64,000 bases of DNA, taken from NCBI GenBank assembly GCA_038231155.1, contig JBBRLY010000016.1, positions 21,506 to 85,505 on the forward strand, given 5' to 3'. The stretch is from Candidatus Saccharimonadales bacterium (lineage in GTDB: Bacteria > Patescibacteriota > Saccharimonadia > Saccharimonadales > JANWIN01). The number at the start of each line of letters is the position of its first letter. Positions within the stretch are counted from its first letter, which is position 1. Positions 1 through 64,000 of the stretch are shown here, piece after piece. The position numbers and the translations under genes were made by a program. A model generated the notes under the pieces. It was not told the origin of the DNA, searched no databases, and worked only from the letters and a program-made list of their open reading frames with translations.

Positions 1-559
1 AATTAAAACATACACCACTGTAACATCACTACCAGCTTGATTTAGGGTTAGCTGCGTAGCCAATGTACTTTTACCAGATTTGCTGTCACCTAAAACGGCA
101 ATTCGTTGGCCACGAACCAAAGGGAATAACGCGTCAATAACTGTGATGCCAGTCGGTAGTTGGGTGTTCAATTGTTCGCGCATATAAATTGGCGGTGCTT
201 TTTGAAAAACTGGCCACACCCCATCAGCTGCCACTGGTCCTTTACCGTCCAATGGTTCGCCAGTAACCGATATTACTCGGCCAATAAAATCTTTTCCAAT
301 TTTAGAAACTAATTCATTATGCAGCACGACTGCTACCATTCCGACATTTACGTTATGTGATCCCATATGCAGTATTACGACGTGATCTTCGTTAATGTGA
401 TGTACAAAGCCTTTACTGCCGTCCTCAAACATTACCAGACTATGGACAGTGACTGGTTGTAAACCCCTGACCTGTACTAAAAAACGGTCGACGCTAATTA
501 CTTCACCAACTGGACTACCTCCAGCTACTAAGCGATTAAAATGTTGGTTGGCTGGCACT
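1..559 (-). CDS. atpA: F0F1 ATP synthase alpha subunit, N-terminal part. The gene continues beyond the window start, and the likely start codon is GTG.
   Basis: The reverse-strand translation contains the alpha-subunit N-terminal beta-barrel region and the Walker A motif (GQRIAVLGDSKSGKST). The end coordinate is the GTG start. Confidence 0.8.
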
Positions 560-561
560 TC

Positions 562-1056
562 TTATGTGCTCCCTTGTCTTATCTTCTCTACTAGTAATGG
601 TTGGCTGTCTTTAATGTGCTGACGCAGACTAAAATCAAAATATTTACTTTTGGTGCGGACGATACAGCCAACTGCGATACTGGGTTGACGGCCGACTTGC
701 AAGATTAATAAAGGGTGAATTTCACGCCGCATCCAATCCACCAGCTTTATTAAAAAACCAGCGGGTGCATCGGCTGCAAAACTAATATGAATGACTGGAG
801 CTGATCGTTTAATATCGTCTAATATGTTTTTTAAGGCTTGGCGGTCTTCCGGAACAAGCAAGTTAAAGCCGTTTAAACCAGCCAACTCTTCCAGGTTATG
901 GCTGGATCGCGGTAAGCTTAGGGACTGGCGATTGGTTCTAATACCAGCTTGCAGCATAAATTCATCAACAGCGCTGAGTTCTCGATTCATCCGGCTGAAA
1001 TCTACAATTGTTATTGCCGAACTAGGCAGTTTTAGATTTGTACGGTTACTAGTCAT
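562..1056 (-). CDS. atpH: ATP synthase delta (OSCP) subunit.
   Basis: A 164 aa ORF sits between the b-like and alpha genes, and its C-terminal segment is OSCP-like. Confidence 0.5.
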   Translation of the reverse strand: MTSNRTNLKLPSSAITIVDFSRMNRELSAVDEFMLQAGIRTNRQSLSLPRSSHNLEELAGLNGFNLLVPEDRQALKNILDDIKRSAPVIHISFAADAPAGFLIKLVDWMRREIHPLLILQVGRQPSIAVGCIVRTKSKYFDFSLRQHIKDSQPLLVEKIRQGST

Positions 1057-1684
1057 GAGTAAGGTCCTCGATAATAGCCGTCTTATTAGCTTCCAAATCA
1101 GTTAGGATATATTCTAATTGATCACCTAAATCTATTTGATCACCGACTGCTGCCAAAACGTAATGATTTATGATTTCAGCCATATTTTGTTCAAAAGCTT
1201 TAATTAAACGTTCTTTTTCAGCGGCAACTTGTTCTTTTAGTTGTTTATTGAGTATTTCCCTCTGTTCTTCTACAGCTTGTTGGGTTTTAGCAATCGAATC
1301 AATGGCCAGCTGTTTGGCGTCCATAATTGATTGCTCATATTTAGCAAACTCTTCTTTTAGAGTGCGCGAAATTTCAGTCTTCATGTACTCATTGAGCTGA
1401 GAGGTCGTAAGTCGTAGATCTTGCTGTAAAAACATGGCATTTTCACCGATGATTTTTTCAAAGTGCAGGCGTCCCCGGTTACGCAGCTCTTCCCTAAATT
1501 CATTATTAAAAATATGCTCAACGTCTTGCTCGGCTAGTTTGAGATTATCTTGCAAGGCTAGCTTATCCTGGTCATTTTGGCGGGCAAGTTTTTGTTTGCG
1601 ACCTGACGCCATTACCAACATAACAGCAGTAGCCATACCCCCCACGATGATGATTAAGATTGTGATTAATTCCCAGAGTTGCAC
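1049..1684 (-). CDS. atpF: ATP synthase F0 subunit b.
   Basis: It has one N-terminal TM helix followed by a long charged coiled coil, and it lies directly upstream of delta and alpha. Confidence 0.5.
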   Translation of the reverse strand: MQLWELITILIIIVGGMATAVMLVMASGRKQKLARQNDQDKLALQDNLKLAEQDVEHIFNNEFREELRNRGRLHFEKIIGENAMFLQQDLRLTTSQLNEYMKTEISRTLKEEFAKYEQSIMDAKQLAIDSIAKTQQAVEEQREILNKQLKEQVAAEKERLIKAFEQNMAEIINHYVLAAVGDQIDLGDQLEYILTDLEANKTAIIEDLTHD

Positions 1685-1801
1685 TTAGTTGATGCCCACC
1701 TTGAAATAGTTTGCTATTTTGTAAAAAGCCCGCCACGTCAGCAGCTACCGCTCGAGCTTAATCTGTTTCAGTATAGCGCTTTTGGTTGGTTTACTAAAGT
1801 G

Positions 1802-2947
1802 TTAGATAGCGTCTTTTAAATGTCTTACAGCTAGGCGTATATCGCTGTCTTTGGTGCCTTTGCCAAGGCTAAAACGTAAAGAAGCTTGAGCCGCCTTTTC
1901 AGATAATCCAATAGCTTTTAAGACATGTGACGATTCGTCACTTGAAGCACTGCAAGCTGAACCAACACCACAGATAACTCCATGTTCGTCGAGATTCATC
2001 ATTAGACGCTCGTTATCTGCTCCAGGTATGGTTAGATGCAAGTTATTGACTAAGCGGTGCTTCGTTGAGCCGTTAATTTTAGCTTCTGGGATTGCCTCTT
2101 TGAGCAAATCGGTAAACAGTTGTTGTAACTTTTTAAGTCTATTTGACTCTAATTTACGGCTTGATTGGACTAAGCTCAGGGCTTTAGATAGCCCTATCGC
2201 ACTAGCAACGTTTTCGGTACCACTTCTAATAGCGTTTTCTTGACCGCCACCTAGTATCTGCGGCCTCAGTTGAACTCCAGTTTTAATGAATAGGGCAGCA
2301 CTTTGTTTTGGGCCATATATTTTGCCACCGTTAACGGTCATTAAATCTACTCCTAATCGATTAACGTGCAGATCTAAGTAATTGGCAGCTTGGCAGGCAT
2401 CAGTATGAAAATATAACGGTCTATCGTTGCCTGTTTGGATTCTTTGTCTGCGAATTGTGTCTATTAGCTTACTAATTTCGCGAATTGGCTCAATTGTGCC
2501 AATTTCGTTGTTAGCGTACATAACAGAAATCAGTACGGTTTTAGCGTCAATCTTTTTTTGTAAATCTTTTAGATCAATTAATCCGTCTGGTGATACTTTG
2601 ATTCGTTTATGGCGATATAGTTGAGCTGGTTTTATAACTGAATCGTGCTCGATAGTACTAATTACTAAGTTGCCATCTGGGTGAGTTTGCATGACACCTT
2701 GAACCGCTAAATTATTAGCTTCGGTTCCTCCAGCTGTAAATACAATCTCGCTGGGGCGAGATCCTAAACATTCAGCGATAATGGAGCGAGCCGCATTTAA
2801 CTGTTTAGCTACGGCTAACCCAGATAAGTAAATAGCTGAGGGATTATAAAATTTATCACTAAAATAAGGTAGCATGGCCGCTAAAACTTGTGGATCGATC
2901 GGCGTAGCTGCCGCATAATCCAAATAAACTGTTTTTGGCGTACTCAT
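1802..2947 (-). CDS. Cysteine desulfurase, class V aminotransferase of the IscS/NifS family.
   Basis: It shows the PLP fold-type I pattern, a GGKIYGPK lysine region, and a C-terminal catalytic Cys loop (GSACSAS). Confidence 0.85.
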   Translation of the reverse strand: MSTPKTVYLDYAAATPIDPQVLAAMLPYFSDKFYNPSAIYLSGLAVAKQLNAARSIIAECLGSRPSEIVFTAGGTEANNLAVQGVMQTHPDGNLVISTIEHDSVIKPAQLYRHKRIKVSPDGLIDLKDLQKKIDAKTVLISVMYANNEIGTIEPIREISKLIDTIRRQRIQTGNDRPLYFHTDACQAANYLDLHVNRLGVDLMTVNGGKIYGPKQSAALFIKTGVQLRPQILGGGQENAIRSGTENVASAIGLSKALSLVQSSRKLESNRLKKLQQLFTDLLKEAIPEAKINGSTKHRLVNNLHLTIPGADNERLMMNLDEHGVICGVGSACSASSDESSHVLKAIGLSEKAAQASLRFSLGKGTKDSDIRLAVRHLKDAI

Positions 2948-2972
2948 AACTTATGGATTAAAACTTTAAAGT

Positions 2973-3341
2973 CTAGACGTGGCTGTAAAGTTCGTCTTTA
3001 ACCCGTTTGCCATAGAGTTGAGTGGCATGGTAAAGGTTATCTACTTCTTGAGGTGTGGCTAGTTTATAAGGCTGACCGTCCTGCGCTTTTAAAATGCCAT
3101 CAGGGCGAACGTCATAACGCGTAGTTCTAACTTGCAAGTTACCACTTTTATCGGTCCATTCTTCGTGCCATACCCAAGTGCGCTTATCTAGGCAAAAGAA
3201 CTCACGGCGGGCGTTTTTAGGCACCGGTCCGAATAATTGGCCACCGATTTTAGCTTCGTGCCGAATTAAATCTCGATAAAGTTCAGCTTGGCGATCTTGC
3301 TGACGCTGAGATAGTAATCCCTTAAATATTTTAGTTATCAT
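2973..3341 (-). CDS. Hypothetical protein.
   Basis: The ORF is translationally adjacent to the next gene on the same strand, but has no recognisable motif. Confidence 0.4.
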   Translation of the reverse strand: MITKIFKGLLSQRQQDRQAELYRDLIRHEAKIGGQLFGPVPKNARREFFCLDKRTWVWHEEWTDKSGNLQVRTTRYDVRPDGILKAQDGQPYKLATPQEVDNLYHATQLYGKRVKDELYSHV

Positions 3342-3684
3342 TGGGTACCTGCGGTGTCATTATCTTATATTGCTGGTGGGCTAGAGCGATATCGCGTTGA
3401 GCAGTTTGAAGTAGTTGAGCCTGTTCGGCAAAAGCGTCATTTGGCAGGTTAGTCTCTTCGATTTTTTGATCGATAGTTGGTTCTTCAGCCGACATTTGTG
3501 GGACTGTAAGGCTACCTTCAACAACATTTGAGCCGATGGTTATTACGGTTTCTGTTACCTTTGGCTGGTAATCTGGTCGTATCCAAATTTGAGCAACACC
3601 ATCGAGTGCGTTTGCTACTTCGCTAACTCGATAGCCCACTAGGTCTCCAACGTTTTCAAATGACTCTTTAAGTGTATTAATCAT
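3331..3684 (-). CDS. Hypothetical protein.
   Basis: This is an ORF with no recognisable motif. Confidence 0.35.
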   Translation of the reverse strand: MINTLKESFENVGDLVGYRVSEVANALDGVAQIWIRPDYQPKVTETVITIGSNVVEGSLTVPQMSAEEPTIDQKIEETNLPNDAFAEQAQLLQTAQRDIALAHQQYKIMTPQVPNDN

Positions 3685-3687
3685 GTA

Positions 3688-4473
3688 TTACTCCAGGCCA
3701 AATAATAATAGCGCGTTTTGAGTAGTTTGGGTAGCCAGTTTTTTTAAGGGTTCACCCCTTAATTTACTTAAATATTCGGCCACCACCCGCACGTACTTTG
3801 GCTGGCAAATTTTACCACGAAATGGCACTGGGGTCAAGAAGGGAGCGTCAGTCTCTAACAGTAGTTTATCGGTTGGAATACGTTTATAGGCTTCTATTTG
3901 ATCCGGATTTTTAGCAAAGGTGGCGATGCCATTTACACCGACATACAAGTTTCTAGATAAGATTTCTTCCAAGTCATTGGCAGAAGATGAAAAACTATGT
4001 ACTACACCTTTAATTGGTTGTTTAGAGGAATTATATTCGTCAAAAATCTTCCAAAAATCACTAAATGCCTTGCGGACGTGAAATATAAGCGGTAATTTAT
4101 GTTCCAAAGCAATATCTAGTTGGAATCTCAGTAATTTTTCCTGATCAACTTTAGTGGAGTGCATATAATGATAATCTAATCCGGTTTCGCCTATAGCCAC
4201 CACTTTGGGATGGGAAGCTAGTTCATGGAACTGTTGCAGGGCAAGGTGATCGTGAACATAAACCGAGCCCTCATGTGGGTGTAAACCAATTGTCGCCCAG
4301 ATATTTTTATGGTTTTTAGCAAACTGGGTGGCAGTTTTACTATCCGGCAATGTACAACCGATGCACATCAGTCTAGTTACTCCGTCATTGACAGCATCAG
4401 CTACGGCCTGTTCGGGATCAAGTCCATAGTCTGCAAAGTGAATATGGCAGTGAGTATCTACCAGTTCAATCAT
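3688..4473 (-). CDS. TatD family metal-dependent DNase/hydrolase.
   Basis: The N-terminal DTHCH motif and the TatD-type TIM-barrel pattern are present. Confidence 0.85.
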   Translation of the reverse strand: MIELVDTHCHIHFADYGLDPEQAVADAVNDGVTRLMCIGCTLPDSKTATQFAKNHKNIWATIGLHPHEGSVYVHDHLALQQFHELASHPKVVAIGETGLDYHYMHSTKVDQEKLLRFQLDIALEHKLPLIFHVRKAFSDFWKIFDEYNSSKQPIKGVVHSFSSSANDLEEILSRNLYVGVNGIATFAKNPDQIEAYKRIPTDKLLLETDAPFLTPVPFRGKICQPKYVRVVAEYLSKLRGEPLKKLATQTTQNALLLFGLE

Positions 4474-5915
4474 TTTGGTGAGGTAGATTGATGCTTGGGG
4501 AATAAGGTAGTTTGGGTTTGTCTGATAATACCATCTCTAAAGATGTATTGAATTTGCTGGGCAGTGTGAGGTAGGAATGGTTCTAGAAGATCAGCAATTT
4601 CAAGTAATGCACCGGTTAAATAAGACAGCACTTCTTTAAGATGTTCAGTGTCCTTGGCTTTGGCTAGTTGCCAGGGTTTTTCTTCGTCAATGTATTGATT
4701 CAAGCCTCTGATTTGATGCCAAATTTCGTCTAAAGCTCGATCGAATCGGCATTTTTCAACAGCTTCCCAATACTGGGCACTATCGTGTTCAGCCGGAGGA
4801 ATTTGACCAATCATGCCTTCCTGATACTTGTTGATCATAGCAGCGGTACGCTGGACAGTGTTCCCAAGCTCATCAGCTAGTTCACTATTATAGGCTGACT
4901 CAAGTTTTTCCCAGCTAAAGTCACCGTCCTCATAGCTAGGTATATGGCGCAAAAAGAAGTAGCGGAAAGTGTCGACACTGTATTTTTCAATAATTTCTTT
5001 AGGGTGTATAACATTTCCCAGACTTTTACTGATTTTTTGATTAGACACCGTAATAAAGCCGTGCACGTAAATTGTTTTTGGCAAAGCCAGGCCCAACCCC
5101 AGCAGCATGCCAGGCCAAATAGCCGCATGAAAGCGTAAAATATCTTTGCCGATAACTTGGACATTGGCTGGCCAGAATTTTGTAAAGTCTTCGTGTTCTG
5201 GGTAACCAAGCACTGTAATGTAGTTCATTAAAGCTTCAAACCAGACGTACATGACTTGGCTGTCATCACCAGGTACCGGAATACCCCAGGAAATTTTATC
5301 TTTAGGTCGGCTAATGCTGATATCTTCCAGGCCAGTGGTAATTAACTGCTCGATTTCATGTTTTTTAGTTTCAGGGAAAATCTGCATTACGGCGTCATCT
5401 ATGGCTTGTTTAATCTGTGGACCGTATTTACTAAGTTTGAAAAAGTAGTTTTCTTCTTCAAGACTTTCGTAAGGTTTATTGTGAATCGGGCAAATACCTT
5501 TATTTTCTTTGGCAACCGCCTCAGTTACAAAAGCTTCACAACCACTGCAGTAAAGTCCGACGTACTTACCTTTATAAATATCGGCTGCTAAGTTTTTCCA
5601 GATAATTTGAGCCCGTTGTTCATGGCCTTGATCAGTGGTCCGAATAAATCGATCGTTACTGATATTTAATAACTTGGATAGATCTCGAAATTGTTGGCTC
5701 ATTTGATCGGCTAGTTGTTTCGGGGCAAGTTTCAACTCAGTAGCTTTTTCAGCCACTTTAGTACCATGCTCATCGGTGCCAGTGCTAAAAATCACTGGTT
5801 TACCTTGTTTGCGGGCCAGTCTAGCTAGTACATCAGCCTGGACTAACTCCATACCAAAGCCGATATGTGGTTCACCGTTTACATACGGAATAGAAGTTGT
5901 TACGTAGTAGTTCAT
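4470..5915 (-). CDS. metG: Methionyl-tRNA synthetase.
   Basis: A HIGH-like region (PHIGFG), the KISKS (KMSKS) motif, and zinc-knuckle Cys residues are present. Confidence 0.9.
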   Translation of the reverse strand: MNYYVTTSIPYVNGEPHIGFGMELVQADVLARLARKQGKPVIFSTGTDEHGTKVAEKATELKLAPKQLADQMSQQFRDLSKLLNISNDRFIRTTDQGHEQRAQIIWKNLAADIYKGKYVGLYCSGCEAFVTEAVAKENKGICPIHNKPYESLEEENYFFKLSKYGPQIKQAIDDAVMQIFPETKKHEIEQLITTGLEDISISRPKDKISWGIPVPGDDSQVMYVWFEALMNYITVLGYPEHEDFTKFWPANVQVIGKDILRFHAAIWPGMLLGLGLALPKTIYVHGFITVSNQKISKSLGNVIHPKEIIEKYSVDTFRYFFLRHIPSYEDGDFSWEKLESAYNSELADELGNTVQRTAAMINKYQEGMIGQIPPAEHDSAQYWEAVEKCRFDRALDEIWHQIRGLNQYIDEEKPWQLAKAKDTEHLKEVLSYLTGALLEIADLLEPFLPHTAQQIQYIFRDGIIRQTQTTLFPKHQSTSPK

Positions 5916-6039
5916 TACTGTCTCGTTCTAGTCTAAGGTTAATAGTTTTAAAATCAAATAAGAATAGCCCACTAGGGCATCATTGGCATCGTGACTGATT
6001 TGAGGTCTGCGTTCATAACTACATTATATCTGTTAGAGG

Positions 6040-6534
6040 CTAAAATAGCGAGGGTTGTTCAGGTGGTTCCAATTTGTAATTAAGCTGCTCCGCTAAGCGC
6101 TCTAAAAACTTTTCTTGGCCTTTATGCATTTTAGGTATGGCTTTAGTAATTTCAAACCATTTGACTTTATCTACTTCCGGAATTTGAATTTGCCTGCCAG
6201 ACCGAGGCGGACAGTCAATTGTTATTAAATTACTTTTGAGGTTTGCGGTATCAAACTCGGCATCAACTGCCCAACCATAGATTACTTTACTGGGGATTTT
6301 AACCGTACCTAGATTTATATATTTTCCAGGTGGGACATCTTTGCCGACTTCTTCTTTAAATTCCCGTTTGGCAGCTAAAAACGGCTCTTCACCATCAATA
6401 TATTCGCCTTTGATTAGTCCCCAGGCATTTTGATCTTTTTTAGCCCAAAATGGACCACCAGGATGTGCAAGCAGGACTTCAATAGATCCGTTACGATGTC
6501 TATAAACCAATATACCGGCGCTTTGTTTAACCAT
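6040..6534 (-). CDS. NUDIX hydrolase.
   Basis: The Nudix box GEYIDGEEPFLAAKREFKEEVG is present. Confidence 0.75.
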   Translation of the reverse strand: MVKQSAGILVYRHRNGSIEVLLAHPGGPFWAKKDQNAWGLIKGEYIDGEEPFLAAKREFKEEVGKDVPPGKYINLGTVKIPSKVIYGWAVDAEFDTANLKSNLITIDCPPRSGRQIQIPEVDKVKWFEITKAIPKMHKGQEKFLERLAEQLNYKLEPPEQPSLF

Positions 6535-6558
6535 TAAATATTCCCGTTAGTTTGTCAA

Positions 6559-7203
6559 TTATTCACCATGAGGTTTAAGCGTAACCCCTCTTGCGCAATC
6601 GCCTTCTCGCTCACAGAGTTCTGGACTTAGTGTCGGAATTACTTCAGTAATTATAGAAGAATAGGGGATCTTATTTTCATCTAAATAGCCCAAAGATTGT
6701 GTGCGTTGCCAGGTAACTATTACTTCGCTATGCTCCGCTCCTGCTTCCAAACATTGCTGAGCCACTTTGCCAGCAGTAGTGCCAGTAGTACCAACGTCTT
6801 CAATGATTACGGTCTTGATAAACTTATTGCGACTTAAATCACTAATCACCCACCTGGCAGGTTGAGTTAGTCGTACTTGCTTATCTGGTAATTTTTCGGA
6901 TCGTAATCCAAATACTTCTTGATAGTTTGTACTTACTGACTTTGCCAAGTCAAAAGCAAAGTCGGTAGTACCGTTGGCTACACCTAAAATAATTAATCCT
7001 AATCTATTGGGGTGACGGTATAGGATTCTTTGTTTATTGATGTCTAACCACTTTTGGTAAAGCTCAGTCCCTTTTTTGACAACACTAAAGTCCATCTTAC
7101 GACCATGTTTACCGCTAACAAATTCGTGATGTTGTTTACCCCTTGGATCTATAAAGTCTGGAGTGGCCATTAGCTCATTTCGAAAAGACTCAATAGCGTT
7201 CAT
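6559..7203 (-). CDS. Type I phosphoribosyltransferase, possibly orotate phosphoribosyltransferase.
   Basis: It carries the PRPP-binding motif VIIEDVGTTGTT and lies adjacent to the OMP-decarboxylase-like gene. Confidence 0.55.
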   Translation of the reverse strand: MNAIESFRNELMATPDFIDPRGKQHHEFVSGKHGRKMDFSVVKKGTELYQKWLDINKQRILYRHPNRLGLIILGVANGTTDFAFDLAKSVSTNYQEVFGLRSEKLPDKQVRLTQPARWVISDLSRNKFIKTVIIEDVGTTGTTAGKVAQQCLEAGAEHSEVIVTWQRTQSLGYLDENKIPYSSIITEVIPTLSPELCEREGDCARGVTLKPHGE

Positions 7204-7952
7204 CTATCTAAGCCTCTTCTTACTTCATCGGCAGCTAGTTTTAAAGCTTCTAGTTTTTCTGTTTGAGATTGCTTATTTGTTACCTCACGGCCGATTTCTA
7301 ATAAATCGGCGTCATTACTAATTGCTTCGTAGCGAGTTGTTATCCGCTTTTGATCATCACCATTAATCGTGACACCCTGCGACCGCGTGCCTACGACTAA
7401 AGTGAATAAACCTAACTTTTTGACATCGTAAACTTCTTCGCCGGAACATACCATGCCTTTAACACCGGCATCAATGACTTTATTAGCCTGATTTCGTATG
7501 TAAGACTTGGACGAGGTTCTTTCGTAACGCAAAGTTTCTGAATCGTCGATCGTTGATAAATGGGCCACTCCAAATATCATGATGCCTTTTTCAGCTAGTT
7601 TTTGTTGTGCCCAACTAAGTGAATCTAATCCGGAGTGTGTTGAGATTGTAATGCCACTTGGTGGATGCAAAAGTTCTAAATAGTTTTTAACGGCGACAGG
7701 CATGGTTTTTAAAGTGGCATATAGTTTAGGATCGGCCACCCACTCTAAGTCATTGTCGGCAACCATCTCTGAACACATTCTAAGACTAAGGTTCGGACTG
7801 GTTAAAAGTTCAAGTCCAACTTTAACTAAAACGGCTCCGGCTTTTTTTGCTAATCTTGCCGTTTCATCAGCAATTGAAATATCGGGTGTATCAAGTGCTA
7901 AAACTAACCTTTGTTCAGGTGCAAGTTCCAATCCAGGCTCAAATCTAATCAT
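7200..7952 (-). CDS. Orotidine-5'-phosphate decarboxylase family protein.
   Basis: LALDTP...KVGLEL and a DPK motif typical of the OMPdecase/KGPDC fold are present, and the gene overlaps the phosphoribosyltransferase gene by 4 nt. Confidence 0.5.
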   Translation of the reverse strand: MIRFEPGLELAPEQRLVLALDTPDISIADETARLAKKAGAVLVKVGLELLTSPNLSLRMCSEMVADNDLEWVADPKLYATLKTMPVAVKNYLELLHPPSGITISTHSGLDSLSWAQQKLAEKGIMIFGVAHLSTIDDSETLRYERTSSKSYIRNQANKVIDAGVKGMVCSGEEVYDVKKLGLFTLVVGTRSQGVTINGDDQKRITTRYEAISNDADLLEIGREVTNKQSQTEKLEALKLAADEVRRGLDR

Positions 7953-8391
7953 CGTGTGATTTAATAATGTGACCTATAATTTTTTGCCAACGCCTCGGTT
8001 GGTTTTCCGGATCCGGTGGAAAATACTCGGCATATTCTTCGTCACTCAACTCAGCTGCTAGCAATTCTTGATAACCTTCTAGCTTATCTCTTTGCATCAG
8101 CTGAGTATAGCCAAAATACTGACTCCAAAAGCCATTAGTCATGTCGACGATAGGAATCATAGGACTCTGCGTCTCCTTGCCAATATGTCGTGCACACAAA
8201 GGCGCCACTCGAACATCTGGTTTTATATCCGTTCCTTCTGGGGTAACAAAAATAGCGTCAGCGATCATTCCATCATATATACAATTAACATAGAATGCGG
8301 GATCTTCTATAAGTCTGTCTAAAGTAGCGATTGTGCCATCTGAAACAATTACTCTGGGCTCAGGTTGCTGATAGTCTGCTTCACCTACCAT
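7945..8391 (-). CDS. Hypothetical protein.
   Basis: This is an ORF with no recognisable motif. Confidence 0.4.
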   Translation of the reverse strand: MVGEADYQQPEPRVIVSDGTIATLDRLIEDPAFYVNCIYDGMIADAIFVTPEGTDIKPDVRVAPLCARHIGKETQSPMIPIVDMTNGFWSQYFGYTQLMQRDKLEGYQELLAAELSDEEYAEYFPPDPENQPRRWQKIIGHIIKSHDD

Positions 8392-8503
8392 TAAATTCTC
8401 CAGTGATTAATTATATTGTAGCAAACAATATTCACAAGTTGGCAAGGTAGAAGCTACAACATTGAAAGTCATCGTTGTAGAAACATTTGAACACTAATTT
8501 GTT

Positions 8504-9778
8504 TTACTGATCTATGTATTCTTGGCAAAGTCTTTCGAATATAGCATTAGTCCAGCCAAAGCCAGTCTGGCTAGGATATAAGCCTTTTGCTGGAGGTTTA
8601 GTTGGTTGTACAACATTATATTTTTCTATAAATACACCGTTTTTCTCAAACCAATCTAGGTTAGTTTTAAGCCATTTCATGGCAATTCGACGAGCTTCAA
8701 ATTCATAACCATAGCGTTTTAAACCTTGTACGATTATTAGGTGAAGTGGTGCCCAGCCATTGGGATAAGCCCATTGCGTAGGGGTTGCCCCGGGAACCAG
8801 CTGGCCGAGTTGTTGATCAGTTGTACTAAGCCCACCTTTTTGTTCGAATTTGCGTAAGTTTTTAACCAACTGCCTGGCGTGTTTGTCACTGGCGAGCCCT
8901 GCCCACATTGGATAATAAGATGCCAGCGAACTAACTGTACCGCGTCTTTCTTTAAAGTAGTTATAGTCATAATAGAGGCCTCGGGCATTACTCCACATCA
9001 ATTTATCTATCACGAATCTACGCTTATGAGCTTCTTTCTCCCATTCTTTCGCTTCTTTTTTATCACCTAATATTTGAGCCGATCTGGCAAAGTCCATTTC
9101 ATACTTATAAAGTAAAGAGTTAAGATCAACCGGCAAGTAATTTAGAGCTTTGCGATTAAAGCGCGGTGTCATATCCCAGCCACTTTCGGTCTCAGCTAAA
9201 TCATGGATGTAATTGATGTCATAGTAGCGTGATAGTTGGTGATAGACCTGCCGGTCATTGGGTTTTGTAGTTCCCTTCCATACGATTTGGTATTCATTTT
9301 TGGCTTGTTTGATAGCTTTTTTTAGCCATTGTTTGCCAGGATCATAGGCGTCATAAACATCAAAAATAAAAGATGTTAGTACTGGAGGTTGGGAACGACC
9401 CATTAAGTAAGTGCGCGAGGCATTAGGGATAATATTAAAACGATTCTGCATATAAAGCAGATTCTCTAAAATACCCATTACTAGTTCTTTATGATGGTCA
9501 TCCAACATCCCCTGTACCATAAAATAACTGTCCCAGTAATACATCTCATTAAAATCAAAGGGGTGACCTTCCTCGTAAGCTGGCACTAAATAAGGTTTAG
9601 GCAAACCCAACAAGGTATCATCATCTTTTGGATGATAGCGCTCTAACTTAGTCCAATAGCTAGCAATATATTCACGAGCCTTATGTACCTGCTCGCGTGA
9701 CAAATCGGAACGCCGCGGTATCATAATGTACTTGGCTTTATTTAATAAATCTCTGGCTGTTTCTAACATACTTCTCAC
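8504..9778 (-). CDS. GH37 alpha,alpha-trehalase-like glycoside hydrolase.
   Basis: Trehalase signature 1 (YYWDSYF) and a signature-2-like motif (QWAYPNGWAPL) are present. Confidence 0.7.
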   Translation of the reverse strand: MRSMLETARDLLNKAKYIMIPRRSDLSREQVHKAREYIASYWTKLERYHPKDDDTLLGLPKPYLVPAYEEGHPFDFNEMYYWDSYFMVQGMLDDHHKELVMGILENLLYMQNRFNIIPNASRTYLMGRSQPPVLTSFIFDVYDAYDPGKQWLKKAIKQAKNEYQIVWKGTTKPNDRQVYHQLSRYYDINYIHDLAETESGWDMTPRFNRKALNYLPVDLNSLLYKYEMDFARSAQILGDKKEAKEWEKEAHKRRFVIDKLMWSNARGLYYDYNYFKERRGTVSSLASYYPMWAGLASDKHARQLVKNLRKFEQKGGLSTTDQQLGQLVPGATPTQWAYPNGWAPLHLIIVQGLKRYGYEFEARRIAMKWLKTNLDWFEKNGVFIEKYNVVQPTKPPAKGLYPSQTGFGWTNAIFERLCQEYIDQ

Positions 9779-9901
9779 AGCTTATGGCTAGCTAGTCTAT
9801 GGGTCAAGCGAAACTGAGAAAAATGTGTATATTTATATATTATTTATATAAACTAGTTTTTATAATTTCATTATTAATATAAACAAATATACTATTACGC
9901 T

Positions 9902-9917
9902 TGACGATATATCGTCA
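9902..9917. promoter_or_regulatory. Perfect 16-bp palindrome tgacgatatatcgtca, 19 bp upstream of the PadR start. It is a probable autoregulatory operator.
   Basis: The palindrome is read directly from the sequence. Confidence 0.5.
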
Positions 9918-9935
9918 TTAGATATACTTAAGTCT

Positions 9936-10286
9936 ATGAATGGACACGCAGATAATCTTTTACCCCAAGTGTCTTTTAATATAATGTTAGCTTTGAGCTT
10001 AAAACCACGTCATGGGTATGAGCTGATGCAACAGATTGAACAGGATTCTCGAGGTGTTATAAAAATCGGTCCAGGTGCCCTCTATGGAGCTATAAAACAA
10101 CTCAACGAAGATGGTTTGATTGAAGAAATGCCATTTGAAGATAAGCGTCGACGCTATTACCGCTTGACTAAGAAAGGTTGGGATCGTTTAGGTGCCGAAA
10201 TTAAATACTATAGGAACGCTCTAAAACTAGCTGATCAACGCCGAATTGCTTTAGAAAGTGTCGGGTTAAAGTTATGGCTAAATTAG
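9936..10286 (+). CDS. PadR family transcriptional regulator.
   Basis: A winged-helix PadR pattern (GYELMQQIE...GALYGAIKQLNEDGLIE) is present. Confidence 0.85.
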   Translation: MNGHADNLLPQVSFNIMLALSLKPRHGYELMQQIEQDSRGVIKIGPGALYGAIKQLNEDGLIEEMPFEDKRRRYYRLTKKGWDRLGAEIKYYRNALKLADQRRIALESVGLKLWLN

Positions 10287-10894
10287 CTAAGCGATTTCCG
10301 TATTACTCTAAGTTCTTAAATCTTTATCCTATGTCCTACCAAAAACGTTATAAAACCCAAATGTTGCAAACTTTGGCAGATATGATTGATGATCCAAGCA
10401 ATTCAAAAACTAAGATTTGGATGACAGTTGGATTTGATATGCCCATCAGTATTGTTAAACAACAATTAATTTTTACTGGAAATATTATGACTAAAGAAAT
10501 GTCTAGTTATGTTAAGCAAATTGGCCTATTCAGTGCACTTCTCTTATTACCATTCTTTTGCTTGATAGCAATCAATTCAGTAACTGCTAATTCTTTATAT
10601 AATAGTTGGTTTTGGGAACCTCAAGTACTTGCTATATGGCTAATTATTATGCCGGCAATTGCTTTAATAGTTACAACCGCTGCCTTTATATACTTGCTAT
10701 CCAATAAGAAACGGGCTTTTTGGAAAAATATTACAGATGTACGCCGTAACTGGCCGTTGACAATAGTAGCCGTTTTAAGTATTGGTATAATTACCCTGGC
10801 CTTTGGCCATGACTCAGTACACTGCGTTGTTGGTAACCCAGTTAAAGAATTTCGTAACTGGCAAACCACTTGGACTTGTATAAAACAAGGCTAG
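10274..10894 (+). CDS. Multi-pass membrane protein (hypothetical).
   Basis: It contains several hydrophobic helices and overlaps the PadR stop. Confidence 0.4.
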   Translation: MAKLAKRFPYYSKFLNLYPMSYQKRYKTQMLQTLADMIDDPSNSKTKIWMTVGFDMPISIVKQQLIFTGNIMTKEMSSYVKQIGLFSALLLLPFFCLIAINSVTANSLYNSWFWEPQVLAIWLIIMPAIALIVTTAAFIYLLSNKKRAFWKNITDVRRNWPLTIVAVLSIGIITLAFGHDSVHCVVGNPVKEFRNWQTTWTCIKQG

Positions 10895-12288
10895 TTTTGC
10901 AATGTAGCTTTGGTAAGTTGTCGTTTTTTATTTGTTATACCGATTGCTGAAACTAGGCCGCCAATTAATAACAATACAGCCATCGAGATAACGCCCTTGT
11001 GAAAAGCGTTTACACCATGAGCCACCGAACTAGTGGTAAAGGCATCGGCTCCAATAATAAGACCAATAAAGGCAATGGCGATAAGACCAGCTATTCTAGA
11101 CACGGCGTTATTAATAGCTGAGCCCATACCTGCATGCTCAGGCTTAATACCGCCTAGAATGGCACTCGTTAACGGAGCCACCGTCATAGCTAAGCCAAGT
11201 CCAAAAACTATAATAGCTGGGAATATTTGTGTCCAATAGGATATTGGTTGATTTACTCGCATCATCAGTAAAAAGCCAATAGCGCCAACTATTGGGCCAA
11301 CCGCCATAAAAAAGCGCGGACCAAATTTAGCTGACAAACCACCAAATCTGGGTGAAAGCAAGAACATGATAAATGTTACCGGCAAAAAGGTTAATCCGGC
11401 TCGAAAGGCCGAATATTTACCAACTGACTGGACAAAAATTATTAGTAAAAATGTAGCTACTGATAGTCCGGCGTATATGGCAACCGTAGCTATGTTGCCA
11501 ACACTGAAATTCCTGACTTTAAATAATTCCAGTGGTAACATTGGATTTTTGATATTTTTCTCATAAACGATAAAGCCAATCAAAGCGATAAATCCGAAGA
11601 TTAATGGTATAAAGACCATTGGGCTTTGCCAACCGTAGCGAGGCTGTTCAATGAAACTGTATACTGGACCGCCTAGTCCGATAGCGCAAAGTAATGCTCC
11701 GATAATATCGACGTGGGCGTCTGGTGGTAACTTTTCCGGCAGCTTAAGCAATTTTAATAAACCAAGGGTAATTACAATTGGTATTACATTTATACCAAAG
11801 ACCCAGCGCCAGCCGGCGGCATCGACTAAAAATCCACCAATTAATGGACCGATTATAAAAGATATTCCGGTCCAAGCTGTCCAAGTTCCTATAGCTTTGC
11901 CTTGACTCTCACCTTTATAGGAAGAGATTATAATAGCTAGCGAGCTAGGTACTAATAATGCTCCGGCCAGACCTTGGAGGGCTCTGGCAACAATTAAAAA
12001 TACAGTATTTGGTGCAATAGCACATAACACTGACGCTATTAAAAATCCAATTAATCCGGTTGAAAGTACTTTTTTACGACCAAATATATCACTCAGTGAC
12101 CCGGCAATTAAAATAAAGGAGCCCAGGGTTAACAAATAGGCATCAACAATCCATTGTTGGGCAGCTAAACCACCACCTAATTGCTTGGAAATGGCCGGTA
12201 AGGCAACATTTACAACTGAACCGTCTAAGAAAGCTACAAATGAGGCAAGTATACTAATTATAAGTACTAGCCTCAGTTGTTTTCGCAT
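10891..12288 (-). CDS. MFS transporter, DHA2 (EmrB/QacA-like) drug:H+ antiporter family.
   Basis: It has 14-TMS-like hydropathy and the motif LSDIFGRKKV. Confidence 0.8.
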   Translation of the reverse strand: MRKQLRLVLIISILASFVAFLDGSVVNVALPAISKQLGGGLAAQQWIVDAYLLTLGSFILIAGSLSDIFGRKKVLSTGLIGFLIASVLCAIAPNTVFLIVARALQGLAGALLVPSSLAIIISSYKGESQGKAIGTWTAWTGISFIIGPLIGGFLVDAAGWRWVFGINVIPIVITLGLLKLLKLPEKLPPDAHVDIIGALLCAIGLGGPVYSFIEQPRYGWQSPMVFIPLIFGFIALIGFIVYEKNIKNPMLPLELFKVRNFSVGNIATVAIYAGLSVATFLLIIFVQSVGKYSAFRAGLTFLPVTFIMFLLSPRFGGLSAKFGPRFFMAVGPIVGAIGFLLMMRVNQPISYWTQIFPAIIVFGLGLAMTVAPLTSAILGGIKPEHAGMGSAINNAVSRIAGLIAIAFIGLIIGADAFTTSSVAHGVNAFHKGVISMAVLLLIGGLVSAIGITNKKRQLTKATLQN

Positions 12289-12335
12289 AAATATATAATA
12301 TCAGTCATAACCGAAATATTGCTGACAATATGACT

Positions 12336-12560
12336 TTACTGTTTATTGCGGAGTTCGCCGATGGTCTGTTGAGCACGTCTTTCAGCCAAATCAGCATCTT
12401 TAGCTCGACGTTCTAAATTTGAAGCTTCAGCTTCTAGCTGGTTGGCTACCTTTTCTAGATCAGTCGCATTTTTATGCATATTAGCTGCCTGATCTCGGTG
12501 CTGCCGGGCCTGTGTCCGTGCTTGTTGTGCGGTTTGTCTTACCTGATCACCTGCTGCCAC
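12336..12560 (-). CDS. Small charged coiled-coil protein (hypothetical).
   Basis: A 74 aa ORF. Confidence 0.3.
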   Translation of the reverse strand: MAAGDQVRQTAQQARTQARQHRDQAANMHKNATDLEKVANQLEAEASNLERRAKDADLAERRAQQTIGELRNKQ

Positions 12561-12654
12561 ATTAGCTCCTTATCTATTTAGTATACTTACTAAATCAAAC
12601 CTTGATCTAACGAACTATAAGATGTCTAACATATACTAGGGTGTTACTTCGGTA

Positions 12655-13083
12655 TTATTGATTAACTACGCTAAAAGTACCTTGGACTTGATCTTCGGTA
12701 TGATCATGGAAACTAAAATTACCAACCTGGACTAGAGTAACACTTAGACTTTGTCCCTTGGTTAATAGACGTTCGGTCACTCCATCGTAAGCTTGATGGT
12801 CTTCATGTAGTCCAAAAGCTACTAGCCTGGCCTTACCATCGAGGTTAATAATCATGAGGCTATCGCAAAGTGAACCGATAGTATTACCTGATTTAACCTT
12901 ATCGTTTTGGATAATAACTTTATGAGTTTCATGGTTACCGTTGCACTGAATAGTATTAAGACCAGACTTTTTATTAAAGCCGTTTGCTAAATAAATAGAT
13001 TCAGTAACAGTAGCTACAACTGCTATCGTAATAATAGCTATCATTAACTCTGTTTTGAATACCTTATTTTTACGTCTAAGCAT
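12655..13083 (-). CDS. Hypothetical exported protein.
   Basis: An N-terminal signal/anchor helix is present. Confidence 0.35.
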   Translation of the reverse strand: MLRRKNKVFKTELMIAIITIAVVATVTESIYLANGFNKKSGLNTIQCNGNHETHKVIIQNDKVKSGNTIGSLCDSLMIINLDGKARLVAFGLHEDHQAYDGVTERLLTKGQSLSVTLVQVGNFSFHDHTEDQVQGTFSVVNQ

Positions 13084-13159
13084 TAGCTAATATTAGCATG
13101 CATATTTGCATCTAAATTAACTAGTAATTCTAGACATAAGTTGTTATAATATAGGTTAC

Positions 13160-13558
13160 GGGGCTGAATTTTAAGCTCGACGTTGGTCTTTATCGGTTAT
13201 GGATGCAGGTCGCTTGTCAGCGATATAGGCAAACCACGAATAAGTGCAAAATCTTTTCGTAACGTAGTTGCTTCAGTTAATAACTTTGTAAAAAGCTTAA
13301 CTCCAGTAACTGCAACAGCTTTAGCTTAAATTGCTTTAGCCACGCCTAGCGTGACACCAGATAATTCTAGCGCGTGTCATATATCTGGATGCTCAGATTT
13401 GCTTGATCCTACAAATTTGTTAAGACTTTGGATCAAAGATACATGACTTTTTGGTCATTTACCGGCCACGTATCTTACAGTTAAATGACCTATACCTGTA
13501 GAAGCCTAACCAAGATAAACTAGCGGACCCGGAGGGCGGTTCTCCGGCAGCTCCACCA
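13160..13558 (+). ncRNA. ssrA: tmRNA (ssrA).
   Basis: The 5' end GGGGCTGAATTTTAAGCTCGACG and the 3' tRNA-like end GGACCCGGAGGGCGGTTCTCCGGCAGCTCCACCA match the tmRNA acceptor and T-arm. An internal tag reading frame ends ...TATALA-TAA. Confidence 0.8.
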
Positions 13559-13564
13559 AATTTA

Positions 13565-14041
13565 CTATAACTTTTTCTCTATTGGCTCGTATTGAGCCAT
13601 AATTTTTTTAGCCCAAATCAAAGCATCTTTTGCTCTTATACCACTTGGCTGTGGTTTTATCCACAATTCCAAATTATTAATTGAATTATCAAATCTAACT
13701 CCATTCTTGTGGTGAATTGACTCTCCTTTTGTTAAGTATCTGCCTAAATACTTTTCCATAATAAGAATATGTTCAAATACATAATTACCTTTACTACCAT
13801 GCGAACGAGGATGCCCTTTTTGAAATACCATAACATAGCCATTCTTTAAATAACTGCCAGTTCCGTACTCTGGTTTTAATAAGCTTGTACAATGTCTACA
13901 ATTTTTATATTTCGGTGAGTGGTAATTAATTTTACATGAATAACATAGAACCGTTTTGCTCGAATGATATCTACAACTGGGGCAGCTTTTGTGATTACTA
14001 CTAGGCTGAAATTCCTTGTTACAAGTAGAACAAATACGCAT
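13565..14041 (-). CDS. HNH homing-type endonuclease (HNH_3-like) with an N-terminal Cys-rich zinc-finger region.
   Basis: The motif HHKNGVRFDNSINNLEL and multiple CxxC pairs are present. The gene ends 7 nt after the tmRNA 3' end. Confidence 0.7.
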   Translation of the reverse strand: MRICSTCNKEFQPSSNHKSCPSCRYHSSKTVLCYSCKINYHSPKYKNCRHCTSLLKPEYGTGSYLKNGYVMVFQKGHPRSHGSKGNYVFEHILIMEKYLGRYLTKGESIHHKNGVRFDNSINNLELWIKPQPSGIRAKDALIWAKKIMAQYEPIEKKL

Positions 14042-14137
14042 GGATGCGATTATAAATTAAATTTGGAATACTCACCAGCTCCACTCCCCCTAAACCTTAG
14101 TAGTAAATATATTCATCCCAGTGTAGTTGTCTAGTGA

Positions 14138-14749
14138 TTAATAACCGGCTAAAGCCGTAGTCCAATTAGTAGCAATACGTCGTTGGGCTTCCGTCAGTTG
14201 AATTGCCCCAGAACAGACTAGGGAATGCAGTTTATTCTCCACTTTATCCTTAGGGTTAGGGCTAGCACCAGGTTCGGGCCATAAATTTCTAGTATCTTGA
14301 GGCGATCCACCTAATTCCAAACTAATTAAATGGTCATATTCATAATTACTGGAGCTATCAATAAAGCCGTACTGTTGCATACTAACTTTTTTAAGTGTGC
14401 TGGTAATATTAGTAGGGGGACGTACTGTTTTTGTATAACCGCGTACGCAAATGGTCTGGTTAATGTTAGCTTGGGTTACATTTGGGTCAGCCTCGCCTGG
14501 CGTGCAGTTTGGATCTGGCAAATTACTGCTGGCTACATGACACTGCGAATTGGGATTTTCTGTAGCGGTGAGCGCTGAAGACGGCGATGTGGCCTGACTT
14601 GTTCGTGAAGAGTTAGTAGCCACATAAGGTTGAGATTGACCAGAATTTTTTGCTTGATTCATATATAAAACTCCGGTAATAACTACAGCTATAACAAGCA
14701 AGATAAATAAAAATAGCCGGATCTGAGTGCTATTGCTAAGATTTTTCAA
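14138..14749 (-). CDS. Membrane-anchored or secreted protein with a C-terminal HNH-like nuclease motif.
   Basis: It has an N-terminal TM helix and a Ser/Thr/Pro-rich linker. The motif DHLISLELGG...NLWP fits the DH...GG...N HNH core. Confidence 0.45.
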   Translation of the reverse strand: MKNLSNSTQIRLFLFILLVIAVVITGVLYMNQAKNSGQSQPYVATNSSRTSQATSPSSALTATENPNSQCHVASSNLPDPNCTPGEADPNVTQANINQTICVRGYTKTVRPPTNITSTLKKVSMQQYGFIDSSSNYEYDHLISLELGGSPQDTRNLWPEPGASPNPKDKVENKLHSLVCSGAIQLTEAQRRIATNWTTALAGY

Positions 14750-14921
14750 ATTCTATACCACCTTTTGCGTTGTAGCATTTCTAAGTTTATAAATTATCAG
14801 GATTCTTGGGAATTATATAATTTTAGGACATTATCTGAAAACTTATCGTGATGCTACTTTCCGTGTAAGTTAAATATATTATAGATAAATTGTTAAACTA
14901 AGGATTAATATATAAGAAATT

Positions 14922-15668
14922 ATGTCTGAAAACTTATTACCCTTAGTTGCTAGTGATGTTGATGATACCTGGTATGACGGTTTATCAATCTACGATTACG
15001 TAGCTGCCCAGATTGATGATGGCTCGCTGCCAGCACATGCACTGCAGATGTTAGAAGTAACTGATTTAACTGTTGAAGGTTATCGCCAAGCAGAAGATAA
15101 GCACGAAAGTGTCACCAGGAAACTATTGACTGGCTATGCCAAGGTACTTGAAGGAGTACCTTTTATGGATATAAAGAATTCGACTGAGGCTTATATTAAA
15201 AAAACCGATAAATTTTATGGTTTTACTGAGCCGGTTGTAGATATGATGGCTGCTACCCATGACTTAGCCTTTATTACCGGTGAACCGCAATTTGTAGTTG
15301 ATGCTGTAGGTAATCGCTTTGGTACATCCAAGTGCTATGGTAGCCAGTTTGAAGTAGTGGATGGACTGTTTAGTGGCAGATTATTAAGAAGCTTAGCAAC
15401 AAGTAACGAAAGACTTCAAGTAATAGCTTCACTATTGAAAGTCCGCCCAGAAACTGAAGTCTCTGTCGGTTTTGGTGATTCAAATATAGATATTAAATGG
15501 CTGAGCGCCATGTCGCATGCCATTTGTATTAATCCGGCCGCTGAACTGCGAGCTACTGCCCAGGCAGAAAATAAGTCATCAACTAATTGGTACATTATCG
15601 ATGAACCATCACTAGCGATAGATGCCATTACCGGTATATTAGTGCAAGTACAAGCCGGCCGAGTTTAA
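14922..15668 (+). CDS. HAD-superfamily hydrolase (phosphatase-like).
   Basis: Motif I DVDDT and motif III GFGDSNID are present. Confidence 0.55.
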   Translation: MSENLLPLVASDVDDTWYDGLSIYDYVAAQIDDGSLPAHALQMLEVTDLTVEGYRQAEDKHESVTRKLLTGYAKVLEGVPFMDIKNSTEAYIKKTDKFYGFTEPVVDMMAATHDLAFITGEPQFVVDAVGNRFGTSKCYGSQFEVVDGLFSGRLLRSLATSNERLQVIASLLKVRPETEVSVGFGDSNIDIKWLSAMSHAICINPAAELRATAQAENKSSTNWYIIDEPSLAIDAITGILVQVQAGRV

Positions 15669-15681
15669 CTGGTGAGTGCTT

Positions 15682-16998
15682 CTAATGACTAGCAGGTGGT
15701 GCACCTTCGCCCCAATTTTGGTGTAGTAAATGGGCTGGAGCCCGGTAAATTAATAGGAATAGTATTCCACCAGCTAGAGTCGTAAAACCGCCAACTAGAA
15801 TCGGGGTACTTATTCCTATCGTTGCCAGGTATCCGCTTAAAGCTGCCGGTACGGCTTGAGCTAGTGATTGAACTGAAGCATTAATACCCAGCACTTCTCC
15901 CTGAATATTAGAATCAGCACTAATGCTAACTAGAGAAATAGTATTAGCAATTGAATTTCCTAGGAACAAGGCAAATATTGGGGTTATCCAAAGTAAATCG
16001 GTGGTTTTTGTTGCCATAAGAAACAGAAACAGGGTTATACCGGAGCCAATAAAACTAAACCTAAGTACTTGGAAAGGTTTAAGTTTTTTAGCAAGTAGCG
16101 GTGTAAGAACTGCTTGCACAAAGGCAATCCAAATACCTATGTAAGCAAAGAAGTCACCAACGTTGTTTTGGGTGAAGTGAAGCTTATTAATTAGCAAAAC
16201 TTGAAAGAAAGTCTGAAAGAAGGCAAAACCGCCCCAAAACAAAAATACTGAAGGGAAAATAACCCTAAGTCCAGGGTAACTAGCCGCCGTAATGATATTG
16301 TGGACAGATTTTGTAAGTTTAATTTTAACGTGCCGAAGTACTAAGTTTGTTTCTGGTAACAGAGTAATAATTAATCCCAAATTAATGGTACTTAATATGG
16401 CTGTAAACCAAAATGGCGTAGCTGGGTTAAACCAATGTGGGGTGTGAAACAAACCAAAAACACTAATGCCAGAGCTACCCAGCTTGGCGCCCAAATACGG
16501 TCCTAGCACAAAGCCGGTGCCAAATGCGGCACCTATTAGAGCAAAACGTTTAGTCCTATCTTTAGGCGGTGTAACATCAGCGATTACGGCTTGGGCTACA
16601 CTTAAGTTGCCACCAGTTATACCGTCTAAGGCCCGGGCAAAAAATAGCAACGGAATATTACGTTCTATAATTCCGATAGCAAATAAAACATAGCCAATGG
16701 CAGTACCAAAAATGCTAAATCCAAGTATTGGTTTACGCCCAAAGCGATCAGATAATTGTCCTAAAATAGGTGTTGCTAGAAACTGCATCAATGGATAAAT
16801 GGCAACTAGCCAGCCTAGTAGTATTAGCCCGCCTTTAAATGTCCAACCGGCTGGTAGCAAATAAAATGAAGACCGGGGATTAGCTAGTAGCTGTGGAATA
16901 ATCGGTATTAGTACACCGACACCAAGTACATCTATAAAGATAGTCATTAAGACTACTGGTAGTGCTCTTTCTTGATCTATCTTACTAAAAATCGCCAT
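15682..16998 (-). CDS. MFS transporter (DHA1/tetracycline-efflux-like).
   Basis: It has 12-TM hydropathy and the MFS motif GQLSDRFGRKP. Confidence 0.8.
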   Translation of the reverse strand: MAIFSKIDQERALPVVLMTIFIDVLGVGVLIPIIPQLLANPRSSFYLLPAGWTFKGGLILLGWLVAIYPLMQFLATPILGQLSDRFGRKPILGFSIFGTAIGYVLFAIGIIERNIPLLFFARALDGITGGNLSVAQAVIADVTPPKDRTKRFALIGAAFGTGFVLGPYLGAKLGSSGISVFGLFHTPHWFNPATPFWFTAILSTINLGLIITLLPETNLVLRHVKIKLTKSVHNIITAASYPGLRVIFPSVFLFWGGFAFFQTFFQVLLINKLHFTQNNVGDFFAYIGIWIAFVQAVLTPLLAKKLKPFQVLRFSFIGSGITLFLFLMATKTTDLLWITPIFALFLGNSIANTISLVSISADSNIQGEVLGINASVQSLAQAVPAALSGYLATIGISTPILVGGFTTLAGGILFLLIYRAPAHLLHQNWGEGAPPASH

Positions 16999-17018
16999 TG
17001 GTTTAACTCCTACTTATT

Positions 17019-17471
17019 TCATGAATGATGAAAGCCACTTTGCCTATCTAGGCAAATGCTGTCATGCATTATGTTTAATATTTCCTTTAGGGACTGTTGC
17101 TGTTTAGGCGTTAATGTATCAAAAGTTGGTGCATGATAATTATTAAGTATCTGCATAGCTTTTTCAGTCAATTTTTCACCTTTTGTCGTTAAAGTCGTGA
17201 TATGTTCACGTTTATTTTTAGGACTGATACGGGTGGTTAAATATTCTTTATCAAAAAGTAGTTTAATTTGGCGACTAATGCTGGCTTCTGTTTGGCCGAG
17301 TCTGTCAGCTATTTGTTTTTGCTGAATAGACGGGTTCCATCTAAGTACCATCATGATTTTAAATTGGGAAAATCCCAGACCCAATTGTTCTAGGAGAACT
17401 TGATCTGACTGGCGCATTAACATAAACGAAATGTGGTTTAGTAAATAGCCGATATTGTTTGATGGTTTCAT
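17019..17471 (-). CDS. MarR family transcriptional regulator.
   Basis: A MarR wHTH pattern is present, and the gene lies upstream of the MFS pump. Confidence 0.8.
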   Translation of the reverse strand: MKPSNNIGYLLNHISFMLMRQSDQVLLEQLGLGFSQFKIMMVLRWNPSIQQKQIADRLGQTEASISRQIKLLFDKEYLTTRISPKNKREHITTLTTKGEKLTEKAMQILNNYHAPTFDTLTPKQQQSLKEILNIMHDSICLDRQSGFHHS

Positions 17472-17573
17472 TAAAACACCCCGTGCATATATTAAAAGTT
17501 TATACTTATAATACTTAACAAGTCAAGTATTATCATTAATGTGGTTTTATTACAGGGGTTGAGTTGAAAACTT

Positions 17574-18353
17574 CTACGGTTGATTTAGATATAATTTGTG
17601 CCAATCGTTCATCGACAGCTCTTGAGCTCTAGATTGAGGTGAAATATTAGCAATCTGCAGCCACTGACTGACCGGCTCTTTAGATAGTCGCAGGCCACCG
17701 CTTAGGGCATTTAATAAGGTCTTTCGTTTATTGCTAAAACCAGCTTTAGCAATACTTAAATAACGGCGTTCATCAATATTCACGAACAGTGGCTTTTTTC
17801 TAGCCTTGATTATTAAAACTTGTGAATCAACTTTGGGCGACGGCTCAAATAACTTGGCCGGAACTAATTGTCCGAGTGAAACCTGGTAATATAGCCCAAC
17901 GGCAACACTTATTACACTCATCTGACCAGGACTAGCCGCTACCCGCTGGGCCACTTCTTTTTGGATTAATAGGACCGCTATAGCTGGTTTATTGACGGTT
18001 TCGGTTAATAGTCTAAGTAAATTAGCCGTTAAATAATATGGGATGTTGGACACGATTTTATAACCAGCCGGAAGACGCGTTAGATTAAACTGGCGGATAT
18101 CGCCATGCTCAATTGAAGCTTCATGACCAAAGCGATTTTCTAGATCAGGGATTAATGTCTTATCGAACTCTAGAGCAAGTAGTTTTGCTCCACAGCTTAA
18201 AATTAACTGTGTTAAGTTACCAGTTCCGGGTCCAATTTCTAAAACAGTATCGGTTGGTTTAAGATCTGCCGCGTCAACTATCGACTGAAGGACGGATTTA
18301 TCTTTAAGCCAGTGCTGGCCAAATTGTTTTTTAGCCATGAATTCAGGTTTCAT
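17574..18353 (-). CDS. ksgA: 16S rRNA (adenine1518/1519-N6)-dimethyltransferase.
   Basis: The motifs FGQHWL and LEIGPGTGNLT are present. The start is trimmed to an internal Met to avoid overlap with the upstream gene. Confidence 0.85.
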   Translation of the reverse strand: MKPEFMAKKQFGQHWLKDKSVLQSIVDAADLKPTDTVLEIGPGTGNLTQLILSCGAKLLALEFDKTLIPDLENRFGHEASIEHGDIRQFNLTRLPAGYKIVSNIPYYLTANLLRLLTETVNKPAIAVLLIQKEVAQRVAASPGQMSVISVAVGLYYQVSLGQLVPAKLFEPSPKVDSQVLIIKARKKPLFVNIDERRYLSIAKAGFSNKRKTLLNALSGGLRLSKEPVSQWLQIANISPQSRAQELSMNDWHKLYLNQP

Positions 18354-18772
18354 AAATTTAGTAAGTTTAGACCAGTGGTAGGGTCTTGGGAACGTTTTAA
18401 AGCCTCTCCATACCAACGATGCAGTAAAATTTCGCAGGTGCCAGCTACTTCCAGTTCTTTAACATGGCCCCCAAAAGCCTGCATTTGGTCGTTAGAAAAG
18501 CTGCCATGAATATGTAAAATTGGCTGGTCAGCTGTCCAAGCAATGTTACCTTGTAAACCTATAATTTCTAAGGGTTCATCCAACTTTTTCCAGTTATAGA
18601 GTTTTTTAGTTAAGTCGTATGAACCAATCTCTGCCCACATACAAGCACCCAAGCCACTAATCCAGGCTCCACCAATTTTTTGTTGTTTAACTATAGTTTC
18701 TAGCTGCTTTATTAACAGTTCACCTTTTTCTAAGCGTACTAACCAGTTATAGCCGTCAAACCTATATGTCAT
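18350..18772 (-). CDS. PPC/DUF296 domain protein.
   Basis: This is a pattern-based call from the sequence. Confidence 0.45.
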   Translation of the reverse strand: MTYRFDGYNWLVRLEKGELLIKQLETIVKQQKIGGAWISGLGACMWAEIGSYDLTKKLYNWKKLDEPLEIIGLQGNIAWTADQPILHIHGSFSNDQMQAFGGHVKELEVAGTCEILLHRWYGEALKRSQDPTTGLNLLNL

Positions 18773-18808
18773 AGTCCTATTTTAACAGCCCCGGCATTTG
18801 ATCCGGCA

Positions 18809-20098
18809 TTACCAATTGTGATGGGCCAGCCAGTAGTTATAGGCAGCAGACCAACTACCAAATCGGGAATCAGCATAACTAGTCGCCCACTTTAACTGGG
18901 TAACTGAACTGGTTTGCCAGTCACTACCAAAGGCTGACATCTTACTTCCCGGTGTAGCTTGGCCTAAACCATAGCCACGGTCTGCTGGAATATAACTTGG
19001 TGCAAAGCCTGGGCAGGAACCGTAAGCCCCTTGAAGTTTAGTCGGACACCAACCAGATTCATGACTGACAATATAGTTTACGTAAGGATAGTCCGAAGAA
19101 GATATACCAGCGGCAGCCATAACTACTGATTTATCCTCTGGTATATAGACGGCTTTACCACGGGCGATAATTTCCGGAACTGGTTGCTGGGCAATAATTT
19201 CTTGGATTTCTTGGCGCGATTCTTCCTTGCCGTTTTTAATGTTAAGTTGGTAAGTAACTAATTTTTTACCTGGTGAACCTTGCTGTCGTATAGCCGTAGC
19301 ACCAAAGGAAAGCGTTGGGTCTTCAACTATCTGGATCGGTGTTGGGATAACTTCAGTGACGCTTATTATTTGTGTGCCTTGACGTGAAACGACTATCGAA
19401 ATTCCAGCTGTAATTGGTGTTGTAACGGCTGGTTGGACGGTATCGCTTTTAGCGATTTTAACCTTTTTTTCGCTTAGCAGTTCAGCGACAGTTTTTGCGT
19501 GGGTGCGTACCGCCACAGGCGTACCGTATAGATTAAGATAAGCTGGTATGGCCCGATCGATAACAATTTCCCGACCAATACTGGAAGAATGTAGAATTTT
19601 ATCAGGAATTTGAATTTGCAGATTATCTTCAGCATAGACGGTTACACCAGCCTGAGCGGCTATACTACGAGCAGTAGTGGCGGCACTAAAGCTAAAACTT
19701 CTATGACCGCCATCGACAATTGTTACCGGCTGGGCCCGATAGACGTTAACTCGAAAGTTATCTTCTACGATTGCTGAAGACGGGTCTGGCTCAATTACAT
19801 CGCCTTGGTTTAATTTAATGTGTAAGCGATTTAAAAGGTCAGTTACGGTTGTAGCCCGTGTTGGAACGATTTGTTTCTTTTGATTGTCGCTCAAGATTAC
19901 GACATGTGAATCGCCAGCACCAACTGTTTGGCTGCCAAGAGCAACATAACCGACACCGGTTATAGCTAGTAGGACAATTAAAGTTACCACCGGTACAACT
20001 AGTGGATGATTTTTTAAATGTATTAAGCGTCGGCGTTTTGAAAAAACGTATCGGGGTGATAATTTTTTTAAGTTAAATCTTTTTCTGGCTTTAGACAT
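18809..20098 (-). CDS. DUF348 repeat / G5 domain cell-wall-associated protein (YabE/RpfB-like architecture).
   Basis: It has an N-terminal TM helix, repeated DUF348-like segments, and a C-terminal Cys/Trp-rich lysozyme-like tail. Confidence 0.45.
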   Translation of the reverse strand: MSKARKRFNLKKLSPRYVFSKRRRLIHLKNHPLVVPVVTLIVLLAITGVGYVALGSQTVGAGDSHVVILSDNQKKQIVPTRATTVTDLLNRLHIKLNQGDVIEPDPSSAIVEDNFRVNVYRAQPVTIVDGGHRSFSFSAATTARSIAAQAGVTVYAEDNLQIQIPDKILHSSSIGREIVIDRAIPAYLNLYGTPVAVRTHAKTVAELLSEKKVKIAKSDTVQPAVTTPITAGISIVVSRQGTQIISVTEVIPTPIQIVEDPTLSFGATAIRQQGSPGKKLVTYQLNIKNGKEESRQEIQEIIAQQPVPEIIARGKAVYIPEDKSVVMAAAGISSSDYPYVNYIVSHESGWCPTKLQGAYGSCPGFAPSYIPADRGYGLGQATPGSKMSAFGSDWQTSSVTQLKWATSYADSRFGSWSAAYNYWLAHHNW

Positions 20099-20108
20099 AA
20101 TTTAAATA

Positions 20109-22244
20109 CTAAACTTTTTCAAGTGGCGCAAAGGTCAAGTTTAGTTTTTTAATGACACGGTCATTGAATTGAATAGTAACTTCTTCACCGCTAATGTCTA
20201 GTACTGTGCCAATTCCAAATAAACTGTGACGGACACCATCACCGGTTTCCAGTTCCGGTATGTAACGCAGTTCATTGGAATCGATAGTACTGGTTTGAAA
20301 ATTATCTGATAACACTGACTCGGTAGCATGTTGTGGTTCAAAGTCAGATAAAAAACGGCTAGGCGGGTTGTGTTGTAAACCGCCGTAGATCATTCTGGAG
20401 GCCGCCGATATTAGGTAAAGCTCTTGTTTGGCCCTGGTCATTCCGACATAACATAGCCGGCGTTCCTCTTCCATTTCCGATTGGTCGTAAAGTGACCGTG
20501 AATGAGGAAATATTGTTTCTTCCATACCGGTCATAAATACTACTGGAAACTCTAGTCCCTTAGCAGCATGCAGAGTCATTAATGTCACAACGTCACTGCC
20601 AAACTCGACGTTATCTAAATCACTAACTAAGGAAACTTCTTCTAAAAATCCAGCCAAGCCCTGATCCTGATATTCCCTAGCTACGCTAATAAGTTCGCGG
20701 ACGTTTTCCTGGCGGCTTTCGGCTTGCGGTGTGCCATCATCAAGGTAATCCATGTAATTAAGTCGTCGAATAAGTGCATCAACTAAAGCCGGCACGGGCG
20801 CTTCAATCATCACTTCGCGCATACTGTTTAAAATTTCAGTTAAGTTTTCTAGGGCCGCATTAGCTTTAGTAGTTAATTCTGGACATTCACTGGCTGATTC
20901 TAGAGCTTGGTCTAAACTTAGTCCAGTCATAAATTGCCAAGCTAAAAAGTTTTGCAAAGATTTCCTGCCGATACCGCGGGTTGGTACATTAACAATCCGT
21001 TCAAAACTTATCCGGTCATTTGGCTGATAAATAAGTCGAAGGTAGGCCATTATGTCCTTAATTTCCTTACGTTCATAGAAGCGCACTCCACCAACAATGT
21101 GATAAGGTATACCGTAGCGCACAAATGATTCTTCAAGCGCCCGGCTTTGGGCATTGGTCCGATATAAAACGGCAAAGTCTTTATAGGACCATGAACCGAT
21201 GTCAACGGACATTTGGATGCGCCTGACAATTGATTCGCCTTCAGCTCGTTCTGATTGAACTTGAAGTACTTGAACTGGTAAACCATCTCCGGCTTTGGTC
21301 CATAGCTTTTTATCGGAGCGCTGGGCATTTTTAGTAATTACGGCTTGGGCAGCATCCAGTATGTGCTTGGTAGAGCGGTAGTTTTGTTCTAATTTTATGA
21401 CGATAGCGTCCGGATAATCTTTTTCAAAATTTAAAATATTTCTAAAATCTGCACCTCTGAACCGAAAGATCGATTGCCAATCATCACCTACGACTGCGAT
21501 ATTTTTGTCGTTACTGGTCAATAATTTAATTAGCTGGTACTGGGCAGTATTTGTATCTTGGTATTCGTCAATCATGATGTATTTAAACTGAGTCTGCCAT
21601 TTCTGTCTTACCTCTTGGTGGTTTTTTAGTAGTTGGACTGTTTTAGCTATTAAGTCGTCAAAGTCTAATGCTGAATTTTCTTTAAGCAACTTTTCATAGT
21701 GCGGAAAAACTTGGGCGGCAGTATGTTCTGCCGGTGAGTTGGCTAAACCAGTGTAACGTTCTGGTGTAATCATTTCATTTTTAGCACTGCTAATCAGCCC
21801 ACTAAGTAGGCGCGGTGGAAAGGCTTTTTCGTCAATATGCAGCTGCTTACTAACTTGTTTAACAGTCGATAGTCTATCTTGTTCATCATATATTATAAAT
21901 GTTCTAGGAATAGCAGCGTATTCCCCATCTTGGCGTAAAATCCGTACACAAATACTGTGAAAAGTTCCAAGAAATGGCATAAAGGCTCGGTTTTGAGAAT
22001 TTTGACCTAGTAGCTTCGCCACCCGTTCGCGCATTTCACCAGCAGCTTTATTGGTAAATGTTACTGCTAAAATATTGGGTGGACTGGCCAAGCCCGTTTC
22101 TATAATATGGGCAATGCGGTGCGTTAAGGCCTTAGTTTTACCGCTGCCAGCACCGGCCAATATTAATAAAGGCCCTTCAGTAGTTTGAACAGCCCGATTT
22201 TGTTCGCTGTTAAGACCGTCCAATAAGCTATTTGTCACCATCAC
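20109..22244 (-). CDS. pcrA: ATP-dependent DNA helicase PcrA/UvrD.
   Basis: Walker A GAGSGKT, the Q-motif, and the UvrD helicase motifs are present. Confidence 0.9.
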   Translation of the reverse strand: MMVTNSLLDGLNSEQNRAVQTTEGPLLILAGAGSGKTKALTHRIAHIIETGLASPPNILAVTFTNKAAGEMRERVAKLLGQNSQNRAFMPFLGTFHSICVRILRQDGEYAAIPRTFIIYDEQDRLSTVKQVSKQLHIDEKAFPPRLLSGLISSAKNEMITPERYTGLANSPAEHTAAQVFPHYEKLLKENSALDFDDLIAKTVQLLKNHQEVRQKWQTQFKYIMIDEYQDTNTAQYQLIKLLTSNDKNIAVVGDDWQSIFRFRGADFRNILNFEKDYPDAIVIKLEQNYRSTKHILDAAQAVITKNAQRSDKKLWTKAGDGLPVQVLQVQSERAEGESIVRRIQMSVDIGSWSYKDFAVLYRTNAQSRALEESFVRYGIPYHIVGGVRFYERKEIKDIMAYLRLIYQPNDRISFERIVNVPTRGIGRKSLQNFLAWQFMTGLSLDQALESASECPELTTKANAALENLTEILNSMREVMIEAPVPALVDALIRRLNYMDYLDDGTPQAESRQENVRELISVAREYQDQGLAGFLEEVSLVSDLDNVEFGSDVVTLMTLHAAKGLEFPVVFMTGMEETIFPHSRSLYDQSEMEEERRLCYVGMTRAKQELYLISAASRMIYGGLQHNPPSRFLSDFEPQHATESVLSDNFQTSTIDSNELRYIPELETGDGVRHSLFGIGTVLDISGEEVTIQFNDRVIKKLNLTFAPLEKV

Positions 22245-22278
22245 ATTTTAACAGAGCAAGCTAAGTGCTTGATAGCTC

Positions 22279-22881
22279 TTAAGACATCATTATGAATAGT
22301 AGTATACCTATAACTACGGCTAACACTATTACAACTAACAATATACTTAAAGATTTCTTGCCAGATTTACCACTTATCGGTACAAAATACTGTTTTTCGG
22401 CAATTAGTTTTTCAATGGTTTGTTGTTTGGCGGTTGACTCTTGGGCGGTCTTATCATGGTTTTTTTGCTGCTCGGTTTGTTCGGCCACAGCTTTGACGCC
22501 GGCAGACTCGGAGATATTACTAGTTTCAGACTGAGCTTTTACTTCAGTTTCCGGCAGGTGGTCAGTTTTAGGCTGTGGTTTTAGATTTTCCGGGTCACTT
22601 AATGGTTCAATTTTAATAGTCGCCAGCGAAGGTTCTTTAGCAGGCTTTATAGGCACACCGGCTTCGGCATCAGCTGGACTACCAGATGGGCGATCTTCAC
22701 TATCGTGGCTCATTATATCGGTAGCTAGGATACCTCTTTTTATGACCATCGGGTCTTCTTTAAGCATATTTTTGTGGCCGACAATTACTGGACGGCCGCT
22801 AGCTTCAGCAACGGTTTTACCTGGTTTTGCGATGTCAAATATTTTTTTAGTTTTTTCGCCTTTATTGGCGTCAATTGTCAT
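22279..22881 (-). CDS. Hypothetical Pro/Glu-rich protein with a C-terminal TM anchor.
   Basis: An ORF. Confidence 0.35.
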   Translation of the reverse strand: MTIDANKGEKTKKIFDIAKPGKTVAEASGRPVIVGHKNMLKEDPMVIKRGILATDIMSHDSEDRPSGSPADAEAGVPIKPAKEPSLATIKIEPLSDPENLKPQPKTDHLPETEVKAQSETSNISESAGVKAVAEQTEQQKNHDKTAQESTAKQQTIEKLIAEKQYFVPISGKSGKKSLSILLVVIVLAVVIGILLFIMMS

Positions 22882-23686
22882 TTCCTAACCTTCTTTTGTC
22901 GGATTGCAGACGATCTGCGGCGTCAACAATTCCACTAAATTCCAGGTAATTTAAGCTAGCACCACCGACTAGTAGTCCGTTAATGCCTTCTAGTGCCATC
23001 AGTGAGTAAGCTGTTGAGGCGTTAGTACTGCCACCGTAAAGTACCCGGACAGTAGATGCCGCTTTTTCACCGTACAAGTGTCCAATATTTTTCCTAATAG
23101 CTGCTATGGAATTAATAATATCGTCGGGTTTAGGTATTTCGTGGTGTAAATAGTCGGTTCCATTACTTAAGGCCCAAACTGGTTCATAAGCAATAACTAG
23201 ATCTTTAATATTATCTGATGTGATGTTGGCTAAGGCTGAATTAATTTGATCATGCAACACCTGCATGCTTTCACCGTCTAGTTTTTCTTGTTTAGTTTCA
23301 CCGACACATAGAATTGGGATAATATCGTTACGGAAAGCGGCAGCCACTTTTTCTTTAATATCGGGGAGACCTTCGTTAAATTTGTAACGTCGATCAGAGT
23401 GTCCGACAATCACATAGTGCACTAAGTCCTGTAGCATTGTGAAACTAACTTCGCCGGTATAAGCACCTTCGTCTTTATAAAAGGCGTTTTGAGCAGCTAG
23501 TCGGAACTTGCGCCTATCTATCTGGAGGCTTAGTGGCTGAAGGGTTAACATACTCGGTGCCAGTACTACTTCGATATCATTGTGAATTTTAATGCGTTCT
23601 TGTAAACGGTGTACTAGTAAGCTAGCTTGAGCTGTATCCAAGTTCATTTTCCAGTTACCGATAATTAGGAGTCTTTTATCTGTCAT
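22871..23686 (-). CDS. tpiA: Triosephosphate isomerase.
   Basis: The motifs NWKMN, GHSDRR and AYEPVWA are present. Confidence 0.9.
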   Translation of the reverse strand: MTDKRLLIIGNWKMNLDTAQASLLVHRLQERIKIHNDIEVVLAPSMLTLQPLSLQIDRRKFRLAAQNAFYKDEGAYTGEVSFTMLQDLVHYVIVGHSDRRYKFNEGLPDIKEKVAAAFRNDIIPILCVGETKQEKLDGESMQVLHDQINSALANITSDNIKDLVIAYEPVWALSNGTDYLHHEIPKPDDIINSIAAIRKNIGHLYGEKAASTVRVLYGGSTNASTAYSLMALEGINGLLVGGASLNYLEFSGIVDAADRLQSDKRRLGNDN

Positions 23687-23710
23687 GCTACTTATGTTTA
23701 AAGTTTACCA

Positions 23711-24997
23711 TTATTTATCCTCAAGCGCTTCTACCCCAGGTAAGGGTTTGCCACACATTAGATCAAGTGAAGCCCCACCACCTGTGGAAACGTGATCAAA
23801 ATACTCTGTTTGTTGTTTATTCTCAATAAAGCTAGCGGTATCGCCACCACCGACCAGCGAATAAGGACGATGTCCTAATTTACCAGCTATGGCTTCGATA
23901 ACTAATTCTGTACCGTGAGCAAACGGACCAATTGGACCAACTACACCATCTAGTTCAGCTACACCCATGGTACCATTCCATACTACTGTATCGACCATTT
24001 GCAGGCCACCGGCAATAAAGGCCGCGCTTATTGGTCCAATGTCATAAATAGCTTCGTCGGCATGGATAGTACTGGCGGACCGCGGTGGCATTTTAGGATA
24101 ACTTTCAATGTCAGCGATAACATGGGCACCCCAATCAACCACTCTGGTAGTTACAGTTTTATCTAGTTTTTTGGCTACTACCCCGTCTTGGGGTAAGTAA
24201 AATACAAACCGCCTGGCCTTGGCTTTAGCATGGGCTCTGTCGATAATTTGATTAGCCAAGTGAACGTCTTCTTTATCGATTAAACTTTCACCTAGATCCA
24301 TGCCTCTGGCTAGTAAAAAGGTGTTGGCCATAGCACCGCCAATTACTACAAAGTCCGCCAAATCGACAAACTTAGTTAAAACATCAATTTTATCGGCAAT
24401 TTTGGCACCACCAATAATAGCCATTAAAGGACGTTTAGGCTTATCCATAACCTCTGTTATAGTATCGACTTCTTTTTCCAATAGTAGTCCAGCGACACTT
24501 GGTAAATGTTTGGTAATGGCACTGGTTGAAGCGTGTTTGCGATGGACAACACCAAATCCATCTTGGATGAATACTTCGGCTAATTTAGCTAATGCTTGGG
24601 CAAACTGATCATCATTGGCTTCTTCCTCAGAATGATAACGTAAATTTTCAAGAAGCAATATTTGTCTTGGTTGAAGAGCTTTTGCCAGACTTTCAGTCTC
24701 CGGGCCGATGCAGTCTGGGGCAAACTGAATATTTCGATCTAACAGTTTATTCAAATTAGCTACTACTGGTTTTAAACTAGCAGATTTATCATCTGGACCT
24801 TTAGGTCTTCCTAAATGAGAACAAATTACGATTTTACAATCTTGATCTAGTAAATATTCAAGAGTCGATTTTGATTGTTTAATTCTAAAGTCACCGGCAA
24901 CTTTACCGTCTTTTATCGGTACGTTATAGTCAGCTCGCAGTAAAACGGTTTTACCCTTGAGGTTTATATCTCGAATCGTTTTTTTAGTAAATGCCAC
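23711..24997 (-). CDS. pgk: Phosphoglycerate kinase.
   Basis: The N-terminal motif LLRADYNVP and the PGK fold pattern are present. Confidence 0.9.
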   Translation of the reverse strand: MAFTKKTIRDINLKGKTVLLRADYNVPIKDGKVAGDFRIKQSKSTLEYLLDQDCKIVICSHLGRPKGPDDKSASLKPVVANLNKLLDRNIQFAPDCIGPETESLAKALQPRQILLLENLRYHSEEEANDDQFAQALAKLAEVFIQDGFGVVHRKHASTSAITKHLPSVAGLLLEKEVDTITEVMDKPKRPLMAIIGGAKIADKIDVLTKFVDLADFVVIGGAMANTFLLARGMDLGESLIDKEDVHLANQIIDRAHAKAKARRFVFYLPQDGVVAKKLDKTVTTRVVDWGAHVIADIESYPKMPPRSASTIHADEAIYDIGPISAAFIAGGLQMVDTVVWNGTMGVAELDGVVGPIGPFAHGTELVIEAIAGKLGHRPYSLVGGGDTASFIENKQQTEYFDHVSTGGGASLDLMCGKPLPGVEALEDK

Positions 24998-25024
24998 TTA
25001 GTTTATGTCCCACCTTTAAGGTCA

Positions 25025-26458
25025 TTATAGTATACGCACTTTAATCGTGTCAGTACTGCCGACAACTCCTGGGTACTGGCCATATACAGAAACTACGATA
25101 TCGCCTTTTTTAAGAACTTTGTTAGACTTTAACCAATCTGTTAATTTACCACTGGAATTTTTATCGGCTGGCCGGACATAGCTTTTGGTACCGTAGACAA
25201 TTGATAGCTGCTGTGATGTTCGCTTATCCGGAGTAACAGCAATAATTGCTATTTCCGGACGGAAAGAAGCTAATTCATGTGTTGTGGCGCCGGATTTAGT
25301 TTCAGCCACAATAGCGCTGGCATTTACATTTTTAGCTAATTCAATAATGGCAGACGAAATAGTCGATTGGCGAGTGTGCTCATGCGGATCGCGGCGGTAG
25401 CCTACCTTAATTGGATTATTTTCTTCGGTATATTTAATAACCCGTTTCATGTAATTAACTGATTCAATCGGGTAACGTCCGTTAGCGGTTTCGTCACTCA
25501 GCATTACGGCATCGGTGCTTAAAATTACAGCTGTAGCCACATCCGATACTTCAGCCCGACTCGGTTCCGGAGTCTCGGTCATACTGGAAAGCATCTGGGT
25601 GGCAACGATTGTCGGCTTAGCATATCTAAGACCCAACCTAATAATATTACGCTGGACAATTGGTACAGCTTCCGGTTCGGTTTCAATGGCCAAATCGCCT
25701 CTAGCAATCATAATGACATCGGCAGCTTGGACTATTTCCTCGATGTTAGCGACAGCCGCAGCAGTTTCAATCTTAGCGATAATCCGTGCTTTGCTGCCGT
25801 AGCCTTTCATAAGTTTTCGGAGGTGTTCAATATCGGCTGCTGATTGAATAAAACTAAGAGCTACGTAGTCGATATCTTGCTCTGAACCAAAGGTTATATC
25901 CTGACGATCTTTGGCGGTAATAATGTCACCGGATAAATCTGTATCCGGCAAGTTAATACTTTTACGTTTTAGAAGTATGCCATCATTTTGGGCTAGAACA
26001 TGTACAATGCCGCTATTGACACTGCTGACGATGGTTCGGATTCGGCCATCACATAAATACAGACGTTCACCGCGCTTAACGTATTTAGAAAGATCATACT
26101 GGGTTGGAATAATATTACTGCGTTCAAAGTCGGCGTTATAACCAAAGCGCAAATCCTGATTGGTATTAACATTTATAATGCCTTCAAAGTCACCAAGTCG
26201 GATTTTAGGACCTTGCAAATCCTGAATGATTGCCACTGGTTTAGATAACTCATGGCTTGCTTGCCTGATCCATTTTAGCTGCTGCAGACGCTCTTCATTA
26301 TTACCATGGCTAAAGTTCAACCTAAGACCATTGACTCCCTGTTTGATCATTGTCTCAATTGATAGATAATCATTTGTCGACGGTCCAACAGTCGCAATTA
26401 TTTTTGTGCGTTTGAACTTATTCAGCGGCACATCCGGTGCCCTTGATGTGTTATCCAT
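25025..26458 (-). CDS. pyk: Pyruvate kinase.
   Basis: The motifs TKIIATVGP and LNFSHG are present. Confidence 0.9.
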   Translation of the reverse strand: MDNTSRAPDVPLNKFKRTKIIATVGPSTNDYLSIETMIKQGVNGLRLNFSHGNNEERLQQLKWIRQASHELSKPVAIIQDLQGPKIRLGDFEGIINVNTNQDLRFGYNADFERSNIIPTQYDLSKYVKRGERLYLCDGRIRTIVSSVNSGIVHVLAQNDGILLKRKSINLPDTDLSGDIITAKDRQDITFGSEQDIDYVALSFIQSAADIEHLRKLMKGYGSKARIIAKIETAAAVANIEEIVQAADVIMIARGDLAIETEPEAVPIVQRNIIRLGLRYAKPTIVATQMLSSMTETPEPSRAEVSDVATAVILSTDAVMLSDETANGRYPIESVNYMKRVIKYTEENNPIKVGYRRDPHEHTRQSTISSAIIELAKNVNASAIVAETKSGATTHELASFRPEIAIIAVTPDKRTSQQLSIVYGTKSYVRPADKNSSGKLTDWLKSNKVLKKGDIVVSVYGQYPGVVGSTDTIKVRIL

Positions 26459-26529
26459 ATTCTCTTAATAATTTTACTTGCTAAAGATTAGATTAGCTAG
26501 CCTGCCGAAACCTAATCTACCTAAGGTGC

Positions 26530-26557
26530 AGAATAGACCATCGCGATGGTTCTATCT
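26530..26557. promoter_or_regulatory. 28-bp near-perfect palindrome (core accatcgcgatggt) located 72 bp upstream of pyk.
   Basis: The palindrome is read directly from the sequence. Confidence 0.4.
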
Positions 26558-26771
26558 CAAATCCAACTAACAGATCATTTGCTTAATAATATGTGCCACC
26601 CACTACATATATATGTATATAGGAAACAACTAGCCTAAAACAACCTAAATTATATTAACCTTATTTCAATGAAATTTTACTTGTTTGGCATAAGTTTAGC
26701 CAGTTAATTAAAATTAGTTACAATCGCTCGTATAGTATCACTGTAGCATCAAAGCACATCTGTTATCATAA

Positions 26772-27581
26772 TACTATGAAAGCCGAGGCGTTAAATCTGA
26801 GAAAACTAGAATTCAATATAACTCAATCGAAGCTATAAATTACCCGAGGGATTTTATAAACAGAGTAGTTTGTGGTGATGCCGTAAAAGTTATAAAAAAA
26901 ATACCAACCGGATCTGTGAATTTGGTAATTACATCGCCACCGTATAATTTAAAAAACTCTACCTGTGATGGCATGAAAGACGGAAGAGGTGGTAAATGGG
27001 CTAATGCAGCTTTACAAAATGGTTATACGCATCATGAAGATTCAATGCCTCATAATGAGTATGTGAAGTGGCAACGTAGCTGTCTAAAGGAAGTGATGCG
27101 CACTCTTTCAGAGGATGGAGCGATTTTTTACAACCATTAATGGCGCGTTCAAGGTGGAATGTTACAAGACCGTTCAGATATAGTTAAGGGTTTTCCTGTA
27201 AGGCAAATAATCATTTGGAAGCGCAAAGGCGGTTTTAACTTTAATACGGTATATTTTTTACCAACGTACGAAGTTATTTATATGATCGCTAAGCCAAAGT
27301 TTAAGCTAATCCCTAAAGCCAACGCTTATGGTGACATCTGGGAGTTTACGCAGGAAATGAACAATGACCATCCAGCACCGTTTCCACTGAAACTGATAGA
27401 CAGAATCGTATCGTCAACAAATGCCAAGTTAATGCTTGACCCTTTTATCGGCTCAGGTACAACGGCTATTTCAGTTTTCAATCATGGTCGTGATTACATT
27501 GGGATAGATATATCACCTGAGTACTGCAATAAGGCGGAGAAAAGAATTATTAAAGAAACCTCTCAGGTCAAATTGATATGA
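26772..27581 (+). pseudogene. Disrupted beta-class (N4/N6) DNA methyltransferase.
   Basis: The motif order matches a beta-class DNA methyltransferase: SPPY (motif IV), HPAPFP, then DPFIGSGTT (motif I). The frame is interrupted by TAA at 27138-27140 (...FYNH*WRVQGGMLQD...). The conserved N-terminus (VVCGDAVKVIKKIPTGSVNLVITSPPY) has no in-frame ATG, and the nearest ATG (26776) is in another frame. Confidence 0.7.
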
Positions 27582-27659
27582 GTAACCCTCAGCCCCTGAC
27601 TTATACTAAAGAAGCACTAATCAAGATATTAAAAGAAATTTCAGTTCAAGACTGGCCTT

Positions 27660-27700
27660 TGAAAAGGTCAAAGGGGAATCGAACTTTTAACTTCTTAGGC
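27660..27700 (-). repeat. Partial duplicate of the tRNA-Glu T-arm region (gttcgattcccctttgacc).
   Basis: A ~16-18 nt match to the tRNA-Glu T-stem/loop lies 66 bp from the intact tRNA. It is a possible att remnant. Confidence 0.4.
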
Positions 27701-27750
27701 TTTTCAATATAAATAAACCTCTGCAAAAAAATACAGAGGTAAATGTACTT

Positions 27751-27825
27751 TGGTGACCTCAAGGGGAATCGAACCCCTATTGCCAGGATGAAAACCTGGT
27801 GTCCTAACCGTTAGACGATGAGGCC
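27751..27825 (-). tRNA. tRNA-Glu (anticodon UUC).
   Basis: A 75-nt cloverleaf is present with the T-arm GGTTCGATTCCCC and an encoded CCA. Confidence 0.85.
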
Positions 27826-28000
27826 TTACTAACTTCAAAACAATAGCATATACAGGGGCGATAATAAAATCCCCGTGCCTATAATGACACGGGGATTTAC
27901 GAGTTGTTTGAGCGGTCAGTCATCCGCACATTAGCGGACTCGCTTCATGACTTACCGTAGCACATATTTGCTTATTTTACTAGCTCTTTATCCACAGGTC

Positions 28001-29560
28001 TTAGCGACCGCGGCGGGAAAGCCATTTGCGGTGTAAGAATGCGCCAGCTAGTGAAGTGCCAGTAAAGACACCTAACACATCACCAGGACCGGTATTTACC
28101 AGTTTGGTGGGAGTTGTTGGAGGTGTAATAGTAGTCGAAGCAAAACTTACTGTGCTTGCACATTTATCGCTATCGACAGTCTGAACTTTACCGTTGACAT
28201 CAAAGTTTGTGGTTACATGAACATTGAAGTCACCGACATTAGCAAAGGTGTGTTCTACTGGGTTTTGGTCAGTTAATAGTGGGGCGGTACCGTCACCAAA
28301 GTTATATGAAAAACTTGTAACTTTAGCGCCGTTAATGGCAGTAGTATTAACGTTAACCCGGATCTGACGATCACCTATAGTTGTAATAGTTGCACTATCA
28401 CAGCTGAAGGCTGGGTTTTGTGGTTTTTTACATTCTGGACCATTTACATTAACATTTGCGGTATCGTTAACTGTACCTTGTCCACTAGGCGTAACAAAAG
28501 CTTCGTTAGTGAACTGTTTTGTACCACAATCCATATCTTTTGAAGCAGGTGTTTTAGTTTTAAGTAAAACAAATGCGTTACTGTTTGGATTGTAGGTACC
28601 AATATTTACGTTTACCTGACGACCGTTGGCTTGAATTGAGCTATCTGAAACTGTAAAGCCGTTAGGGCTATTGGTGTTGTAAAGCTTTACGCTACCAGGT
28701 ACTACGGTTAAACCGTTAGGTACTTGGTCAAGTACGGTTACGTTACCAAGCTGAGTACTACCAGTGTTATTGAAGGCAATACGCCATTCAACAGTTTGGT
28801 CAGGATTGGCAGTTACAGACTTTTTCCAGTCGTTAGAAGTTTGACCTTCAAAGCGTACGGCTTTAGTAACACTAAAGCTGGGTTTATGTACTTTAACTTT
28901 TATAGTTACGATACTAGAGAAGTTAAAACATCCAGGCACAATGCCATCTAGTTTGTTAAAACCGATGGGTGCACCTGTGGATACTATACTGTCACTTAGT
29001 TTCATACCAGTAGGTACAGCATTTGTGTACTGTACGGCAGAACCATTTTCGTAAGTTAAGTTAAAGTTACCATTGCTACCAAGATTTATAGTGTCGGCAA
29101 CTTCAGCTGGTGAAGCGTTAGAAGCACTAATGTAAGCGTTGGCACGCAATGCGTTAGCGTTTGCTGTTGGTAAGAATATGCGAACTTTGGTATCTTTAGC
29201 GACACCTTTACCGTCAAAGTTTGTACCATTTAAATTGTCAGCCGCATCATTGTGAACATACATGCGAAGTAACAAGTCTTGGCCATCTTTAAGGTTATTT
29301 ACAGTGTGGCTAAAGCCATTTGGTTGGGTGTTAGCAGCATCTTTGACTTCAAAGAATGCTCGTTCGTCACCTTCATCGGGGTTGTTTGTTATTGAGTCGA
29401 ACGTTACATGGTCAGAGGGTATCTGAACCGTGTAAGTGGGTCGGTTTGGAAACCAGGCGCGGGCCGCGCTAGTTACGCCTAAAATGGCGGCTATCAAGGC
29501 TACGGCTATAAGACCCTTTTTGGGCAAAACTTTAAAGATCTGCCTTAAAACATCTTTCAT
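28001..29560 (-). CDS. Large cell-surface protein with a signal peptide and a C-terminal sortase-type sorting signal.
   Basis: The C-terminus reads LVNTG + hydrophobic stretch + basic tail HRKWLSRRGR. The body is Thr/Asn/Val-rich and beta-rich. Confidence 0.55.
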   Translation of the reverse strand: MKDVLRQIFKVLPKKGLIAVALIAAILGVTSAARAWFPNRPTYTVQIPSDHVTFDSITNNPDEGDERAFFEVKDAANTQPNGFSHTVNNLKDGQDLLLRMYVHNDAADNLNGTNFDGKGVAKDTKVRIFLPTANANALRANAYISASNASPAEVADTINLGSNGNFNLTYENGSAVQYTNAVPTGMKLSDSIVSTGAPIGFNKLDGIVPGCFNFSSIVTIKVKVHKPSFSVTKAVRFEGQTSNDWKKSVTANPDQTVEWRIAFNNTGSTQLGNVTVLDQVPNGLTVVPGSVKLYNTNSPNGFTVSDSSIQANGRQVNVNIGTYNPNSNAFVLLKTKTPASKDMDCGTKQFTNEAFVTPSGQGTVNDTANVNVNGPECKKPQNPAFSCDSATITTIGDRQIRVNVNTTAINGAKVTSFSYNFGDGTAPLLTDQNPVEHTFANVGDFNVHVTTNFDVNGKVQTVDSDKCASTVSFASTTITPPTTPTKLVNTGPGDVLGVFTGTSLAGAFLHRKWLSRRGR

Positions 29561-30040
29561 ATGACCTCCTATATAGAGATTCATTAATTAAATTAAAAAA
29601 TTGTAATTGTTTGCTAAAAATATTTGTAAATTGTTAACGAACAATAACTGTCAAAGCCTCGCCTCTTATTGCGAACCCACCTTCACAGTTAATACATATT
29701 TTAGCACTACTATTACGATATGTCAATATTATGGTAATGTTTAATTGTTAAAGAACTGGCAAGTCAAATCATTACAAATCATAAACTTGGATTGCAGGTA
29801 TGGAATTGATTTGCGCGTTAGCGCGTGTCGCCGAAGCAACAATCAAATCCACACCTGCGGCGTGACTACATTGGGAAGGAATCGCCAGGCGACTCGACTT
29901 ATTACCCTAAACGAGCTGGTTTTTCTTGGCTTACCCAAGCGGCTTAACCAGCAACCTGCTGTCAGATTTATTAGCATGATAAACATGCAAGCACTGACAG
30001 GTGCTCTTTCTCCACCCGCTCGAGGACCTACTCCTTCTCC

Positions 30041-31141
30041 TTACGGAGACGGGACCGTACCGTTGACCGGCGTGGTTGGGGGAGTGGTTGCCGGAGGAGC
30101 AGCTGTGGTTGGGGGAGTGACACCCGTGTTGTCGCACGAGGGTTGCCCCGGCTTACCACAGCTTGGAACCGTAACCGAACCACCGCCCGTTGTTGTGGGA
30201 GTGGTATGCGGACACGTGCTCGGACAGCCGTCTTTGGTATCAACTGGACGTTGAGCCCCTTGGTTGATCTGTTGTTGGTTGTCTGGTGATGGCCGAGTCT
30301 TGCGCACCGAGTTCGGAATATTCGGATTCCGGTCGATGTTAAACTGCACCATCTTGGGACACAACCCATTCGGCGGTACGAACTGCCCGTTGGAACACAC
30401 CGGCGGACTACCGGGCGGCACTTGGCCAGGTGGAACCTCAATCGGCAAGGCCGGTGGCGTATTGCTACGCACTGGCACAACCAAATTGACGTTCGGGTTA
30501 CCGCAATCCGCTCGGACCGTGGCACCGAAGATGATCCGGCCGTTCCTGGTAAGGAACATCCAGAAGATATCGTTCGGACCCACCTGTCGCCATTGGCCGG
30601 ATTCTTCCAGAACCTTCCCGTTCATGAAGTATGTCGTACCCAGGATCTGGGACGCCACCTTCAATTGCAGCGGGAAGTAACCGGTGCCATTCAGGGCTCG
30701 CTTGACTTCGTCGTCGCCGTAACCAGCCTTGCGGATGGTATCAACAACTCGAAGTTTCGCGGCCCGACTGACAGCGGTGTTCTCGTTCAGGAATTCACCG
30801 ACTTGTTGTTGCGTCTTGAGAGTTCGCCTACTGAAAGCGGCAATCCCTCGCGACTCGGTACGCCCTTTGAACTGGACGTTATTCGAGCCGGTAACAATCT
30901 CACCAGGACGGTAGTGTTGGAATACGCCGTTGATCTGGTTGGCAATGCTGTTAGCATTGGTCGGTACGGTCGTTGTCGTGACCGATTTGGGCACAGTCAT
31001 GGTTGACGTAGTAGTGGTACTTGGCGCAATTGCCGCCATTACCGTTCGCGCATCCCCTGTTGGGATGCGGACTATGCCGAACACGGCTGCTGCAACGATG
31101 ACTGAAATGATCAGTCCGATCGTTCCAGTACGCTTGCTCAC
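30041..31141 (-). CDS. Exported Pro/Thr-rich protein with an N-terminal TM or signal helix (hypothetical), encoded in the GC-rich island.
   Basis: This is the longest ORF in the island, with a GC-rich third codon position and a C-terminal PT-rich tail. Confidence 0.5.
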   Translation of the reverse strand: MSKRTGTIGLIISVIVAAAVFGIVRIPTGDARTVMAAIAPSTTTTSTMTVPKSVTTTTVPTNANSIANQINGVFQHYRPGEIVTGSNNVQFKGRTESRGIAAFSRRTLKTQQQVGEFLNENTAVSRAAKLRVVDTIRKAGYGDDEVKRALNGTGYFPLQLKVASQILGTTYFMNGKVLEESGQWRQVGPNDIFWMFLTRNGRIIFGATVRADCGNPNVNLVVPVRSNTPPALPIEVPPGQVPPGSPPVCSNGQFVPPNGLCPKMVQFNIDRNPNIPNSVRKTRPSPDNQQQINQGAQRPVDTKDGCPSTCPHTTPTTTGGGSVTVPSCGKPGQPSCDNTGVTPPTTAAPPATTPPTTPVNGTVPSP

Positions 31142-31277
31142 GTCACACCTCCTCAGGGGTGATAGAGCCTTCGTCTCTCAACTGACAGCGCGGAGAGCTT
31201 TCGCGCCAACTGGTACTTCCCCAGTGTGATTACGGACAGGTTTAACGACATGTCATGGTCGCTCAGGTTCGGTCCTC

Positions 31278-31940
31278 TCACGTCTGCGCAGCGCGCTGAC
31301 GATTGAGTTGTTCGCACACGATGGCGCAAACCAAGCCGAACACGAAGAAGCCAACACCGGCGATGGCGAGCACCCAGATGGTACCAGGCACCCACTTCCA
31401 GTGGTGGACTTCATCGGTAACTGCCCAACGTGTCTTCAAGCCCACGAAGAGGCCAATCAGACCGCCGAGAACCGCGACCAGCTGGCACCAGAGGCACCAA
31501 CTGCGGGGGTCGTACGGCGAACGCTGAACTTGAACCAGTGGAACTCGGTCCGTCATGACGGCGGCTACGGGTTCAGCTGGCGGTACTGCTGTTTCACGAA
31601 CGGGACTGTCGACTGGAACACTTGGTGCCGCACCGGTCAGGGGAACAGTCGATGAAGACGGTTCACCATCAGGCTCAGGCTCCAATATGCTCGTTCGACG
31701 AGTGATGACGCGTCCGCGAACGATGTGCTCGAATTGCTCAGCTTCCTCTTCGAGAACTTCATCATGGTCGTCGATGTCACGCATTGCGGCGCGGGCACCA
31801 ATGACAACGTTGTTGCGCTCCCGATTCAATGCCTCACGGGCATGCTTGATCTCGTGATCGCGTTTTCGGGCAGCCGCGGCAAGTTCGCCGAGAGCTTTTC
31901 GGGCTTCTTCAGCAGCTTCTTCTATGCGGTTGGTACTCAC
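31278..31940 (-). CDS. Membrane protein with an N-terminal charged coiled coil and two C-terminal TM helices (hypothetical), encoded in the GC-rich island.
   Basis: ORF call. Confidence 0.45.
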   Translation of the reverse strand: MSTNRIEEAAEEARKALGELAAAARKRDHEIKHAREALNRERNNVVIGARAAMRDIDDHDEVLEEEAEQFEHIVRGRVITRRTSILEPEPDGEPSSSTVPLTGAAPSVPVDSPVRETAVPPAEPVAAVMTDRVPLVQVQRSPYDPRSWCLWCQLVAVLGGLIGLFVGLKTRWAVTDEVHHWKWVPGTIWVLAIAGVGFFVFGLVCAIVCEQLNRQRAAQT

Positions 31941-32335
31941 TTATTTCCTCCTCCTTGGCTGGGGATTTGGTCGGTTTTCGGCCGAGTCTGTTGGACGATT
32001 CGTCCATTCGGTGTCACCCGATACTAAAGTCCCTGGTTGGGAGTTCAGAACAGCACTCTGCTAGCAAAAGTAGCGAACAGGGTGCTGCTCTGATTAGAAG
32101 AAAAAGTAAGTAAATGTTTTTGGGTATGTAATGTAGTCACATACTGTCTTGGGAAGCGGAATGGTCAAAAGACCCCTCAACGCCTCAACCGAGGACAGAC
32201 CGCCTATTACTAGTTACCTCTGTTAGCTAGTATTAAATGGTCTGCCCTGAGTTCACCAAGAACAGATATGAACTGTAATGATTCGACTTGTTAAAGTGCC
32301 CTTCGCTTAAGCGGGAAACAGATAGGCTTAGATGA

Positions 32336-32362
32336 AAAAACAGCCTTAATGCTGTTTTTGTT
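32336..32362. terminator. Bidirectional intrinsic terminator hairpin (aacagccttaatgctgtt) flanked by A and T runs.
   Basis: The stem-loop and U-tracts are readable on both strands, downstream of the histidine kinase gene. Confidence 0.45.
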
Positions 32363-32489
32363 TCACCCCTGTTAATGCCCCACTGCGGGTTATCACCCTC
32401 CCACCAGCTAGGATAACCAAATTCTACTATATATCTCTGTTTTTGTCAATAAGCATTACAATAATTCTAACAAAGCACAAGCATAAGTT

Positions 32490-34700
32490 TTACGCGGCTG
32501 TAAGTTCTTTAGCTGGCTTTGCTTTCTTAGGCTCCAGTTTGATATGTCCAGGCACTTTTAATTTGTCCTTACTGAAACTAAACCCAAACGTACTGCCTTT
32601 GCCTTCGTCGCTATGAAAGATTATGGCGCCACCTTGGGCTACTACAACTTTTTGGGCCATGAAAAGACCAAGACCGGTACCATCGGGACGGGCTTTTTTG
32701 GCATTACCGGCCCGGTAAAACTTACTGAACAAATGATGCTGCTCGGCTTTTGGTACGCCAATTCCGTCGTCAACTACCATGAATTCGACTGTATCGCCTT
32801 TGTCGATCAATTCAATATCTATGTGGCCACCTGACGGAGTGTAATAAATAGCATTGTCTGTAAAGTTCATGACTACTTGTCGGATTTTAGTTTCGTCCAG
32901 CATTAGCATTGGGAAGTCTTTAGGCTTTAGATAAGTCACAGTCAGATTACGTGCTTTGGCAGTTTCAGTTAATTGTTGGATTTCACCTTTAACTAAATCT
33001 GCGAGATTTGTAGGTGCAGCATCTATTACGAATTTACCAGTTCGCAACCGGCTGACATTAAGAAGATCAGCAATTAAATAGACCATTCTCTGGGCGCTCA
33101 AGAATGACTGATCTAATAGTTTACGTTGAGGATCGCTAATCTTGCCGGCATCACCCTCTAACACCATGCTGACATAACCTTTAACAGTTGTTAAAGGTGT
33201 ACGTAATTGATGTGAGGCCATACTAATAAATTCATCTTTGGTTTCATCAAGATCCCTAAGTTTTTCGTTTGTCCTACGTAATTCTTTAGTCGCTAGCTGC
33301 ACTTTTTCTTGCAGCGTGATGTTAAATTGTTGGATTTCAAGATAGGCCTTTGCATTCGATATTGCGACTGCCAGTTCTGCTGCCAGAATTACTAAAATAC
33401 GTTGATCATCGCGGTTATAAATTTCACCGTTTAATTTTTCACCTAATAATAAGTATCCTACAAACTCATCGCGAGTATGCAAAGGAATGCTTGCTCTTAT
33501 ACCGTATTTTTCTAAAAACTGTTTTTCGACACCCTCTGAAATATCATCTACTAAAATATTTTTCTTACCAAGTACTGAAAGTTCATGAATTTGTTCCGAG
33601 CTATGGTTTAAAAAAACTTCTCCACCAAAAATAATTTTCTGTTGTTGTAATACCACAATATTGGCCGAACTTACTCGCATATGTTTTTTAATAAGCCTTG
33701 ATACATCAGTGGTTAACTCTTTCATATCTATCTCAGCGGCAAGAACCTTACTAACATCATCTAGTAATGATTGCGGATCATATTTATCACGATAAAAAAT
33801 ACTGTCTGTGAGTTTTTCGAAGAAACGTTTCAATGGTTGCAAACTAAAACCTAATATAAGCGCTAGGACTATATTTAATACTTTCTGTACGCGATTAATT
33901 TTTGAAGTATCGAATACTAAATTGCCAACCTGAAATGCAAATACACCATAAAGACCGGTAAGAGTTACAATTAACAAAAGATAAGTTATGGATTTTGCTA
34001 TAACACCACGGATGTCAAACAAACGATGTCGAACAATTGCATAAGTTGTAAGTCCAAGAAAAATAACCGTATACATAGGTATTAATGAAACTGTCGCATT
34101 AACCTTAAAAAGAATTACAGGTAGTAATACAGTCACTATTAGTAACCCTAAAAGAATCGATATTGCTAATAATGCATAACCGAATTGTTGTCTCTCTGTA
34201 TCTTTTGATCTTTTAAATTTTCTAAACAAAGTTATTACTGCCAAAAGACTAAAAATAGTTGTAACTAATGAGAAAATCCCAATACCGGGCCCAGGAACTG
34301 GGTGTGGTGAATTATTGATAACGATTACTTTAGTAAAAACTAAAGGTGTGAGAGTAATTACGGAAACAAAAACTGTAATTGAACCTACAATTAATAGCTT
34401 AGTTCGAGAAAATGAATATTCTTCCTTTGGTAAAGTAGAGGCAAACATATAGAACAATGCGCTCATTATTGACGCAAAAAAGAGACTCAACCGGATTAAC
34501 CAAAGGCTTTGTGATAAAAAGATCGGAAGCACTGATGTGAAGTTCGCGATTAACCACAAGCTTAACACTAAACCAAGTGCGGTATAGAGTCTGTTGGTCA
34601 CACTTTTTGGATTATTTTTGTAAACTAGAAACACTAAAAAAACATTTGCGAAAATTGCTGCAGCAACAATACTAACTTTGAAAATCAGGAATGGGCTCAT
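32490..34700 (-). CDS. Sensor histidine kinase with a multi-TM N-terminal sensor.
   Basis: It has ~7-8 N-terminal TM helices, the HisKA H-box SHQLRTPLT, and HATPase_c boxes including DDGIGV and GTGLGL. Confidence 0.85.
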   Translation of the reverse strand: MSPFLIFKVSIVAAAIFANVFLVFLVYKNNPKSVTNRLYTALGLVLSLWLIANFTSVLPIFLSQSLWLIRLSLFFASIMSALFYMFASTLPKEEYSFSRTKLLIVGSITVFVSVITLTPLVFTKVIVINNSPHPVPGPGIGIFSLVTTIFSLLAVITLFRKFKRSKDTERQQFGYALLAISILLGLLIVTVLLPVILFKVNATVSLIPMYTVIFLGLTTYAIVRHRLFDIRGVIAKSITYLLLIVTLTGLYGVFAFQVGNLVFDTSKINRVQKVLNIVLALILGFSLQPLKRFFEKLTDSIFYRDKYDPQSLLDDVSKVLAAEIDMKELTTDVSRLIKKHMRVSSANIVVLQQQKIIFGGEVFLNHSSEQIHELSVLGKKNILVDDISEGVEKQFLEKYGIRASIPLHTRDEFVGYLLLGEKLNGEIYNRDDQRILVILAAELAVAISNAKAYLEIQQFNITLQEKVQLATKELRRTNEKLRDLDETKDEFISMASHQLRTPLTTVKGYVSMVLEGDAGKISDPQRKLLDQSFLSAQRMVYLIADLLNVSRLRTGKFVIDAAPTNLADLVKGEIQQLTETAKARNLTVTYLKPKDFPMLMLDETKIRQVVMNFTDNAIYYTPSGGHIDIELIDKGDTVEFMVVDDGIGVPKAEQHHLFSKFYRAGNAKKARPDGTGLGLFMAQKVVVAQGGAIIFHSDEGKGSTFGFSFSKDKLKVPGHIKLEPKKAKPAKELTAA

Positions 34701-36613
34701 TTTTTGTCTTTAAAGAAGTTAACTACCTCTTTATTAAACAAATTGCTTTGTTCAAGTGTTGTTACGTGACCGGTTTCTTTAAACATTTTAAGCTTAACAT
34801 TTTTATCATCTCTGACCAATGAAGCAATTTTTTTTGAAGGCAACAATGGATCATTTTTTCCTAGTATTATAAGAATTGGTATTTTTATATGTTTGAGCTG
34901 GTTGATATAAAGTATATCGGGATTAAATTTAAAGCCCCGAGTTTGCCCATGCATAAATAATAAAGGATGGGATCGTTTATCTTGTCGAACTGCATCATAA
35001 TAATAATCCACAAATTGCTCAGTGATTATTTTTTTATCATAAACTGCTGATTGCAAAAATTTTTTCATATTTTTTCGAGTCGGTTTAACGGCAGTTTTTG
35101 TAAGTATTCTGGTAAAACGTCGTGATGCAATTGCTCGTTGCTTAAATGGAATTTTCTTTATTAATCCTAAGGGATTTACTAGTACTATTTCAGATACTAA
35201 TTCAGGCGAAGATATTGCCAGCTTAGCTGCAATAGCAGCACCGAATGAATGGCCAATAATATAAGTATTCTTTAAGTTTTCTTTCTGAATAAATTTTCTT
35301 ACAACATCAACATAATCCTTTTTAAAATCTGCTTGACTGTAGTCAAATCGCGTTGATTGACCACTTCCCGGTAAATCTAACGCATAAACTCGATATTCTT
35401 TTGCTAAATGATTAATGTTTGGAAACCATTGTGCCCAGCCAGTATTGGCACCGTGTAGCAGTATTATTGGTTGACCTTCTCCGGCAACAATATAATGTAT
35501 TCTATACTTTCCTAGACTCATAAATTTATTAACATAGGAAGATTTTAGAAATTCAGCAGGAATAGTAATTTTATCTGTTGATTTAATTTGAATTTCAGAT
35601 CTTCTTGGGCTATGAATTGTACTTGTGTTTACTCTTATCATTCTGAAAAACATCTGAGGAAACTTCTTTGTGTCTTTGAAATGTGTGTGTAGTTGGCTTC
35701 TGTATTTCGTCTCTATTAATGCAGCCATTGGTCCAAGACTAATATGAAAGTTGGTAGATTTTAACGCCAGTTCTTCATAAACTTTGCCACTTTCTATCCA
35801 GTCTTTTGGTTCATCGTGAGTAGTTGAGATAAGCCCAAGTGCGGAGCTCTTTATTGTTTGTTCCAAATACTTTTTGGCAAATATTTTCATTGACTTTGGC
35901 ATATGTTTCATTAGTGTCTTGCCGACAACTACTTTCCCTGTTGTTAGCCCACTTACTTGACCAGTCATTCCATCACCACTGGTTGTTTTGTTAGGTCGCA
36001 TCCACATTGCAAGTTCTCGGCCAAATTTAGGAACTTTAGAATAGCTAGCTGCGGCTTTATAAACGTCTTGTGCCAAATCATGAATTTTAGTTTTTTCTTT
36101 AGTAATGGATATCGCAGTATCTCTAGAAGGGTTAATTTTTAGTTTTGCCCATTCACTATCGCTAATTTTTACTGGTTCCGATATTCTTTTTTCTGAATAG
36201 CGATTTGGGATTGCTTCAAACAACCTACTATTAAGTTGATCTGAATCCTTAGAATTAAGCGTAAATATCATTTCAATTTTTGCATTGTTTTTTCCAGTTG
36301 TTATAATTTTTTCTTCAATATTTAATTCAAAATATTTTGCGGCAACCTGAATATTAAATAAGCAAGCCCCTAAACTTATATAAAGATTGCGGCCAGATGG
36401 ATCGGCTTCAGGTAGTTTAAGTTCAATATTCGGATTGATTGTGAGCTGGTTTGAATTTATTTCAAACAACCAAGGCTGAGTGTTATGAGTAGATGGGGCT
36501 AAGATGCCATAACCTATTAGAAAACGGATTTTATCTTCAATAGAACCATTCTTAGGAAAGTTCTTAGCCTGAATATCCCATGCTTTATAATTATCTTGTT
36601 GTTTATGCTTCAT
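34697..36613 (-). CDS. Fusion protein: N-terminal nitroreductase-like (Acg/SagB-type) domain plus C-terminal alpha/beta-hydrolase.
   Basis: The N-terminus has the nitroreductase signature LAPSTHNTQPW. The C-terminus has a GHSFG nucleophile elbow in an alpha/beta-hydrolase fold. There are 4-nt overlaps with both neighbours. Confidence 0.55.
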   Translation of the reverse strand: MKHKQQDNYKAWDIQAKNFPKNGSIEDKIRFLIGYGILAPSTHNTQPWLFEINSNQLTINPNIELKLPEADPSGRNLYISLGACLFNIQVAAKYFELNIEEKIITTGKNNAKIEMIFTLNSKDSDQLNSRLFEAIPNRYSEKRISEPVKISDSEWAKLKINPSRDTAISITKEKTKIHDLAQDVYKAAASYSKVPKFGRELAMWMRPNKTTSGDGMTGQVSGLTTGKVVVGKTLMKHMPKSMKIFAKKYLEQTIKSSALGLISTTHDEPKDWIESGKVYEELALKSTNFHISLGPMAALIETKYRSQLHTHFKDTKKFPQMFFRMIRVNTSTIHSPRRSEIQIKSTDKITIPAEFLKSSYVNKFMSLGKYRIHYIVAGEGQPIILLHGANTGWAQWFPNINHLAKEYRVYALDLPGSGQSTRFDYSQADFKKDYVDVVRKFIQKENLKNTYIIGHSFGAAIAAKLAISSPELVSEIVLVNPLGLIKKIPFKQRAIASRRFTRILTKTAVKPTRKNMKKFLQSAVYDKKIITEQFVDYYYDAVRQDKRSHPLLFMHGQTRGFKFNPDILYINQLKHIKIPILIILGKNDPLLPSKKIASLVRDDKNVKLKMFKETGHVTTLEQSNLFNKEVVNFFKDKK

Positions 36614-37743
36614 GACTTTTCCATCAACTTTTTAAGTATGACACCCCTTTTACCATTTCCACCAAACTCATTACTATCAAATTTAAATAGTTCAGAAAAT
36701 TTTATAAAGTACCGATCCGATTTAATATCGCTACCAAGTAAAATTTGACGAATCAAATAAGCGGCAAGTCCACTGTCAACAGCAATAGTGCTATATAACT
36801 GAGGACGTCCAACCAGTGTTTTACCAATGTGAATTAAAGTTTCAAGGGCTCTGGTTGGTATATACTTTACCCCAACTATTTGCACTGCATATCGTTTTAT
36901 GTCTTCGGGTGAAATATATTCATTCTTTAAGATGTTGTCAGCAACGTTGCCAATTGCACCATTGAAAATCTCTGGCTGAGGTGACAGATCATAGCGTTCA
37001 ATATCTACCAAAATATTGTCACCTAAACTGGTAAACATAAGAAGTGGTAATTTGTTTTGTTTGGCTTTTATTCGAAGTAATACTTTCATTTTAAAGTCGT
37101 CAATTTCATCAATTATGATGCTAAGACTGGGGTCGTTAAAGAACTCATCAATATTGTCTTTATTTAGACCTTTTGGGAAAGTTTGTATTTGACTAAATGG
37201 ATCAAGTTCCCAGATGGATTGGCTAGCTAAATCTACCTTGGCTAGACCAATATTAGGTAACGATTCACGAACACGGTTAAGATTAGCGGTTTCTAGTTCA
37301 TCGAAGTCAGCCAACTTCAAGTTTTTGGCAATGCCTGAATATACGGCACCTATAGCTATACCAGCACCGACTGACATCCCAGCTACTCCAATAACCGTAT
37401 TATGAAGTTTAGTCTGTTCCTCACTAGTAATTAGATTTTTATTGCGGTTCGTCCGTAGTTCAAACAGTTCATTAGGTCCAACGCAATGAAGTAAAATTCC
37501 TGACCACGGATAATAAACCCAAGCATCGATAGGTGATAGTACGCCGTTCATTCCTAGATTTTTTTTATCTCGCTCGCTAGCATTGTTGGATGGGTAGCGG
37601 ATTTCAAGAAGTTCTTGTAGTTGATTCTTATATATGTCAACTTCGCGCCAAATCTTTTGCTTTTTTAGGCGTTCGACATCGTAAGCCGAGTACTTACCCG
37701 GCAATAGCACAATTGGTCGCTGATTATTTATTTCTGTACCCAT
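36610..37743 (-). CDS. ThiF/MoeB/E1-like adenylyltransferase with a ~110 aa N-terminal extension.
   Basis: The Rossmann motif VIGVAGMSVGAGIAIGAVYSGI...DFDELETANLNR is present. Confidence 0.6.
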   Translation of the reverse strand: MGTEINNQRPIVLLPGKYSAYDVERLKKQKIWREVDIYKNQLQELLEIRYPSNNASERDKKNLGMNGVLSPIDAWVYYPWSGILLHCVGPNELFELRTNRNKNLITSEEQTKLHNTVIGVAGMSVGAGIAIGAVYSGIAKNLKLADFDELETANLNRVRESLPNIGLAKVDLASQSIWELDPFSQIQTFPKGLNKDNIDEFFNDPSLSIIIDEIDDFKMKVLLRIKAKQNKLPLLMFTSLGDNILVDIERYDLSPQPEIFNGAIGNVADNILKNEYISPEDIKRYAVQIVGVKYIPTRALETLIHIGKTLVGRPQLYSTIAVDSGLAAYLIRQILLGSDIKSDRYFIKFSELFKFDSNEFGGNGKRGVILKKLMEKS

Positions 37744-39245
37744 TTTTGCTTGGTTCCGACTTTAAAATATTGAGGGTCTTCATATAGGCTCAGGTGGATG
37801 ACCGGTTTAACATCATTTTGAACCATGCCGAAAACTTCACGATATTCAGAGCTTTCTTCAATCAAATTATTGTGAATGGCTTCTTGGATGCTCGAACTTA
37901 ATTGGTCCGATTCACTAACTCCATACTTCATCTCACAGTAAATATGTAGTTTTTGTCTCCCCTGTTTATCATAATCGACAAGTATAGTAAACTTTCCAGT
38001 CAGAAAGTTGTCAAATCGCTTGATTTGTAGAGCTCGTCGGATCATATCGGGATATATTAAAAAGGCATAGTAACTAACACTTAGGTCGTTACGTTCGTAA
38101 ATGTATAAAAACGGTAAGTTCCAAAGAGTATGATTAATACCGGCTTTTTTTAGATTGTTCTTATAATCATCCATTTTTAGATCCAGTTTTTGGTAAACTT
38201 CATCGTGAGTCAGTAGACCTCCATAATCTTTGAGATCATAACGCACTAATGGGATGCCACTATAAGCAGTACAAAACAAATTGTAGTTTACCTCTTCAAA
38301 GTAAAATAATTCGGGGTTATATTGCGTAAAGGTAGCTTGACGTTGTTTTTCAGGAAATAGTTTATCGAGCTGATTGTCCTTAACCATTTGGCGACGGATG
38401 TATATCGACTCTGGTGTTTCATGAGACATCGTTCCCATATCGGCGGTACCATAGTGGTTTAAGCTAAACATAAGCTCATTATCAGGTTTTACAGTATCAA
38501 TCACATAATCACGAAAGCGTTCAGTAAAAGCTTCAGCTGAAAACACAAAACCAAGTTTATATTTAGACCAATTGATACCGTCGCGAGTCCCATCATCCAA
38601 AATATCTTTTAAAAACGGTGCATAGGCTCCAATTATAATTTGGTCATAGCTACTACCGAGTTGTTTAACGGCGTTTATTACTTCCTGTTTATGAATTCCA
38701 GGAGTAATGATGCTTAGGTCATAGCTGTTGTACTGAGCAATAATCTTTAAGGCTTCATATGTAAATACACCGCCAATCCATGCCCCCATCGGGAAAGCTA
38801 CAATATATAAGGTCGTTTTCTGGTGAACTTTGAAATTTGATCTTAAATAAAGCTCAGCCATAATTGCATACTGCATATCTTGTAAATGGTTGCGCGGAAA
38901 ATAATAAGGTTGGCCAGTACTACCGGATGTTGAAGATATTATCCATTGGCCATGTGGAAATTCTCCATCCCAACAGAGCATTTCTTTGGGATATTTGCGT
39001 AAGTAGTTATCTTTGTCGATCGGGGGAATTTTATAAAAATCTGCAATGCTCTTAACAGACGAAACTGACAATTTATGTTGTTTTAAAAAATCTTTATAGG
39101 CCGGAACTCCCCTAGCCATGGTTTTAAATAAATTAAGAGCTCGTAATTCACCTCGGTGACGCCATGACTGCTCTGACTCGCTTTTTAATTTTTCAAGCAA
39201 AGTCTCGGCATTTCGATAACCTCTTGGCAGCAATAGTCTAGACAT
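37728..39245 (-). CDS. Phenylacetate-CoA ligase (PaaK/F390-synthetase) family adenylate-forming enzyme.
   Basis: The AMP-binding P-loop SSTSGSTGQP is present, and the size and pattern fit the PaaK family. Confidence 0.65.
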   Translation of the reverse strand: MSRLLLPRGYRNAETLLEKLKSESEQSWRHRGELRALNLFKTMARGVPAYKDFLKQHKLSVSSVKSIADFYKIPPIDKDNYLRKYPKEMLCWDGEFPHGQWIISSTSGSTGQPYYFPRNHLQDMQYAIMAELYLRSNFKVHQKTTLYIVAFPMGAWIGGVFTYEALKIIAQYNSYDLSIITPGIHKQEVINAVKQLGSSYDQIIIGAYAPFLKDILDDGTRDGINWSKYKLGFVFSAEAFTERFRDYVIDTVKPDNELMFSLNHYGTADMGTMSHETPESIYIRRQMVKDNQLDKLFPEKQRQATFTQYNPELFYFEEVNYNLFCTAYSGIPLVRYDLKDYGGLLTHDEVYQKLDLKMDDYKNNLKKAGINHTLWNLPFLYIYERNDLSVSYYAFLIYPDMIRRALQIKRFDNFLTGKFTILVDYDKQGRQKLHIYCEMKYGVSESDQLSSSIQEAIHNNLIEESSEYREVFGMVQNDVKPVIHLSLYEDPQYFKVGTKQKWVQK

Positions 39246-39365
39246 TTAAGTTCCCTATACTTCAAATTGTAGCACGCCACCATAAAACCATTGTTTATGT
39301 TGTATTTTGACTAAATCATTATATTATGGGTATAATACGTAAAGTATAGTAAAATAAAGAACTAA

Positions 39366-40487
39366 ATGTCATTTATTGCAAATCGTTTAAATTATTTTGA
39401 TAGTAGTGATTTTAGAGAAGTTTTTAATAGACAACAACTATTAAATAATCCTGTAGATTTAAGTGTTGGTGTGCCCGAAGAACATACCATGGATAAGGTA
39501 AAAGAAGCTGCTATTCGGGCTATTAAAGAAGATAAAACCGTCTACACGCCAGCAAATGGGATTAAAGAGTTGCGTAAAGCAATTGCTAATAAACTGAAAT
39601 CTGAAAACGGGATTAACTGTGATGAAAATAGCGTAACAGTTGTACCGGGGTTAACTACGGGTCAATTACTAATTTATATGGCTATTTTGGACCCCAGCGA
39701 CGAATTAATTGTAATGGACCCCTACTATCCACCATATAATTACCTGGCCAGTGCTATTGGTGCCCACGTCACTTTGGTACCATCACTGCCAGACTTTCAG
39801 CCTAACTTACATTTAATCGAAGCTAGTATTACTGCTAGAACAAAGGCAATTGTTATTAATTCACCGAGTAATCCAACCGGCGCTGTATATTCGGAAACAA
39901 CGTTACGAAAAATTGCTCAAATTGCTGAAGAACATAATTTATTAATTATTTCTGATGAAATTTATGAACATTTTGTCTATGAAGGCAAGCACTTTAGTAT
40001 TGGTAGTATTTATCCAAATACATTAACGCTTAATGGATTCAGTAAGGAGTTTGCTATGACAGGCTGGCGTATTGGTTATATTGCTGGGCCTCCTGATATT
40101 ATTGAGGCTATTAATGAGCTCCAGCAATATGCAGTCTTTTCATCTTCATCGATTGCGCAGTATGCGGCACTAGCGGCTTTAGCAGATCGTCCACACATTA
40201 ATGGTGTATATAAGAATAAAAGAGATATTGTTAAACATGCTTTAGCGGAAATGGGCTATGAGGTGTTTGGCATGCAAGGAGCATATTACAGTTTTATTAA
40301 GACACCAGGAGATATCGTTGATGTAGAATTTGTAGAGAAGTTGGCTAATCATAACTTAATTTTAGTCTCCGGACGAGCATTCTCTAGACTGCAAGGTTTT
40401 GTAAGACTTTCTTACGGTGCTCCATTGAACGAAGTCCAAAAAGGACTTAAGATTTTATCAGAAGTAACAAAAGAATATCGTAATTAA
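39366..40487 (+). CDS. Class I/II PLP-dependent aminotransferase.
   Basis: The motifs NSPSNPTG and SKEFAMTGWRIGY (PLP-lysine region) are present. Confidence 0.8.
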   Translation: MSFIANRLNYFDSSDFREVFNRQQLLNNPVDLSVGVPEEHTMDKVKEAAIRAIKEDKTVYTPANGIKELRKAIANKLKSENGINCDENSVTVVPGLTTGQLLIYMAILDPSDELIVMDPYYPPYNYLASAIGAHVTLVPSLPDFQPNLHLIEASITARTKAIVINSPSNPTGAVYSETTLRKIAQIAEEHNLLIISDEIYEHFVYEGKHFSIGSIYPNTLTLNGFSKEFAMTGWRIGYIAGPPDIIEAINELQQYAVFSSSSIAQYAALAALADRPHINGVYKNKRDIVKHALAEMGYEVFGMQGAYYSFIKTPGDIVDVEFVEKLANHNLILVSGRAFSRLQGFVRLSYGAPLNEVQKGLKILSEVTKEYRN

Positions 40488-40613
40488 ATACTTAGTTTAA
40501 GAAGTTCTAGATCTCTCAATAACTATACATTGTTATAATGTAGCTGTGATAGTTCATACATTTGAAAATTTATATTCCTAAAAGGGTATAATTTATCATG
40601 GAGAATCAAAAAT

Positions 40614-40982
40614 ATGGCCCAGACAATTGCAATTGTTGAGGATGACCAATCCATCAGGGATATGTACCGGCTTAAATTTGAAGCCGATGGATATAAGGTG
40701 GTGGTCGCCAGTAATGGCAAAGAAGGTTTAGTGCTAGCTGAAAGATCTAAACCGGATGTAATTTTACTTGATCTAATGATGCCGGAAATGACTGGTGATG
40801 AAATGCTTAAGGCCATGCGTAAAACAGATTGGGGTAAAAATATAAAAGTTATCATCTTGACCAATGTCAGCAAGGATGAAGCCTATCCAATTGTTAACCC
40901 TTTGGGAGTATCCGGTTTTGTGATTAAAGCCCATTTTACACCTCAAGAAGTGGTAGAAAGTGTTAAAAAAGTCTTGGTCTAG
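40614..40982 (+). CDS. Stand-alone response-regulator receiver (CheY-like).
   Basis: The acidic pocket DD and the phospho-acceptor region LLDLMMP are present, with no output domain. Confidence 0.8.
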   Translation: MAQTIAIVEDDQSIRDMYRLKFEADGYKVVVASNGKEGLVLAERSKPDVILLDLMMPEMTGDEMLKAMRKTDWGKNIKVIILTNVSKDEAYPIVNPLGVSGFVIKAHFTPQEVVESVKKVLV

Positions 40983-40984
40983 TT

Positions 40985-41347
40985 ATGGCTAAAGTTGCAA
41001 TAATTGAAGATGATGTAGCCATCAGCCAGATGTACCGGCTTAAGTTTGAGCAAGAAGGTTACACAGTCGAAACTGCCGCTAATGGTAAGTTGGGCTTAGC
41101 GCTAACAGAGTCTATGAAACCGGATATTATACTGCTAGATCTAATGATGCCGGAAATGACTGGAAGTGAGATGCTCGCAGCAATGAGAAAGACTGATTGG
41201 GGTAAAAATATTAAAGTGGTTATTTTAACTAACATGGGTGAGCAGGAAATCCCCGAGGAAACTAAAAAGTTAGGAATTGTAGCCGCAGTATTAAAAGCCG
41301 ACATGACCCCTCGCCAAGTTGCTCAATTAGTTAAAGCTCATCTTTAA
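40985..41347 (+). CDS. Stand-alone response-regulator receiver (a tandem paralog of the preceding gene).
   Basis: It is ~60% identical to the upstream receiver, and the gap between them is 2 bp. Confidence 0.8.
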   Translation: MAKVAIIEDDVAISQMYRLKFEQEGYTVETAANGKLGLALTESMKPDIILLDLMMPEMTGSEMLAAMRKTDWGKNIKVVILTNMGEQEIPEETKKLGIVAAVLKADMTPRQVAQLVKAHL

Positions 41348-41386
41348 ATTCCTATCTTTGATATTGCCTGAGTTATTATAAAGACT

Positions 41387-42730
41387 ATGAAGATTGCGAT
41401 TTTGGGCTTTGCCCGTGACGGACAAGCAGCTTATGAGTTTTTAAATCGTGATGGCAACAGCATTACTATCTGCGATCAAAATCAAGATATTGTTGTTCCA
41501 GCTGGTACTTCTAGTCAACTAGGCCCTGATTATCTTAAAAACTTGGCACAATACGATTTAATTGTCCGCACTGCTGGCTTAGCGCCGCATTTAATAACTG
41601 CAGTTAATTCAAACTCTATTGATGTTTTACAAAAAATAACCGGTAATATTGATCTGTTTTATAAAAATAGTCCAACTAAAAATATAATCGGAGTTACCGG
41701 TACAAAAGGTAAAGGTACTACAAGTACTTTGATTGCTAAAATGCTAGAAGCGGCTGGTAAAAAAGTGCACCTAGGTGGCAATATTGGCATCCCGGCACTA
41801 GATCTACTCAAAAATAATATTCAGCCTGATGATTGGGTAGTACTTGAACAAGGAGCATTTCAATTAATAGACCAGCAGCACTCTCCAGTTATTGGCGTTT
41901 GTTTAATGGTCGAACCAGAACATATGGACTGGTTCAAAGATATGGATGAGTATCTAACCGCTAAACAACAAATGTTTATTCATCAAGGTACTAACGATGT
42001 AGCTATATATAATGCCATAAGCCAAAATTCCAAAACAGTTACAAGTGTTAGCCCCGCTAAAAAGATTCCATATATGGAAAAGCCTGGTGCTTACATTGAA
42101 GGAAGTTCTATAGTAATTGATGGACAAAATATCTGTCAAACAAATGAATTAAAACTGCTTGGTGAGCATAACTGGCAAAACGTTTGTGCAGCTGTGACTA
42201 CTGTTTGGCAAGTTACCCAAGATAATAAGGCTATTAAAACAGTCCTAACTAGTATTACGGGATTAGAACATCGACTGGAATTGGTTCGTGAATTTAACGG
42301 AGTTAAGTATTATGATGATTCATTTGGCACGACACCGGAAACGGCAATTGTTGCCATCGAGGCTTTTGACATGCCAAAAGTCGTAATACTTGGCGGTTCA
42401 ACCAAACAATCGGACTATACTAAACTTGCCGCGGTCCTGGCCAAGAGCGCCATTCGGCAAATTATATTAATCGGAAATACGACCAATCCGGACTATAAAT
42501 CAGCCGCGCCAGAAATTGAGTCTGCACTTAATGCTCAAGGAATTAAGCAAATTACTTCACTGGTTAAACCTGGTAAGACCAGCATGAACGAGATTGTTCA
42601 GGCCACTCAATCAGCTTCCCATCCCGGAGATGTAGTTTTACTATCTACAGCTTGCGCAAGTTTTGACTTATTTAAAGATTATAAAGATCGCGGTGAACAG
42701 TTTAAGCAAGCTGTGTTAGCACTCGTCTAA
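41387..42730 (+). CDS. murD: UDP-N-acetylmuramoylalanine--D-glutamate ligase.
   Basis: The Mur ligase P-loop GVTGTKGKGTT is present. Confidence 0.85.
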   Translation: MKIAILGFARDGQAAYEFLNRDGNSITICDQNQDIVVPAGTSSQLGPDYLKNLAQYDLIVRTAGLAPHLITAVNSNSIDVLQKITGNIDLFYKNSPTKNIIGVTGTKGKGTTSTLIAKMLEAAGKKVHLGGNIGIPALDLLKNNIQPDDWVVLEQGAFQLIDQQHSPVIGVCLMVEPEHMDWFKDMDEYLTAKQQMFIHQGTNDVAIYNAISQNSKTVTSVSPAKKIPYMEKPGAYIEGSSIVIDGQNICQTNELKLLGEHNWQNVCAAVTTVWQVTQDNKAIKTVLTSITGLEHRLELVREFNGVKYYDDSFGTTPETAIVAIEAFDMPKVVILGGSTKQSDYTKLAAVLAKSAIRQIILIGNTTNPDYKSAAPEIESALNAQGIKQITSLVKPGKTSMNEIVQATQSASHPGDVVLLSTACASFDLFKDYKDRGEQFKQAVLALV

Positions 42731-43367
42731 GTTGTTCAATTACCGGTTGTTCGGGCTGTAAAACGGTAGCCCGACCGGCAACAATATCTTTTATAAGCTG
42801 TTCGATCCAGTGATAGTGAGTACAGCCAAGAACAATAACGTCAGCTCCGGCTTGGCAGCCGGTTTCAATCCGCTTGTTTATTTGGTCTCGATTAATCTGG
42901 TTATTTTCTATCATTGGCACCCAATCGCTACAATCAGGCTCCAAAACTTTTAGGTTTTTAGCAAAGACTTTTTTAAGTGAACTGTAGCGTGCACTAGCTA
43001 AAGTATTAGGTGTGGCGCAGACGGCAATGATACCGCTTTTAGTTAAACTGGCAGCCGGTTTAACCATTGGCTCCATACCAACTAAAGGAACGCTGACCTC
43101 TTGACGCAACGTATCTATCATAGTGGTGGTTACGGTATTACAAGCAATTACAATTACCTGGCAGCCTTGATCAACTAAGTCTTTCAGTATTGGTAAAACA
43201 TAGCCATGAATTTGGCGCAGTGGTTTATTGCCATAAGGTAGATGCCGTTTATCGGCTGCGTAGATAACTCTATATTCAGGCAAAGCCGCTTGTATAGCTT
43301 TGGCCACCGAGAGTCCGCCAACGCCACTGTCAAACACACCTATCTTAGGTAAGGGCTTGCCTCCCAT
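42702..43367 (-). CDS. murI: Glutamate racemase.
   Basis: The motif IGVFDSGVGGL and two Cys-containing active-site loops are present. The start is trimmed to an internal Met to avoid a 60-nt overlap with folD. Confidence 0.8.
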   Translation of the reverse strand: MGGKPLPKIGVFDSGVGGLSVAKAIQAALPEYRVIYAADKRHLPYGNKPLRQIHGYVLPILKDLVDQGCQVIVIACNTVTTTMIDTLRQEVSVPLVGMEPMVKPAASLTKSGIIAVCATPNTLASARYSSLKKVFAKNLKVLEPDCSDWVPMIENNQINRDQINKRIETGCQAGADVIVLGCTHYHWIEQLIKDIVAGRATVLQPEQPVIEQLRRVLTQLA

Positions 43368-43374
43368 GACACCT

Positions 43375-44202
43375 TCACCGTATTTGGTCATTTTTCTTTT
43401 CGCCATTTCGTTGTGCCGCAAGTATGACATTTTCAAACAAAGCCGATACAGTTAAGGGGCCAACACCACCTTTTTCTGGGGTGATGGTTAAATCATCACG
43501 TTCATATACTGCTGGATCTAAGTCTCCTACGGTTTTGCCGGATTCACTAGCTACACCGGCATCTACTACTACGGCACCGTGTTTAATCATTTTTGAATAT
43601 AAAATAGCTGGGCTACCAGTTGCGGTAATAATAATGTCGGCGTTTTTGGTATGTACCGATAAATCTTTTGCGCCTCTATCGATAACTTCAACGTCCAAAT
43701 CAGATTGTTTTAGCATTTTTTCAAGTGGAGCACCGACTAATTTACCACGGCCAATAAGTAGTATGTGTTTACCATTCAAATCAATATTAAATCCAGATAA
43801 CAACCACATAATTGCCATAGGTGTAGCTGGGCTGTATTGGGCTTTTTGGCCTAGAGCATCAACGTCTTTATGAGGGGCTACCATATTCACTATTTCTTCT
43901 GTTTTATCAGGATCGGGTAGCGGTAGCTGCACAATTATGCCATGAACCTTATCGTCTTTATTTAATTGTTCTAATAGTTTTGGTACCTTACCTTGGTCAA
44001 TAAAATGCACGGCTACATCAATTAGAATGTCGGTACCGTAACTTTTTTTAAGTCGAACGTAAGTGTTAATTACCGGATCATCCAGGCATTGTACAATGTC
44101 TAGTTTAGGGTAAACATCGTGGCCTTGACGTAGAGCCCGGACTTGCCCAGCTTGGCGCTGTTTGATATAGCCAGCTAGTTCACGGCCACTTAATAATTTC
44201 AT
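43375..44202 (-). CDS. folD: Bifunctional methylene-THF dehydrogenase/cyclohydrolase.
   Basis: The FolD size and conserved motifs are present. Confidence 0.85.
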   Translation of the reverse strand: MKLLSGRELAGYIKQRQAGQVRALRQGHDVYPKLDIVQCLDDPVINTYVRLKKSYGTDILIDVAVHFIDQGKVPKLLEQLNKDDKVHGIIVQLPLPDPDKTEEIVNMVAPHKDVDALGQKAQYSPATPMAIMWLLSGFNIDLNGKHILLIGRGKLVGAPLEKMLKQSDLDVEVIDRGAKDLSVHTKNADIIITATGSPAILYSKMIKHGAVVVDAGVASESGKTVGDLDPAVYERDDLTITPEKGGVGPLTVSALFENVILAAQRNGEKKNDQIR

Positions 44203-44294
44203 TAAGTAGAGTATAACAGTGGTGCCATATCTATACCTAAATTCAATTTCAGTGATATCAGGCTATAATAAAGCGTAAGCAAGTTAAGAAAAAG

Positions 44295-45794
44295 ATGAAA
44301 AGCTTAAATCAAAAACTGTCGTCATTTATTCGCACAAAAGCTTTTTTTGGTCTGGTTCTAGCTTTTTTTATAGCCAGCAGTGTATGGATTGCTTTATCGG
44401 CCCGTTTTCCAATGGCTTTTGATGAAGGCTTTCATTTAGGCATTATTAAAATATATGCTCATCAGTGGAGCCCATTTCTACTTCATCAACCACCTGGGCC
44501 AGCGACTTATGGTTCTCTAACAACAGATCCAAATTGTCTGTACTACTATATTATGAGCTTCCCATATCGGTTATTTAGCAGTCTAGTTACTGATCCTAAA
44601 ACTGTCATAATTGCTCTTCGATTTATTAATATTGGCTTTTTTACAGCGGCACTGCTATTAATGCGTAGAGTCTTACTCAAAGCCAGGGCTTCATCGGCAG
44701 TTGTTCATCTAACGCTTTTTTTCTTTATTTTGATTCCGATAGTACCGCTACTAGCTGGACAAATTAACTACGATAACTTGGTATTTTTAATATTAGCTAT
44801 TAATTTACTGCTAGTTATAAGATTTCGTGAACTATTGCTACGAAAAAAATATAACTCAAGCTTACTGTTAAATATCATTAGCTTTACGACTTTGGGCTGC
44901 TTAGTTAAATACGCATACTTACCGTTTTTGCTAGCTATTACCATTTATTTATTGGTTATTATTCGGCAGGTTCTTGGCTCACCTGCCAAAGCTTGGCCTA
45001 AATTTGTACACGATTGGCAAGGACTGTCTCAATTAAAAAAATGGTTAACTTTAATACTTCTAGTATTCAGCACCGGTATATTTTTACAGCGTTACGGAGT
45101 TGGTATAGTCAAGTACCACAATATTATTCCGCAATGTGGCCAGGTTTTAAACGTACAGCGCTGCACGGCTTATCCTATCTGGGCTCGTAATTATTCACTT
45201 GTTAAACATAGTCACAATGTCGGTTTTGGTAATCCGCTTTATTTTGTCGGAGGTTGGTTTTACGGAATGTTTGAACGAGCCTTTTTTGCTATCAATGGCC
45301 AGAACAGTGTTGCGAATTACGATAATAAACCACCCTTGCCTTTAATGTCGTTAGTTGCAATTTCTGTTTTTGGCTTTGGACTTTACCTTGTGGGCCGTTA
45401 TCGAAGAGTTATTTTTAAAAACAACCCGATACTAAAGTTTTTAATTTTTGTTTCGATTGTTTACGTGATGGCCCTTGTTGGCCGGAATTATCATGATTAT
45501 CTACAGTTTGGTGGTCAGTTAGTAGCCATTAATGGTCGCTACTTACTATTAATAATTTTGCCGATAATGCTATCTATTGCTATGGCCTACAAACAATTCG
45601 TACAGGTTAAACTTAGATTAGCAGTGATAGGTGTAGTTTGTTTACTAATGTTACAGGGTGGTAGTGCTATAAGCTATATATACTATTCAACACCGTATTG
45701 GTATTGGTCGAATGACAGGCGGGCATTGAAAATGAATAATACTGCTAAATCTATTATTAAACCATTTATACTTCCATGGCCAGGCGTTAAGTAA
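44295..45794 (+). CDS. Polytopic membrane protein, possibly a GT39/GT83-like glycosyltransferase.
   Basis: It has ~12 TM helices and an early periplasmic-loop DE motif. The call is low confidence. Confidence 0.35.
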   Translation: MKSLNQKLSSFIRTKAFFGLVLAFFIASSVWIALSARFPMAFDEGFHLGIIKIYAHQWSPFLLHQPPGPATYGSLTTDPNCLYYYIMSFPYRLFSSLVTDPKTVIIALRFINIGFFTAALLLMRRVLLKARASSAVVHLTLFFFILIPIVPLLAGQINYDNLVFLILAINLLLVIRFRELLLRKKYNSSLLLNIISFTTLGCLVKYAYLPFLLAITIYLLVIIRQVLGSPAKAWPKFVHDWQGLSQLKKWLTLILLVFSTGIFLQRYGVGIVKYHNIIPQCGQVLNVQRCTAYPIWARNYSLVKHSHNVGFGNPLYFVGGWFYGMFERAFFAINGQNSVANYDNKPPLPLMSLVAISVFGFGLYLVGRYRRVIFKNNPILKFLIFVSIVYVMALVGRNYHDYLQFGGQLVAINGRYLLLIILPIMLSIAMAYKQFVQVKLRLAVIGVVCLLMLQGGSAISYIYYSTPYWYWSNDRRALKMNNTAKSIIKPFILPWPGVK

Positions 45795-45884
45795 ATTTGA
45801 AAAATCTAAATTAGTTAAACTTTCTACAATTGCAAAAACAGGGGTAGTCTGTTAAAGTTTCACGCGTTGCAATAGGCAATTTCA

Positions 45885-45961
45885 GGGCCATTAGCTCAGC
45901 TGGTTAGAGCACCTGCCTCTTAAGCAGGGTGTCCAGGGTTCGAGTCCCTGATGGCCCTCCA
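45885..45961 (+). tRNA. tRNA-Lys (anticodon CUU).
   Basis: A 77-nt cloverleaf with perfect acceptor stem gggccat/atggccc, an encoded CCA, and the T-arm GGTTCGAGTCC is present. Confidence 0.9.
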
Positions 45962-47587
45962 AGTATCGAAAATAGGCACTAAAGCTTCCTCCAACTCCTT
46001 TGGGGAGGTTTTTTTATTAGTTCTTACCCTTCTATACGAAGTCTCGAGCTCAGGATAGCCCTCTGCAATCGGTACTAACCAGTCGTTAGGTGTTATTTCT
46101 AAATGTCCGTCTTTTAAAACTAAGTTCTTACCCAAAGTTTTAAGCACGTCCCGTTTGTCCATCAGTGTGCCTGTTGCAAAACGCACTCGTGCGTAGGTAG
46201 CGAAATCAAACGCCTTCTCGGTTAGTTCCAACCAATCATCAGCTCGTTGCTCAGTACCACGTAGACCATCGTCTATACGTATAAGATCGGACTTTAGCCT
46301 GCTGCGCTGTTCAATGTATTCATCATCGTCAAGCAGGTCACGTGTGCGCATATCAACCAGTTTGTCTAAACGTTCTTGGATTTGCTCACGGCTGTGCTGC
46401 TGCATTTTATAAATACAGGTACGGTTTTTGCCCTCAATCTTATTGTTACGGCGCAGTACTTTAAGGGCAATGTCTCTAAACTCTGGCAGGATTGTATACT
46501 TTGCCAGCTCTTCCTCAATCTGGTTGTGAATATTTTCAACCCTCGTGTACTTGGTTTGCGTACAAGGGCGTGCCTCGCTTTTACGTGTGCAGTAGTAGTG
46601 GACGTACACTGCCATTTTATTATCACGCTTTACAAATTTGGTATTGGTCTTGCCTACGATACTACAACCACATTCACCGCACTTAATCATCCCCGCAAAA
46701 GAGTAGTCAAACACGCCCTTACGAGGCTTGCCCTTGCTGCCGAGTAAGGTTTGAGCATAGTCAAACTCATCAAGAGTAATCATCGGTTCGTGGTTACCTT
46801 TATAGATTTCACCGTTGTGTGATATCCAGCCTGCATAAAAGGGGTTGTTAAATATCTTATAAATCATACTGCTGTGCATAGAGCTGCCACCAATTTTACC
46901 GTTCTCACGAGTAATATACTTCCAATCATCGGTGGCTATTTTGTATATTTGTGAGGCGTTACGATTACCAGACAATAGCATTTGCCACATTTTCTTGACT
47001 GGCTCATAACGTAGGGGGTCATTAGCCGTGTGCATAATAACCTTGTTGTCTTTAGACCTCAGCTGAGGCAAGTGGTTTTCATCAAGCACAGGCACTTTCA
47101 TATAACCCTGAGGTACTTGCCCAGGACGCTCCCCATTTGCAGCTTTCTGCTCCATACCACGTTTAACGTCACGACCTTGCTTAGAGCTTTCGTACTGTGA
47201 CTGGTTCATCACCATTTGCAGCATCATAATACCCTCGGCGGAGTTATCAAAGTTAAAGGAGCAGAACTTTAGGTCTTTAAGTTCATTGCGTAGCATATAG
47301 GTTAGTGTTGCACTATCAAGCTCGTTACGTGACAGGCGATTGGGATGCCACGCAACAATACCATCGGCTTTGCCTTGCTTAATCATATCTATCATTTCGG
47401 CGAAGATTGGTCTGCCTGGCTTAAAGGCACTCTGGCTCTCGGGCTCAAGCCATTTAACGATATTGAGGCCTGGAAAGGCTCTTTTGATTTCTTTTATTTG
47501 TGACGGATGCGAAAGCTCTTGGCGTTCCTTACGCTCTTCTGACTTACGTACGTAAGCTATGTATCTTAGTTTGTTCTTGGTGTGCAT
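45920..47587 (-). CDS. Large serine recombinase (integrase).
   Basis: The N-terminal resolvase domain (YVRKSEE catalytic Ser, PNRLSRN) is followed by a recombinase domain, a zinc ribbon CGECGC...YYCTRK and a coiled coil. The 3' end overlaps the tRNA-Lys 3' end. Confidence 0.85.
   Translation of the reverse strand: MHTKNKLRYIAYVRKSEERKERQELSHPSQIKEIKRAFPGLNIVKWLEPESQSAFKPGRPIFAEMIDMIKQGKADGIVAWHPNRLSRNELDSATLTYMLRNELKDLKFCSFNFDNSAEGIMMLQMVMNQSQYESSKQGRDVKRGMEQKAANGERPGQVPQGYMKVPVLDENHLPQLRSKDNKVIMHTANDPLRYEPVKKMWQMLLSGNRNASQIYKIATDDWKYITRENGKIGGSSMHSSMIYKIFNNPFYAGWISHNGEIYKGNHEPMITLDEFDYAQTLLGSKGKPRKGVFDYSFAGMIKCGECGCSIVGKTNTKFVKRDNKMAVYVHYYCTRKSEARPCTQTKYTRVENIHNQIEEELAKYTILPEFRDIALKVLRRNNKIEGKNRTCIYKMQQHSREQIQERLDKLVDMRTRDLLDDDEYIEQRSRLKSDLIRIDDGLRGTEQRADDWLELTEKAFDFATYARVRFATGTLMDKRDVLKTLGKNLVLKDGHLEITPNDWLVPIAEGYPELETSYRRVRTNKKTSPKELEEALVPIFDTWRAIRDSNPGHPA
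45985..46017 (+). terminator. Intrinsic terminator after tRNA-Lys: a GC hairpin (cctcc...ggagg) plus a T7 run.
   Basis: The terminator is read directly from the sequence. A second copy lies at ~50995-51023. Confidence 0.5.
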
Positions 47588-47649
47588 ATCTTATCCTTAA
47601 TTTTATAACAAAATGTACTATTGAAATAGGTGTTAATACAGGCCATAGG

Positions 47650-48192
47650 CTATTTTCCTACACCGAAACGACTGGTCATTATTTCACCTAATGATTGAGC
47701 CCGATTGCGACTGGTTTTTGTATAGGGGGTAATTTCTGTAGTAGTTTTTGAAGTAATCTTCTGTGTAATCTTTGTAATAGATTGCTGGAAAGCCGCAAAC
47801 CCAGAGCCTATTTCCAGGTCTTTGAACTCGTCAGTTTCCAGCAGACTAATTATCACTAAGGAGAGGATATCCATATCAATATAAAAGTGTCGCTTTTGGG
47901 GGACACCTTTATTCTTGGTCTCAAGAAAGCCAAATGCTTTTAGATTTTTTATAGCACGGTCCTGCTTGTCTCTGCTCAGCCCCGTCTCTTTATAAAGCTC
48001 TGCCTGTGTCTTATAGAACGAATTATCCCGCCTGTGGCCCTTGCCACGCCAGTAGAGTAATTGGCTTAGGATAATGCCCTCATTTACACCAAAAATAAGG
48101 CCCAGCCCTGAGATATAGAGAATTGAGCTATTGGTAAACAAATTTTTAATCTGTTGCTGGCTTGGGCTGGCTTTGCTCATTGCTGTTCTCAT
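47650..48192 (-). CDS. Winged-helix DNA-binding protein, possibly a replication-initiator/DnaD-like N-domain.
   Basis: The pattern is weak: ...LSQLLYW...ELYKETGLSRDKQDRAIKNLKAFGFLE. Confidence 0.35.
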   Translation of the reverse strand: MRTAMSKASPSQQQIKNLFTNSSILYISGLGLIFGVNEGIILSQLLYWRGKGHRRDNSFYKTQAELYKETGLSRDKQDRAIKNLKAFGFLETKNKGVPQKRHFYIDMDILSLVIISLLETDEFKDLEIGSGFAAFQQSITKITQKITSKTTTEITPYTKTSRNRAQSLGEIMTSRFGVGK

Positions 48193-48359
48193 TCACATTT
48201 ATGCTTAGTAGTTGTTGCTTGCTTATTGGCTGGTAAATAAGCTCCATTTGGCGAACAAGCAGCTCTAATAGCCTCCTGGCTTCAAAAGACTTCAAGCTTA
48301 CGCCAAACCTTGCTTTATATGCCGACTGGAATGCCTCAACGTCAGACGTAATAACCATA

Positions 48360-48611
48360 TTAGCTACCGTACAGCCTATTTTTTAGCTGCCTGATAGCAT
48401 CAAAGTAGGCACGGGGTTCAATTGTTATGCTGCCTTTATGATACGAATTAACGAGTGTTTCTAAGCCCTCGCTCGTGACAAAACAAAAACCAGCCCTTTT
48501 GGGGTTGGTTCGTTCAATGCTCTGTAGTGATTGTCCCAATGCAATAAGTGTTGCTGCCAGTGGCAGGTCTTGTGTCGAATAGGTTTTCATACTGATTGCT
48601 TCATCGTTCAT
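48360..48611 (-). CDS. Hypothetical small protein carried by the element.
   Basis: ORF call. Confidence 0.3.
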   Translation of the reverse strand: MNDEAISMKTYSTQDLPLAATLIALGQSLQSIERTNPKRAGFCFVTSEGLETLVNSYHKGSITIEPRAYFDAIRQLKNRLYGS

Positions 48612-48673
48612 AAAACGATGGTATGACGTATGATTAACTAAAAATAACCCAAAGTTTACACGTAAATTTTAGA

Positions 48674-49291
48674 CTATTTTGGCAGACGCTTCTTATACTC
48701 TTGGATGTACCTGTTGATTTCTACATAGGTATCCGTGCATTTAAAAGCCTCGTTTATCTTTGCAACTATTTCGTTGGGCCTGAGGCCTTTTTGTTTGAGC
48801 AGGTACGCCATACGCATTTTCTCGTGCTTTCTCTTCGGTAAACCGTTAGGACGCTTCTTTGGTTCTATGCTTTCCTGCTTAAACTCTCGAAACAGCTTTA
48901 TGATTTCCTGTTCAGTCGTTTGTTCATAAAAAGTCATTTCGTATGTTGCCCTGCCTGACTTCTTGTCATTGTGCTCAACAATCATCGGACCACCTGCATC
49001 AAAACTGGAGTATTCGTTATAAAATATGTACCTTAATAGGCTGGCAAAAGAGGCTGCGGTTAACCCATAAGTACCTTGGTGGAAGAACTTAAGCCTTATG
49101 TCATTATGTAAGCCATCAACTAATTCAAGATTTTGTACTATCCATTCTGGTTCGCCAGTGTCAAACGTGGGTTTCTTTGGTGTGGTTATATGCCACTTTC
49201 TACGAATAGCCCGTACGTCTTTTTGAAACCTAGCACTATCAACAAGCTCGTGGGCACGTTGCTGTTCTTTGTAGCTTCGCTTATCCTTCAT
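48674..49291 (-). CDS. Hypothetical protein carried by the element.
   Basis: ORF call. Confidence 0.35.
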   Translation of the reverse strand: MKDKRSYKEQQRAHELVDSARFQKDVRAIRRKWHITTPKKPTFDTGEPEWIVQNLELVDGLHNDIRLKFFHQGTYGLTAASFASLLRYIFYNEYSSFDAGGPMIVEHNDKKSGRATYEMTFYEQTTEQEIIKLFREFKQESIEPKKRPNGLPKRKHEKMRMAYLLKQKGLRPNEIVAKINEAFKCTDTYVEINRYIQEYKKRLPK

Positions 49292-49345
49292 TTACATACT
49301 CATCCATATACTTATTCTATCAACTTCGTAGGATATAATTAGTCT

Positions 49346-49753
49346 ATGCAAGTAACCACACGCACCAGAGGACGACCAACTGTATTCCATAATGAAGTTG
49401 TCCATAAATTGGAGCAGGCATTTGCTATTGGGTGCACGGTAGAAGAGGCCTGCATCGTATCTGGTGTGTCACGCTCCGCTTATTACAACAAACTAAATAA
49501 TGACCCTGATTTTATGGACAGAATGGCACGTATCCAGCTCTTTTTGATAATTAAGGCACGGCACACTGTATATGACGCCATTCGTAGGGGCGATACTAAG
49601 ACAAGTAGGTGGTATTTAGAGCGTAAATGTAGAGATGAGTTTGGTGCGCAAACACAGAACCATAATGCAGCCAGCACCCAACTAGACAGCTACACGGAAG
49701 ACGAGCTACGCAGAATAGCTGCCGCCACTACATATCCTTATACAGCCTCTTGA
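49346..49753 (+). CDS. HTH DNA-binding protein (terminase-small-subunit-like or regulatory).
   Basis: An N-terminal HTH (GCTVEEACIVSGVSRSAYYN) is present. Confidence 0.4.
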   Translation: MQVTTRTRGRPTVFHNEVVHKLEQAFAIGCTVEEACIVSGVSRSAYYNKLNNDPDFMDRMARIQLFLIIKARHTVYDAIRRGDTKTSRWYLERKCRDEFGAQTQNHNAASTQLDSYTEDELRRIAAATTYPYTAS

Positions 49754-49828
49754 ATGCTGTGAGTGCGTTGTAGCATTCAAAGCCACTGATGTTAAAGTTG
49801 TATTTCTACGTTTTGCCCATTTTGATTA

Positions 49829-50236
49829 CTATATTCCCAGTAATTGTTTTTTCTTGGCGTCAAAATCAGCTTGGGTAATGATACCCTTTTCTTTCAAGTC
49901 TGCAAGCTTTTCAAGCTCATCCGTAGGAGATGGGGCTGTACTTGTTTGAGGCTTATCGCTCTCCATTGCGCTAATAATAGCTTGCCGCAAGGCTTTTTTG
50001 TCCTTAACAGCGGTTGTGTACTTTTTGCCACCTGTTGTTTCTATAATGACTGTCCTTTGGCCCATAGTGCCAAGCTGTACACTCGCTATCTGATTGAGTG
50101 GGATACTCTCGTTCTCGCCCAAACGCTTCAATTCAATTCTATTTTTGTATACTCTAGCTCGTGAACCCATAACGCTTGCCTCATATAGTGGCTGCTCTTC
50201 ATTGGTTTGGTCGCTATTCCTGTTAAATAAACTCAT
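49829..50236 (-). CDS. SHOCT-domain protein with an N-terminal bacterial PH-like region.
   Basis: The C-terminal motif LEKLADLKEKGIITQADFDAKKKQLLG is a SHOCT motif. Confidence 0.55.
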   Translation of the reverse strand: MSLFNRNSDQTNEEQPLYEASVMGSRARVYKNRIELKRLGENESIPLNQIASVQLGTMGQRTVIIETTGGKKYTTAVKDKKALRQAIISAMESDKPQTSTAPSPTDELEKLADLKEKGIITQADFDAKKKQLLGI

Positions 50237-50282
50237 CGTTCTTTCCTTTCATTTAGTAGTATTAGCGTGTCCAAATAAAAAA

Positions 50283-50410
50283 GGACAACCAATCTAGGTT
50301 GTCTACACCAAACAACAAGGTTGAACCTGCTGCCTTTCGACTGGTTGCCCTTTTTATCGGTTCAACCAAAAAAGCATTAAGCTTTTGCTCGTTGTTTAGT
50401 GTAGACATAC
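50283..50410. repeat. Nested inverted repeats. Outer arms are gtctacaccaaacaac/gttgtttagtgtagac; inner arms are ggttgaacc/ggttcaacc. They could form a ~115-bp cruciform or stem-loop.
   Basis: The repeats are read directly from the sequence, upstream of the SHOCT gene. Confidence 0.5.
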
Positions 50411-50936
50411 TAATAATAGCGTATCTGCACATAGAAACGTACTAATTGTAAGGGGTGATTGTAGTAGAGTTTGGCTAGGTTCTTTTATTGTACAAGTTCA
50501 TTGGCAAGCTGTACCACGTTCGTTGTACAACCCCAAGACAGGGTATAACCTGCATCACCGTGTCCATAGTTATGAATGATGTGTTTACTGCCAATGGCAT
50601 TGATTTAGGTGCTTGGCTTTAAATTGCGGCTACTACTGAGCCTACGACCTTGTGGAGTTATCTTTTTGTGTATTCAGTAAAGTAGTAATAGCCAGCGGTA
50701 ATAATACTTAAAAAGATAAACACGAAAGTCCAATCAAATCTAACGTTGTTATTATTTGTTAAACTAATATAGCAAGTTGGCAAGTTCTCGTTATTAGACA
50801 TATCCCAAAACATCCATAGCCAAAATATAACTAACAAGACTGGTATTAACAAAAAAATTAATGTCATCAACGTAATTATAGTCTATTTAACGACCACTAA
50901 GTGCAAGACAAACAAATTGTTATCCGCTTGGATAGC

Positions 50937-50966
50937 AGTTGCGATAGAGTTGACGATGAACCTCCA
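50937..50966 (+). repeat. att-like repeat R1 (agttgcgatagagttgacgatgaacctcca).
   Basis: It matches the tRNA-Lys 3' end (gatggccctcca) and the gttgcRatag motif. It is extended by a ~60 bp copy of the tRNA downstream region. Confidence 0.6.
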
Positions 50967-51022
50967 AATATCGTATATCGGCTCTAAAGCTTCTTCCAAC
51001 TCCTTGGGGGGAGGCTTTTTTG

Positions 51023-51673
51023 TTAGGCAAGTCCGAGCAGCTTAAGTGCCGTATGCGGATCAAGTCCGACTTGACCAGCCACTTTTATAGCAAGACTAAC
51101 CACTTCCAACGTTCCTTTTATGGTAGGAAGGCTTTTCTTTAGTGCTTTCGCAAACTTGTTCTCTTTACTGGCCTCATCAGGGTATTGATGTTCCAGATTG
51201 GTTAGCTTCTCAGTAAGGGTTACTATGGTTTGATTAACTTCAACTTGAACGCTTGTAGTCTGAGCAACTTGTTGGTCTGCATTCAAATGGTTGTTAATGG
51301 TTGTGGGAGACAGACCTGCCGCTTGCTTGCTGAATTTAGGTTGCTGAGGATACGCACACCAATAACCCACGACCTTATCAACCTTAAACATATAGTTTGC
51401 AACCCCACTGAGTGCTCTTACATAGGCCTCGCCAGTTACGAAAGAGCCTGTACGCTCTGTACTGCGAATTGTAAGCTTGAAGTCATTGAGCTTGCTGTCG
51501 TGAGTAAGGCCAAATAGTTCGTCAATATATGCATTTAGTCTCTCGCCCTCACCGTTGCGAAGTGATAATGATGTGATGTCAGGAGTTAGAGCCTCAATAA
51601 GCGAACAGAGTAGCTCGTATAGCTTTATCAGTGGCTCATTGCGTGGAATTGTGGGCTCGTCATCGTCAAACAT
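51023..51673 (-). CDS. Hypothetical protein (cassette cargo).
   Basis: ORF call. Confidence 0.4.
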   Translation of the reverse strand: MFDDDEPTIPRNEPLIKLYELLCSLIEALTPDITSLSLRNGEGERLNAYIDELFGLTHDSKLNDFKLTIRSTERTGSFVTGEAYVRALSGVANYMFKVDKVVGYWCAYPQQPKFSKQAAGLSPTTINNHLNADQQVAQTTSVQVEVNQTIVTLTEKLTNLEHQYPDEASKENKFAKALKKSLPTIKGTLEVVSLAIKVAGQVGLDPHTALKLLGLA

Positions 51674-51722
51674 ATCTATGATTATATACCTGCAATTATC
51701 AAATGCCTCGTCTCCGTTAAAC

Positions 51723-51753
51723 TAGTTGCGATAGACAAGACGATGGACCTCCA
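51723..51753 (+). repeat. att-like repeat R2 (tagttgcgatagacaagacgatggacctcca).
   Basis: 31/31 identical to R4. Confidence 0.6.
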
Positions 51754-51759
51754 TACTGC

Positions 51760-51987
51760 TTATGCTTTAATACTTCTTTTTGGAGTCTTTATATTTTGTT
51801 TAGAATAAACTGAAAAATAATAAACAATACCTCCTACGAAAGGTCCACCTAATAACAGCACTAAAATCCAACCAATTTTGTACGGTATTTTACTTTTAAT
51901 GACGTGTATAAGCATGATTGCCCATAAAATAATAAGCCCTAACACTATTAGTGGCACAACATAGAGGAATATGAATTTCATATTCAA
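51760..51987 (-). CDS. Small two-TM membrane protein (cassette cargo).
   Basis: ORF call. Confidence 0.35.
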   Translation of the reverse strand: MNMKFIFLYVVPLIVLGLIILWAIMLIHVIKSKIPYKIGWILVLLLGGPFVGGIVYYFSVYSKQNIKTPKRSIKA

Positions 51988-52083
51988 ATATTAGCATATT
52001 GATTTTCAGTTGCGTTAGTATGTACAGTGGCCCTCTAAGCACATTGTACAATAAACTTGACAGTATAATCTAATGTATATACA

Positions 52084-52368
52084 ATGGATTATATGAAAAC
52101 GGCAGTGGTTAATTTTAAGACTGATGAAGCTACTAAGCTTAAGGCTCAGAAAGTAGCTAATCAAATTGGTATACCCCTAAGTAACCTCCTGAACGCATAC
52201 CTGTACGAACTCGCAAGCACAGGCAGTGTCCATTTCACTGCATCTGAACCTATGACTGAAAAGATGGAAATAATGATAGCCGAAGCCGAAAAGGAAATAG
52301 CAGCAGGCGATGTAAGTGGCCCATTTGAGTCTCTAGAGGATATGTTTAAGCACCTAGATAGTCTTTAA
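52084..52368 (+). CDS. DinJ/RelB-family type II antitoxin.
   Basis: An RHH-type N-terminus (VVNFKTDEATKLKAQKVANQIGIPLSNLLNAYL) is present, and the gene is immediately followed by a YafQ-like toxin. Confidence 0.65.
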   Translation: MDYMKTAVVNFKTDEATKLKAQKVANQIGIPLSNLLNAYLYELASTGSVHFTASEPMTEKMEIMIAEAEKEIAAGDVSGPFESLEDMFKHLDSL

Positions 52369-52369
52369 A

Positions 52370-52627
52370 ATGGTTATCGAGACTACGAAAGCTTTTGATA
52401 AACAGTATGCCAAGTTAAATAGCAAGACCAAGACTTCTTTTAAAAAACGCGTAGAACAATTTAAAGCAAACCCATTTGACATAAGTTTAAGAAATCATAC
52501 GCTTAAAGGAAAGTATTTGGGCTTTAGGAGCATCGATATTACAGGTGACGTGCGAGCACTATATACAACTCAAGGTGATACGATCATTTTATTTGGATTT
52601 ATAGGGACACACAGCCAGTTATATTAG
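52370..52627 (+). CDS. YafQ/RelE-family type II toxin (mRNA interferase).
   Basis: An 85 aa ORF with the ...LKGKYLGFRSIDITGDVRALY...IILFGFIGTHSQLY pattern. The gap to the antitoxin is 1 nt. Confidence 0.7.
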   Translation: MVIETTKAFDKQYAKLNSKTKTSFKKRVEQFKANPFDISLRNHTLKGKYLGFRSIDITGDVRALYTTQGDTIILFGFIGTHSQLY

Positions 52628-52647
52628 GCCTATTAGTCTTAATTTTA

Positions 52648-52676
52648 TTTGCGATAGCACGCACGGTGGCCCTCCA
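52648..52676 (+). repeat. att-like repeat R3 (tttgcgatagcacgcacggtggccctcca).
   Basis: It carries a tRNA-Lys 3'-end copy, tggccctcca. Confidence 0.55.
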
Positions 52677-52793
52677 AAGATACATTAACAGATACCGGAT
52701 AGTTCCAATAACAGTACACCTGTTTTAGTAACACTAATTTGTATCTGTTATTTAATTCCACTCTCTATTGGTCTTATTTGGTATCATTTAGTT

Positions 52794-53189
52794 ATGACTA
52801 GTTACATTAAAGACCCCCGAATAGACGAATACATATGTGGCCTACCTGAATGGCAAGTAGCTATTTGTAATCAAGTTCGAGAGCTAATTCACTCAGCTGA
52901 CGCAGACATAGTAGAAACCATTAAATTCACAAATAGACCCTACTTTATTCTGAACGGTAACATCTGCGCTCTGTTAGCTGCTAAAACCCATATTAACGTG
53001 TTTATTTACGACCCGATTGCTCCTGACCCAGAACATATCATTAATCAGGGTCACGGCAATCAGACGGCTCGGTCAATTCAAATTGATGAAAATGATGAAA
53101 TTAATTCAGTTGCATTGAAAAACCTTATCAAGGAAGTTGCAAATAATAATAAAGCAGGTGGTTGGCGTAAAATAAAGGAGAAATTATGA
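52794..53189 (+). CDS. DUF1801 (YdhG-like) domain protein.
   Basis: This is a pattern-based call. Confidence 0.5.
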   Translation: MTSYIKDPRIDEYICGLPEWQVAICNQVRELIHSADADIVETIKFTNRPYFILNGNICALLAAKTHINVFIYDPIAPDPEHIINQGHGNQTARSIQIDENDEINSVALKNLIKEVANNNKAGGWRKIKEKL

Positions 53190-53578
53190 CTATAAATTTA
53201 GCTGCAATCGCAGTCTGCACTTTGGGAGCATTCGTATTAAGTAGTGTGTGGTATATGGCTTTAGGTAAACAGCGGGCCCGACTACTTGGCCTTGACATTA
53301 AGGTTGAGCAGCGTCCAAAACCAAAAAATATTATCCTTGAGCTACTAAGAACATTTGTATTGGCCTTAGTTTTCGCGATTGTACTATCCGAAATGAAAGA
53401 CTCCAGCCTGCACGCATCACTGTTACTCGGTATTAGGTTGTGGCTGGCATTCCCATTCATACTACTGAGCGGTTCAGTTATGTGGGACAAGGTACCAGCT
53501 AAACTCGCTGCGATTCATGCCGGAGATTGGTTTATCAAACTAGCATTAATAGCATTGATTGTAGGTGCTTGGCGTTGA
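53186..53578 (+). CDS. DUF1761-like small membrane protein.
   Basis: It has four TM helices and overlaps the upstream gene by 4 nt. Confidence 0.45.
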   Translation: MTINLAAIAVCTLGAFVLSSVWYMALGKQRARLLGLDIKVEQRPKPKNIILELLRTFVLALVFAIVLSEMKDSSLHASLLLGIRLWLAFPFILLSGSVMWDKVPAKLAAIHAGDWFIKLALIALIVGAWR

Positions 53579-53582
53579 ATGG

Positions 53583-53613
53583 TAGTTGCGATAGACAAGA
53601 CGATGGACCTCCA
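53583..53613 (+). repeat. att-like repeat R4 (tagttgcgatagacaagacgatggacctcca).
   Basis: Identical to R2. Confidence 0.6.
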
Positions 53614-53660
53614 TTACGGTTATGCTTGCATAATTTACGAAAAGATGTAATCTCTGAATC

Positions 53661-53999
53661 ATGAGATTAGTTATAGCTAGAGGACATGTTCTTGAAGAAG
53701 GTGAAGGTTGGTTACGTGTTGGCCCTGTTCCTGGTAAATATACACCAATACCTGTAGAGGATTTTGTAGGTGAATTTCAAAGAGTACCTTTAACTGTCGA
53801 TTCAGCAAACGAAGATTGGGAAGAACGTTTTCCAGATTATTATGACAATAGTGAAGTTCCTTTGCGTTTTAAAGGTTCCTCCATTGTAGATGGTTTACAC
53901 GTTGCGGTTGAAGGTATTCATTTTCGCTCAGGCAGACTAAGAGGTATCCTCAATCTTTCTGCAGTTGAAGTTGTTCAAGATCAATCCGACCAAGCTTAG
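53661..53999 (+). CDS. Hypothetical protein (cassette cargo).
   Basis: ORF call. Confidence 0.35.
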   Translation: MRLVIARGHVLEEGEGWLRVGPVPGKYTPIPVEDFVGEFQRVPLTVDSANEDWEERFPDYYDNSEVPLRFKGSSIVDGLHVAVEGIHFRSGRLRGILNLSAVEVVQDQSDQA

Positions 54000-54027
54000 T
54001 TGCCATAGCACCGACTGTGGCCCTCCA
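53997..54027 (+). repeat. att-like repeat R5 (tagttgccatagcaccgactgtggccctcca).
   Basis: It carries the tRNA-Lys 3'-end copy, is followed by a small hairpin (gcataagc...gcttat), and has a T-run. Confidence 0.55.
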
Positions 54028-54072
54028 AGCATAAGCGTTATACTTCATGCTTATTTTTTTTGTTATGATAAT

Positions 54073-54486
54073 AGAGTGGGTTATATATTTGTCTTAGGTT
54101 ATGTTGTTCTGGTAGGTATTGCAACTTTCTTAATGAAAATTGGACTTAAATCATTAAGTCCTTATCAGTTAAACTTTTTAATTGGAATAGGTATGTTAGT
54201 CACTGGCATACCAGCTTTACTTATTGCTCATAAGACTTTCAGGATGCCTACTAAGGAATTACCTCTCGGATTGCTTATCGGAATCATGATGGCTGCTGGT
54301 TCGCTTTTATATGTTTTGGCATTTAACAAACTCTCAGCCAGTGTTGCTTCCGTCCTTGCCACACTCTATGTAGCAGTAATTGTTATTTTGTCCTGGATAT
54401 TTCTTAAAGAAGGTTTTGATGCGGTAAAGATACTTGGACTTATATTTGCTTTTGCTGGCGCCGTGCTGCTAACTCTTAGGGCTTAA
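54073..54486 (+). CDS. EamA/DMT-like small membrane transporter. The probable start is GTG.
   Basis: It has 4-5 TM helices and an EamA-like C-terminal pattern. The start was moved downstream of R5. Confidence 0.45.
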   Translation, partial: RVGYIFVLGYVVLVGIATFLMKIGLKSLSPYQLNFLIGIGMLVTGIPALLIAHKTFRMPTKELPLGLLIGIMMAAGSLLYVLAFNKLSASVASVLATLYVAVIVILSWIFLKEGFDAVKILGLIFAFAGAVLLTLRA

Positions 54487-54489
54487 TTG

Positions 54490-54519
54490 TAGTTGCAATA
54501 ACTCTGACTGGGTCCTACA
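54490..54519 (+). repeat. Degenerate att-like repeat R6 (tagttgcaataactctgactgggtcctaca).
   Basis: It is a degenerate match to the R consensus and is flanked by ttgtag/ctacaa inverted repeats. Confidence 0.4.
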
Positions 54520-54626
54520 ACTTGATTATTCTCAATTTTGTGGTAGAGTTTGCATATGTCTAGTGAATTTGGATTTAAAGTCGAACAATCTTTGACTTAA
54601 TATATATAGTATGTTAAAGTATATGT

Positions 54627-54914
54627 ATGAGAAAAGTTATTGCCGCTGGAATTTTAGTTGCAGCATCTGCAGGTGTAGGTGGTGGAGCATATATATTTGA
54701 TAAAGGTTTAGAAGCAAATCATAAATCTGATCATCTTGCTTCAACTATTGACACATATCCCTTAAATGAACAGATTGATGTATCCAGTAAAGCTGAGAAG
54801 AATGCAGAGCACGGTCTAGAAGACATACTTACCGGTACTATCATTGTAGGTGTTGGGGCCGGAACTTTATTCCTTGCGGGTGTTGAATTAAAGAATTCGA
54901 CTACACAAAGCTAA
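54627..54914 (+). CDS. Hypothetical small exported protein.
   Basis: ORF call. Confidence 0.3.
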   Translation: MRKVIAAGILVAASAGVGGGAYIFDKGLEANHKSDHLASTIDTYPLNEQIDVSSKAEKNAEHGLEDILTGTIIVGVGAGTLFLAGVELKNSTTQS

Positions 54915-54971
54915 AAAAATTAAGACTTTATATATAACAAACTAAGTCTGACAATCAACGGCTTTCAAACT

Positions 54972-55223
54972 ATGACTAACATCCGGTTTATGGACCGCTC
55001 CTTAGAGGTACGTTTGAAGATCGATAACCCCGATAGTCTTATGGAACACTTTAATGATATTACCCGCCCAGCTCGAGGTAAACCAGATCCCAGTAGTCGA
55101 GTTCCATCTACTGGTGAAGTTCAATCCGGTGCAGTGCTTTATAAAGATAGGCACATAGTTGTGACTTTTCTAGGTATGACTGCACAAGATCAAGCAAAAA
55201 TTCGTATTTTGAATTTTAGTTAA
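54972..55223 (+). CDS. Hypothetical protein.
   Basis: ORF call. Confidence 0.3.
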   Translation: MTNIRFMDRSLEVRLKIDNPDSLMEHFNDITRPARGKPDPSSRVPSTGEVQSGAVLYKDRHIVVTFLGMTAQDQAKIRILNFS

Positions 55224-55319
55224 ATTATTGACTATATAAAAACTGTAGATTTCTTAAGTTAGAAGATTCTACCTTCAGAAAAGTTTTTAATCTATCTGTA
55301 GATCGCTTATTTTAACTAG

Positions 55320-56012
55320 CTACTCTTGCATCGGTGTCGATATCTGATGACTGAGTGCATCTCTTAGAACGGCAAAACCAATTCGACGAGCAGTTTCATT
55401 AAGTGCTATAAATTTTTCAGCCTCCAGTTTTGGCATTGTAACAATCCGGCGCATAGCTTCTCCATAGGCTTTTGCTCCTATAATTTCTATATCTTTTTTA
55501 TTCGTGTAACTATAGTATCTTCTTTCACCGGATTTTGTAGTGTTAAATCCGATGTGTAATTTACCTTCAGGATCTATTCGTAAATTTTTCGGCAATGGAT
55601 AATACCAAATTTCAGCTTGAACTTGACCAATTGTTCCCCGACCGCTGCTTTTAGCGTCTCCTGTAAAAACAAATCCTCGGTAGTTTGGGATTTGAGCTTT
55701 AGAAATATCTGATTGAAGTTTATGAGTTTGTGCTCTACTCTTGAACTTCCAACCCCTTTGATTTGCATCAAGTAATCGATCATACGGATTATTCATCACC
55801 GTCAGTTTAATATTGGCAATTGTACCGTTAAATTTTGGTGGTCTTATTAATTCTTTAAGTGGTAAACGACTCTGCCAAAGTATATGGTTGTAGAAAGGGT
55901 CGACTTCAGGAGCGACTAGGCCTTCAAATGCAGCTAATTCAGTTATATCCGAAAGTTCGAAGATATTTCCAGGCTGCAACAAATCTACTTGCGGCACAGG
56001 AACTTCAGTCAT
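55320..56012 (-). CDS. Hypothetical protein.
   Basis: ORF call. Confidence 0.4.
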   Translation of the reverse strand: MTEVPVPQVDLLQPGNIFELSDITELAAFEGLVAPEVDPFYNHILWQSRLPLKELIRPPKFNGTIANIKLTVMNNPYDRLLDANQRGWKFKSRAQTHKLQSDISKAQIPNYRGFVFTGDAKSSGRGTIGQVQAEIWYYPLPKNLRIDPEGKLHIGFNTTKSGERRYYSYTNKKDIEIIGAKAYGEAMRRIVTMPKLEAEKFIALNETARRIGFAVLRDALSHQISTPMQE

Positions 56013-56292
56013 ATATGTACTATGTCATATGTGTAACATTATTCAAATATTTGGCTGGAATTGTTATTAGGCAAATAGATTCCAGTTATGCTTGCCTTGA
56101 ATTTAAATAATGTCAGATTTATAGGTGAGTAAAATAAATTGCTACGAATGTAATACTGTTTGCTGCGCGGACTAGAAATAATGTTTGGCGTTCCTCCTAC
56201 ACCTGATTTTCTATAATCATGCGGTTAAATTGTATAAAGTTGCAAACTTTTAAGCTGTACTTTAAGATATGCTATATCCTAATGGAGACTTT

Positions 56293-56598
56293 ATGGATGC
56301 TGAACTAGGAGTTAAAGCGGCCATTCAACCTTAGTTTGAAGAATTAACTTCAGCTGGTAGAACTGACCATGAACAAGTCCGAACAGAACAAATCGATGAA
56401 TACTCTTTAAGAGTTAGAGAGGTATTAATAGACGGGCTAAACGCTGTAACTTTGGATTCTGAACAATTAGATTCAGTTGCAAGACAAATAGGCACTACCA
56501 TTAGAGATGCTTTAGAACATGGCTTACAAATAGGTTTAGAGTCTGGAAGTAAAAACTTCCATATACCAGTAGATGAAGTTTCCATGTTAGCTGGCTGA
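56293..56598 (+). pseudogene. ~100-codon reading frame interrupted by an in-frame TAG (56332-56334).
   Basis: The frame reads MDAELGVKAAIQP*FEELTSAGRTDHEQ...VDEVSMLAG as a single frame, and the 88-codon downstream part has no start codon. Confidence 0.3.
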
Positions 56599-56640
56599 GA
56601 TTAAAAAGCTGAATTTTTAATTTTGCTAAATCATTAAATT

Positions 56641-56796
56641 CTAGTCTTTTAGATTATCGCCTAAATGATTTATTTTATTTTTAACTACTCCCTTTGTTTC
56701 TTGTACTTTACCTTTTACTTCAAGTCTCTTATTATTTGTCACTTTACCAACAACTTGTTTAGATTTACCGCTGATTCGATCTGATGTACTACTCAT
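56641..56796 (-). CDS. CsbD-like small stress-response protein (51 aa); absent from the ORF track.
   Basis: The translation MSSTSDRISGKSKQVVGKVTNNKRLEVKGKVQETKGVVKNKINHLGDNLKD matches the CsbD repeat pattern. Confidence 0.6.
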   Translation of the reverse strand: MSSTSDRISGKSKQVVGKVTNNKRLEVKGKVQETKGVVKNKINHLGDNLKD

Positions 56797-56996
56797 ATCA
56801 ACTCCTACTCTCTTTAATATACTCTAAAGAGTATGTATTAAATTATTTAAACTAACTGTGGGAAAGCTCACATACTGGATTAATAATTAAGTCTATAATA
56901 GGTGTTACAAGCTAACATTTTTCACACAATAATATAATTGCGTTATTAAATTGCTAGCTATTGTTATATTTTAAATAATCAAAAGAAAGGATTCAT

Positions 56997-57146
56997 ATGT
57001 TAATGGCAATCGCATTAGTACTGGTTGTACTTTGGGCATTTGGCTTTTTTGCAATTCATATTGGCGGCAACTTGATACACATACTACTTGTAATAGCTTT
57101 AGTTGTATTTATATACAATATGCTTATGGGCAAACGAATCGTTTAG
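56997..57146 (+). CDS. lmo0937-family small membrane protein (49 aa); absent from the ORF track.
   Basis: The translation MLMAIALVLVVLWAFGFFAIHIGGNLIHILLVIALVVFIYNMLMGKRIV fits the lmo0937 family. Confidence 0.65.
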   Translation: MLMAIALVLVVLWAFGFFAIHIGGNLIHILLVIALVVFIYNMLMGKRIV

Positions 57147-57232
57147 TCTGACGTTTTTAGTAATTCCGATTGTTGTCTGGGGTTTAGCCAGTTTAAAAAA
57201 TAATTGAAATAATCAATATCATCACTCAGGAT

Positions 57233-57709
57233 ATGGCTATGCTTGACATCGCTGATTGTAGCAGTCAATTATTGAGTATGTGCAATCCGTTTGATGAGTC
57301 AGAGCCTAATAGGTATGAAGAAATGTCTATTGATGAGATTATTGATGAAGCTTTACAAAGACTTGATGGTGTAATGCTCACTCCGCAACAAGCTGGGGAA
57401 ATACTGGACTATCGACTTTACCAACTTGAAATTATAACAGGTGAAAACGGGCTAGAGTTTGATGAATTTGTCAGCGATGAAGAGTTTGCATTGAGTGAAA
57501 TTGCCCAGGGTCAAGATCCAAGAAGTTTTGGTGATGCTTATAGAAAATATCACGTTAGTTTCAAAGGGCTTCCTCTTTTAGGCGGCGTTAGGGAAACCGG
57601 ACTAGCTAACGACTTAACTAATGGGGATATCTGGAGCGAAATTAACGTCTGGAAGCTAAGTAGTGATTATCGCAACCGTCGTGAAACTTCTTATATACTC
57701 AGTGTTTAG
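57233..57709 (+). CDS. Hypothetical acidic protein.
   Basis: ORF call. Confidence 0.35.
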   Translation: MAMLDIADCSSQLLSMCNPFDESEPNRYEEMSIDEIIDEALQRLDGVMLTPQQAGEILDYRLYQLEIITGENGLEFDEFVSDEEFALSEIAQGQDPRSFGDAYRKYHVSFKGLPLLGGVRETGLANDLTNGDIWSEINVWKLSSDYRNRRETSYILSV

Positions 57710-58418
57710 AGTCATTACTTTGCATTAACTGACCCACGGAGTAAATAATTAGTAATCCAAAACCAAGACTGGTTATTACTTGAGCCACAAATAATAAATG
57801 AATAACATTTATTAATGTTAAAAGGCCCATAAAAAAGCCGAGTGACTGAATAATTAATAATAAAAAATTAACTCTTTTTCTTTTCACTACCAAAGTTAGC
57901 CATATAGCAAAACCCATTTCGTAGTAAAACAGCATTAGCCCAATCAGAATATGCAGATTATCAAGTGTTTTATTTAATTTATAAGGATAGGTTGAAGCCA
58001 AAACCGACAGTATTAAGCACGCTAAGATGTAAAGACCATAACGCAGACGGTTATACAATTTGGAGGAGGAGGGAATAAATCGAGCAGCTTTTAAAATAAG
58101 TAAACTGCTACCTAAAAAAGCTAGCGTGAAAGGCAATATGGTAGCTCGGTGCACTCCAAAATTACTAATCCCACCTTCATCACGACTAAATAAAAAATCG
58201 GGCATTAGTGAAATACATAGGATAACAAAAATAAAGAAGCATAGTTGACTCAAAGTAAGATAACGGATTGATCTAGAAGCCATGTGTTTTAGTATAAAGT
58301 ACGGTTTAAACTTTTTAGGTTTGAAAAAAAATAAACAGCTTGCCCATATATGTATTATAGATTCAATGAATTCTTTTGATATTATTACTACATGACTGAT
58401 CTTAGTGATGGGCATCAT
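57699..58418 (-). CDS. Polytopic membrane protein (hypothetical).
   Basis: Six to seven TM helices. Confidence 0.4.
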
Positions 58419-60143
58419 AAAAATCGATTAATTAATAATGGACAGTCAGTTGATCAACAACCTCCGCTAACAAATAAACATAACTTAAACTTATTTCATA
58501 AATTTCCGAGGCCGAATTGGTTATTAGTTTTTATCGGGCTGGCAACTCTTGCTGTAGTCGCTGTAGCCGTACTTGCTTCAAAACGGCACATCAGTCAAAT
58601 TACACCAAATACTCAGACCAGCGCGAACCTATCTGATATTCATAAAATCAAACATGTTGTTATCATAATGCAGGAAAACCGATCGTTTGATAGTTACTTT
58701 GGTACGTACCCAGGTGCCAATGGCATACCAATGCAAAACGGAACTCCAACCGTTTGTGTTCCAGATCCGGCCAGCGGCACATGCCTAAAACCTTACCATG
58801 ACTCGAATGACAAGAACGCTGGAGGACCGCATGGTCAGGTTGATGCTACTGCCGATATTAGCAATGGCCAAATGAATGGCTTTATTGCTCAAGCCGAACA
58901 TGCCAGCAGCAACTGTGCACCTAATGCTCCAGCCTGTACTGGTGGCAAACAAACAGATGTAATAGGATATCATGACGGCAGTGACATCCCCAATTACTGG
59001 TCTTATGCTAAAAACTATGTATTACAAGATACAATGTTTGAACCAAACTCCTCCTGGAGCCTACCACAACACTTATTTATGGTTTCTGAATGGTCAGCTA
59101 AGTGTAGCCAAGCTGGTAATCCGAAGTCATGCATCAATGCTTTAGAAAGTCCTAGTAATCCACCAGATTTTATCGCAGGAATTCAGAACAACTTGATTAA
59201 TAAATGTCAAAACGATGCTCGTGCTACAGCCTGCCAAAAAGCCTTAGAAGGTATCGGTATTACTATTGCCATGGCTAGTCAGCTTCGCATGTTAATCGCC
59301 CAGAACTGCAAACCTTCCAACAGCTTCACTCAATGTCAGGATACTTTAAAGAACACGACTCTTCCCGCTAATCTCATACAAAAGTTAATTACAGCTTCTA
59401 ATCAGTTAATGCCGCCAGATTATGCCTGGACCGATATGACCTATTTACTGCATAAGAACAAAGTGTCATGGGGATACTATGTATTTAATGGTACTGAACC
59501 AGATTGCCAGGATGACTCCGCAGTTACCTGTGCCGCAGTTCCTCAAAACGCTAAGACTCCAGGAATTTGGAACCCGTTGCCGTATTTTGATACAGTTAAA
59601 CAAGATGGTGAACTTAACAATGTTCAACCCTTAACCAACTTTTACACCCAAGCTAAAAACGGTACGCTGCCGGCCGTTAGTTGGGTAAGTCCGACGGCTT
59701 CAGTAAGCGAACATCCACCAGGACTTGTCAGCAGTGGCCAAGCTTATGTTACAGGTCTAATTAATTCAATTATGAAAAGTCCTGACTGGAACAGTACAGC
59801 AATATTCTTGAGCTGGGATGATTGGGGTGGTTTTTATGATCATGTTGTACCACCAAAGGTCGATCAGAATGGCTACGGCTTACGTGTACCAGCCATTGTG
59901 ATTAGCCCCTACGCAAGGCAAGGTATGATTGATCACCAAACCCTTAGCCATGATGCTTATAACAAATTCATTGAAGATGACTTCTTAAATAGTCAGCGCC
60001 TTGATCCGAATACCGATGGACGGTTTGATCCACGTCCTGATGTAAGGGAAAACGCCTCACAACTTGGTAACTTGGTTAGTGATTTTAACTTTAATCAGCC
60101 ACCCAGAAAGCCACTTATATTACCTGGCGGGACAACGTATTAG
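58392..60143 (+). CDS. Phosphoesterase family protein (phospholipase C / acid phosphatase AcpA-like), with a signal or anchor sequence.
   Basis: The phosphoesterase hallmark [21 protein letters not shown] is present. Confidence 0.8.
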
Positions 60144-60193
60144 ATAAATTCAAAGGTTTAATAATAACTAAAAGCTTGAACTGTTGATCCAGC

Positions 60194-60886
60194 TTATTCA
60201 AAATCGTTTACATAATCACGACCGCGGTCTAATTTTGCGAAACCGGCCATAACTAATTTGTTTACTTTTTCAAGATTGCGTTGCCGGCGCATAATAGCTC
60301 GGTCGTTACCAGCTTCGACACCTAATAGTGCAGCTTTAGTCGCTAATGTATTTCTTAATTCTTCTCTTTGTGCTCCCTGTGTGTAGGTTTCGGCGAAAGC
60401 TATGGGTTCAACAATTACTCCTGGAAATACTTTCCGAGCAATAAAAAGTGGGCGGTTATACAGAAAATGTAGTTCGTCACTGACTATACCTAAGCTATCA
60501 CTTATACTTAAATCAAATAGCGGTTTGCTATTTACCATATTTTCAACTGTACTAATTGAATCTTTTTCAACTAAAAAGTCTACATCAACCGGAGGATATT
60601 CTTCCAAAAGCTCCTGGGTATAATCTAGCATGGCTTCTCCACCACTTCGTGACTGAAGATTTTGCATTTCATGCCGCCACGATGCACCGCCGCTAAAAAC
60701 AACTACCCTATTTACCAGCCTATGTGCAGCATAATGTACTGCAATTTCAGTGCGTGTTTGTACGGTTTTACTTAATGTATCGTCTGGATTTAAGTTTCGT
60801 GACAATACTAATAAGGCATCAACGGGACTAGTTAGTTCAGCTGTTTCTGCTGCAATCATATTTAAACCTTTGGAGTATAATAACAT
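60194..60886 (-). CDS. DUF218 (YdcF/SanA/ElyC-like) domain protein.
   Basis: This is a pattern-based call. Confidence 0.5.
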   Translation of the reverse strand: MLLYSKGLNMIAAETAELTSPVDALLVLSRNLNPDDTLSKTVQTRTEIAVHYAAHRLVNRVVVFSGGASWRHEMQNLQSRSGGEAMLDYTQELLEEYPPVDVDFLVEKDSISTVENMVNSKPLFDLSISDSLGIVSDELHFLYNRPLFIARKVFPGVIVEPIAFAETYTQGAQREELRNTLATKAALLGVEAGNDRAIMRRQRNLEKVNKLVMAGFAKLDRGRDYVNDFE

Positions 60887-61024
60887 AAGTTTTACAGTCT
60901 AGCAATTTAAAGCACTGAGTTTTTAAACTGTGGGTAGTCAAAAATCCGATACCAAAAATAACGATTATTTGTTAATTTATTCAAAATAGAAGATACTTAT
61001 GCTTAATAAAGTAAACCCAAACAA

Positions 61025-62086
61025 ATGGAAAATAATTCTCAATTAGATCCTGAACAGCCGAAGGCTACAGTTTCTGGACCAATTATTGTATCACCAACTC
61101 AATCAACCATACCAGTCACCGTTGCTCCAGAAGAAAATAACGTTATTCCGATTCCAGGTTCTGTGGCACCGGTTGGCAATCAACAAAATGTAACCGATAG
61201 TCAGCCATTAACTCCTGTAAAAAGCTATAACAGTTCCGTAACTTCCAAGTCATTGGGACATAAAAAACTTTTTATCGGTTTAGCTATATTTGTTGTATTG
61301 GTTATAGCAGTAGTCATTTACTTTTGGTTCCTACCAGTCCAAGCTGCTAAAAATTACCAATCAAGCATCAAGGGGTCATATTCCAATCAAGCCGCTAAAA
61401 TGACTACAGTGTACAGCGCTTTTAGTCGTCCAGTATATAACAGTAACAATTCTACCACTGCAGGTGACACTCAGGACTTTGACTTTACCGATCAAGCTAT
61501 TAAAGACGCGCAACAAAGTAACGATAGCTTAAAAACACAGAATAAATTAAAATTATTCCCCGGTGCTAATTTACTACACGCCGCCAGTACTGCCAATAGT
61601 CATTACCAAGCCGTCCAGAAATATATCAGTGACAGTCAGACTCTATTGACTAATTTCCAAACTACTTCAACTTATATGAGACAATTTGAAGCAGTTTCCA
61701 AAAATGATGGACAGGCACTTGAATCTCTCAAGCCAATTATAGTTGCCAAGACTTTAGCGCAGTTCCAGGCGGCTTCCCAAGTCGCAGTGACACAACTTAA
61801 CAAATGGCTATCTGATTTAAATAGCTTGCAACCACCAGTCGACTTAAAAAGTTTTCATATTCAATTAGTATCAGGTATTGGCCTCTTAAAATCTGCATTG
61901 GACAATATGTCGCGATCTATTAACGCCCACGACTTAGCCGGCGTTATTAACAGCAGTAAACAGCTTCAGACTGCGGGAACATCTTTGGATAGCCTATTCG
62001 CTACTGATATAAACACCTTGCTACAAAAAAATTCCACACTTCATAGCCAAATTGTAAATTTGCAATCAGCTAAGCCATTGAACTAA
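61025..62086 (+). CDS. Hypothetical protein with a single TM anchor and an extracellular domain.
   Basis: A TM helix is present near residue 85. Confidence 0.4.
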   Translation: MENNSQLDPEQPKATVSGPIIVSPTQSTIPVTVAPEENNVIPIPGSVAPVGNQQNVTDSQPLTPVKSYNSSVTSKSLGHKKLFIGLAIFVVLVIAVVIYFWFLPVQAAKNYQSSIKGSYSNQAAKMTTVYSAFSRPVYNSNNSTTAGDTQDFDFTDQAIKDAQQSNDSLKTQNKLKLFPGANLLHAASTANSHYQAVQKYISDSQTLLTNFQTTSTYMRQFEAVSKNDGQALESLKPIIVAKTLAQFQAASQVAVTQLNKWLSDLNSLQPPVDLKSFHIQLVSGIGLLKSALDNMSRSINAHDLAGVINSSKQLQTAGTSLDSLFATDINTLLQKNSTLHSQIVNLQSAKPLN

Positions 62087-62092
62087 GTATTT

Positions 62093-64000
62093 TTAAGCTA
62101 AGCGTTTTCTAAAGAAATTTTGCAAAATTACTAAGGCGATACTGAATGGTACTACTATTAGTCCCAGCCCAGGGTTAACTACCTTGCTCAAAGCTACAGT
62201 GACTGCTGTCGTTATAGCCAGCCAAATAAAGAAATCTTTAGCTCTGATATGTAGTCTTAAATACTCTGCTCCTAAATAGTAGTACGGGAAAACCGTAACA
62301 ACTAAGAAGGTACTACTAAGCAGCCCGAATATCAGCACCACCGCTAGTCCTTGCCAAAACGGACTAGTTAAAGCAAGTGGAATAAGTGAGACTACGGCTG
62401 TCATGCTGGTTGCAAATAAAGGTCGGAATCTTTCTTTTAATGCTTCGTGGGCCGAATCTATGGCCGATAGGCCACTATGTCTAGCTTGATTGGCATAGTC
62501 TGTAAGTAAAATAGTATTTTTAATACTAAGACCGATTAAGGCAAAGAAACCAAGCATCGTAAAGAAACTAATTGCATTATTGGTAAGATCAAGTCCTAGC
62601 ATAATGCCGAATATGCTAAATGGTATAGCCATAAATATAAGCAGCGGTTGGATTAACGATTTAAATTCAAAGACCAGCAATATATACATAACAACCAGAA
62701 GTACTGGGAAAGCTAGAGCCAACGTTTTAAAAGAATTCTGGTTATCTGATTCCTGGCCTAAATCAAAAGTTAGAGCTGAACCATTAAGCCCATATTGTTT
62801 TAACTTATCGGAATTGAACTGTTTTTTGACAGTAGTTTGAGCTAGATTCACCAGTGTAGTTGTGTCATTACCGTCAAAGCCGGTACTAATGGTAATTATT
62901 GGTTTGCCTTTAGTTCTTAAATATTGATCAGGGCTGGAAACATTTACATTAATGAAACGGGCAACTTTACCATTAATACGCTTTAGTTCTGTTTTAGATA
63001 GATAAGCTGCTAAATCTTTTGCAGCACTAAATGCGGCAGGTCGATTGGAAGCATCAAGTTGTATGATAAATGCTGCCGAAGGCGGACCAATATCATTTTG
63101 GCCAACAATAACTTGAGCTTGTTTAAAACTCTTAAAACGGCTATCTAATTGTTTGACGATTTGCGGAGATGTTATTGCTCGTTTGTTATATGAAATAATT
63201 GAGATTTGCTCCATGGAAGTCTGGGCACTGCCGGTATCATAATTAGAACTATCGGTAAAATTTGGTCCGATAACTTGAGCTGCTTCATTATCAATTTGAG
63301 CGTTTATTGTTTGGGCCCTCTGAACTGTAGTATTTGGCGGAAAGTTAATCGTTAAGACAATACCGTTGGTATCTTTAGTTGGAGGAAAGATGTTAAACAC
63401 TACATTTCTAGCAATAGTTAACCCGGCTCCCAAGAAACCAAAACCAATAACTAGGGCAATAATACCAACGCTAAATAGTCGCCGTTTGGAGTTCCTACCC
63501 CAAAGCATTGGTTTGGCAATAAACGCTGCTACTTTAGCTTCAAAACCGGCAGCTACTTCTGCAACCCCTTTATTGCCCATTTGTTTCTTACCAAGTAACA
63601 AGAAGCGAGCAAAGAACGGTATGAAAATAAGGGCCACAAATAAACTGATTATCAGCGAAGAAATGATCGTAATAGGAATAGCCCGTATAAAACTGCCGAG
63701 TATACCGCCGACAAAAATTAACGGTGCAAAGCTTAAACAAGCAGTCGTAGTAGCCGCCACCATAGCCCGACTGATTTTACGGGTTGCTTCTTTTACAGCT
63801 ACTCGCCGATCTTTTTCATGACGTCTGGCCGAGTCAATAGCTTCAACCATAATTATGGTATCGTCGACAATTAAGGCCAGGCCAAGTATCAGAGCAAATA
63901 AGGTAATAACGTTTAGGCTATAGCCAATTAAGTAAATAAGCCCAAGGGTAGTCAGTAACACGGTTATCATTGAAAGGACAGTAATAATTGAAGCCCTAAT
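62093..64000 (-). CDS. RND (AcrB-like) efflux permease, C-terminal part. The gene continues beyond the window end.
   Basis: The TM4 region ALIVDDTIIMVEAI...AVKEATRKISRAMVAAT closely parallels the AcrB TM4 motif. The reverse frame stays open to the window edge. Confidence 0.8.
   Translation of the reverse strand: MRASIITVLSMITVLLTTLGLIYLIGYSLNVITLFALILGLALIVDDTIIMVEAIDSARRHEKDRRVAVKEATRKISRAMVAATTTACLSFAPLIFVGGILGSFIRAIPITIISSLIISLFVALIFIPFFARFLLLGKKQMGNKGVAEVAAGFEAKVAAFIAKPMLWGRNSKRRLFSVGIIALVIGFGFLGAGLTIARNVVFNIFPPTKDTNGIVLTINFPPNTTVQRAQTINAQIDNEAAQVIGPNFTDSSNYDTGSAQTSMEQISIISYNKRAITSPQIVKQLDSRFKSFKQAQVIVGQNDIGPPSAAFIIQLDASNRPAAFSAAKDLAAYLSKTELKRINGKVARFINVNVSSPDQYLRTKGKPIITISTGFDGNDTTTLVNLAQTTVKKQFNSDKLKQYGLNGSALTFDLGQESDNQNSFKTLALAFPVLLVVMYILLVFEFKSLIQPLLIFMAIPFSIFGIMLGLDLTNNAISFFTMLGFFALIGLSIKNTILLTDYANQARHSGLSAIDSAHEALKERFRPLFATSMTAVVSLIPLALTSPFWQGLAVVLIFGLLSSTFLVVTVFPYYYLGAEYLRLHIRAKDFFIWLAITTAVTVALSKVVNPGLGLIVVPFSIALVILQNFFRKRLA

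Follow-up and report, generated by a model that had tools for sequence, protein, structure and literature searches.

In the window, the whole 64,000-nt stretch of Candidatus Saccharimonadales DNA analysed here, we identified a tightly coupled operon that we propose to encode a CPR version of oxazolone biosynthesis coupled to a dedicated two-component system, a reading to which we assign a probability of about 0.55. Its probable product is a small molecule derived from an amino acid, which it may also sense, and its gene set is conserved across the ultrasmall CPR bacteria (Patescibacteria). We infer every chemical step, and the sensing, from homology or gene context. An earlier note on this DNA had suggested that the locus produces and senses a modified metabolite or peptide signal. 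That interpretation is partly supported: a small molecule linked to the kinase fits the strong co-conservation of the genes, while a peptide substrate is unlikely because the characterised relatives of the enzymes act on N-acyl amino acids.

The ORFs and the junction sequences agree that four minus-strand genes successively overlap by 16, 4 and 4 nt, with ATGA at both 4-nt overlaps, as the earlier note had described. In the direction of transcription, they encode a PaaK-fold adenylate-forming ligase of a CPR-specific family (37728-39245, 505 aa), a ThiF-like ATP-dependent cyclase (36610-37743, 377 aa), a fusion of a flavin-dependent oxidase (FDO) with a hydrolase (34697-36613, 638 aa), and a HisKA_7TM sensor histidine kinase (32490-34700, 736 aa). 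A class I aminotransferase gene (39366-40487, plus strand, 373 aa; Aminotran_1_2, E 7e-65) is divergently transcribed, and two plus-strand genes beyond it (40614-40982 and 40985-41347) encode receiver-only response regulators, which match Response_reg only (E 5e-22 and 4e-21, respectively) and have no output domain. By consensus scoring only, the best sigma-70-like matches of the 31.8-41.5 kb region lie in the stretch that separates the operon from the aminotransferase gene (39246-39365), a putative divergent promoter region, namely TTGACT-18-TATAAT on the plus strand (39307-39336, 11/12) and ATGACA-18-TATACT on the minus strand (39372-39343, 10/12).

Oxazolone-forming enzymes that pair a ThiF cyclase with a flavin oxidase were reported in 2021-2025, and biochemical work has established that TrzS, TyzB/TyzC and OxzB convert N-acyl amino acids to oxazolones by cyclisation and desaturation (bioRxiv 10.1101/2020.06.11.147165; PMC10404671; PMC12856293). 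TrzS, which turns N-acyl amino acids into oxazolones, is Rv1355c (PMC12856293). The 377-aa protein of the window, correctly recognised earlier as E1-like, has a ThiF domain (PF00899, E 9e-16) preceded by an N-terminal extension of about 95 aa that is common to Rv1355c-family fusions. It resembles the N-terminal half of TrzS, matching positions 25-340 of the 'Rv1355c family' model NF005901 with 283.5 bits (E 3e-84) versus 65 bits or less on the ThiF, MoeB and TcdA models. Its ATP-binding/adenylation residues, expected to be intact in an oxazolone synthetase, are among the invariant ones: R100, N101, D146, D148, N154, N156, R157, K169 and D215 are invariant across CPR, Dyadobacter and OxzB-like fusions, and G122 and G126 complete the invariant set. 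The nearest solved structure is that of TcdA, an oxazolone-forming dehydratase.

The FDO domain (35579-36613, minus strand, about residues 1-345 of the 638-aa protein) belongs to the nitroreductase superfamily and resembles the C-terminal half of TrzS, or TyzC. It matches the Acg family of FMN oxidoreductases over residues 32-339 (188 bits, E 1e-54) and positions 370-653 of NF005901 (75.8 bits), its sole relative in the PDB is Acg (2YMV), and the motif APSxHNTQPW and R138 are invariant. The 4-nt overlap of its gene with the ThiF gene gives the adjacency expected of the two parts of an oxazolone synthetase. Alignment showed the window ThiF to be colinear with ThiF-FDO fusions, and the CPR fusions align to positions 24-713 of the 722-position Rv1355c-family model (396-453 bits). 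Judged by these sequence comparisons, the window ThiF and FDO are a split, colinear homologue of the oxazolone synthetase TrzS/OxzB. Because both the split genes of the window (283.5 + 75.8, ~359 bits) and the CPR fusions (396 and 453 bits) score below the NF005901 equivalog cut-off of 476 bits, we treat the window proteins as a related subfamily outside the curated equivalog, and their substrate and product may therefore differ from those of TrzS. The rest of the 638-aa protein is an alpha/beta-hydrolase domain, putatively an accessory tailoring enzyme (34697-35548, minus strand, about residues 356-638; Abhydrolase_1, E 6e-26), in agreement with the fusion of a nitroreductase-like domain to a GHSFG hydrolase that had been described. 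Its motifs are GHSFG at the elbow (Ser), NDP (Asp) and GHV (His), and among solved structures it comes nearest to HsaD and BphD, which are C-C (meta-cleavage product) hydrolases (E 1e-25).

The 505-aa ligase has no Pfam match, AMP-binding included, and only weak, N-terminal NCBIfam matches to PaaK, FlxY and F390 synthetase, of which FlxY is the top one with 25 bits; on NF041878, a PaaK equivalog model with a cut-off of 700 bits, it reaches just 24. Its AlphaFold2 model (pLDDT 83.8) gave PaaK1/PaaK2 as the best Foldseek matches (E 1e-19), in line with the earlier PaaK-like call, followed by BT_0428, HCL and the CoA-independent amide/ester ligase ClxA (9s3l). The P-loop TSGSTGxP and the C-terminal Lys499 are invariant in 26 homologues, and YGTxD and RYxLxD are further invariant motifs. 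The protein thus has the fold, the P-loop and the C-terminal catalytic Lys of a PaaK-type ANL enzyme, with ThiF, FDO and kinase genes as neighbours in place of a paa catabolic context. Ligase-ThiF fusions occur in both orders (L036, P0122, P0225 and P0187), and a dehydrogenase-ligase-ThiF triple fusion exists. A phmmer search with the OxzA of locus L055 recovered only itself among all ORFs of the window and of 58 loci, and all conserved cluster neighbours are assignable to other families, so that the usual OxzA/TyzA/TrzA-type partner appears to be missing. We infer that the ligase stands in for the usual N-acyltransferase as a new kind of starter enzyme, and propose that it activates an aryl or 2-oxo carboxylic acid.

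An aminotransferase gene lies upstream of the ligase gene in 34/45 loci, and we propose that its product interconverts an amino acid and a 2-oxo acid for the pathway. Other CPR lineages have a ScyB-like dehydrogenase or an MIO lyase/aminomutase in its place, sometimes fused to the ligase or ThiF; the closest match of the fused dehydrogenases is ScyB, a tryptophan dehydrogenase (E 1e-78 to 1e-82), and in one case the ThiF carries a fused MIO tyrosine aminomutase/ammonia-lyase. Since this MIO enzyme may act as an aminomutase instead of a lyase, the case for the amino-acid enzyme as the source of a deaminated acyl donor is weakened.

Taken together, the proposed pathway would begin with the conversion of an amino acid, probably an aromatic one, to a 2-oxo acid by the aminotransferase, a job for which the ScyB-like or MIO enzyme would be the equivalent elsewhere. 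The ligase would then adenylate the acid and join it to an amino acid at the amino group, either directly as in ClxA or via CoA, yielding an N-acyl amino acid and replacing the acyl-CoA-dependent N-acyltransferase OxzA/TyzA/TrzA. By homology to TrzS, TyzB and OxzB, the ThiF enzyme would adenylate the carboxylate of the N-acyl amino acid to form a 5(4H)-oxazolone, which the FMN oxidase domain, as the homologue of TyzC and of the TrzS C-terminal half, would desaturate with O2. More speculatively, the fused hydrolase might open or transfer the reactive ring. Finally, co-conservation suggests that the 7TM kinase and receivers may either respond to the product, which would be hydrophobic and labile, or regulate its synthesis. 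Oxazolones are destroyed by acid and alcohols (PMC12856293).

Gene neighbourhoods were compared in 47 GTDB species loci, with denominators of 39-45 per feature. The ligase, ThiF and kinase form the conserved core, the ligase gene adjoining the ThiF gene in 45/45 loci and the kinase gene lying downstream of the enzymes in 37/39, so the lack of co-conservation that the earlier note had named as evidence against its interpretation was not found. A receiver gene is upstream in 36/44 loci and directly follows the kinase gene in distant CPR classes; the two tandem receiver-only regulators of the window are likely the partners of the kinase. The kinase itself, the multi-TM protein anticipated from the letters, has the architecture of a HisKA_7TM kinase: an N-terminal 7TM domain (PF16927 HisKA_7TM, residues 12-230, E 1e-10), a weak GAF-like region, HisKA (5e-15) and HATPase_c (9e-24). 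A CPR-type island was also seen in a high-GC contig labelled Actinomycetota, and a Dyadobacter operon combines an Rv1355c-family gene with genes for a 7TMR-DISM kinase and receiver proteins.

Unlikely in our view, if still a serious contender, is a reading in which the enzymes do make an oxazolone-type or related metabolite, but one that serves as an antimicrobial, membrane lipid or stress protectant and not as a signal; the kinase and receivers would then only control the expression of the operon, answering to something unrelated such as oxygen, envelope stress or contact with a host. Two-component genes commonly adjoin operons under their control, antibiotics induce oxazolone production in proteobacteria (bioRxiv 10.1101/2020.06.11.147165), the tyz genes have been tied to oxidative-stress resistance (PMC10404671), and high-GC TrzS-type ThiF-FDO fusion loci from metagenomes have no adjacent kinase. 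Nevertheless, receivers without a DNA-binding output are atypical for simple operon control, and the kinase gene lies inside the operon, translationally coupled to the enzymes. Moreover, the similarity of the kinase 7TM domain tracks the presence of the tailoring hydrolase, not phylogeny. With bit scores to a single reference as a rough stand-in for phylogeny, catalytic-domain similarity follows that of the ligase (Spearman 0.72) but 7TM-domain similarity does not (rho 0.08), being higher where the hydrolase is present (median 187 versus about 100 bits, Mann-Whitney p 1e-4). This correlation need not mean ligand recognition; it could come from physical linkage, with one recombination tract taking in both the hydrolase gene and the 5' part of the adjacent kinase gene.

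The boldest form of the proposed oxazolone reading is that the cluster is a self-contained, Patescibacteria-wide signalling circuit in which an unstable oxazolone of aromatic amino-acid origin is received by the 7TM kinase and relayed by the CheY-like receivers, and we advance it tentatively, as rather doubtful. If true, CPR bacteria would gain their first candidate for an autoinducer or host-sensing system, and oxazolones, whose function in biology is acknowledged to be unsettled, their first proposed receptor. The kinase-linked Dyadobacter gene and the island labelled Actinomycetota hint that the theme extends beyond CPR bacteria and may move between epibionts and hosts.

The fusion protein turned out to be the least conserved element and no part of the core, with an oxidase in about 27/42 loci and a hydrolase, fused or adjacent, in 8/42. 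Because about a third of species (about 15/42 loci) have no oxidase gene in the cluster, the core by itself may make a saturated oxazolone or something else entirely. The same loci lend some weight to the improbable alternative that the ligase and ThiF have a different job in CPR bacteria, the oxidase being an occasional add-on and two successive ATP-dependent carboxylate activations giving a dipeptide-like or cell-wall-related amide, or serving the salvage and activation of host aromatic acids. It is in keeping with such a job that the Saccharimonadia cluster adjoins murD, a glutamate-racemase-family gene and folD, that another ThiF-FDO locus adjoins a gene for a GCS2 carboxylate-amine ligase, and that a saturated oxazolone (azlactone) is by established chemistry an activated acyl donor. 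However, the murD synteny is lost in other CPR classes, where the ligase-ThiF-kinase set persists, and ThiF-FDO fusions within the same cluster type (L026, L027, L035 and L058) tie the ThiF to the oxidase, which may be encoded elsewhere in genomes that have no local copy.

Least of all do we credit a RiPP/TOMM-like maturation system, in which the E1-like and putatively SagB-like enzymes would modify a ribosomal peptide sensed by the kinase: ThiF-like enzymes do act in RiPP pathways (PMC12250964; PMC12596934) and the N-terminal extension could in principle bind a peptide, but the same extension is found in the Rv1355c-family fusions, the ThiF scores far better on that small-molecule-acting family than on other ThiF models, the enzymes that recur beside it belong to the metabolism of free amino acids, Pfam scans of the ORFs in 28.0-45.8 kb found no YcaO (whose absence had been pointed out earlier) and no precursor peptide, the operon has no space for a precursor ORF between its genes because they overlap, and the FDO domain, earlier likened to a SagB-like dehydrogenase, did not match TIGR03605 even when scanned alone at E<=10, a threshold at which only the Acg family, the Rv1355c family, PRK14851 and one chance match were returned.

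Among characterised systems, the proposed oxazolone pathway of the window can first be compared with TrzA/TrzS (Rv1356c/Rv1355c), the mycobacterial N-acyl tryptazolone pathway (PMC12856293), which has the same N-terminal extension of the ThiF and the same ThiF-FDO domain order. The Rv1355c-family (TrzS) model is given as the best family match of both window proteins, and the fused form is also present in CPR species. In the window, however, ThiF and FDO are separate genes with the FDO fused to a hydrolase, a PaaK-fold ligase takes the place of TrzA, the cluster is co-operonic with a 7TM kinase whereas trzAS adjoins c-di-GMP genes (PMC12856293), and the host is a Saccharibacterium rather than an actinobacterium. 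OxzA/OxzB of proteobacteria (bioRxiv 10.1101/2020.06.11.147165; for example L055) likewise combines a ThiF with a nitroreductase-superfamily domain, acts on an amino-acid-derived substrate and conserves the ATP-binding and FMN motifs, but proteins of the OxzB type have no N-terminal extension and share just 19-20% identity, and OxzA (Acetyltransf_5/FeeM), present in L055, was not found in the window. In the tyrazolone pathway, ThiF and FDO (TyzB and TyzC) are separate adjacent genes and the first pathway enzyme is divergently transcribed, both as in the window; TyzA, though, is an acyltransferase of AHL-synthase fold that uses acyl-CoA, and the tyz cluster has no ligase, hydrolase or kinase (PMC10404671).

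For the ligase, ClxA and NatL2 are PaaK-fold ATP-dependent amide/ester ligases that form C-N or C-O bonds straight from the acyl-adenylate without CoA (PMC12519233; PMC9400959). This is the chemistry that we propose for the window ligase, with similarity at the level of the fold only; ClxA couples aminohydroxybenzoates for benzoxazoles (PMC12519233), whereas the CPR ligase family is known from sequence and a predicted fold. The flexirubin pair FlxA/FlxY (NCBIfam names) combines an aromatic amino-acid lyase with a PaaK-like ligase that activates an aryl acid, an arrangement mirrored by the MIO enzyme and ligase of locus L054, but flexirubin synthesis proceeds on a polyketide synthase and not through a ThiF and FDO. 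In CqsA/CqsS and LqsA/LqsS/LqsR, signal-making enzymes including a PLP enzyme lie beside a multi-pass membrane histidine kinase and a receiver, a layout like that of the window, although these proteins are not homologous to those of the window, where ligand sensing is only presumed. The system that the earlier note had not recognised as a described one is therefore familiar in its ThiF-flavoenzyme pair, a homologue of OxzB, TyzB/TyzC and TrzS, while literature searches found no paper describing the combination of a PaaK-fold ligase, a ThiF and a 7TM kinase. What appears to be new, around a ThiF-FDO pair of known type, is the PaaK-fold starter ligase, the recurring amino-acid enzyme, and the kinase with its receivers.

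Four minus-strand genes of the window encode a 505-aa PaaK-fold ligase (37728–39245), a 377-aa ThiF protein (36610–37743), a 638-aa protein in which a flavin-dependent oxidase (FDO) domain is fused to a hydrolase (34697–36613) and a 736-aa HisKA_7TM kinase (32490–34700). The junction sequences revealed that the last 16 nt of the ligase gene contain the ThiF start codon and that the two remaining junctions are ATGA stop/start overlaps, the kinase start codon overlapping the FDO-hydrolase stop codon. An aminotransferase gene (39366–40487, plus strand) is divergent from this operon, the 120-bp gap between them being the site of the region's strongest sigma-70-like consensus matches, and two small receiver genes (40614–40982 and 40985–41347, plus strand) lie 3′ of it. 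Pfam assigned ThiF, Abhydrolase_1 with a weak nitroreductase match, HisKA_7TM with HisKA and HATPase_c, Aminotran_1_2 and two Response_reg-only proteins. The ORF map, junctions and Pfam matches thus confirm the earlier note's observation of four overlapping minus-strand genes with a divergent gene and two receiver-only genes, and its interpretation is partly right.

The earlier note had not recognised the gene combination as a described system; its core pair, the ThiF protein and the FDO domain, is a recognisable relative of the recently described oxazolone synthetases. Among NCBIfam models, the ThiF protein matched positions 25–340 of the 722-position Rv1355c family model (E 3e-84, 283 bits) and reached at most 65 bits on the ThiF, MoeB and TcdA models, while the FDO domain gave 186–188 bits on the Acg-family FMN oxidoreductase model and also matched positions 370–653 of the Rv1355c model. 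TrzS (Rv1355c) turns N-acyl tryptophan into N-acyl tryptazolone, first cyclising it with ATP and then desaturating it with O2 (PMC12856293). TyzB and TyzC, which are separate enzymes (PMC10404671), and OxzB (bioRxiv 10.1101/2020.06.11.147165) perform the same chemistry. The nearest solved structure to the ThiF protein is TcdA, which likewise makes an oxazolone ring, on tRNA (PMC12596934). When concatenated, the window ThiF and FDO sequences were colinear with ThiF-FDO fusions from CPR bacteria, from Dyadobacter ("Rv1355c family" per NCBI) and from OxzB-like proteobacteria. E1-type ATP-binding and adenylation residues, including D215 of the DEIDD motif, were invariant in this alignment, as were the APSxxNxQPW motif and one Arg of the FDO domain. 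The N-terminal extension that had been noticed on the E1-like enzyme is indeed present (~95 aa); it is common to the Rv1355c type and missing in the OxzB type. The CPR fusions scored 396–453 bits across nearly the whole Rv1355c model, the cut-off of which is 476 bits. Because the homologue search results contained no mycobacterial TrzS sequence, equivalence to D217, R540 and Q651 of TrzS is claimed at the motif level only (D215, R138).

Ordinary sulfur-carrier activation of the ThiF/MoeB kind was rejected, as those models score 4–7 times lower than the Rv1355c family; the lack of a conserved ThiS/MoaD-like gene near the cluster in the compared loci also counts against it. The SagB/TOMM reading is rejected on two results: the FDO domain, which the earlier note had called SagB-like, never matched the SagB model (TIGR03605) when scanned alone at E ≤ 10, and Pfam found no YcaO among the ORFs scanned between 28 and 45.8 kb, in agreement with the absence of YcaO reported in that note.

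In known oxazolone clusters, the synthetase comes with an N-acyltransferase. This arrangement is seen in a Motiliproteus locus (L055), where a canonical Acetyltransf_5/FeeM gene adjoins an OxzB-like gene; with the OxzA of this locus as query, neither the window nor any of the CPR loci fetched gave a homologue. The obvious candidate to substitute for the N-acyltransferase is the always-adjacent PaaK-fold ligase. Pfam gave no match to this protein and NCBIfam gave weak N-terminal matches to FlxY, PaaK and F390 synthetase. Its AlphaFold2 model (pLDDT 83.8, pTM 0.85) matched PaaK1/PaaK2 best in the PDB (E 1e-19), followed by BT_0428, 2-hydroxyisobutyryl-CoA ligase and ClxA, and the P-loop TSGSTGxP, YGTxD, RYxLxD and a C-terminal Lys are invariant in 26 homologues. 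Given these structure matches and motifs, the label "PaaK-like" holds at the level of fold; it fails as a claim of PaaK orthology on score and context, which also led us to reject true phenylacetate catabolism. An exhaustive search covering 1.84 billion representative proteins returned 1554 related clusters at 50% identity (472 with E < 1e-30), all named members of which are Patescibacteria. ClxA, of the same fold, builds amide and ester bonds straight from the acyl-adenylate (PMC12519233), making it chemically plausible that the window ligase forms an N-acyl amino acid without CoA. Taken together, this suggests that the pathway may reach its N-acyl amino acid substrate through the ligase, with ATP and possibly without CoA.

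Fusion proteins point to a further partner. Among the ligase-related cluster proteins and loci there are ligase-ThiF (P0122 and locus L036), ThiF-ligase (P0225), dehydrogenase-ligase (P0137) and dehydrogenase-ligase-ThiF (P0187) fusions, with ScyB, a tryptophan dehydrogenase, as the closest match of the dehydrogenase domains (E 1e-78 to 1e-82). In another locus (L054), a ThiF-MIO enzyme fusion, the MIO part of which scores above the cut-offs for both tyrosine 2,3-aminomutase and histidine ammonia-lyase, is followed by ligase, FDO and 7TM kinase genes. Three different amino-acid-transforming enzymes thus share a functional slot with the window aminotransferase, the amino acid being probably aromatic. 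From this shared slot, we infer that the enzyme supplies the substrate, most simply a deaminated aryl acid, which the PaaK-fold ligase would activate; if the MIO enzyme were an aminomutase, a possibility given its matches, the case for a deaminated aryl acid would be weaker. As for the hydrolase, its Ser/Asp/His triad motifs are present, and among solved structures the meta-cleavage-product C-C hydrolases HsaD and BphD come closest to it (E 1e-25); one may speculate that it opens or transfers the reactive ring.

A ligase-alignment scan of one genome per GTDB species yielded 47 loci, almost all from Patescibacteria of several classes, and the window proteins were mapped onto six-frame ORFs of these loci. 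Where there was enough flanking DNA, ThiF adjoined the ligase in 45/45 loci and a HisKA_7TM kinase lay downstream in 37/39, so that the co-conservation by which the earlier note had proposed to judge the cluster is borne out. An FDO gene lay between ThiF and kinase in 26–27/42 loci, an alpha/beta hydrolase was present in 8/42, and upstream there was an aminotransferase in 34/45 and a receiver gene in 36/44; distant CPR classes have the receiver gene directly after the kinase, not upstream. The FDO gene occurs on either strand; it forms a fusion with ThiF in L026, L027 and L035 and with the hydrolase in the window, and it precedes ThiF in L051. The six-function cassette is kept in Saccharimonadia, the Patescibacteria/CPR class to which the names of homologues assign the window's organism, and in Gottesman-, Doudna-, Adler-, Lipton-, Roizman- and Paceibacteria lineages. 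A metagenome scan gave mostly stand-alone Acg-like FDOs because it was keyed on the FDO motif; 17 of its 80 loci were informative, and in three metagenomic loci (L058, L059, L061) receiver(s), amino-acid dehydrogenase, ligase, ThiF, FDO, hydrolase and 7TM kinase are all on one strand. The same cluster looks decayed in the complete genome CP064992.1 (L001/L020, locus coordinates ~8700–15800): the aminotransferase is split in two, ThiF is called as 271 aa with an additional fragment, the FDO, on the opposite strand, is split and truncated, and the kinase is split into 7TM and catalytic parts. This reflects either a lineage losing the cluster or frameshift errors in the assembly.

Across loci, similarity of the kinase catalytic domain to that of the window tracks ligase similarity, taken as a proxy for relatedness (Spearman 0.72), and similarity of the 7TM domain does not (rho 0.08). 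The latter is higher in hydrolase-bearing loci (median 187 vs ~100 bits, Mann–Whitney p 1e-4), and the same comparison showed no hydrolase-linked effect for the GAF-like region next to the 7TM domain. This association fits ligand-specific co-evolution, although a recombination tract across neighbouring genes would give it equally. In Dyadobacter sp. CY343 (L053:5143–12627), the Rv1355c-family ThiF-FDO gene is followed in its operon by genes for a 232-aa protein matching nothing in Pfam or NCBIfam, a 7TMR-DISM histidine kinase, a hybrid kinase and a receiver, with another receiver divergent upstream; an oxazolone-synthetase homologue is therefore linked to 7TM sensing outside CPR bacteria as well. 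No kinase was seen in the high-GC TrzS-type fusion loci from metagenomes. Oxazolones are labile and break down in acid and in alcohols (PMC12856293); both groups characterising their synthetases gave their role as unknown and raised signalling as a possibility (bioRxiv 10.1101/2020.06.11.147165; PMC12856293).

Several observations concern the surroundings of these genes. Directly downstream of the kinase gene, 29900–32100 has ~57% GC in a 40% GC genome; rRNA was rejected as the source of this stretch (30–32 kb), since Rfam matches in the window are limited to one tmRNA and two tRNAs. These are tmRNA (13160–13558), tRNA-Glu(TTC) (27751–27825) and tRNA-Lys(CTT) (45885–45961), and Rfam and ARAGORN gave nothing else. 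Minus-strand ORFs of 366 aa (30041–31141) and 220 aa (31278–31940) have TM segments, Pro/Thr/Ala-rich regions and no Pfam match; a homologue of the former, with 47% identity, lies downstream of the kinase in another locus (L007). A 527-aa PKD and DUF11/CLIPPER-type repeat protein is encoded at 28001–29584 (minus strand), and several related loci encode comparable surface proteins with repeats downstream of the cluster. Beyond the receiver genes are a murD-like ligase (41387–42730), an Asp/Glu racemase-family gene (42702–43436, minus strand) and folD (43375–44202, minus strand), a synteny that flanks the cluster in L003, L004 and other Saccharimonadia, not in other CPR classes. Two ThiF-FDO fusions (L056:4369–8259 and L057:4019–9495) have other neighbours: beside one are genes for a tryptophan-halogenase-family protein and a large Ser/Thr kinase-ATPase, and beside the other are those for an unknown protein of 653 aa and a GCS2 carboxylate-amine ligase. 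ThiF-FDO clusters seem to differ both in their first step and in tailoring. A 54–57% GC island in 65–70% GC flanks (L045:10000–13600; CAVRAP010000021.1, 372 kb, labelled Actinomycetota) carries an apparently frameshifted CPR-type ligase (55–58% identity to Saccharimonadia versions), ThiF and a short FDO, without a kinase and with an ArdC-primase gene nearby. The island may have been transferred horizontally between an epibiont and its host lineage among the actinobacteria.

For CPR bacteria, whose genomes are tiny and whose biosynthetic capacity is very small, a six-function cassette is an unusual investment. The hosts of cultivated Saccharibacteria are Actinobacteria, among which TrzS is most frequent, and therefore the system could bear on epibiont–host interaction and possibly be linked to the epibiotic lifestyle. 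As we infer them, the cluster's product and the sensing role of the co-transcribed 7TM kinase offer a concrete, testable pairing for oxazolone function. Oxazolone synthetases were discovered in 2021 and extended to mycobacteria in 2023–2025; the window locus extends them to a new phylum. Literature searches gave no earlier account of the cluster in CPR bacteria, and to that extent the earlier note was right that the combination is undescribed: with its PaaK-fold starter ligase, a recurrent partner that converts an amino acid and a dedicated 7TM kinase, it is a new, CPR-wide variant of the known oxazolone synthetase systems.

Follow-up and report, generated by a model that had tools for sequence, protein, structure and literature searches.

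A composite island at the 3' end of a tRNA-Lys gene, probably made by a family of large serine recombinases

The window, a 64,000-nt stretch of DNA from a Candidatus Saccharimonadales bacterium, contains a tRNA-Lys(CTT) gene whose 3' end is followed by a ~8-kb row of six units (Table 1). Because copies of a 30-nt motif, called hereafter the P arm, delimit these units, the island extends from 45962 to 54027. It comprises one complete element (unit 1, 45962–50966, 5,005 bp), with an integrase, a replication initiator and a plasmid-like backbone, and five integrase-less units with intact cargo genes. Beyond the last P arm lies a hairpin that is probably the displaced native terminator of the tRNA gene (B' side), and an EamA-like host gene comes next. 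The G+C content of unit 1 (0.418) is modestly higher than that of the flanks (0.374–0.375).

Table 1. Positions of genes, recombination-related sites and other features in and around the island.
Feature	Position	Strand	Basis or remark
tRNA-Lys(CTT), encoded CCA	45885..45961	+	ARAGORN and Rfam
Large serine recombinase (LSR, integrase), 555 aa	45920..47587	-	Domain matches, homologues
CCTCCA: last two acceptor bases, discriminator, CCA	45956..45961	+	attL compared with attR-type sites
P' arm and last ~20 integrase codons (- strand); hairpin plus T7	45962..46021	+	Repeat copy 1
Replication initiator, DnaD/O-like winged helix, 180 aa, family F3	47650..48192	-	PHROG 9773, 2.5e-26
Conserved backbone protein, 70 aa, family F1	48146..48358	-	In 13/16 elements compared
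DUF5659 backbone protein, 83 aa	48360..48611	-	
205-aa protein without assigned function, family F9	48674..49291	-	In 3 elements
HTH protein, 135 aa, terminase small subunit-like	49346..49753	+	PHROG 4102, 3.6e-17
SHOCT-domain protein, 135 aa	49829..50236	-	
Conserved long inverted repeat; candidate origin or operator	50272..50421	n/a	
Small membrane protein, 70 aa	50658..50870	-	
P arm B	50937..50966	+	Right end of complete 5,005-bp unit 1
Relic P' arm and 3' end of a second element's integrase, 1-nt insertion	50967..51027	+	Repeat copy 2
216-aa cargo ORF, unit 2	51023..51673	-	
P arm C	51724..51753	+	Exact match to P arm F
PLDc_N small membrane protein, 75 aa, unit 3	51760..51987	-	
P arm D, degenerate	52008..52037	+	4 mismatches, core CCTCTA
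RelB antitoxin and YafQ/RelE toxin pair, unit 4	52084..52627	+	
P arm E	52647..52676	+	
DUF1801 and DUF1761 proteins, unit 5	52794..53578	+	
P arm F	53584..53613	+	
112-aa ORF, function unassigned, unit 6	53661..53999	+	
P arm G	53998..54027	+	Outermost attR-type site, distal island end
AT-rich hairpin plus T8	54031..54061	+	Outside P arm G

An earlier note on this DNA had described an LSR gene overlapping the tRNA-Lys 3' end, and this was confirmed. The overlap is 42 nt, the integrase stop codon lies inside the tRNA anticodon loop, and the 3' half of the tRNA, read as its reverse complement, supplies the final 13 codons, WRAIRDSNPGHPA*. The protein has the Resolvase, Recombinase and Zn_ribbon_recom domains. 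Its N-terminal resolvase catalytic domain carries the nucleophilic serine (PF00239, 7.9e-20), and the Recombinase domain and Cys-rich zinc ribbon exceed the cut-offs of PF07508 and PF13408. Ser16, Arg14 and Tyr12, as well as C303, C306, C308, C333 and C342, were invariant in 36 homologues. The SPbeta integrase structure was a distant match to residues 263–436, and a search of phage and plasmid LSRs returned no close relative (at most 25% identity). No directionality factor, which in LSR systems reverses an otherwise one-way attP × attB reaction, was identified for this integrase.

The codons preceding the overlap contain a hairpin followed by a T-run, found at the integrase 3' end of 20 of 21 family members. 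In the family, 90% of cells were paired, versus 49–63% in slid controls, and nine cells were compensatory, a level of covariation that none of 500 shuffles reached. The earlier note had taken the hairpin for the terminator of the tRNA; throughout the family, it is embedded in integrase coding sequence. Hairpin and T7 in the P' arm may function as a replacement terminator for tRNA-Lys.

Homologues of the integrase numbered 688 at E≤1e-20, and nearly all of the best 120 of these end in ..SWRAxxD(S/L)NPxHxA, which is tRNA antisense sequence. Of 59 evaluable metagenome loci, 50 carry a tRNA gene at the integrase 3' end, encoded on the other strand, and in the 36 loci with an encoded CCA, this triplet is read in frame as Trp. 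Relatives with at least 56% identity target tRNA-Lys (one tRNA-Arg); more distant ones target Asn, Ser, Trp, Gln, Asp and Tyr tRNAs, with His at one extra locus that was too near a contig end to count among the 59. The elements share a backbone (DUF5659, the 70-aa protein, Rep and Int) and differ in cargo, which is restriction-modification or defence. This element family is widespread, largely undescribed, and targets tRNA ends. One member, L004, is a contig of 8,060 nt whose ends overlap by 30 nt, so that it closes into an 8,030-bp circle in which the integrase reads ..SWRAIVDAVAARIN.. across attP; in principle, the circle could instead be a tandem duplication. The same junction type was seen in L103 and L104. 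Arrays of P arms also recur, in L025 and L092 (three each) and in L018 and L026 (two each). For the element at tRNA-Lys itself, a scan of genome contigs with the host flank protein gave one distant match only, and no empty tRNA-Lys site, attP or attB junction was found; that it is mobile we infer from its family.

Comparison of attL with the attR-type sites revealed ~10–12 nt in common, as in the short att sites of LSRs, which confines the crossover to CCTCCA, with the exact dinucleotide predicted to lie within these 6 bp. The B arm of attB and attL is made up of the T-arm of the tRNA and the 3' strand of its acceptor. The P consensus (AGGgCCAtcGT..a..cTAT.GCAACT) and the B consensus (AGGGCCAgg.GGGACTcGAACCC) are identical over the inner 7 bp, and the TcG(c)AAC motif occupies positions 20–26 of the P arm and 16–21 of the B arm, hence 4–5 bp farther out in P. 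In LSR sites, the outer (zinc-ribbon) motif lies ~5 bp nearer the centre in attB than in attP (PMC3783163), and the displacement seen here is the one expected. Two estimates of the dyad centre were 2 bp apart.

The six P arms all lie on one strand within 50937–54027. Five matched the motif with at most three mismatches (0.00 expected) and one with four, and the translation of each resembles that of the attP tail (WRFIVNSIATAI, WRSIVLSIATSL and so on). Between P arms C and F, 32 nt are identical, counting flanking bases. A Logan contig break at 51752 does not point to polymorphism, since this 32-nt identity accounts for a break at k = 31. A promoter-like site (52057–52085) lies by the RelB and YafQ/RelE pair. 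The five integrase-less units measure 284–937 bp and hold one or two intact ORFs each, within tight boundaries; this is not what random deletion predicts.

The anatomy, the family-wide pattern and the circular relative were observed directly, and we consider it probable that the locus is a composite island made at the tRNA-Lys(CTT) 3' end by this LSR family. In the free circle, attP would sit where the integrase gene ends: the last ~25 codons would form the P' arm, the point of exchange would be at TGG-AGG (Trp-Arg), and the P arm would come next. The partner attB would consist of the B arm and of poorly conserved downstream DNA (B'). Strand exchange between attP and attB inside CCTCCA would leave the tRNA intact, would extend the integrase ORF into the tRNA, antisense to it, as far as a stop in the anticodon loop, and would let the hairpin and T-run in the integrase codons take over from the displaced tRNA terminator. 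As attP would lie inside the last codons of the integrase, integration would therefore swap the C-terminal tail. Units 2–6, which lack an integrase, would be passengers of related elements or what is left of them, brought together by repeated site-specific events at one tRNA; unit 2 still has the last ~25 codons of its own integrase gene. The order and mechanism of their accretion are inferred, and the system may be active at the present day. To our knowledge, recombination of attP with attL or attR lies outside the repertoire of canonical LSRs; repeated insertion beside a resident element would therefore need relaxed half-site or directionality rules, and the tandem arrays suggest looser site-pair rules.

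A bolder reading, which we regard as unlikely though conceivable, sees in the island an array of gene cassettes operated by an LSR, as a serine-recombinase counterpart of integrons or SCC. The units without integrase would themselves be mobile, circularising from P arm to their own leader, and would be moved singly by an LSR strict on the tRNA half and lax on the partner. The small units with their tight boundaries and discrete 30-nt site fit this idea, as do the identical P arms C and F beside unrelated cargo, the recurrence of ~450 bp single-ORF units in L092, and the lack of any consensus in the DNA right of the core. Unit 2, moreover, has a P' arm left as well as its P arm, and SCC composite islands offer an LSR precedent (PMC7029136). 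However, no circular cassette was seen, no cassette occurred in two different arrays, cassette ORFs lacked homologues in other arrays, and homologues of the 216-aa gene of unit 2 lie in unrelated contexts without P arms. If the reading were true, the integrase would be strict on the universal tRNA T-loop and acceptor half and would accept almost any partner half-site. Mini-units of 0.3–0.9 kb, with one or two genes, a 30-nt P arm and no integrase, could then be captured at tRNA genes, stacked there, excised together and reshuffled, and related integrases could have been retargeted over eight tRNA identities simply through altered acceptor-stem reading.

The gene content that the earlier note had listed for unit 1 (a replication-like winged-helix protein, an HTH protein, a SHOCT protein and small unknowns) was recovered, and raises the question of a PICI-like phage satellite, integrated by the LSR, replicated from its own initiator, and packaged by a helper phage via the small-terminase-like HTH protein. 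Integrase, Rep and TerS-like protein make up the appropriate trio, the PHROG terS match (3.6e-17) covers residues 3–115, and distant members of the superfamily mobilise inovirus-like genomes. Against this, Pfam and NCBIfam gave no terminase support, unit 1 has no capsid or packaging-redirection genes, no helper is known, the cargo of relatives consists mostly of restriction-modification, defence or FtsK-like transfer genes, and phage records contain no close relative of the integrase. We judge a satellite rather unlikely.

The earlier note had also reported an imperfect repeat of part of the tRNA and its flank at 50952–51027. When the two copies were aligned, as it had suggested, 53 of 66 positions matched between 45950–46015 and 50955–51020, and with one indel the match reaches 46021 and 51027, that is 66–72 nt at ~80% identity, for a chance expectation of ~1.6e-12 in 8 kb. 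The repeat might be the att duplication of a single 5-kb element whose attP holds a long copy of the tRNA 3' flank, in the style of tyrosine-integrase islands, and it does bracket the element exactly and begin in the tRNA 3' end. However, the copies are only 80% identical, and copy 2 is nearer (89%) to integrase 3' ends from other metagenomes (L007 and L008) than to its neighbour. After a 1-nt frameshift, copy 2 translates to the C-terminus of the integrase family, of which only the last ~25 residues are detectable. Besides, the five other P arms and the single-element loci L009, L014, L016 and L017 have only the ~10–12 nt core in common with attL. Such a duplication is accordingly very improbable. 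The part of the repeat related to att is only ~12 nt (GATGGnCCTCCA), and therefore the rule of minimal att identity for serine integrases, against which a 65–70 bp att repeat had seemed unusual, holds for this LSR; the other 54–60 nt of copy 1 are conserved codons of the integrase C-terminus (..NKKTSPKELEEALVPIFDTW), roughly the last 25. Copy 2 is the frameshifted relic of another element's integrase 3' end. The repeat represents the junction P(unit 1)-core-P'(unit 2), the first in an array that has six P arms and extends to 54027, and that the earlier note had overlooked. Its proposal of a compact LSR-driven element at the tRNA-Lys 3' end holds, with the right end where it had been placed, the P arm ending at 50966 within copy 2. 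Finally, we give almost no credence to P arms as decayed partial tRNA-Lys 3' fragments from a tyrosine-type tRNA-restoring mechanism, with the LSR incidental: every copy ends in the tRNA-like GATGGnCCTCCA, but no tyrosine recombinase was found in 45.9–54.1 kb, none of the P arms resembled a tRNA in Rfam even with a threshold of E≤1, in the circular L004 the integrase ORF continues directly into the P arm, and the P arm retains a conserved motif of its own, CTATCGCAACT.

A composite island made by LSR-driven events at one tRNA, the reading that we prefer, has points in common with several known systems. The SSV1 integrase and the integration-dependent immunity of mycobacteriophage BPs also have attP inside a gene, so that integration alters the 3' end of an element gene; in contrast, only a short non-conserved tail past Trp-Arg-Ala is exchanged here, 0–13 codons in the tRNA-Lys group and more in some distant relatives. 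The phiC31, Bxb1, A118/LI and SPbeta integrases have the same resolvase, recombinase and zinc-ribbon architecture, and large serine integrases in general have short att sites, a tiny crossover, and P and B half-sites with common inner sequence and an outer motif displaced by ~5 bp (PMC3783163). The integrase of the window is nevertheless at most 25% identical to phage and plasmid LSRs, it acts at the far 3' end of a tRNA gene and not in a protein-coding gene, its attP lies within its own last codons, with the tail swapped on integration, and the tandem arrays imply looser site pairing. Like Islander-type, P4 and pSAM2/AICE-like tyrosine-integrase islands, the locus combines a preserved tRNA, targeted at its 3' end, with an adjoining integrase and tandem accretion. 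It does not belong with them: its recombinase belongs to the serine class, its P arms do not resemble tRNA, there is no duplication of a long tRNA segment, and the element brings a terminator, not a tRNA 3' half. Nor is it an integron (IntI, attI, folded attC), for its sites are linear 30-nt motifs that attP has too and, again, the recombinase is of the serine type.

The closest precedents are tycheposons and SCC composite islands. Tycheposons of Prochlorococcus are likewise elements with integrase, replication module and cargo beside tRNA genes, building islands in tandem with degraded remnants; they are overwhelmingly tyrosine-recombinase elements with partial tRNAs as separators, an LSR being used by a minority (27/937) (10.1101/2020.12.28.424599). 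Here, in contrast, the separators are P arms of the elements, with only ~12 nt in common with the tRNA, and the host lineage differs, as the backbone genes probably do. In SCC composite islands, a single conserved gene has LSR-driven units stacked at its 3' end, and SCC/SCCmec elements (CcrAB, CcrC) also have short repeated sites delimiting units, recombinase-less modules and accessory cargo (PMC7029136), which parallels the one unit with and the five without integrase in the window. The integrase is not a Ccr orthologue, since the CcrA, CcrB and CcrC models scored 37–69 bits against cut-offs of 700–900 (CcrC, 69 against 900). Compared with SCC, the target is tRNA-Lys instead of rlmH/orfX, the units are much smaller, and the complete unit has its own replication initiator.

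Tandem use of ARAGORN, Rfam and domain searches bore out the earlier note's placing of a large serine recombinase (LSR) gene over the 3′ end of tRNA-Lys, with an overlap of 42 nt (Table). Read in reverse complement, the 3′ half of the tRNA supplies the last 13 codons of the integrase, WRAIRDSNPGHPA*; the CCA of the tRNA is read as Trp, and the stop codon lies inside the anticodon loop. The SPbeta integrase structure was only a distant match to this protein, scores against XisF and Ccr models were far under the cut-offs, and identity to LSRs of phage and plasmid collections was at most 25%.

Table. Features located in the window. Units 1–6 each end in the P arm given on the same line.
Feature	Position	Strand	Content or evidence
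tmRNA gene	13160-13558		
tRNA-Glu gene	27751-27825		
tRNA-Lys(CTT)	45885-45961	+	CCA encoded; ARAGORN, Rfam
LSR gene, 555 aa	45920-47587	-	Resolvase, Recombinase, Zn_ribbon_recom domains
Long imperfect inverted repeat	50272-50421		arms GTTGTCTACACCAAACAACAAG and CTTGTTGTTTAGTGTAGAC
P arm B	50937-50966		motif copy; unit 1, 5005 bp, complete element
P arm C	51724-51753		motif copy; unit 2, 787 bp, 216-aa protein
P arm D	52008-52037		motif copy, degenerate; unit 3, 284 bp, PLDc_N membrane peptide
Promoter-like site	52057-52085		TTGACA, 17 nt, TACAAT
P arm E	52647-52676		motif copy; unit 4, 639 bp, RelB + YafQ
P arm F	53584-53613		motif copy; unit 5, 937 bp, DUF1801 + DUF1761
P arm G	53998-54027		motif copy; unit 6, 414 bp, 112-aa protein

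To the same note we owe the report of an imperfect direct repeat. It is present: 45950-46015 (copy 1) and 50955-51020 (copy 2) are alike at 53 of 66 positions, one indel extends the pair to 46021 and 51027, and chance alone would give about 1.6e-12 pairs of this kind in 8 kb. Its interpretation as an unusually long att repeat had to be abandoned, as copy 2 consists of a P arm (a half-site of the element attP) and a relic of an integrase end, and att-related identity is limited to GATGGnCCTCCA. On the integrase strand, the left part of copy 2 (50937-50966), which is the P arm, codes for WRFIVNSIATAI. Once a 1-nt insertion is allowed for, the right part (50967-51027) gives NKKASP/PPKELEEALEPIYDIW, the conserved integrase C-terminus, and shares 89% identity with the integrase 3′ ends of two loci from other metagenomes (L007 and L008), versus only 80% with the window's own. 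A tblastn search traced the integrase there over its last ~25 residues and gave no further remnant of it at copy 2. Because the left part reads as a P arm and the right part as an integrase C-terminus nearer to L007 and L008, copy 2 is best read as a junction P(unit 1)-core-P′(relic of a second element). In annotation, a "long direct repeat" of this kind should be taken to indicate elements in tandem rather than an att site. Between the copies lie genes for a DnaD/O-like replication initiator, a 70-aa protein, a DUF5659 protein, a 205-aa protein, an HTH protein (with a PHROG small-terminase-like match), a SHOCT protein and a small membrane protein.

Inspection of integrase homologues located attP. 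The best 120 of 688 were 55–84% identical to the window integrase, about 555 aa long and aligned end to end. Nearly all of these terminate in ..SWRAxxD(S/L)NPxHxA, the tRNA antisense, the few exceptions (P0025, P0060 and P0093) having WRA(I/T) followed by IVxAIxTAI... The metagenome (Logan) contig that encodes P0025, L004, is 8,060 nt long and its ends overlap by 30 nt; closed into a circle it measures 8,030 bp, and its integrase frame runs through TGGAGGGCCATCGTAGATGCTGTAGCAGCT. The same junction type was found in other samples (L103 and L104). This junction is the attP configuration, and attP is within the last codons of the integrase gene. At another locus, L014, the attL- and attR-type sites read TGGAGGG versus TGGAGGT, and the flanks diverge directly 5′ of TGG; this comparison would confine strand exchange to the six bases CCTCCA. 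For the window, the predicted attB junctions would have ..GATGGCCCTCCA joined to the sequence from 50967, 51754, 52038, 52677, 53614 or 54028 onward.

Half-sites were compared from the centre of TGG|AGG outward. The P consensus (23 sites) is AGGgCCAtcGT..a..cTAT.GCAACT and the consensus of the B half-site, the tRNA end (20 tRNAs), is AGGGCCAgg.GGGACTcGAACCC. Their inner 7 bp do not differ, and a common TcG(c)AAC motif, which is the T-loop in the tRNA, stands 4–5 bp farther out in P. Serine integrases have been proposed to show this relation of attP to attB, the zinc-ribbon motif of attB being 5 bp nearer the centre (PMC3783163). The attR-type sites have no consensus right of the core, hence the non-tRNA half of attB appears to be loosely specified. 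At six loci (L044, L056, L057, L080, L086 and L089) no tRNA was called at the integrase 3′ end; a T-arm-like stretch (..GGATTCGAACC..) comes after the integrase end there, and beyond it the sequences diverge. Perhaps attP contains a longer tRNA mimic at these loci, or the target has decayed.

The element of about 5 kb proposed at 45885-51027 corresponds to unit 1, but the island is longer. On the integrase strand, the P-arm motif TGGAGGnCCATCGTnnnnnCTnTnGCAnCT occurs six times downstream of the tRNA in a single orientation, and the six units sum to 8,066 bp. A pattern search gave five matches at up to 3 mismatches versus 0.00 expected, and no comparable motif elsewhere in the 64 kb. Units 2–6 are without an integrase gene and their cargo genes are intact. 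The last P arm is followed by an AT-rich hairpin with T8 and then an EamA-like gene; here the original tRNA flank probably resumes. An alignment of the P arms to the D-arm/anticodon region of the tRNA was weak and gapped, and Rfam, which gave no tRNA-like signal at any window P arm even at E≤1, did not support it.

P arms C and F match exactly (32 nt with flanking bases), though the genes of their units are unrelated. This identity breaks a k = 31 graph, which explains why the Logan contig L002 ends at window position 51752; the Logan contig breaks (45904-45921, 51752) were thus discarded as signs of population polymorphism. Similarity seen by eye among unit leaders right of the junctions was also dropped, since blastn-short confirmed only the relic P′ arm and the site E flank versus L008. 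The promoter-like site just past P arm D, in the leader ahead of RelB and YafQ, is of near-consensus sigma-70 type (11/12 matches). An integrase-replacing role for the 216-aa protein of unit 2 was rejected: its homologues occur in other mobile contexts with no P arms nearby. Their neighbours (L096–L099, L100–L102) are either an N6/N4 methylase and an MvaI/BcnI endonuclease or, in a small tRNA-Trp-adjacent element, a small resolvase and a rolling-circle Rep. Mobile elements carry this protein repeatedly as a passenger. For the unassigned ORFs, defence-system, Pfam and NCBIfam searches gave no usable match. Within unit 1, the inverted repeat (~130 nt, RNA-fold z-score −5.4) is about 75% conserved in L008 and L021, the L021 copy being opposite in orientation to the integrase. 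As its arms are invariant and without covariation, it looks more like a DNA site (candidate origin or operator) than an RNA.

In 20 of 21 family members, the integrase codons NKKASxKExEEA contain, ~22 nt past the CCA on the tRNA strand, a G+C-rich hairpin that runs into T5-7. For its 7-bp stem, 90% of cells were paired across 19 sequences, versus 49–63% with slid partner columns; nine cells had double changes, and none of 500 shuffles attained the observed score. A simple terminator scan scored both window repeat copies as terminator-like. We infer from these sequences that the element displaces the terminator of the tRNA and brings a substitute, so that the coding sequence would be an instance of dual-use DNA. 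The terminal flanks of L094 (~75-134) and L026 (~412-471), whose integrases are 84% and 57% identical to the window's, share a hairpin, ATGAAAtGaCCTCAGCTTGyCTGGGG..TTTTC; in related hosts this is probably the terminator native to tRNA-Lys.

A metagenome scan found 317 integrase relatives, of which 80 were retained and 59 loci had sufficient 3′ flank to be evaluated. An opposite-strand tRNA lay at the integrase end in 50 of the 59, and at the 36 loci where CCA is encoded, it is Trp in frame. Relatives of at least 56% identity target tRNA-Lys, with one Arg, and those at 38–48% target Asn, Ser, Trp, Gln, Asp or Tyr; a further locus near a contig end, outside the 59, has tRNA-His. From tRNA to nearest P arm, elements measure 5–11 kb and share a backbone of DUF5659, the 70-aa protein, Rep and Int. 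Their cargo includes restriction-modification systems (type III, AlwI, BsuBI/PstI, ThaI), a DrmE-like protein, a NERD helicase and FtsK/SpoIIIE-like genes. The latter occur in a tRNA-Lys-group relative (L009, 2146-3810), so an AICE-like conjugation route for double-stranded DNA may be open to some members. Distant superfamily integrases (37–40% identity) were seen in inovirus-like contigs with a Zot/pI-like ATPase and rolling-circle Rep (L089, 7086-9615; L091, 4683-6891). Arrays recur elsewhere, with three P arms in L025, two each in L018 and L026, and three in L092, where two single-ORF units are ~450 bp each. The tRNA neighbours are FolD and racemase in the window and L007, ComEC and YebC in L092; this varying host context among close relatives supports independent insertions.

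The anatomy of the island, the family pattern and the circular relative are direct observations, for which repeated site-specific accretion of units would account. Canonical LSRs do not use attL or attR, which makes the addition of a unit beside a resident element puzzling. Half-site or directionality rules may be relaxed, as SCC recombinases, by analogy, hint. Arrays may also have moved en bloc, with excision using a distal P arm. Integrase-less cassettes that are truly mobile are a third possibility, against which no circular cassette was found and none was present in two arrays. Shaping of the units by random decay is disfavoured by their intact ORFs and tight boundaries. One search of genome contigs with a 499-aa host flank protein gave a single 31%-identical match, exact look-ups of right-flank proteins gave no record, and viral contigs matched neither the integrase nor the P-arm pattern; none of these searches yielded an empty site or a junction for the element studied here.

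Taken as a whole, the data point to a widespread clade (688 homologues, 317 metagenome loci) that uses the last bases of tRNA genes and leaves the tRNAs undamaged. Defence genes, among them restriction-modification systems, are part of its cargo, as are transfer genes and even inovirus genomes, and it builds small composite islands. Because attP is in the last integrase codons and attB is the tRNA end, att sites can be read straight from sequence; this offers genome engineering many ready-made LSR/att pairs with conserved, predictable targets, and the family is a natural set in which to study the retargeting of LSR specificity from one tRNA to another.

In the literature searched, this family is largely undescribed. 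Serine-recombinase elements are said to insert inside protein-coding genes in a review of integrative and mobilizable elements (PMC5704250), the main text of a large LSR survey does not mention tRNA (PMC10083194), and serine recombinases together with tRNA att sites were noted in general terms for inovirus prophages (PMC6813254). Among the closest precedents are classical tyrosine-integrase tRNA islands, tycheposons, which are tRNA-side tandem elements and remnants with an LSR in 27 of 937, and SCC composite islands, LSR-driven tandem modules bounded by short repeats (PMC7029136). The arrays of the window are SCC-like, and they belong to a coherent serine-integrase family that targets tRNA 3′ ends and keeps attP in the integrase gene.

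What the first reader, a model, noticed from the sequence alone, without database searches (positions are those of the whole stretch)
50937..54520. Array of cargo cassettes separated by degenerate copies of the tRNA-Lys 3' end
Six repeats (R1 50937, R2 51723, R3 52648, R4 53583, R5 53997, R6 54490) share the consensus tagttgcRatag-N7-9-gac-N-tggMcctcca. The last 10-12 nt copy the tRNA-Lys 3' end (gatggccctcca). R2 and R4 are 31/31 identical. The repeats delimit five units of 0.4-0.9 kb, each carrying 1-3 accessory genes: a hypothetical protein; a small membrane protein plus DinJ/YafQ; DUF1801 plus DUF1761; a hypothetical protein; and an EamA-like transporter. Orientation is mixed and there are no integrases. 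This resembles repeated tandem capture at a tRNA att site, like tycheposon or satellite arrays, or an integron-like cassette platform driven in trans by the adjacent serine recombinase. I am not aware of a described equivalent.
Basis: seen in the sequence. Interest (0 to 1): 0.8.

Follow-up and report, generated by a model that had tools for sequence, protein, structure and literature searches.

The report
tRNA-Lys gene-cassette array in Saccharibacteria
Downstream of a lysine tRNA gene, this Saccharibacteria genome holds a row of one- or two-gene cassettes, each ending in the same ~38-base recombination site; the layout recurs across the phylum and is tied to a family of serine-recombinase mobile elements, so it looks like a shared swap-shop for accessory genes in these tiny-genome bacteria.

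Summary
R6 is only a decayed copy.

They are not terminators, hairpins or a known RNA family. They are one conserved ~38-nt site (tAAttwyAG-TTGCRATAG-N5-AC-NN-TGGCCCTCCA-A). Its last 10-12 nt copy the tRNA-Lys 3' end.

An exact-pattern scan of one genome per species found the site in 109 stretches, nearly all Saccharibacteria. It sits in same-orientation arrays with a median spacing of 760 bp. In all 56 loci that contain a tRNA-Lys gene, the site lies downstream of it on the same strand.

Between the sites are diverse small accessory genes and essentially no recombinases. Closely related genomes differ by whole cassettes, with breakpoints exactly at …CCTCCA.

The adjacent large serine recombinase (LSR) belongs to a 5-17 kb satellite-like element family. 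In every complete context inspected, that element is inserted at the tRNA-Lys 3' end, and it ends in the same R site wherever the far end was reached.

Best reading: these are attachment sites from LSR-driven tandem integration at tRNA-Lys, with recombinase-less cassettes moved in trans or in cis. This is a new variant of a known kind (tycheposon islands, CIME accretion, SCC composite islands). Mobilisation in trans is inferred, not shown.

The parts
45885..45961 (+). tRNA-Lys(CTT) gene. Its 3' end (GATGGCCCTCCA) is the attachment target and forms the attL junction of the adjacent element.
   Evidence: ARAGORN; Rfam tRNA, 69.6 bits; sequence.
45920..47587 (-). Large serine recombinase, 555 aa. 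It is convergent with the tRNA. Its last 14 codons and its stop codon are the antisense of the tRNA 3' half.
   Evidence: Pfam Resolvase + Recombinase + Zn_ribbon_recom. PHROG 95, integrase. Far below the NCBIfam cut-offs for CcrA/B/C and XisF. Homologues have the same overlap with tRNA-Lys.
45962..50935 (.). A ~5-kb integrated satellite-like element. It carries the LSR, a replication-initiator-like protein (47650-48192), a 70-aa ORF, DUF5659 (48360-48611), a 205-aa ORF, a small-terminase-like protein (49346-49753), a SHOCT protein and a small membrane ORF.
   Evidence: PHROGs 9773 and 4102; Pfam. The backbone LSR-Rep-70aa-DUF5659 is conserved in L111-L128. Only one CCTCCA lies between the tRNA and R1, so R1 is the first junction.
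50927..50966 (+). R1, the right-end junction (attR) of the LSR element: CAGTTGCGATAGAGTTGACGATGAACCTCCA.
   Evidence: Homologous LSR elements end in the same motif.
50967..51722 (.). Cassette 1. It starts with an LSR-type trailer plus terminator (50967-51020), which is 89% identical to the attL side of the L111 element. It then carries a 216-aa ORF (51023-51673, minus strand) of unknown family.
   Evidence: blastn, alignment, terminator scan, Pfam/PHROGs/PADLOC with no hit.
51723..51753 (+). R2. It is identical to R4 over 32 nt and belongs to the ACAAGAC/TGGACC subfamily, as does the attR of the L111 LSR element.
51754..52006 (.). Cassette 2: a 75-aa PLDc_N membrane protein (51760-51987, minus strand).
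52007..52037 (+).
   Evidence: profile score 17, E = 0.003.
52038..52645 (+). Cassette 3. It has its own promoter (TTGACA-17-TACAAT, 52057-52085), then RelB (52084-52368) and YafQ (52370-52627).
   Evidence: The same cassette, bounded the same way, is in L045 near tRNA-Lys (74.5% nt identity over 52049-52677).
52646..52676 (+). R3.
   Evidence: score 39.
52677..53582 (+). Cassette 4. It starts with a conserved ~117-nt 'c-type' left-end module (52677-52793) that ends in an extended -10 box. It then carries DUF1801 (52794-53189) and DUF1761 (53186-53578).
53583..53613 (+). R4.
53614..53996 (+). Cassette 5: a 112-aa ORF (53661-53999) of unknown family. Its TAG stop codon is the first 3 nt of R5.
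53997..54027 (+). R5.
54028..54489 (+). Cassette 6. It starts with a trailer/terminator (AGCATAAGC...TTTTTTTT), then a single-domain EamA protein. The likely start is the GTG at 54076, and the ORF ends at 54486.
   Evidence: Pfam EamA match begins at residue 38 of the 173-aa ORF; sequence.
54490..54520 (+). R6, a probable decayed terminal copy (TAGTTGCAATAACTCTGACTGGGTCCTACAA).
   Evidence: Partial profile hit only; position and strand fit the array.

Best explanation
The repeats (R) are attachment-site junctions left by site-specific integration at the 3' end of tRNA-Lys. The integrating agent is a family of Saccharibacteria mobile elements whose recombinase is the large serine recombinase (LSR) encoded next to the tRNA.

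Anatomy of each R:
- A ~28-nt element-side arm (tAAttwyAG TTGCRATAG N5 AC GR).
- A core shared with the tRNA (TGGCCCTCCA).
- Comparative breakpoints place strand exchange within or just right of CCTCCA.

Anatomy of a cassette:
- A left end that copies a tRNA trailer, usually with a terminator and often an extended -10 promoter.
- One or two genes.
- An R at the right end.

How the array forms. New units enter at the tRNA-proximal position and push older ones outward, giving a same-orientation array.

The autonomous members are 5-17 kb elements. They carry LSR, Rep-like protein, DUF5659, sometimes a terS-like gene, and defence cargo. They look like phage satellites or tycheposons. The window holds one at 45962-50966.

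The 0.3-0.9 kb cassettes have no recombinase. I infer they are moved by these LSRs in one of two ways: in trans as small circles, or in cis when an LSR element excises using a more distal R and re-integrates elsewhere.

What is shown: the site, its phylum-wide arrays, its fixed relation to tRNA-Lys, cassette-level polymorphism with breakpoints at the core, and the LSR elements' use of the same two boundaries.

What is inferred: that the LSR is the enzyme acting on the small cassettes, the exact crossover position, and how cassettes are first formed.
For: 1. Significance. 6 matches against 0 expected in shuffles.

2. Spread. The exact pattern occurs in 109 stretches of one-genome-per-species contigs. 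About 2 would be expected by chance from my own estimate. Nearly all are Saccharibacteria.

3. Array geometry. A profile search gives 307 hits. Orientation is uniform in 109 of 110 sources. Median spacing is 760 bp (interquartile range 611-1263). Up to 7 copies occur per 8 kb. One contig, DAIQON010000002 (loci L065, L060, L023), has at least 10 copies over 18 kb.

4. Relation to the tRNA. In 56 of 56 cases, a tRNA-Lys gene in these loci has R downstream on the same strand. The median gap is 682 nt. The left flank is syntenic housekeeping: FolD, a MurD-like ligase and glutamate racemase.

5. Extent of conservation. Conservation runs from -9 to +28. It persists in 74 copies that fail the strict pattern.

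6. Cassette-level polymorphism.
- Cassette S is the first unit after the tRNA in L030.
- In L003 it is the second unit, because an extra 563-bp unit lies between S and the tRNA. The flanks are 97-100% identical.
- S is followed by three different cassettes in L002/L003, L030 and L098.
- Every breakpoint is at ...CCTCCA|.
- The RelB/YafQ cassette of the window recurs in L045 near tRNA-Lys with the same limits.

7. Link to the LSR.
- The window element is bounded by the tRNA 3' end and R1.
- 9 metagenome loci plus 7 further contexts carry LSRs of 56-82% identity. Every one that reaches far enough overlaps the tRNA-Lys 3' end in the same way.
- The far end, where it was reached, carries the R motif: L111, L112, L113, L119, L123 and L127.
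- The layout tRNA | LSR element | R | cassette array recurs in JAICKC010000006 and JBBRAC010000002.
- The attR of the L111 element belongs to the same subfamily as window R2 and R4.

8. Contents. In-array ORFs are diverse small accessory genes. No recombinase family has 2 or more members among 129 in-array ORFs of at least 170 aa.

9. No decay debris. LSR backbone genes are absent from the 109 array loci, apart from one LSR C-terminal remnant in L024. This argues against simple decay of full-size elements.

10. Abundance of the enzyme. The LSR family is large: 688 proteins at E <= 1e-20.
Against: - No excised circle or empty site was found. Every LSR context inspected is integrated. The site is absent from IMG/VR viral contigs.
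- Only 1 of 109 array loci has any LSR sequence within its 8 kb. For most arrays the enzyme is therefore unseen, and whole genomes could not be checked.
- From general knowledge, canonical phage-type LSRs recombine only attP with attB. Building or editing an array needs relaxed partner choice, as reported for Ccr or TnpX-type LSRs, or an attL that still works as attB. Neither is shown here.
- Breakpoints at a 38-nt repeat could also arise by homologous recombination.
- R quality shows no clean young-to-old gradient away from the tRNA.
- The origin of a unit that pairs a trailer with a gene and an R is unexplained.
Confidence: 0.72

Rival explanations
1. Pure accretion and decay. Each R marks a once-complete LSR (or other) element that integrated at tRNA-Lys and then lost everything except its distal cargo by deletion. 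On this view the small units were never mobile by themselves (CIME-like fossils).
For: Cassette 1 begins with an LSR-type trailer and terminator that is 89% identical to the attL side of the L111 element. It therefore sits where an LSR gene once was. L024 keeps a C-terminal LSR remnant next to its tRNA-Lys. Many R copies are degenerate. Tandem accretion followed by decay is documented at tRNA-Lys in streptococci (PMC5704250) and in tycheposon islands (10.1101/2020.12.28.424599).
Against: Backbone genes (Rep-like, 70-aa ORF, DUF5659, 205-aa ORF) give no tblastn hit in the 109 array loci, and the LSR gives only one. Units are compact, with median spacing 760 bp and intact ORFs. Both ends are conserved. 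Only 12 of 272 left ends are of the LSR type. The same unit occurs at different ranks and with different neighbours, with exact breakpoints.
Confidence: 0.18
2. The sites belong to a different, unseen recombinase acting in trans, such as an integron-like or Xer-like tyrosine recombinase. On this view the LSR elements merely share the tRNA-Lys hotspot.
For: Most arrays show no LSR nearby. Integron-type and Xer-dependent systems are known to move recombinase-less modules (general knowledge). One LSR element (L129) carries a Phage_integrase gene inside it.
Against: The element-side arm of R is the terminal sequence of at least six independent LSR elements. R has no attC-like hairpin: z-scores range from -2.0 to +0.9 and no fold is shared. 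By inspection it has no dif-like 11-6-11 dyad. No tyrosine recombinase family recurs in or beside the arrays.
Confidence: 0.06
3. R is kept for an RNA-level or transcription-level role, for example a tRNA-like 3' processing or stability tag, or a punctuation or terminator element for cassette transcripts. The cassette exchange would then be a by-product of homologous recombination between repeats.
For: 76% of in-array ORFs (249 of 327) are co-oriented with R. R often supplies the stop codon TAG. R is followed by trailer and terminator modules. R is more conserved than the coding sequence in the window/L045 cassette pair, 27 of 31 nt by my own count against 74.5% overall.
Against: R lacks the 5' acceptor strand, so it cannot form a tRNA-like helix. 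Folding shows no conserved structure. No Rfam family matches even at E <= 1. R is not a G+C-rich hairpin followed by a T run. Copies decay freely. R also ends units whose genes are on the opposite strand, as in cassettes 1 and 2.
Confidence: 0.04

Closest known systems
Tycheposons and their genomic islands in Prochlorococcus (bioRxiv 10.1101/2020.12.28.424599)
   Same: Both occur in a streamlined genome. Both show site-specific integration at a tRNA gene and elements stacked in tandem, separated by partial tRNA copies. In both, new arrivals push older ones into the island, and most islands hold no integrase. Both include PICI-like members with replication and terS genes and carry cargo and defence genes. 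A minority of tycheposons use a large serine recombinase.
   Different: Here the separator is not a ~40-nt partial tRNA. It is a phylum-wide conserved ~28-nt non-tRNA arm plus only 10-12 nt of tRNA. The units are mostly single-gene cassettes of 0.3-0.9 kb with conserved ends on both sides. The LSR is the only recombinase seen here, whereas 910 of 937 tycheposons use tyrosine recombinases. The host phylum is Saccharibacteria.
SCC / SCCmec composite islands with ccr-less (pseudo-SCC) cassettes (PMC11470126)
   Same: Both use large serine recombinases and integrate at the 3' end of one conserved housekeeping gene. Both form tandem cassettes delimited by repeated att sites. In both, some cassettes lack the recombinase and are mobilised by it, and both carry defence and accessory cargo.
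   Different: The target here is a tRNA gene, not rlmH. The LSR is not a Ccr: it scores 37-69 bits against cut-offs of 700-900. The cassettes are 10-100 times smaller. Mobilisation has not been demonstrated here.
CIMEs and site-specific accretion at the tRNA-Lys(CTT) 3' end in streptococci (review PMC5704250)
   Same: The target is the same kind of gene. Both have att-flanked modules that lack integration genes, sit in tandem with a functional element, and can be mobilised in cis.
   Different: Streptococcal elements use tyrosine integrases and conjugation. CIMEs are decayed kb-scale elements, not arrays of up to 10 or more single-gene units with a shared conserved site.
Integrons and CALINs (clusters of attC sites lacking an integrase); from general knowledge
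   Same: Both are same-orientation arrays of small, diverse, mostly co-oriented gene cassettes, including toxin-antitoxin pairs, each ending in a recombination site. Both insert at one fixed proximal site. Most arrays are found without the recombinase.
   Different: There is no IntI tyrosine recombinase, no attI/Pc platform and no attC hairpin. The site is conserved in sequence rather than in structure. Cassettes carry their own promoter and terminator modules. The proximal site is a tRNA 3' end.

Membership tests
Large serine recombinase (LSR) integrative element | A recombinase with an N-terminal resolvase catalytic domain, a recombinase domain and a zinc-ribbon domain. | tested here: met
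   Pfam PF00239 (E = 8e-20), PF07508 and PF13408, all above their cut-offs. PHROG 95, integrase, E = 2e-64. A YVRKSEE motif with the expected serine is visible near the N-terminus.
Large serine recombinase (LSR) integrative element | The element is bounded by hybrid att junctions, one inside the target gene. | tested here: met
   The tRNA-Lys 3' end lies on one side and R1 on the other. The same two boundaries occur in homologous elements.
Large serine recombinase (LSR) integrative element | Recombination of the att sites by the recombinase at a 2-bp crossover. | not testable with these tools
   The crossover is only bracketed to CCTCCA(A), from core variants that travel with the left arm.
Tycheposon-like / PICI-like satellite | An integrase next to a tRNA, a replication module, an optional terS, distal cargo, and flanking full and partial tRNA copies. 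| tested here: met
   The LSR abuts tRNA-Lys. There is an O-like/DnaD-like replication protein (PHROG 9773) and a terS-like protein (PHROG 4102). Relatives carry distal defence cargo. The partial tRNA copy is only 10-12 nt, or about 28 nt if the degenerate part is counted.
Tycheposon-like / PICI-like satellite | Excision, packaging or dependence on a helper phage. | not testable with these tools
   No hit to the site or to the LSR in IMG/VR.
SCC (Ccr) elements | The recombinase belongs to the CcrA, CcrB or CcrC families. | tested here: not met
   NCBIfam scores: CcrC 68.9 bits (cut-off 900), CcrB 56.9 (900), CcrA 37.3 (700).
SCC (Ccr) elements | Integration at the 3' end of rlmH. | tested here: not met
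   The target is tRNA-Lys.
Integron | An IntI tyrosine recombinase with attI and Pc next to the array. | tested here: not met
   No tyrosine recombinase was seen among the window ORFs scanned around and beyond the array. None recurs in 129 in-array ORFs or in the flanking gene clusters.
Integron | attC sites: imperfect inverted repeats that fold as hairpins, conserved in structure rather than sequence. | tested here: not met
   Folding each of the seven repeats with 20 nt of flank as single-stranded DNA gives no shared hairpin (z from -2.05 to +0.92). The site is conserved in sequence.
Xer-dependent modules (dif / pdif) | A 28-nt site made of two 11-nt inverted arms around a 6-nt spacer. | tested here: not met
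   By inspection of the consensus, the left arm TTGCRATAG and the right arm TGGCCCTCCA are not inverted copies of each other. All sites are in direct orientation.
   No terminator-like site coincides with any R. Terminators lie downstream in the trailers, for example at 50990-51013.

The most novel reading that the evidence does not exclude
A serine-recombinase counterpart of the integron. Recombinase-less cassettes would exist as small circles. Their joined ends (R plus a tRNA-trailer module, about 53 bp) would form an attP-like site. LSRs supplied in trans by satellite-like elements would capture these circles one at a time at the tRNA-Lys 3' end. The result would be a phylum-wide shared pool of self-expressed single-gene cassettes, and the main flexible-genome mechanism of Saccharibacteria.
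Probability: 0.35. Interest if true: 0.85.

Novelty: new variant of a known kind. Interest (0 to 1): 0.64.

Why it matters
Saccharibacteria are ultra-small epibionts with reduced genomes, and how they hold and exchange accessory genes is poorly understood.

- **A locatable flexible region.** The finding defines one conserved hotspot, tRNA-Lys next to folD, together with a ~38-nt signature. With these, the flexible part of any Saccharibacteria genome or metagenome bin can be located and its cassettes catalogued. The cassettes seen so far include toxin-antitoxin pairs, NUDIX and HAD enzymes, methyltransferases, sortases, transporters and kinases of the Pfam APH phosphotransferase family.
- **A link to defence elements.** It connects that region to a large family of LSR elements that carry defence systems.
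- **A possible genetic tool.** The LSR and its tRNA-Lys site could serve for site-specific integration in a phylum where genetics is only beginning.
- **A binning marker.** The signature also flags mis-binned contigs. Several 'Polynucleobacter', 'Nevskiaceae' and 'Bacteroidetes' MAG contigs carry it.

Tried and rejected
- **tRNA leader motif.** The window's tRNA-Lys leader contains GTTGCAATAG 9 nt upstream of the gene, which suggested that R might be the leader joined to the tRNA 3' end. The leaders of 56 other tRNA-Lys genes lack it, so I treat it as coincidence.
- **Known RNA.** Rfam gives nothing in 50900-54700, even at E <= 1.
- **Hairpin, attC-like fold or terminator.** Rejected.
- **Promoter in R.** No -10 box lies at a suitable spacing from TTGCRA on either strand (inspection; one search lists none at R).
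- **dif/Xer-like dyad.** Rejected by inspection.
- **Inverted 14-mer.** 'a-type' (ATACGCTTATGCTT) and 'b-type' (AGCATAAGCRYTATG) left ends at first looked like an inverted 14-mer. They align better in direct orientation, as variants of one tRNA-trailer (GCNYTATG, A-rich stretch, terminator), so I dropped the inversion idea (inspection).
- **Palindrome and crossover.** The imperfect palindrome ATAGCGT...ACGCTTAT centred on TGG|CCC does not agree with the crossover bracket from core variants. R1 plus its trailer shows ACGAT-N12-ATCGT centred on T|C of CCTCCA. The crossover stays unresolved.
- **Coding imprint.** R read in the antisense frame of the LSR shows higher variability at third positions, 0.24 against 0.14. 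The signal is weak.
- **Excised forms.** No hits in IMG/VR. All LSR contexts are integrated.
- **Exact-protein look-ups of window cassette genes.** These returned only the same arrangement from two samples. Contigs broke at the identical R2 and R4.
- **Defence annotation.** PADLOC gave no hits for the unknown cassette proteins.
- **Literature.** Searches for a prior description in Saccharibacteria or Patescibacteria found none.

Full report
**1. The observation**

The window is a Saccharibacteria genome fragment of about 40% G+C. Loci that share the repeat, and loci with the same flanking gene order, come almost entirely from Saccharibacteria genomes.

A tRNA-Lys(CTT) gene lies at 45885-45961. 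A search with TAGTTGCRATAG-N9-TGGMCCTCCA, allowing up to 3 mismatches, finds six copies, all on the + strand, at 50936, 51723, 52007, 52646, 53583 and 53997. None of 100 dinucleotide-preserving shuffles gives a match.

- The copy at 52007 is new.
- R6 (54490) is only a decayed copy.
- R2 and R4 are identical over 32 nt.
- The last 12 nt of the repeat equal the tRNA 3' end.

The array therefore has seven repeats and six cassettes of 253-906 bp.

**2. What the repeat is not**

- It matches no Rfam family, even at E <= 1.
- Folded as single-stranded DNA, the seven copies share no hairpin. Their z-scores run from -2.05 to +0.92. It is therefore neither an attC-like site nor a terminator.
- The terminator-like hairpins found in this region lie downstream of the repeats, in the trailers.
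- The GTTGCAATAG motif in the leader of the window's tRNA is absent from 56 other tRNA-Lys leaders. I treat it as coincidence.

**3. The same site across the phylum**

I scanned one genome per species (GTDB representatives) for the exact pattern TTGCNATAG-N5-AC-NN-TGGMCCTCCA. It occurs in 109 stretches.

From the pattern's information content I expect about two chance hits. Two single hits, in a Ktedonospora isolate and a Dehalococcoidia chromosome, fit that number. The rest are Saccharibacteria, or MAG contigs filed under other names that carry a tRNA-Lys gene with R copies downstream and, in the one checked, a Saccharibacteria-type flanking gene.

Conservation runs from -9 to +28, giving the consensus tAAttwyAG TTGCRATAG CgTcy AC GR TGGCCCTCCA A. 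It persists in 74 copies that do not satisfy the search pattern.

A profile built from the matches finds 307 copies in 110 sources:
- Orientation is uniform in 109 of 110.
- Median spacing is 760 bp.
- Up to seven copies occur per 8-kb stretch.
- Adjacent stretches of one contig (DAIQON010000002: loci L065, L060, L023) add up to at least ten copies over 18 kb.

In 56 of 56 cases, a tRNA-Lys gene present in these loci (mostly CTT, some TTT) has R downstream on the same strand. The median gap is 682 nt. The other side of the tRNA is syntenic housekeeping: FolD, a MurD-like ligase, glutamate racemase and response regulators.

**4. What lies between the repeats**

The arrays contain 327 ORFs of at least 70 aa, with a median length of 149 aa. 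Of these, 249 are co-oriented with R and 78 are opposite.

They are very diverse:
- RelB/YafQ and PIN toxin-antitoxin genes
- NUDIX and HAD hydrolases
- methyltransferases
- sortase and M23 peptidase
- APH-family phosphotransferase, MFS transporters
- DUF1801, DUF4287 and DUF5674

No recombinase family has two or more members among the 129 in-array ORFs of at least 170 aa.

The left ends of the units fall into recurrent trailer types found directly after either R or the real tRNA:
- ATACGCTTATGCTTAAA plus a terminator
- AGCATAAGC... plus a terminator
- a 110-nt module beginning AAGATACNTAAACAGATACC

The 110-nt module precedes unrelated genes. It ends in an extended -10 box (TGnTAyAnT) about 10 nt before the start codon.

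The RelB/YafQ cassette of the window has its own promoter, TTGACA-17-TACAAT.

Cassettes therefore carry their own expression signals. That also explains the 3:1 bias toward co-orientation with R.

**5. Cassettes are the unit of variation**

L003 and L030 share a tRNA-Lys (100% identity) and a cassette S (97%). L003 has an extra 563-bp unit exactly between the tRNA's ...CCTCCA and S. That unit ends in its own R.

Cassette S with its R is followed by three unrelated continuations, in L002/L003, L030 and L098. The sequences diverge immediately after CCTCCA-A.

The window's RelB/YafQ cassette recurs in L045 near tRNA-Lys. The alignment (74.5% identity) starts 12 nt after one repeat and ends one nt past the end of the next.

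Two core variants travel with the left arm:
- the A in TGGACCTCCA of the ACAAGAC subfamily
- the C in the L003 copy

Strand exchange therefore lies within or just right of CCTCCA.

**6. The recombinase link**

The ORF at 45920-47587 is a large serine recombinase. It is not a Ccr or XisF orthologue.

Around it lie a replication-initiator-like protein, DUF5659 and a small-terminase-like protein. This is a 5-kb satellite-like element bounded by the tRNA 3' end and R1. No other CCTCCA-containing junction lies between them.

Homologues of 58-82% identity in nine metagenome loci overlap the tRNA-Lys 3' end in the same way. So do homologues of 57-63% identity in further assemblies. In the overlap, the last 14 codons and the stop codon are antisense tRNA.

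They share the backbone LSR - Rep-like protein - 70-aa ORF - DUF5659. Their distal cargo varies and is often defence-related: DISARM-like genes, restriction-modification, AAA_15/21.

Where the far end was reached, it carries the R motif: L111, L112, L113, L119, L123 and L127.

In two genomes the full layout of the window recurs: tRNA-Lys, then an LSR element of 11.5 or 17 kb, then R, then five or more further R copies.

The attR of the L111 element is of the same subfamily as window R2 and R4. The trailer after window R1 is 89% identical to the attL side of L111. Cassette 1 therefore sits where an older LSR gene once was.

The LSR family is large: 688 proteins at E <= 1e-20.

**7. Mechanism**

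The best-supported account is LSR-mediated site-specific recombination between the tRNA-Lys 3' end and a site on the incoming DNA. That site consists of the R arm, the shared core and a trailer that restores the tRNA's 3' flank.

Successive integrations at the tRNA-proximal position stack units in one orientation.

The recombinase-less cassettes are then moved in one of two ways:
- in trans, as circles
- in cis, when an LSR element excises with a more distal R and carries neighbours along. This is documented for CIMEs (PMC5704250), SCC tandem cassettes (PMC11470126) and tycheposons (10.1101/2020.12.28.424599).

Against simple decay of full elements: backbone genes are absent from the 109 array loci apart from one LSR remnant, and both ends of the units are conserved.

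Points that are not shown:
- any excised form
- the enzyme acting on the small units
- the partner rules. From general knowledge, phage-type LSRs accept only attP x attB.
- how a trailer-gene-R unit first arises

Homologous recombination between 38-nt repeats could also produce the observed breakpoints.

**8. Comparison and verdict**

The array works like tycheposon islands, CIME accretion and SCC composite islands, and it resembles integron/CALIN arrays in form. It fails the defining tests for the integron, SCC and Xer families (see the membership table).

It differs from all of them in combining four features:
- an LSR
- a tRNA target
- a separator conserved in sequence across the phylum, of which only a third is tRNA
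- very small self-expressed cassettes

I rate it a new variant of a known kind. The library searches found no earlier description in Saccharibacteria or Patescibacteria.

Noticed in passing
window 45920-45961 (also L111-L135): The last 14 codons of the LSR (WRAIRDSNPGHPA) and its stop codon are encoded by the antisense strand of the tRNA-Lys 3' half. The stop falls in the anticodon loop. This holds for every homologue inspected. The recombinase C-terminus must therefore change when the element excises, which could act as a switch tied to integration state.
   Followed up: partly
window 52677-52793; also L004, L026, L034, L038, L041, L043, L057, L084, L088, L091, L101, L108, L111: A conserved ~110-nt non-coding module always starts right after the CCA of R or of tRNA-Lys (AAGATACNTAAACAGATACC...GTATCTGTTATTTAGTTC). 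It ends in an extended -10 box close to the start codon of unrelated genes. It has no Rfam match. It could be a portable promoter or regulatory module, or a structured RNA.
   Followed up: partly
window 30000-32000: A sharp G+C rise to 57%, against about 40% elsewhere. It covers two ORFs (30041-31141 and 31278-31940, minus strand) with no Pfam family. This may be foreign DNA or low-complexity surface proteins.
   Followed up: partly
L002 1640-1715: A tRNA-Lys(TTT) gene sits inside a run of R copies, with R on both sides. Its close relative L003 lacks the gene at that position. Either two arrays abut, or a tRNA gene travels as a unit.
   Followed up: no
window 45866-45874: GTTGCAATA, the head of the repeat, occurs 9-10 nt upstream of the tRNA-Lys 5' end. 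It is not conserved in other genomes, so it is probably chance.
   Followed up: yes
L001, L126, L136, L137 (Logan assemblies of SRR24807096 and SRR19962015): Short-read contigs of this same strain break inside the tRNA-Lys gene and at the identical R2 and R4 copies. Arrays like this will therefore be fragmented, and under-reported, in most metagenome bins.
   Followed up: partly
window 54520-58400: Beyond R6 lie several small ORFs (95, 83, 230, 158 and 239 aa) with no family and no homologue in the related loci. They may be older cassettes whose repeats have decayed beyond recognition. The next annotated gene is a phosphoesterase at 58392-60143.
   Followed up: partly
L008, L021, L030, L031, L075, L078, L109: Contigs carrying the site, in several cases with a tRNA-Lys gene upstream, are deposited in MAGs labelled Magnetospirillaceae, Bacteroidetes, Polynucleobacter, Nevskiaceae, Limnocylindrales and Acidobacteriota. 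These are probably binning or labelling errors.
   Followed up: no
window 13160-13558: A tmRNA gene (Rfam RF00023, 55.3 bits). It is unrelated to the finding.
   Followed up: no
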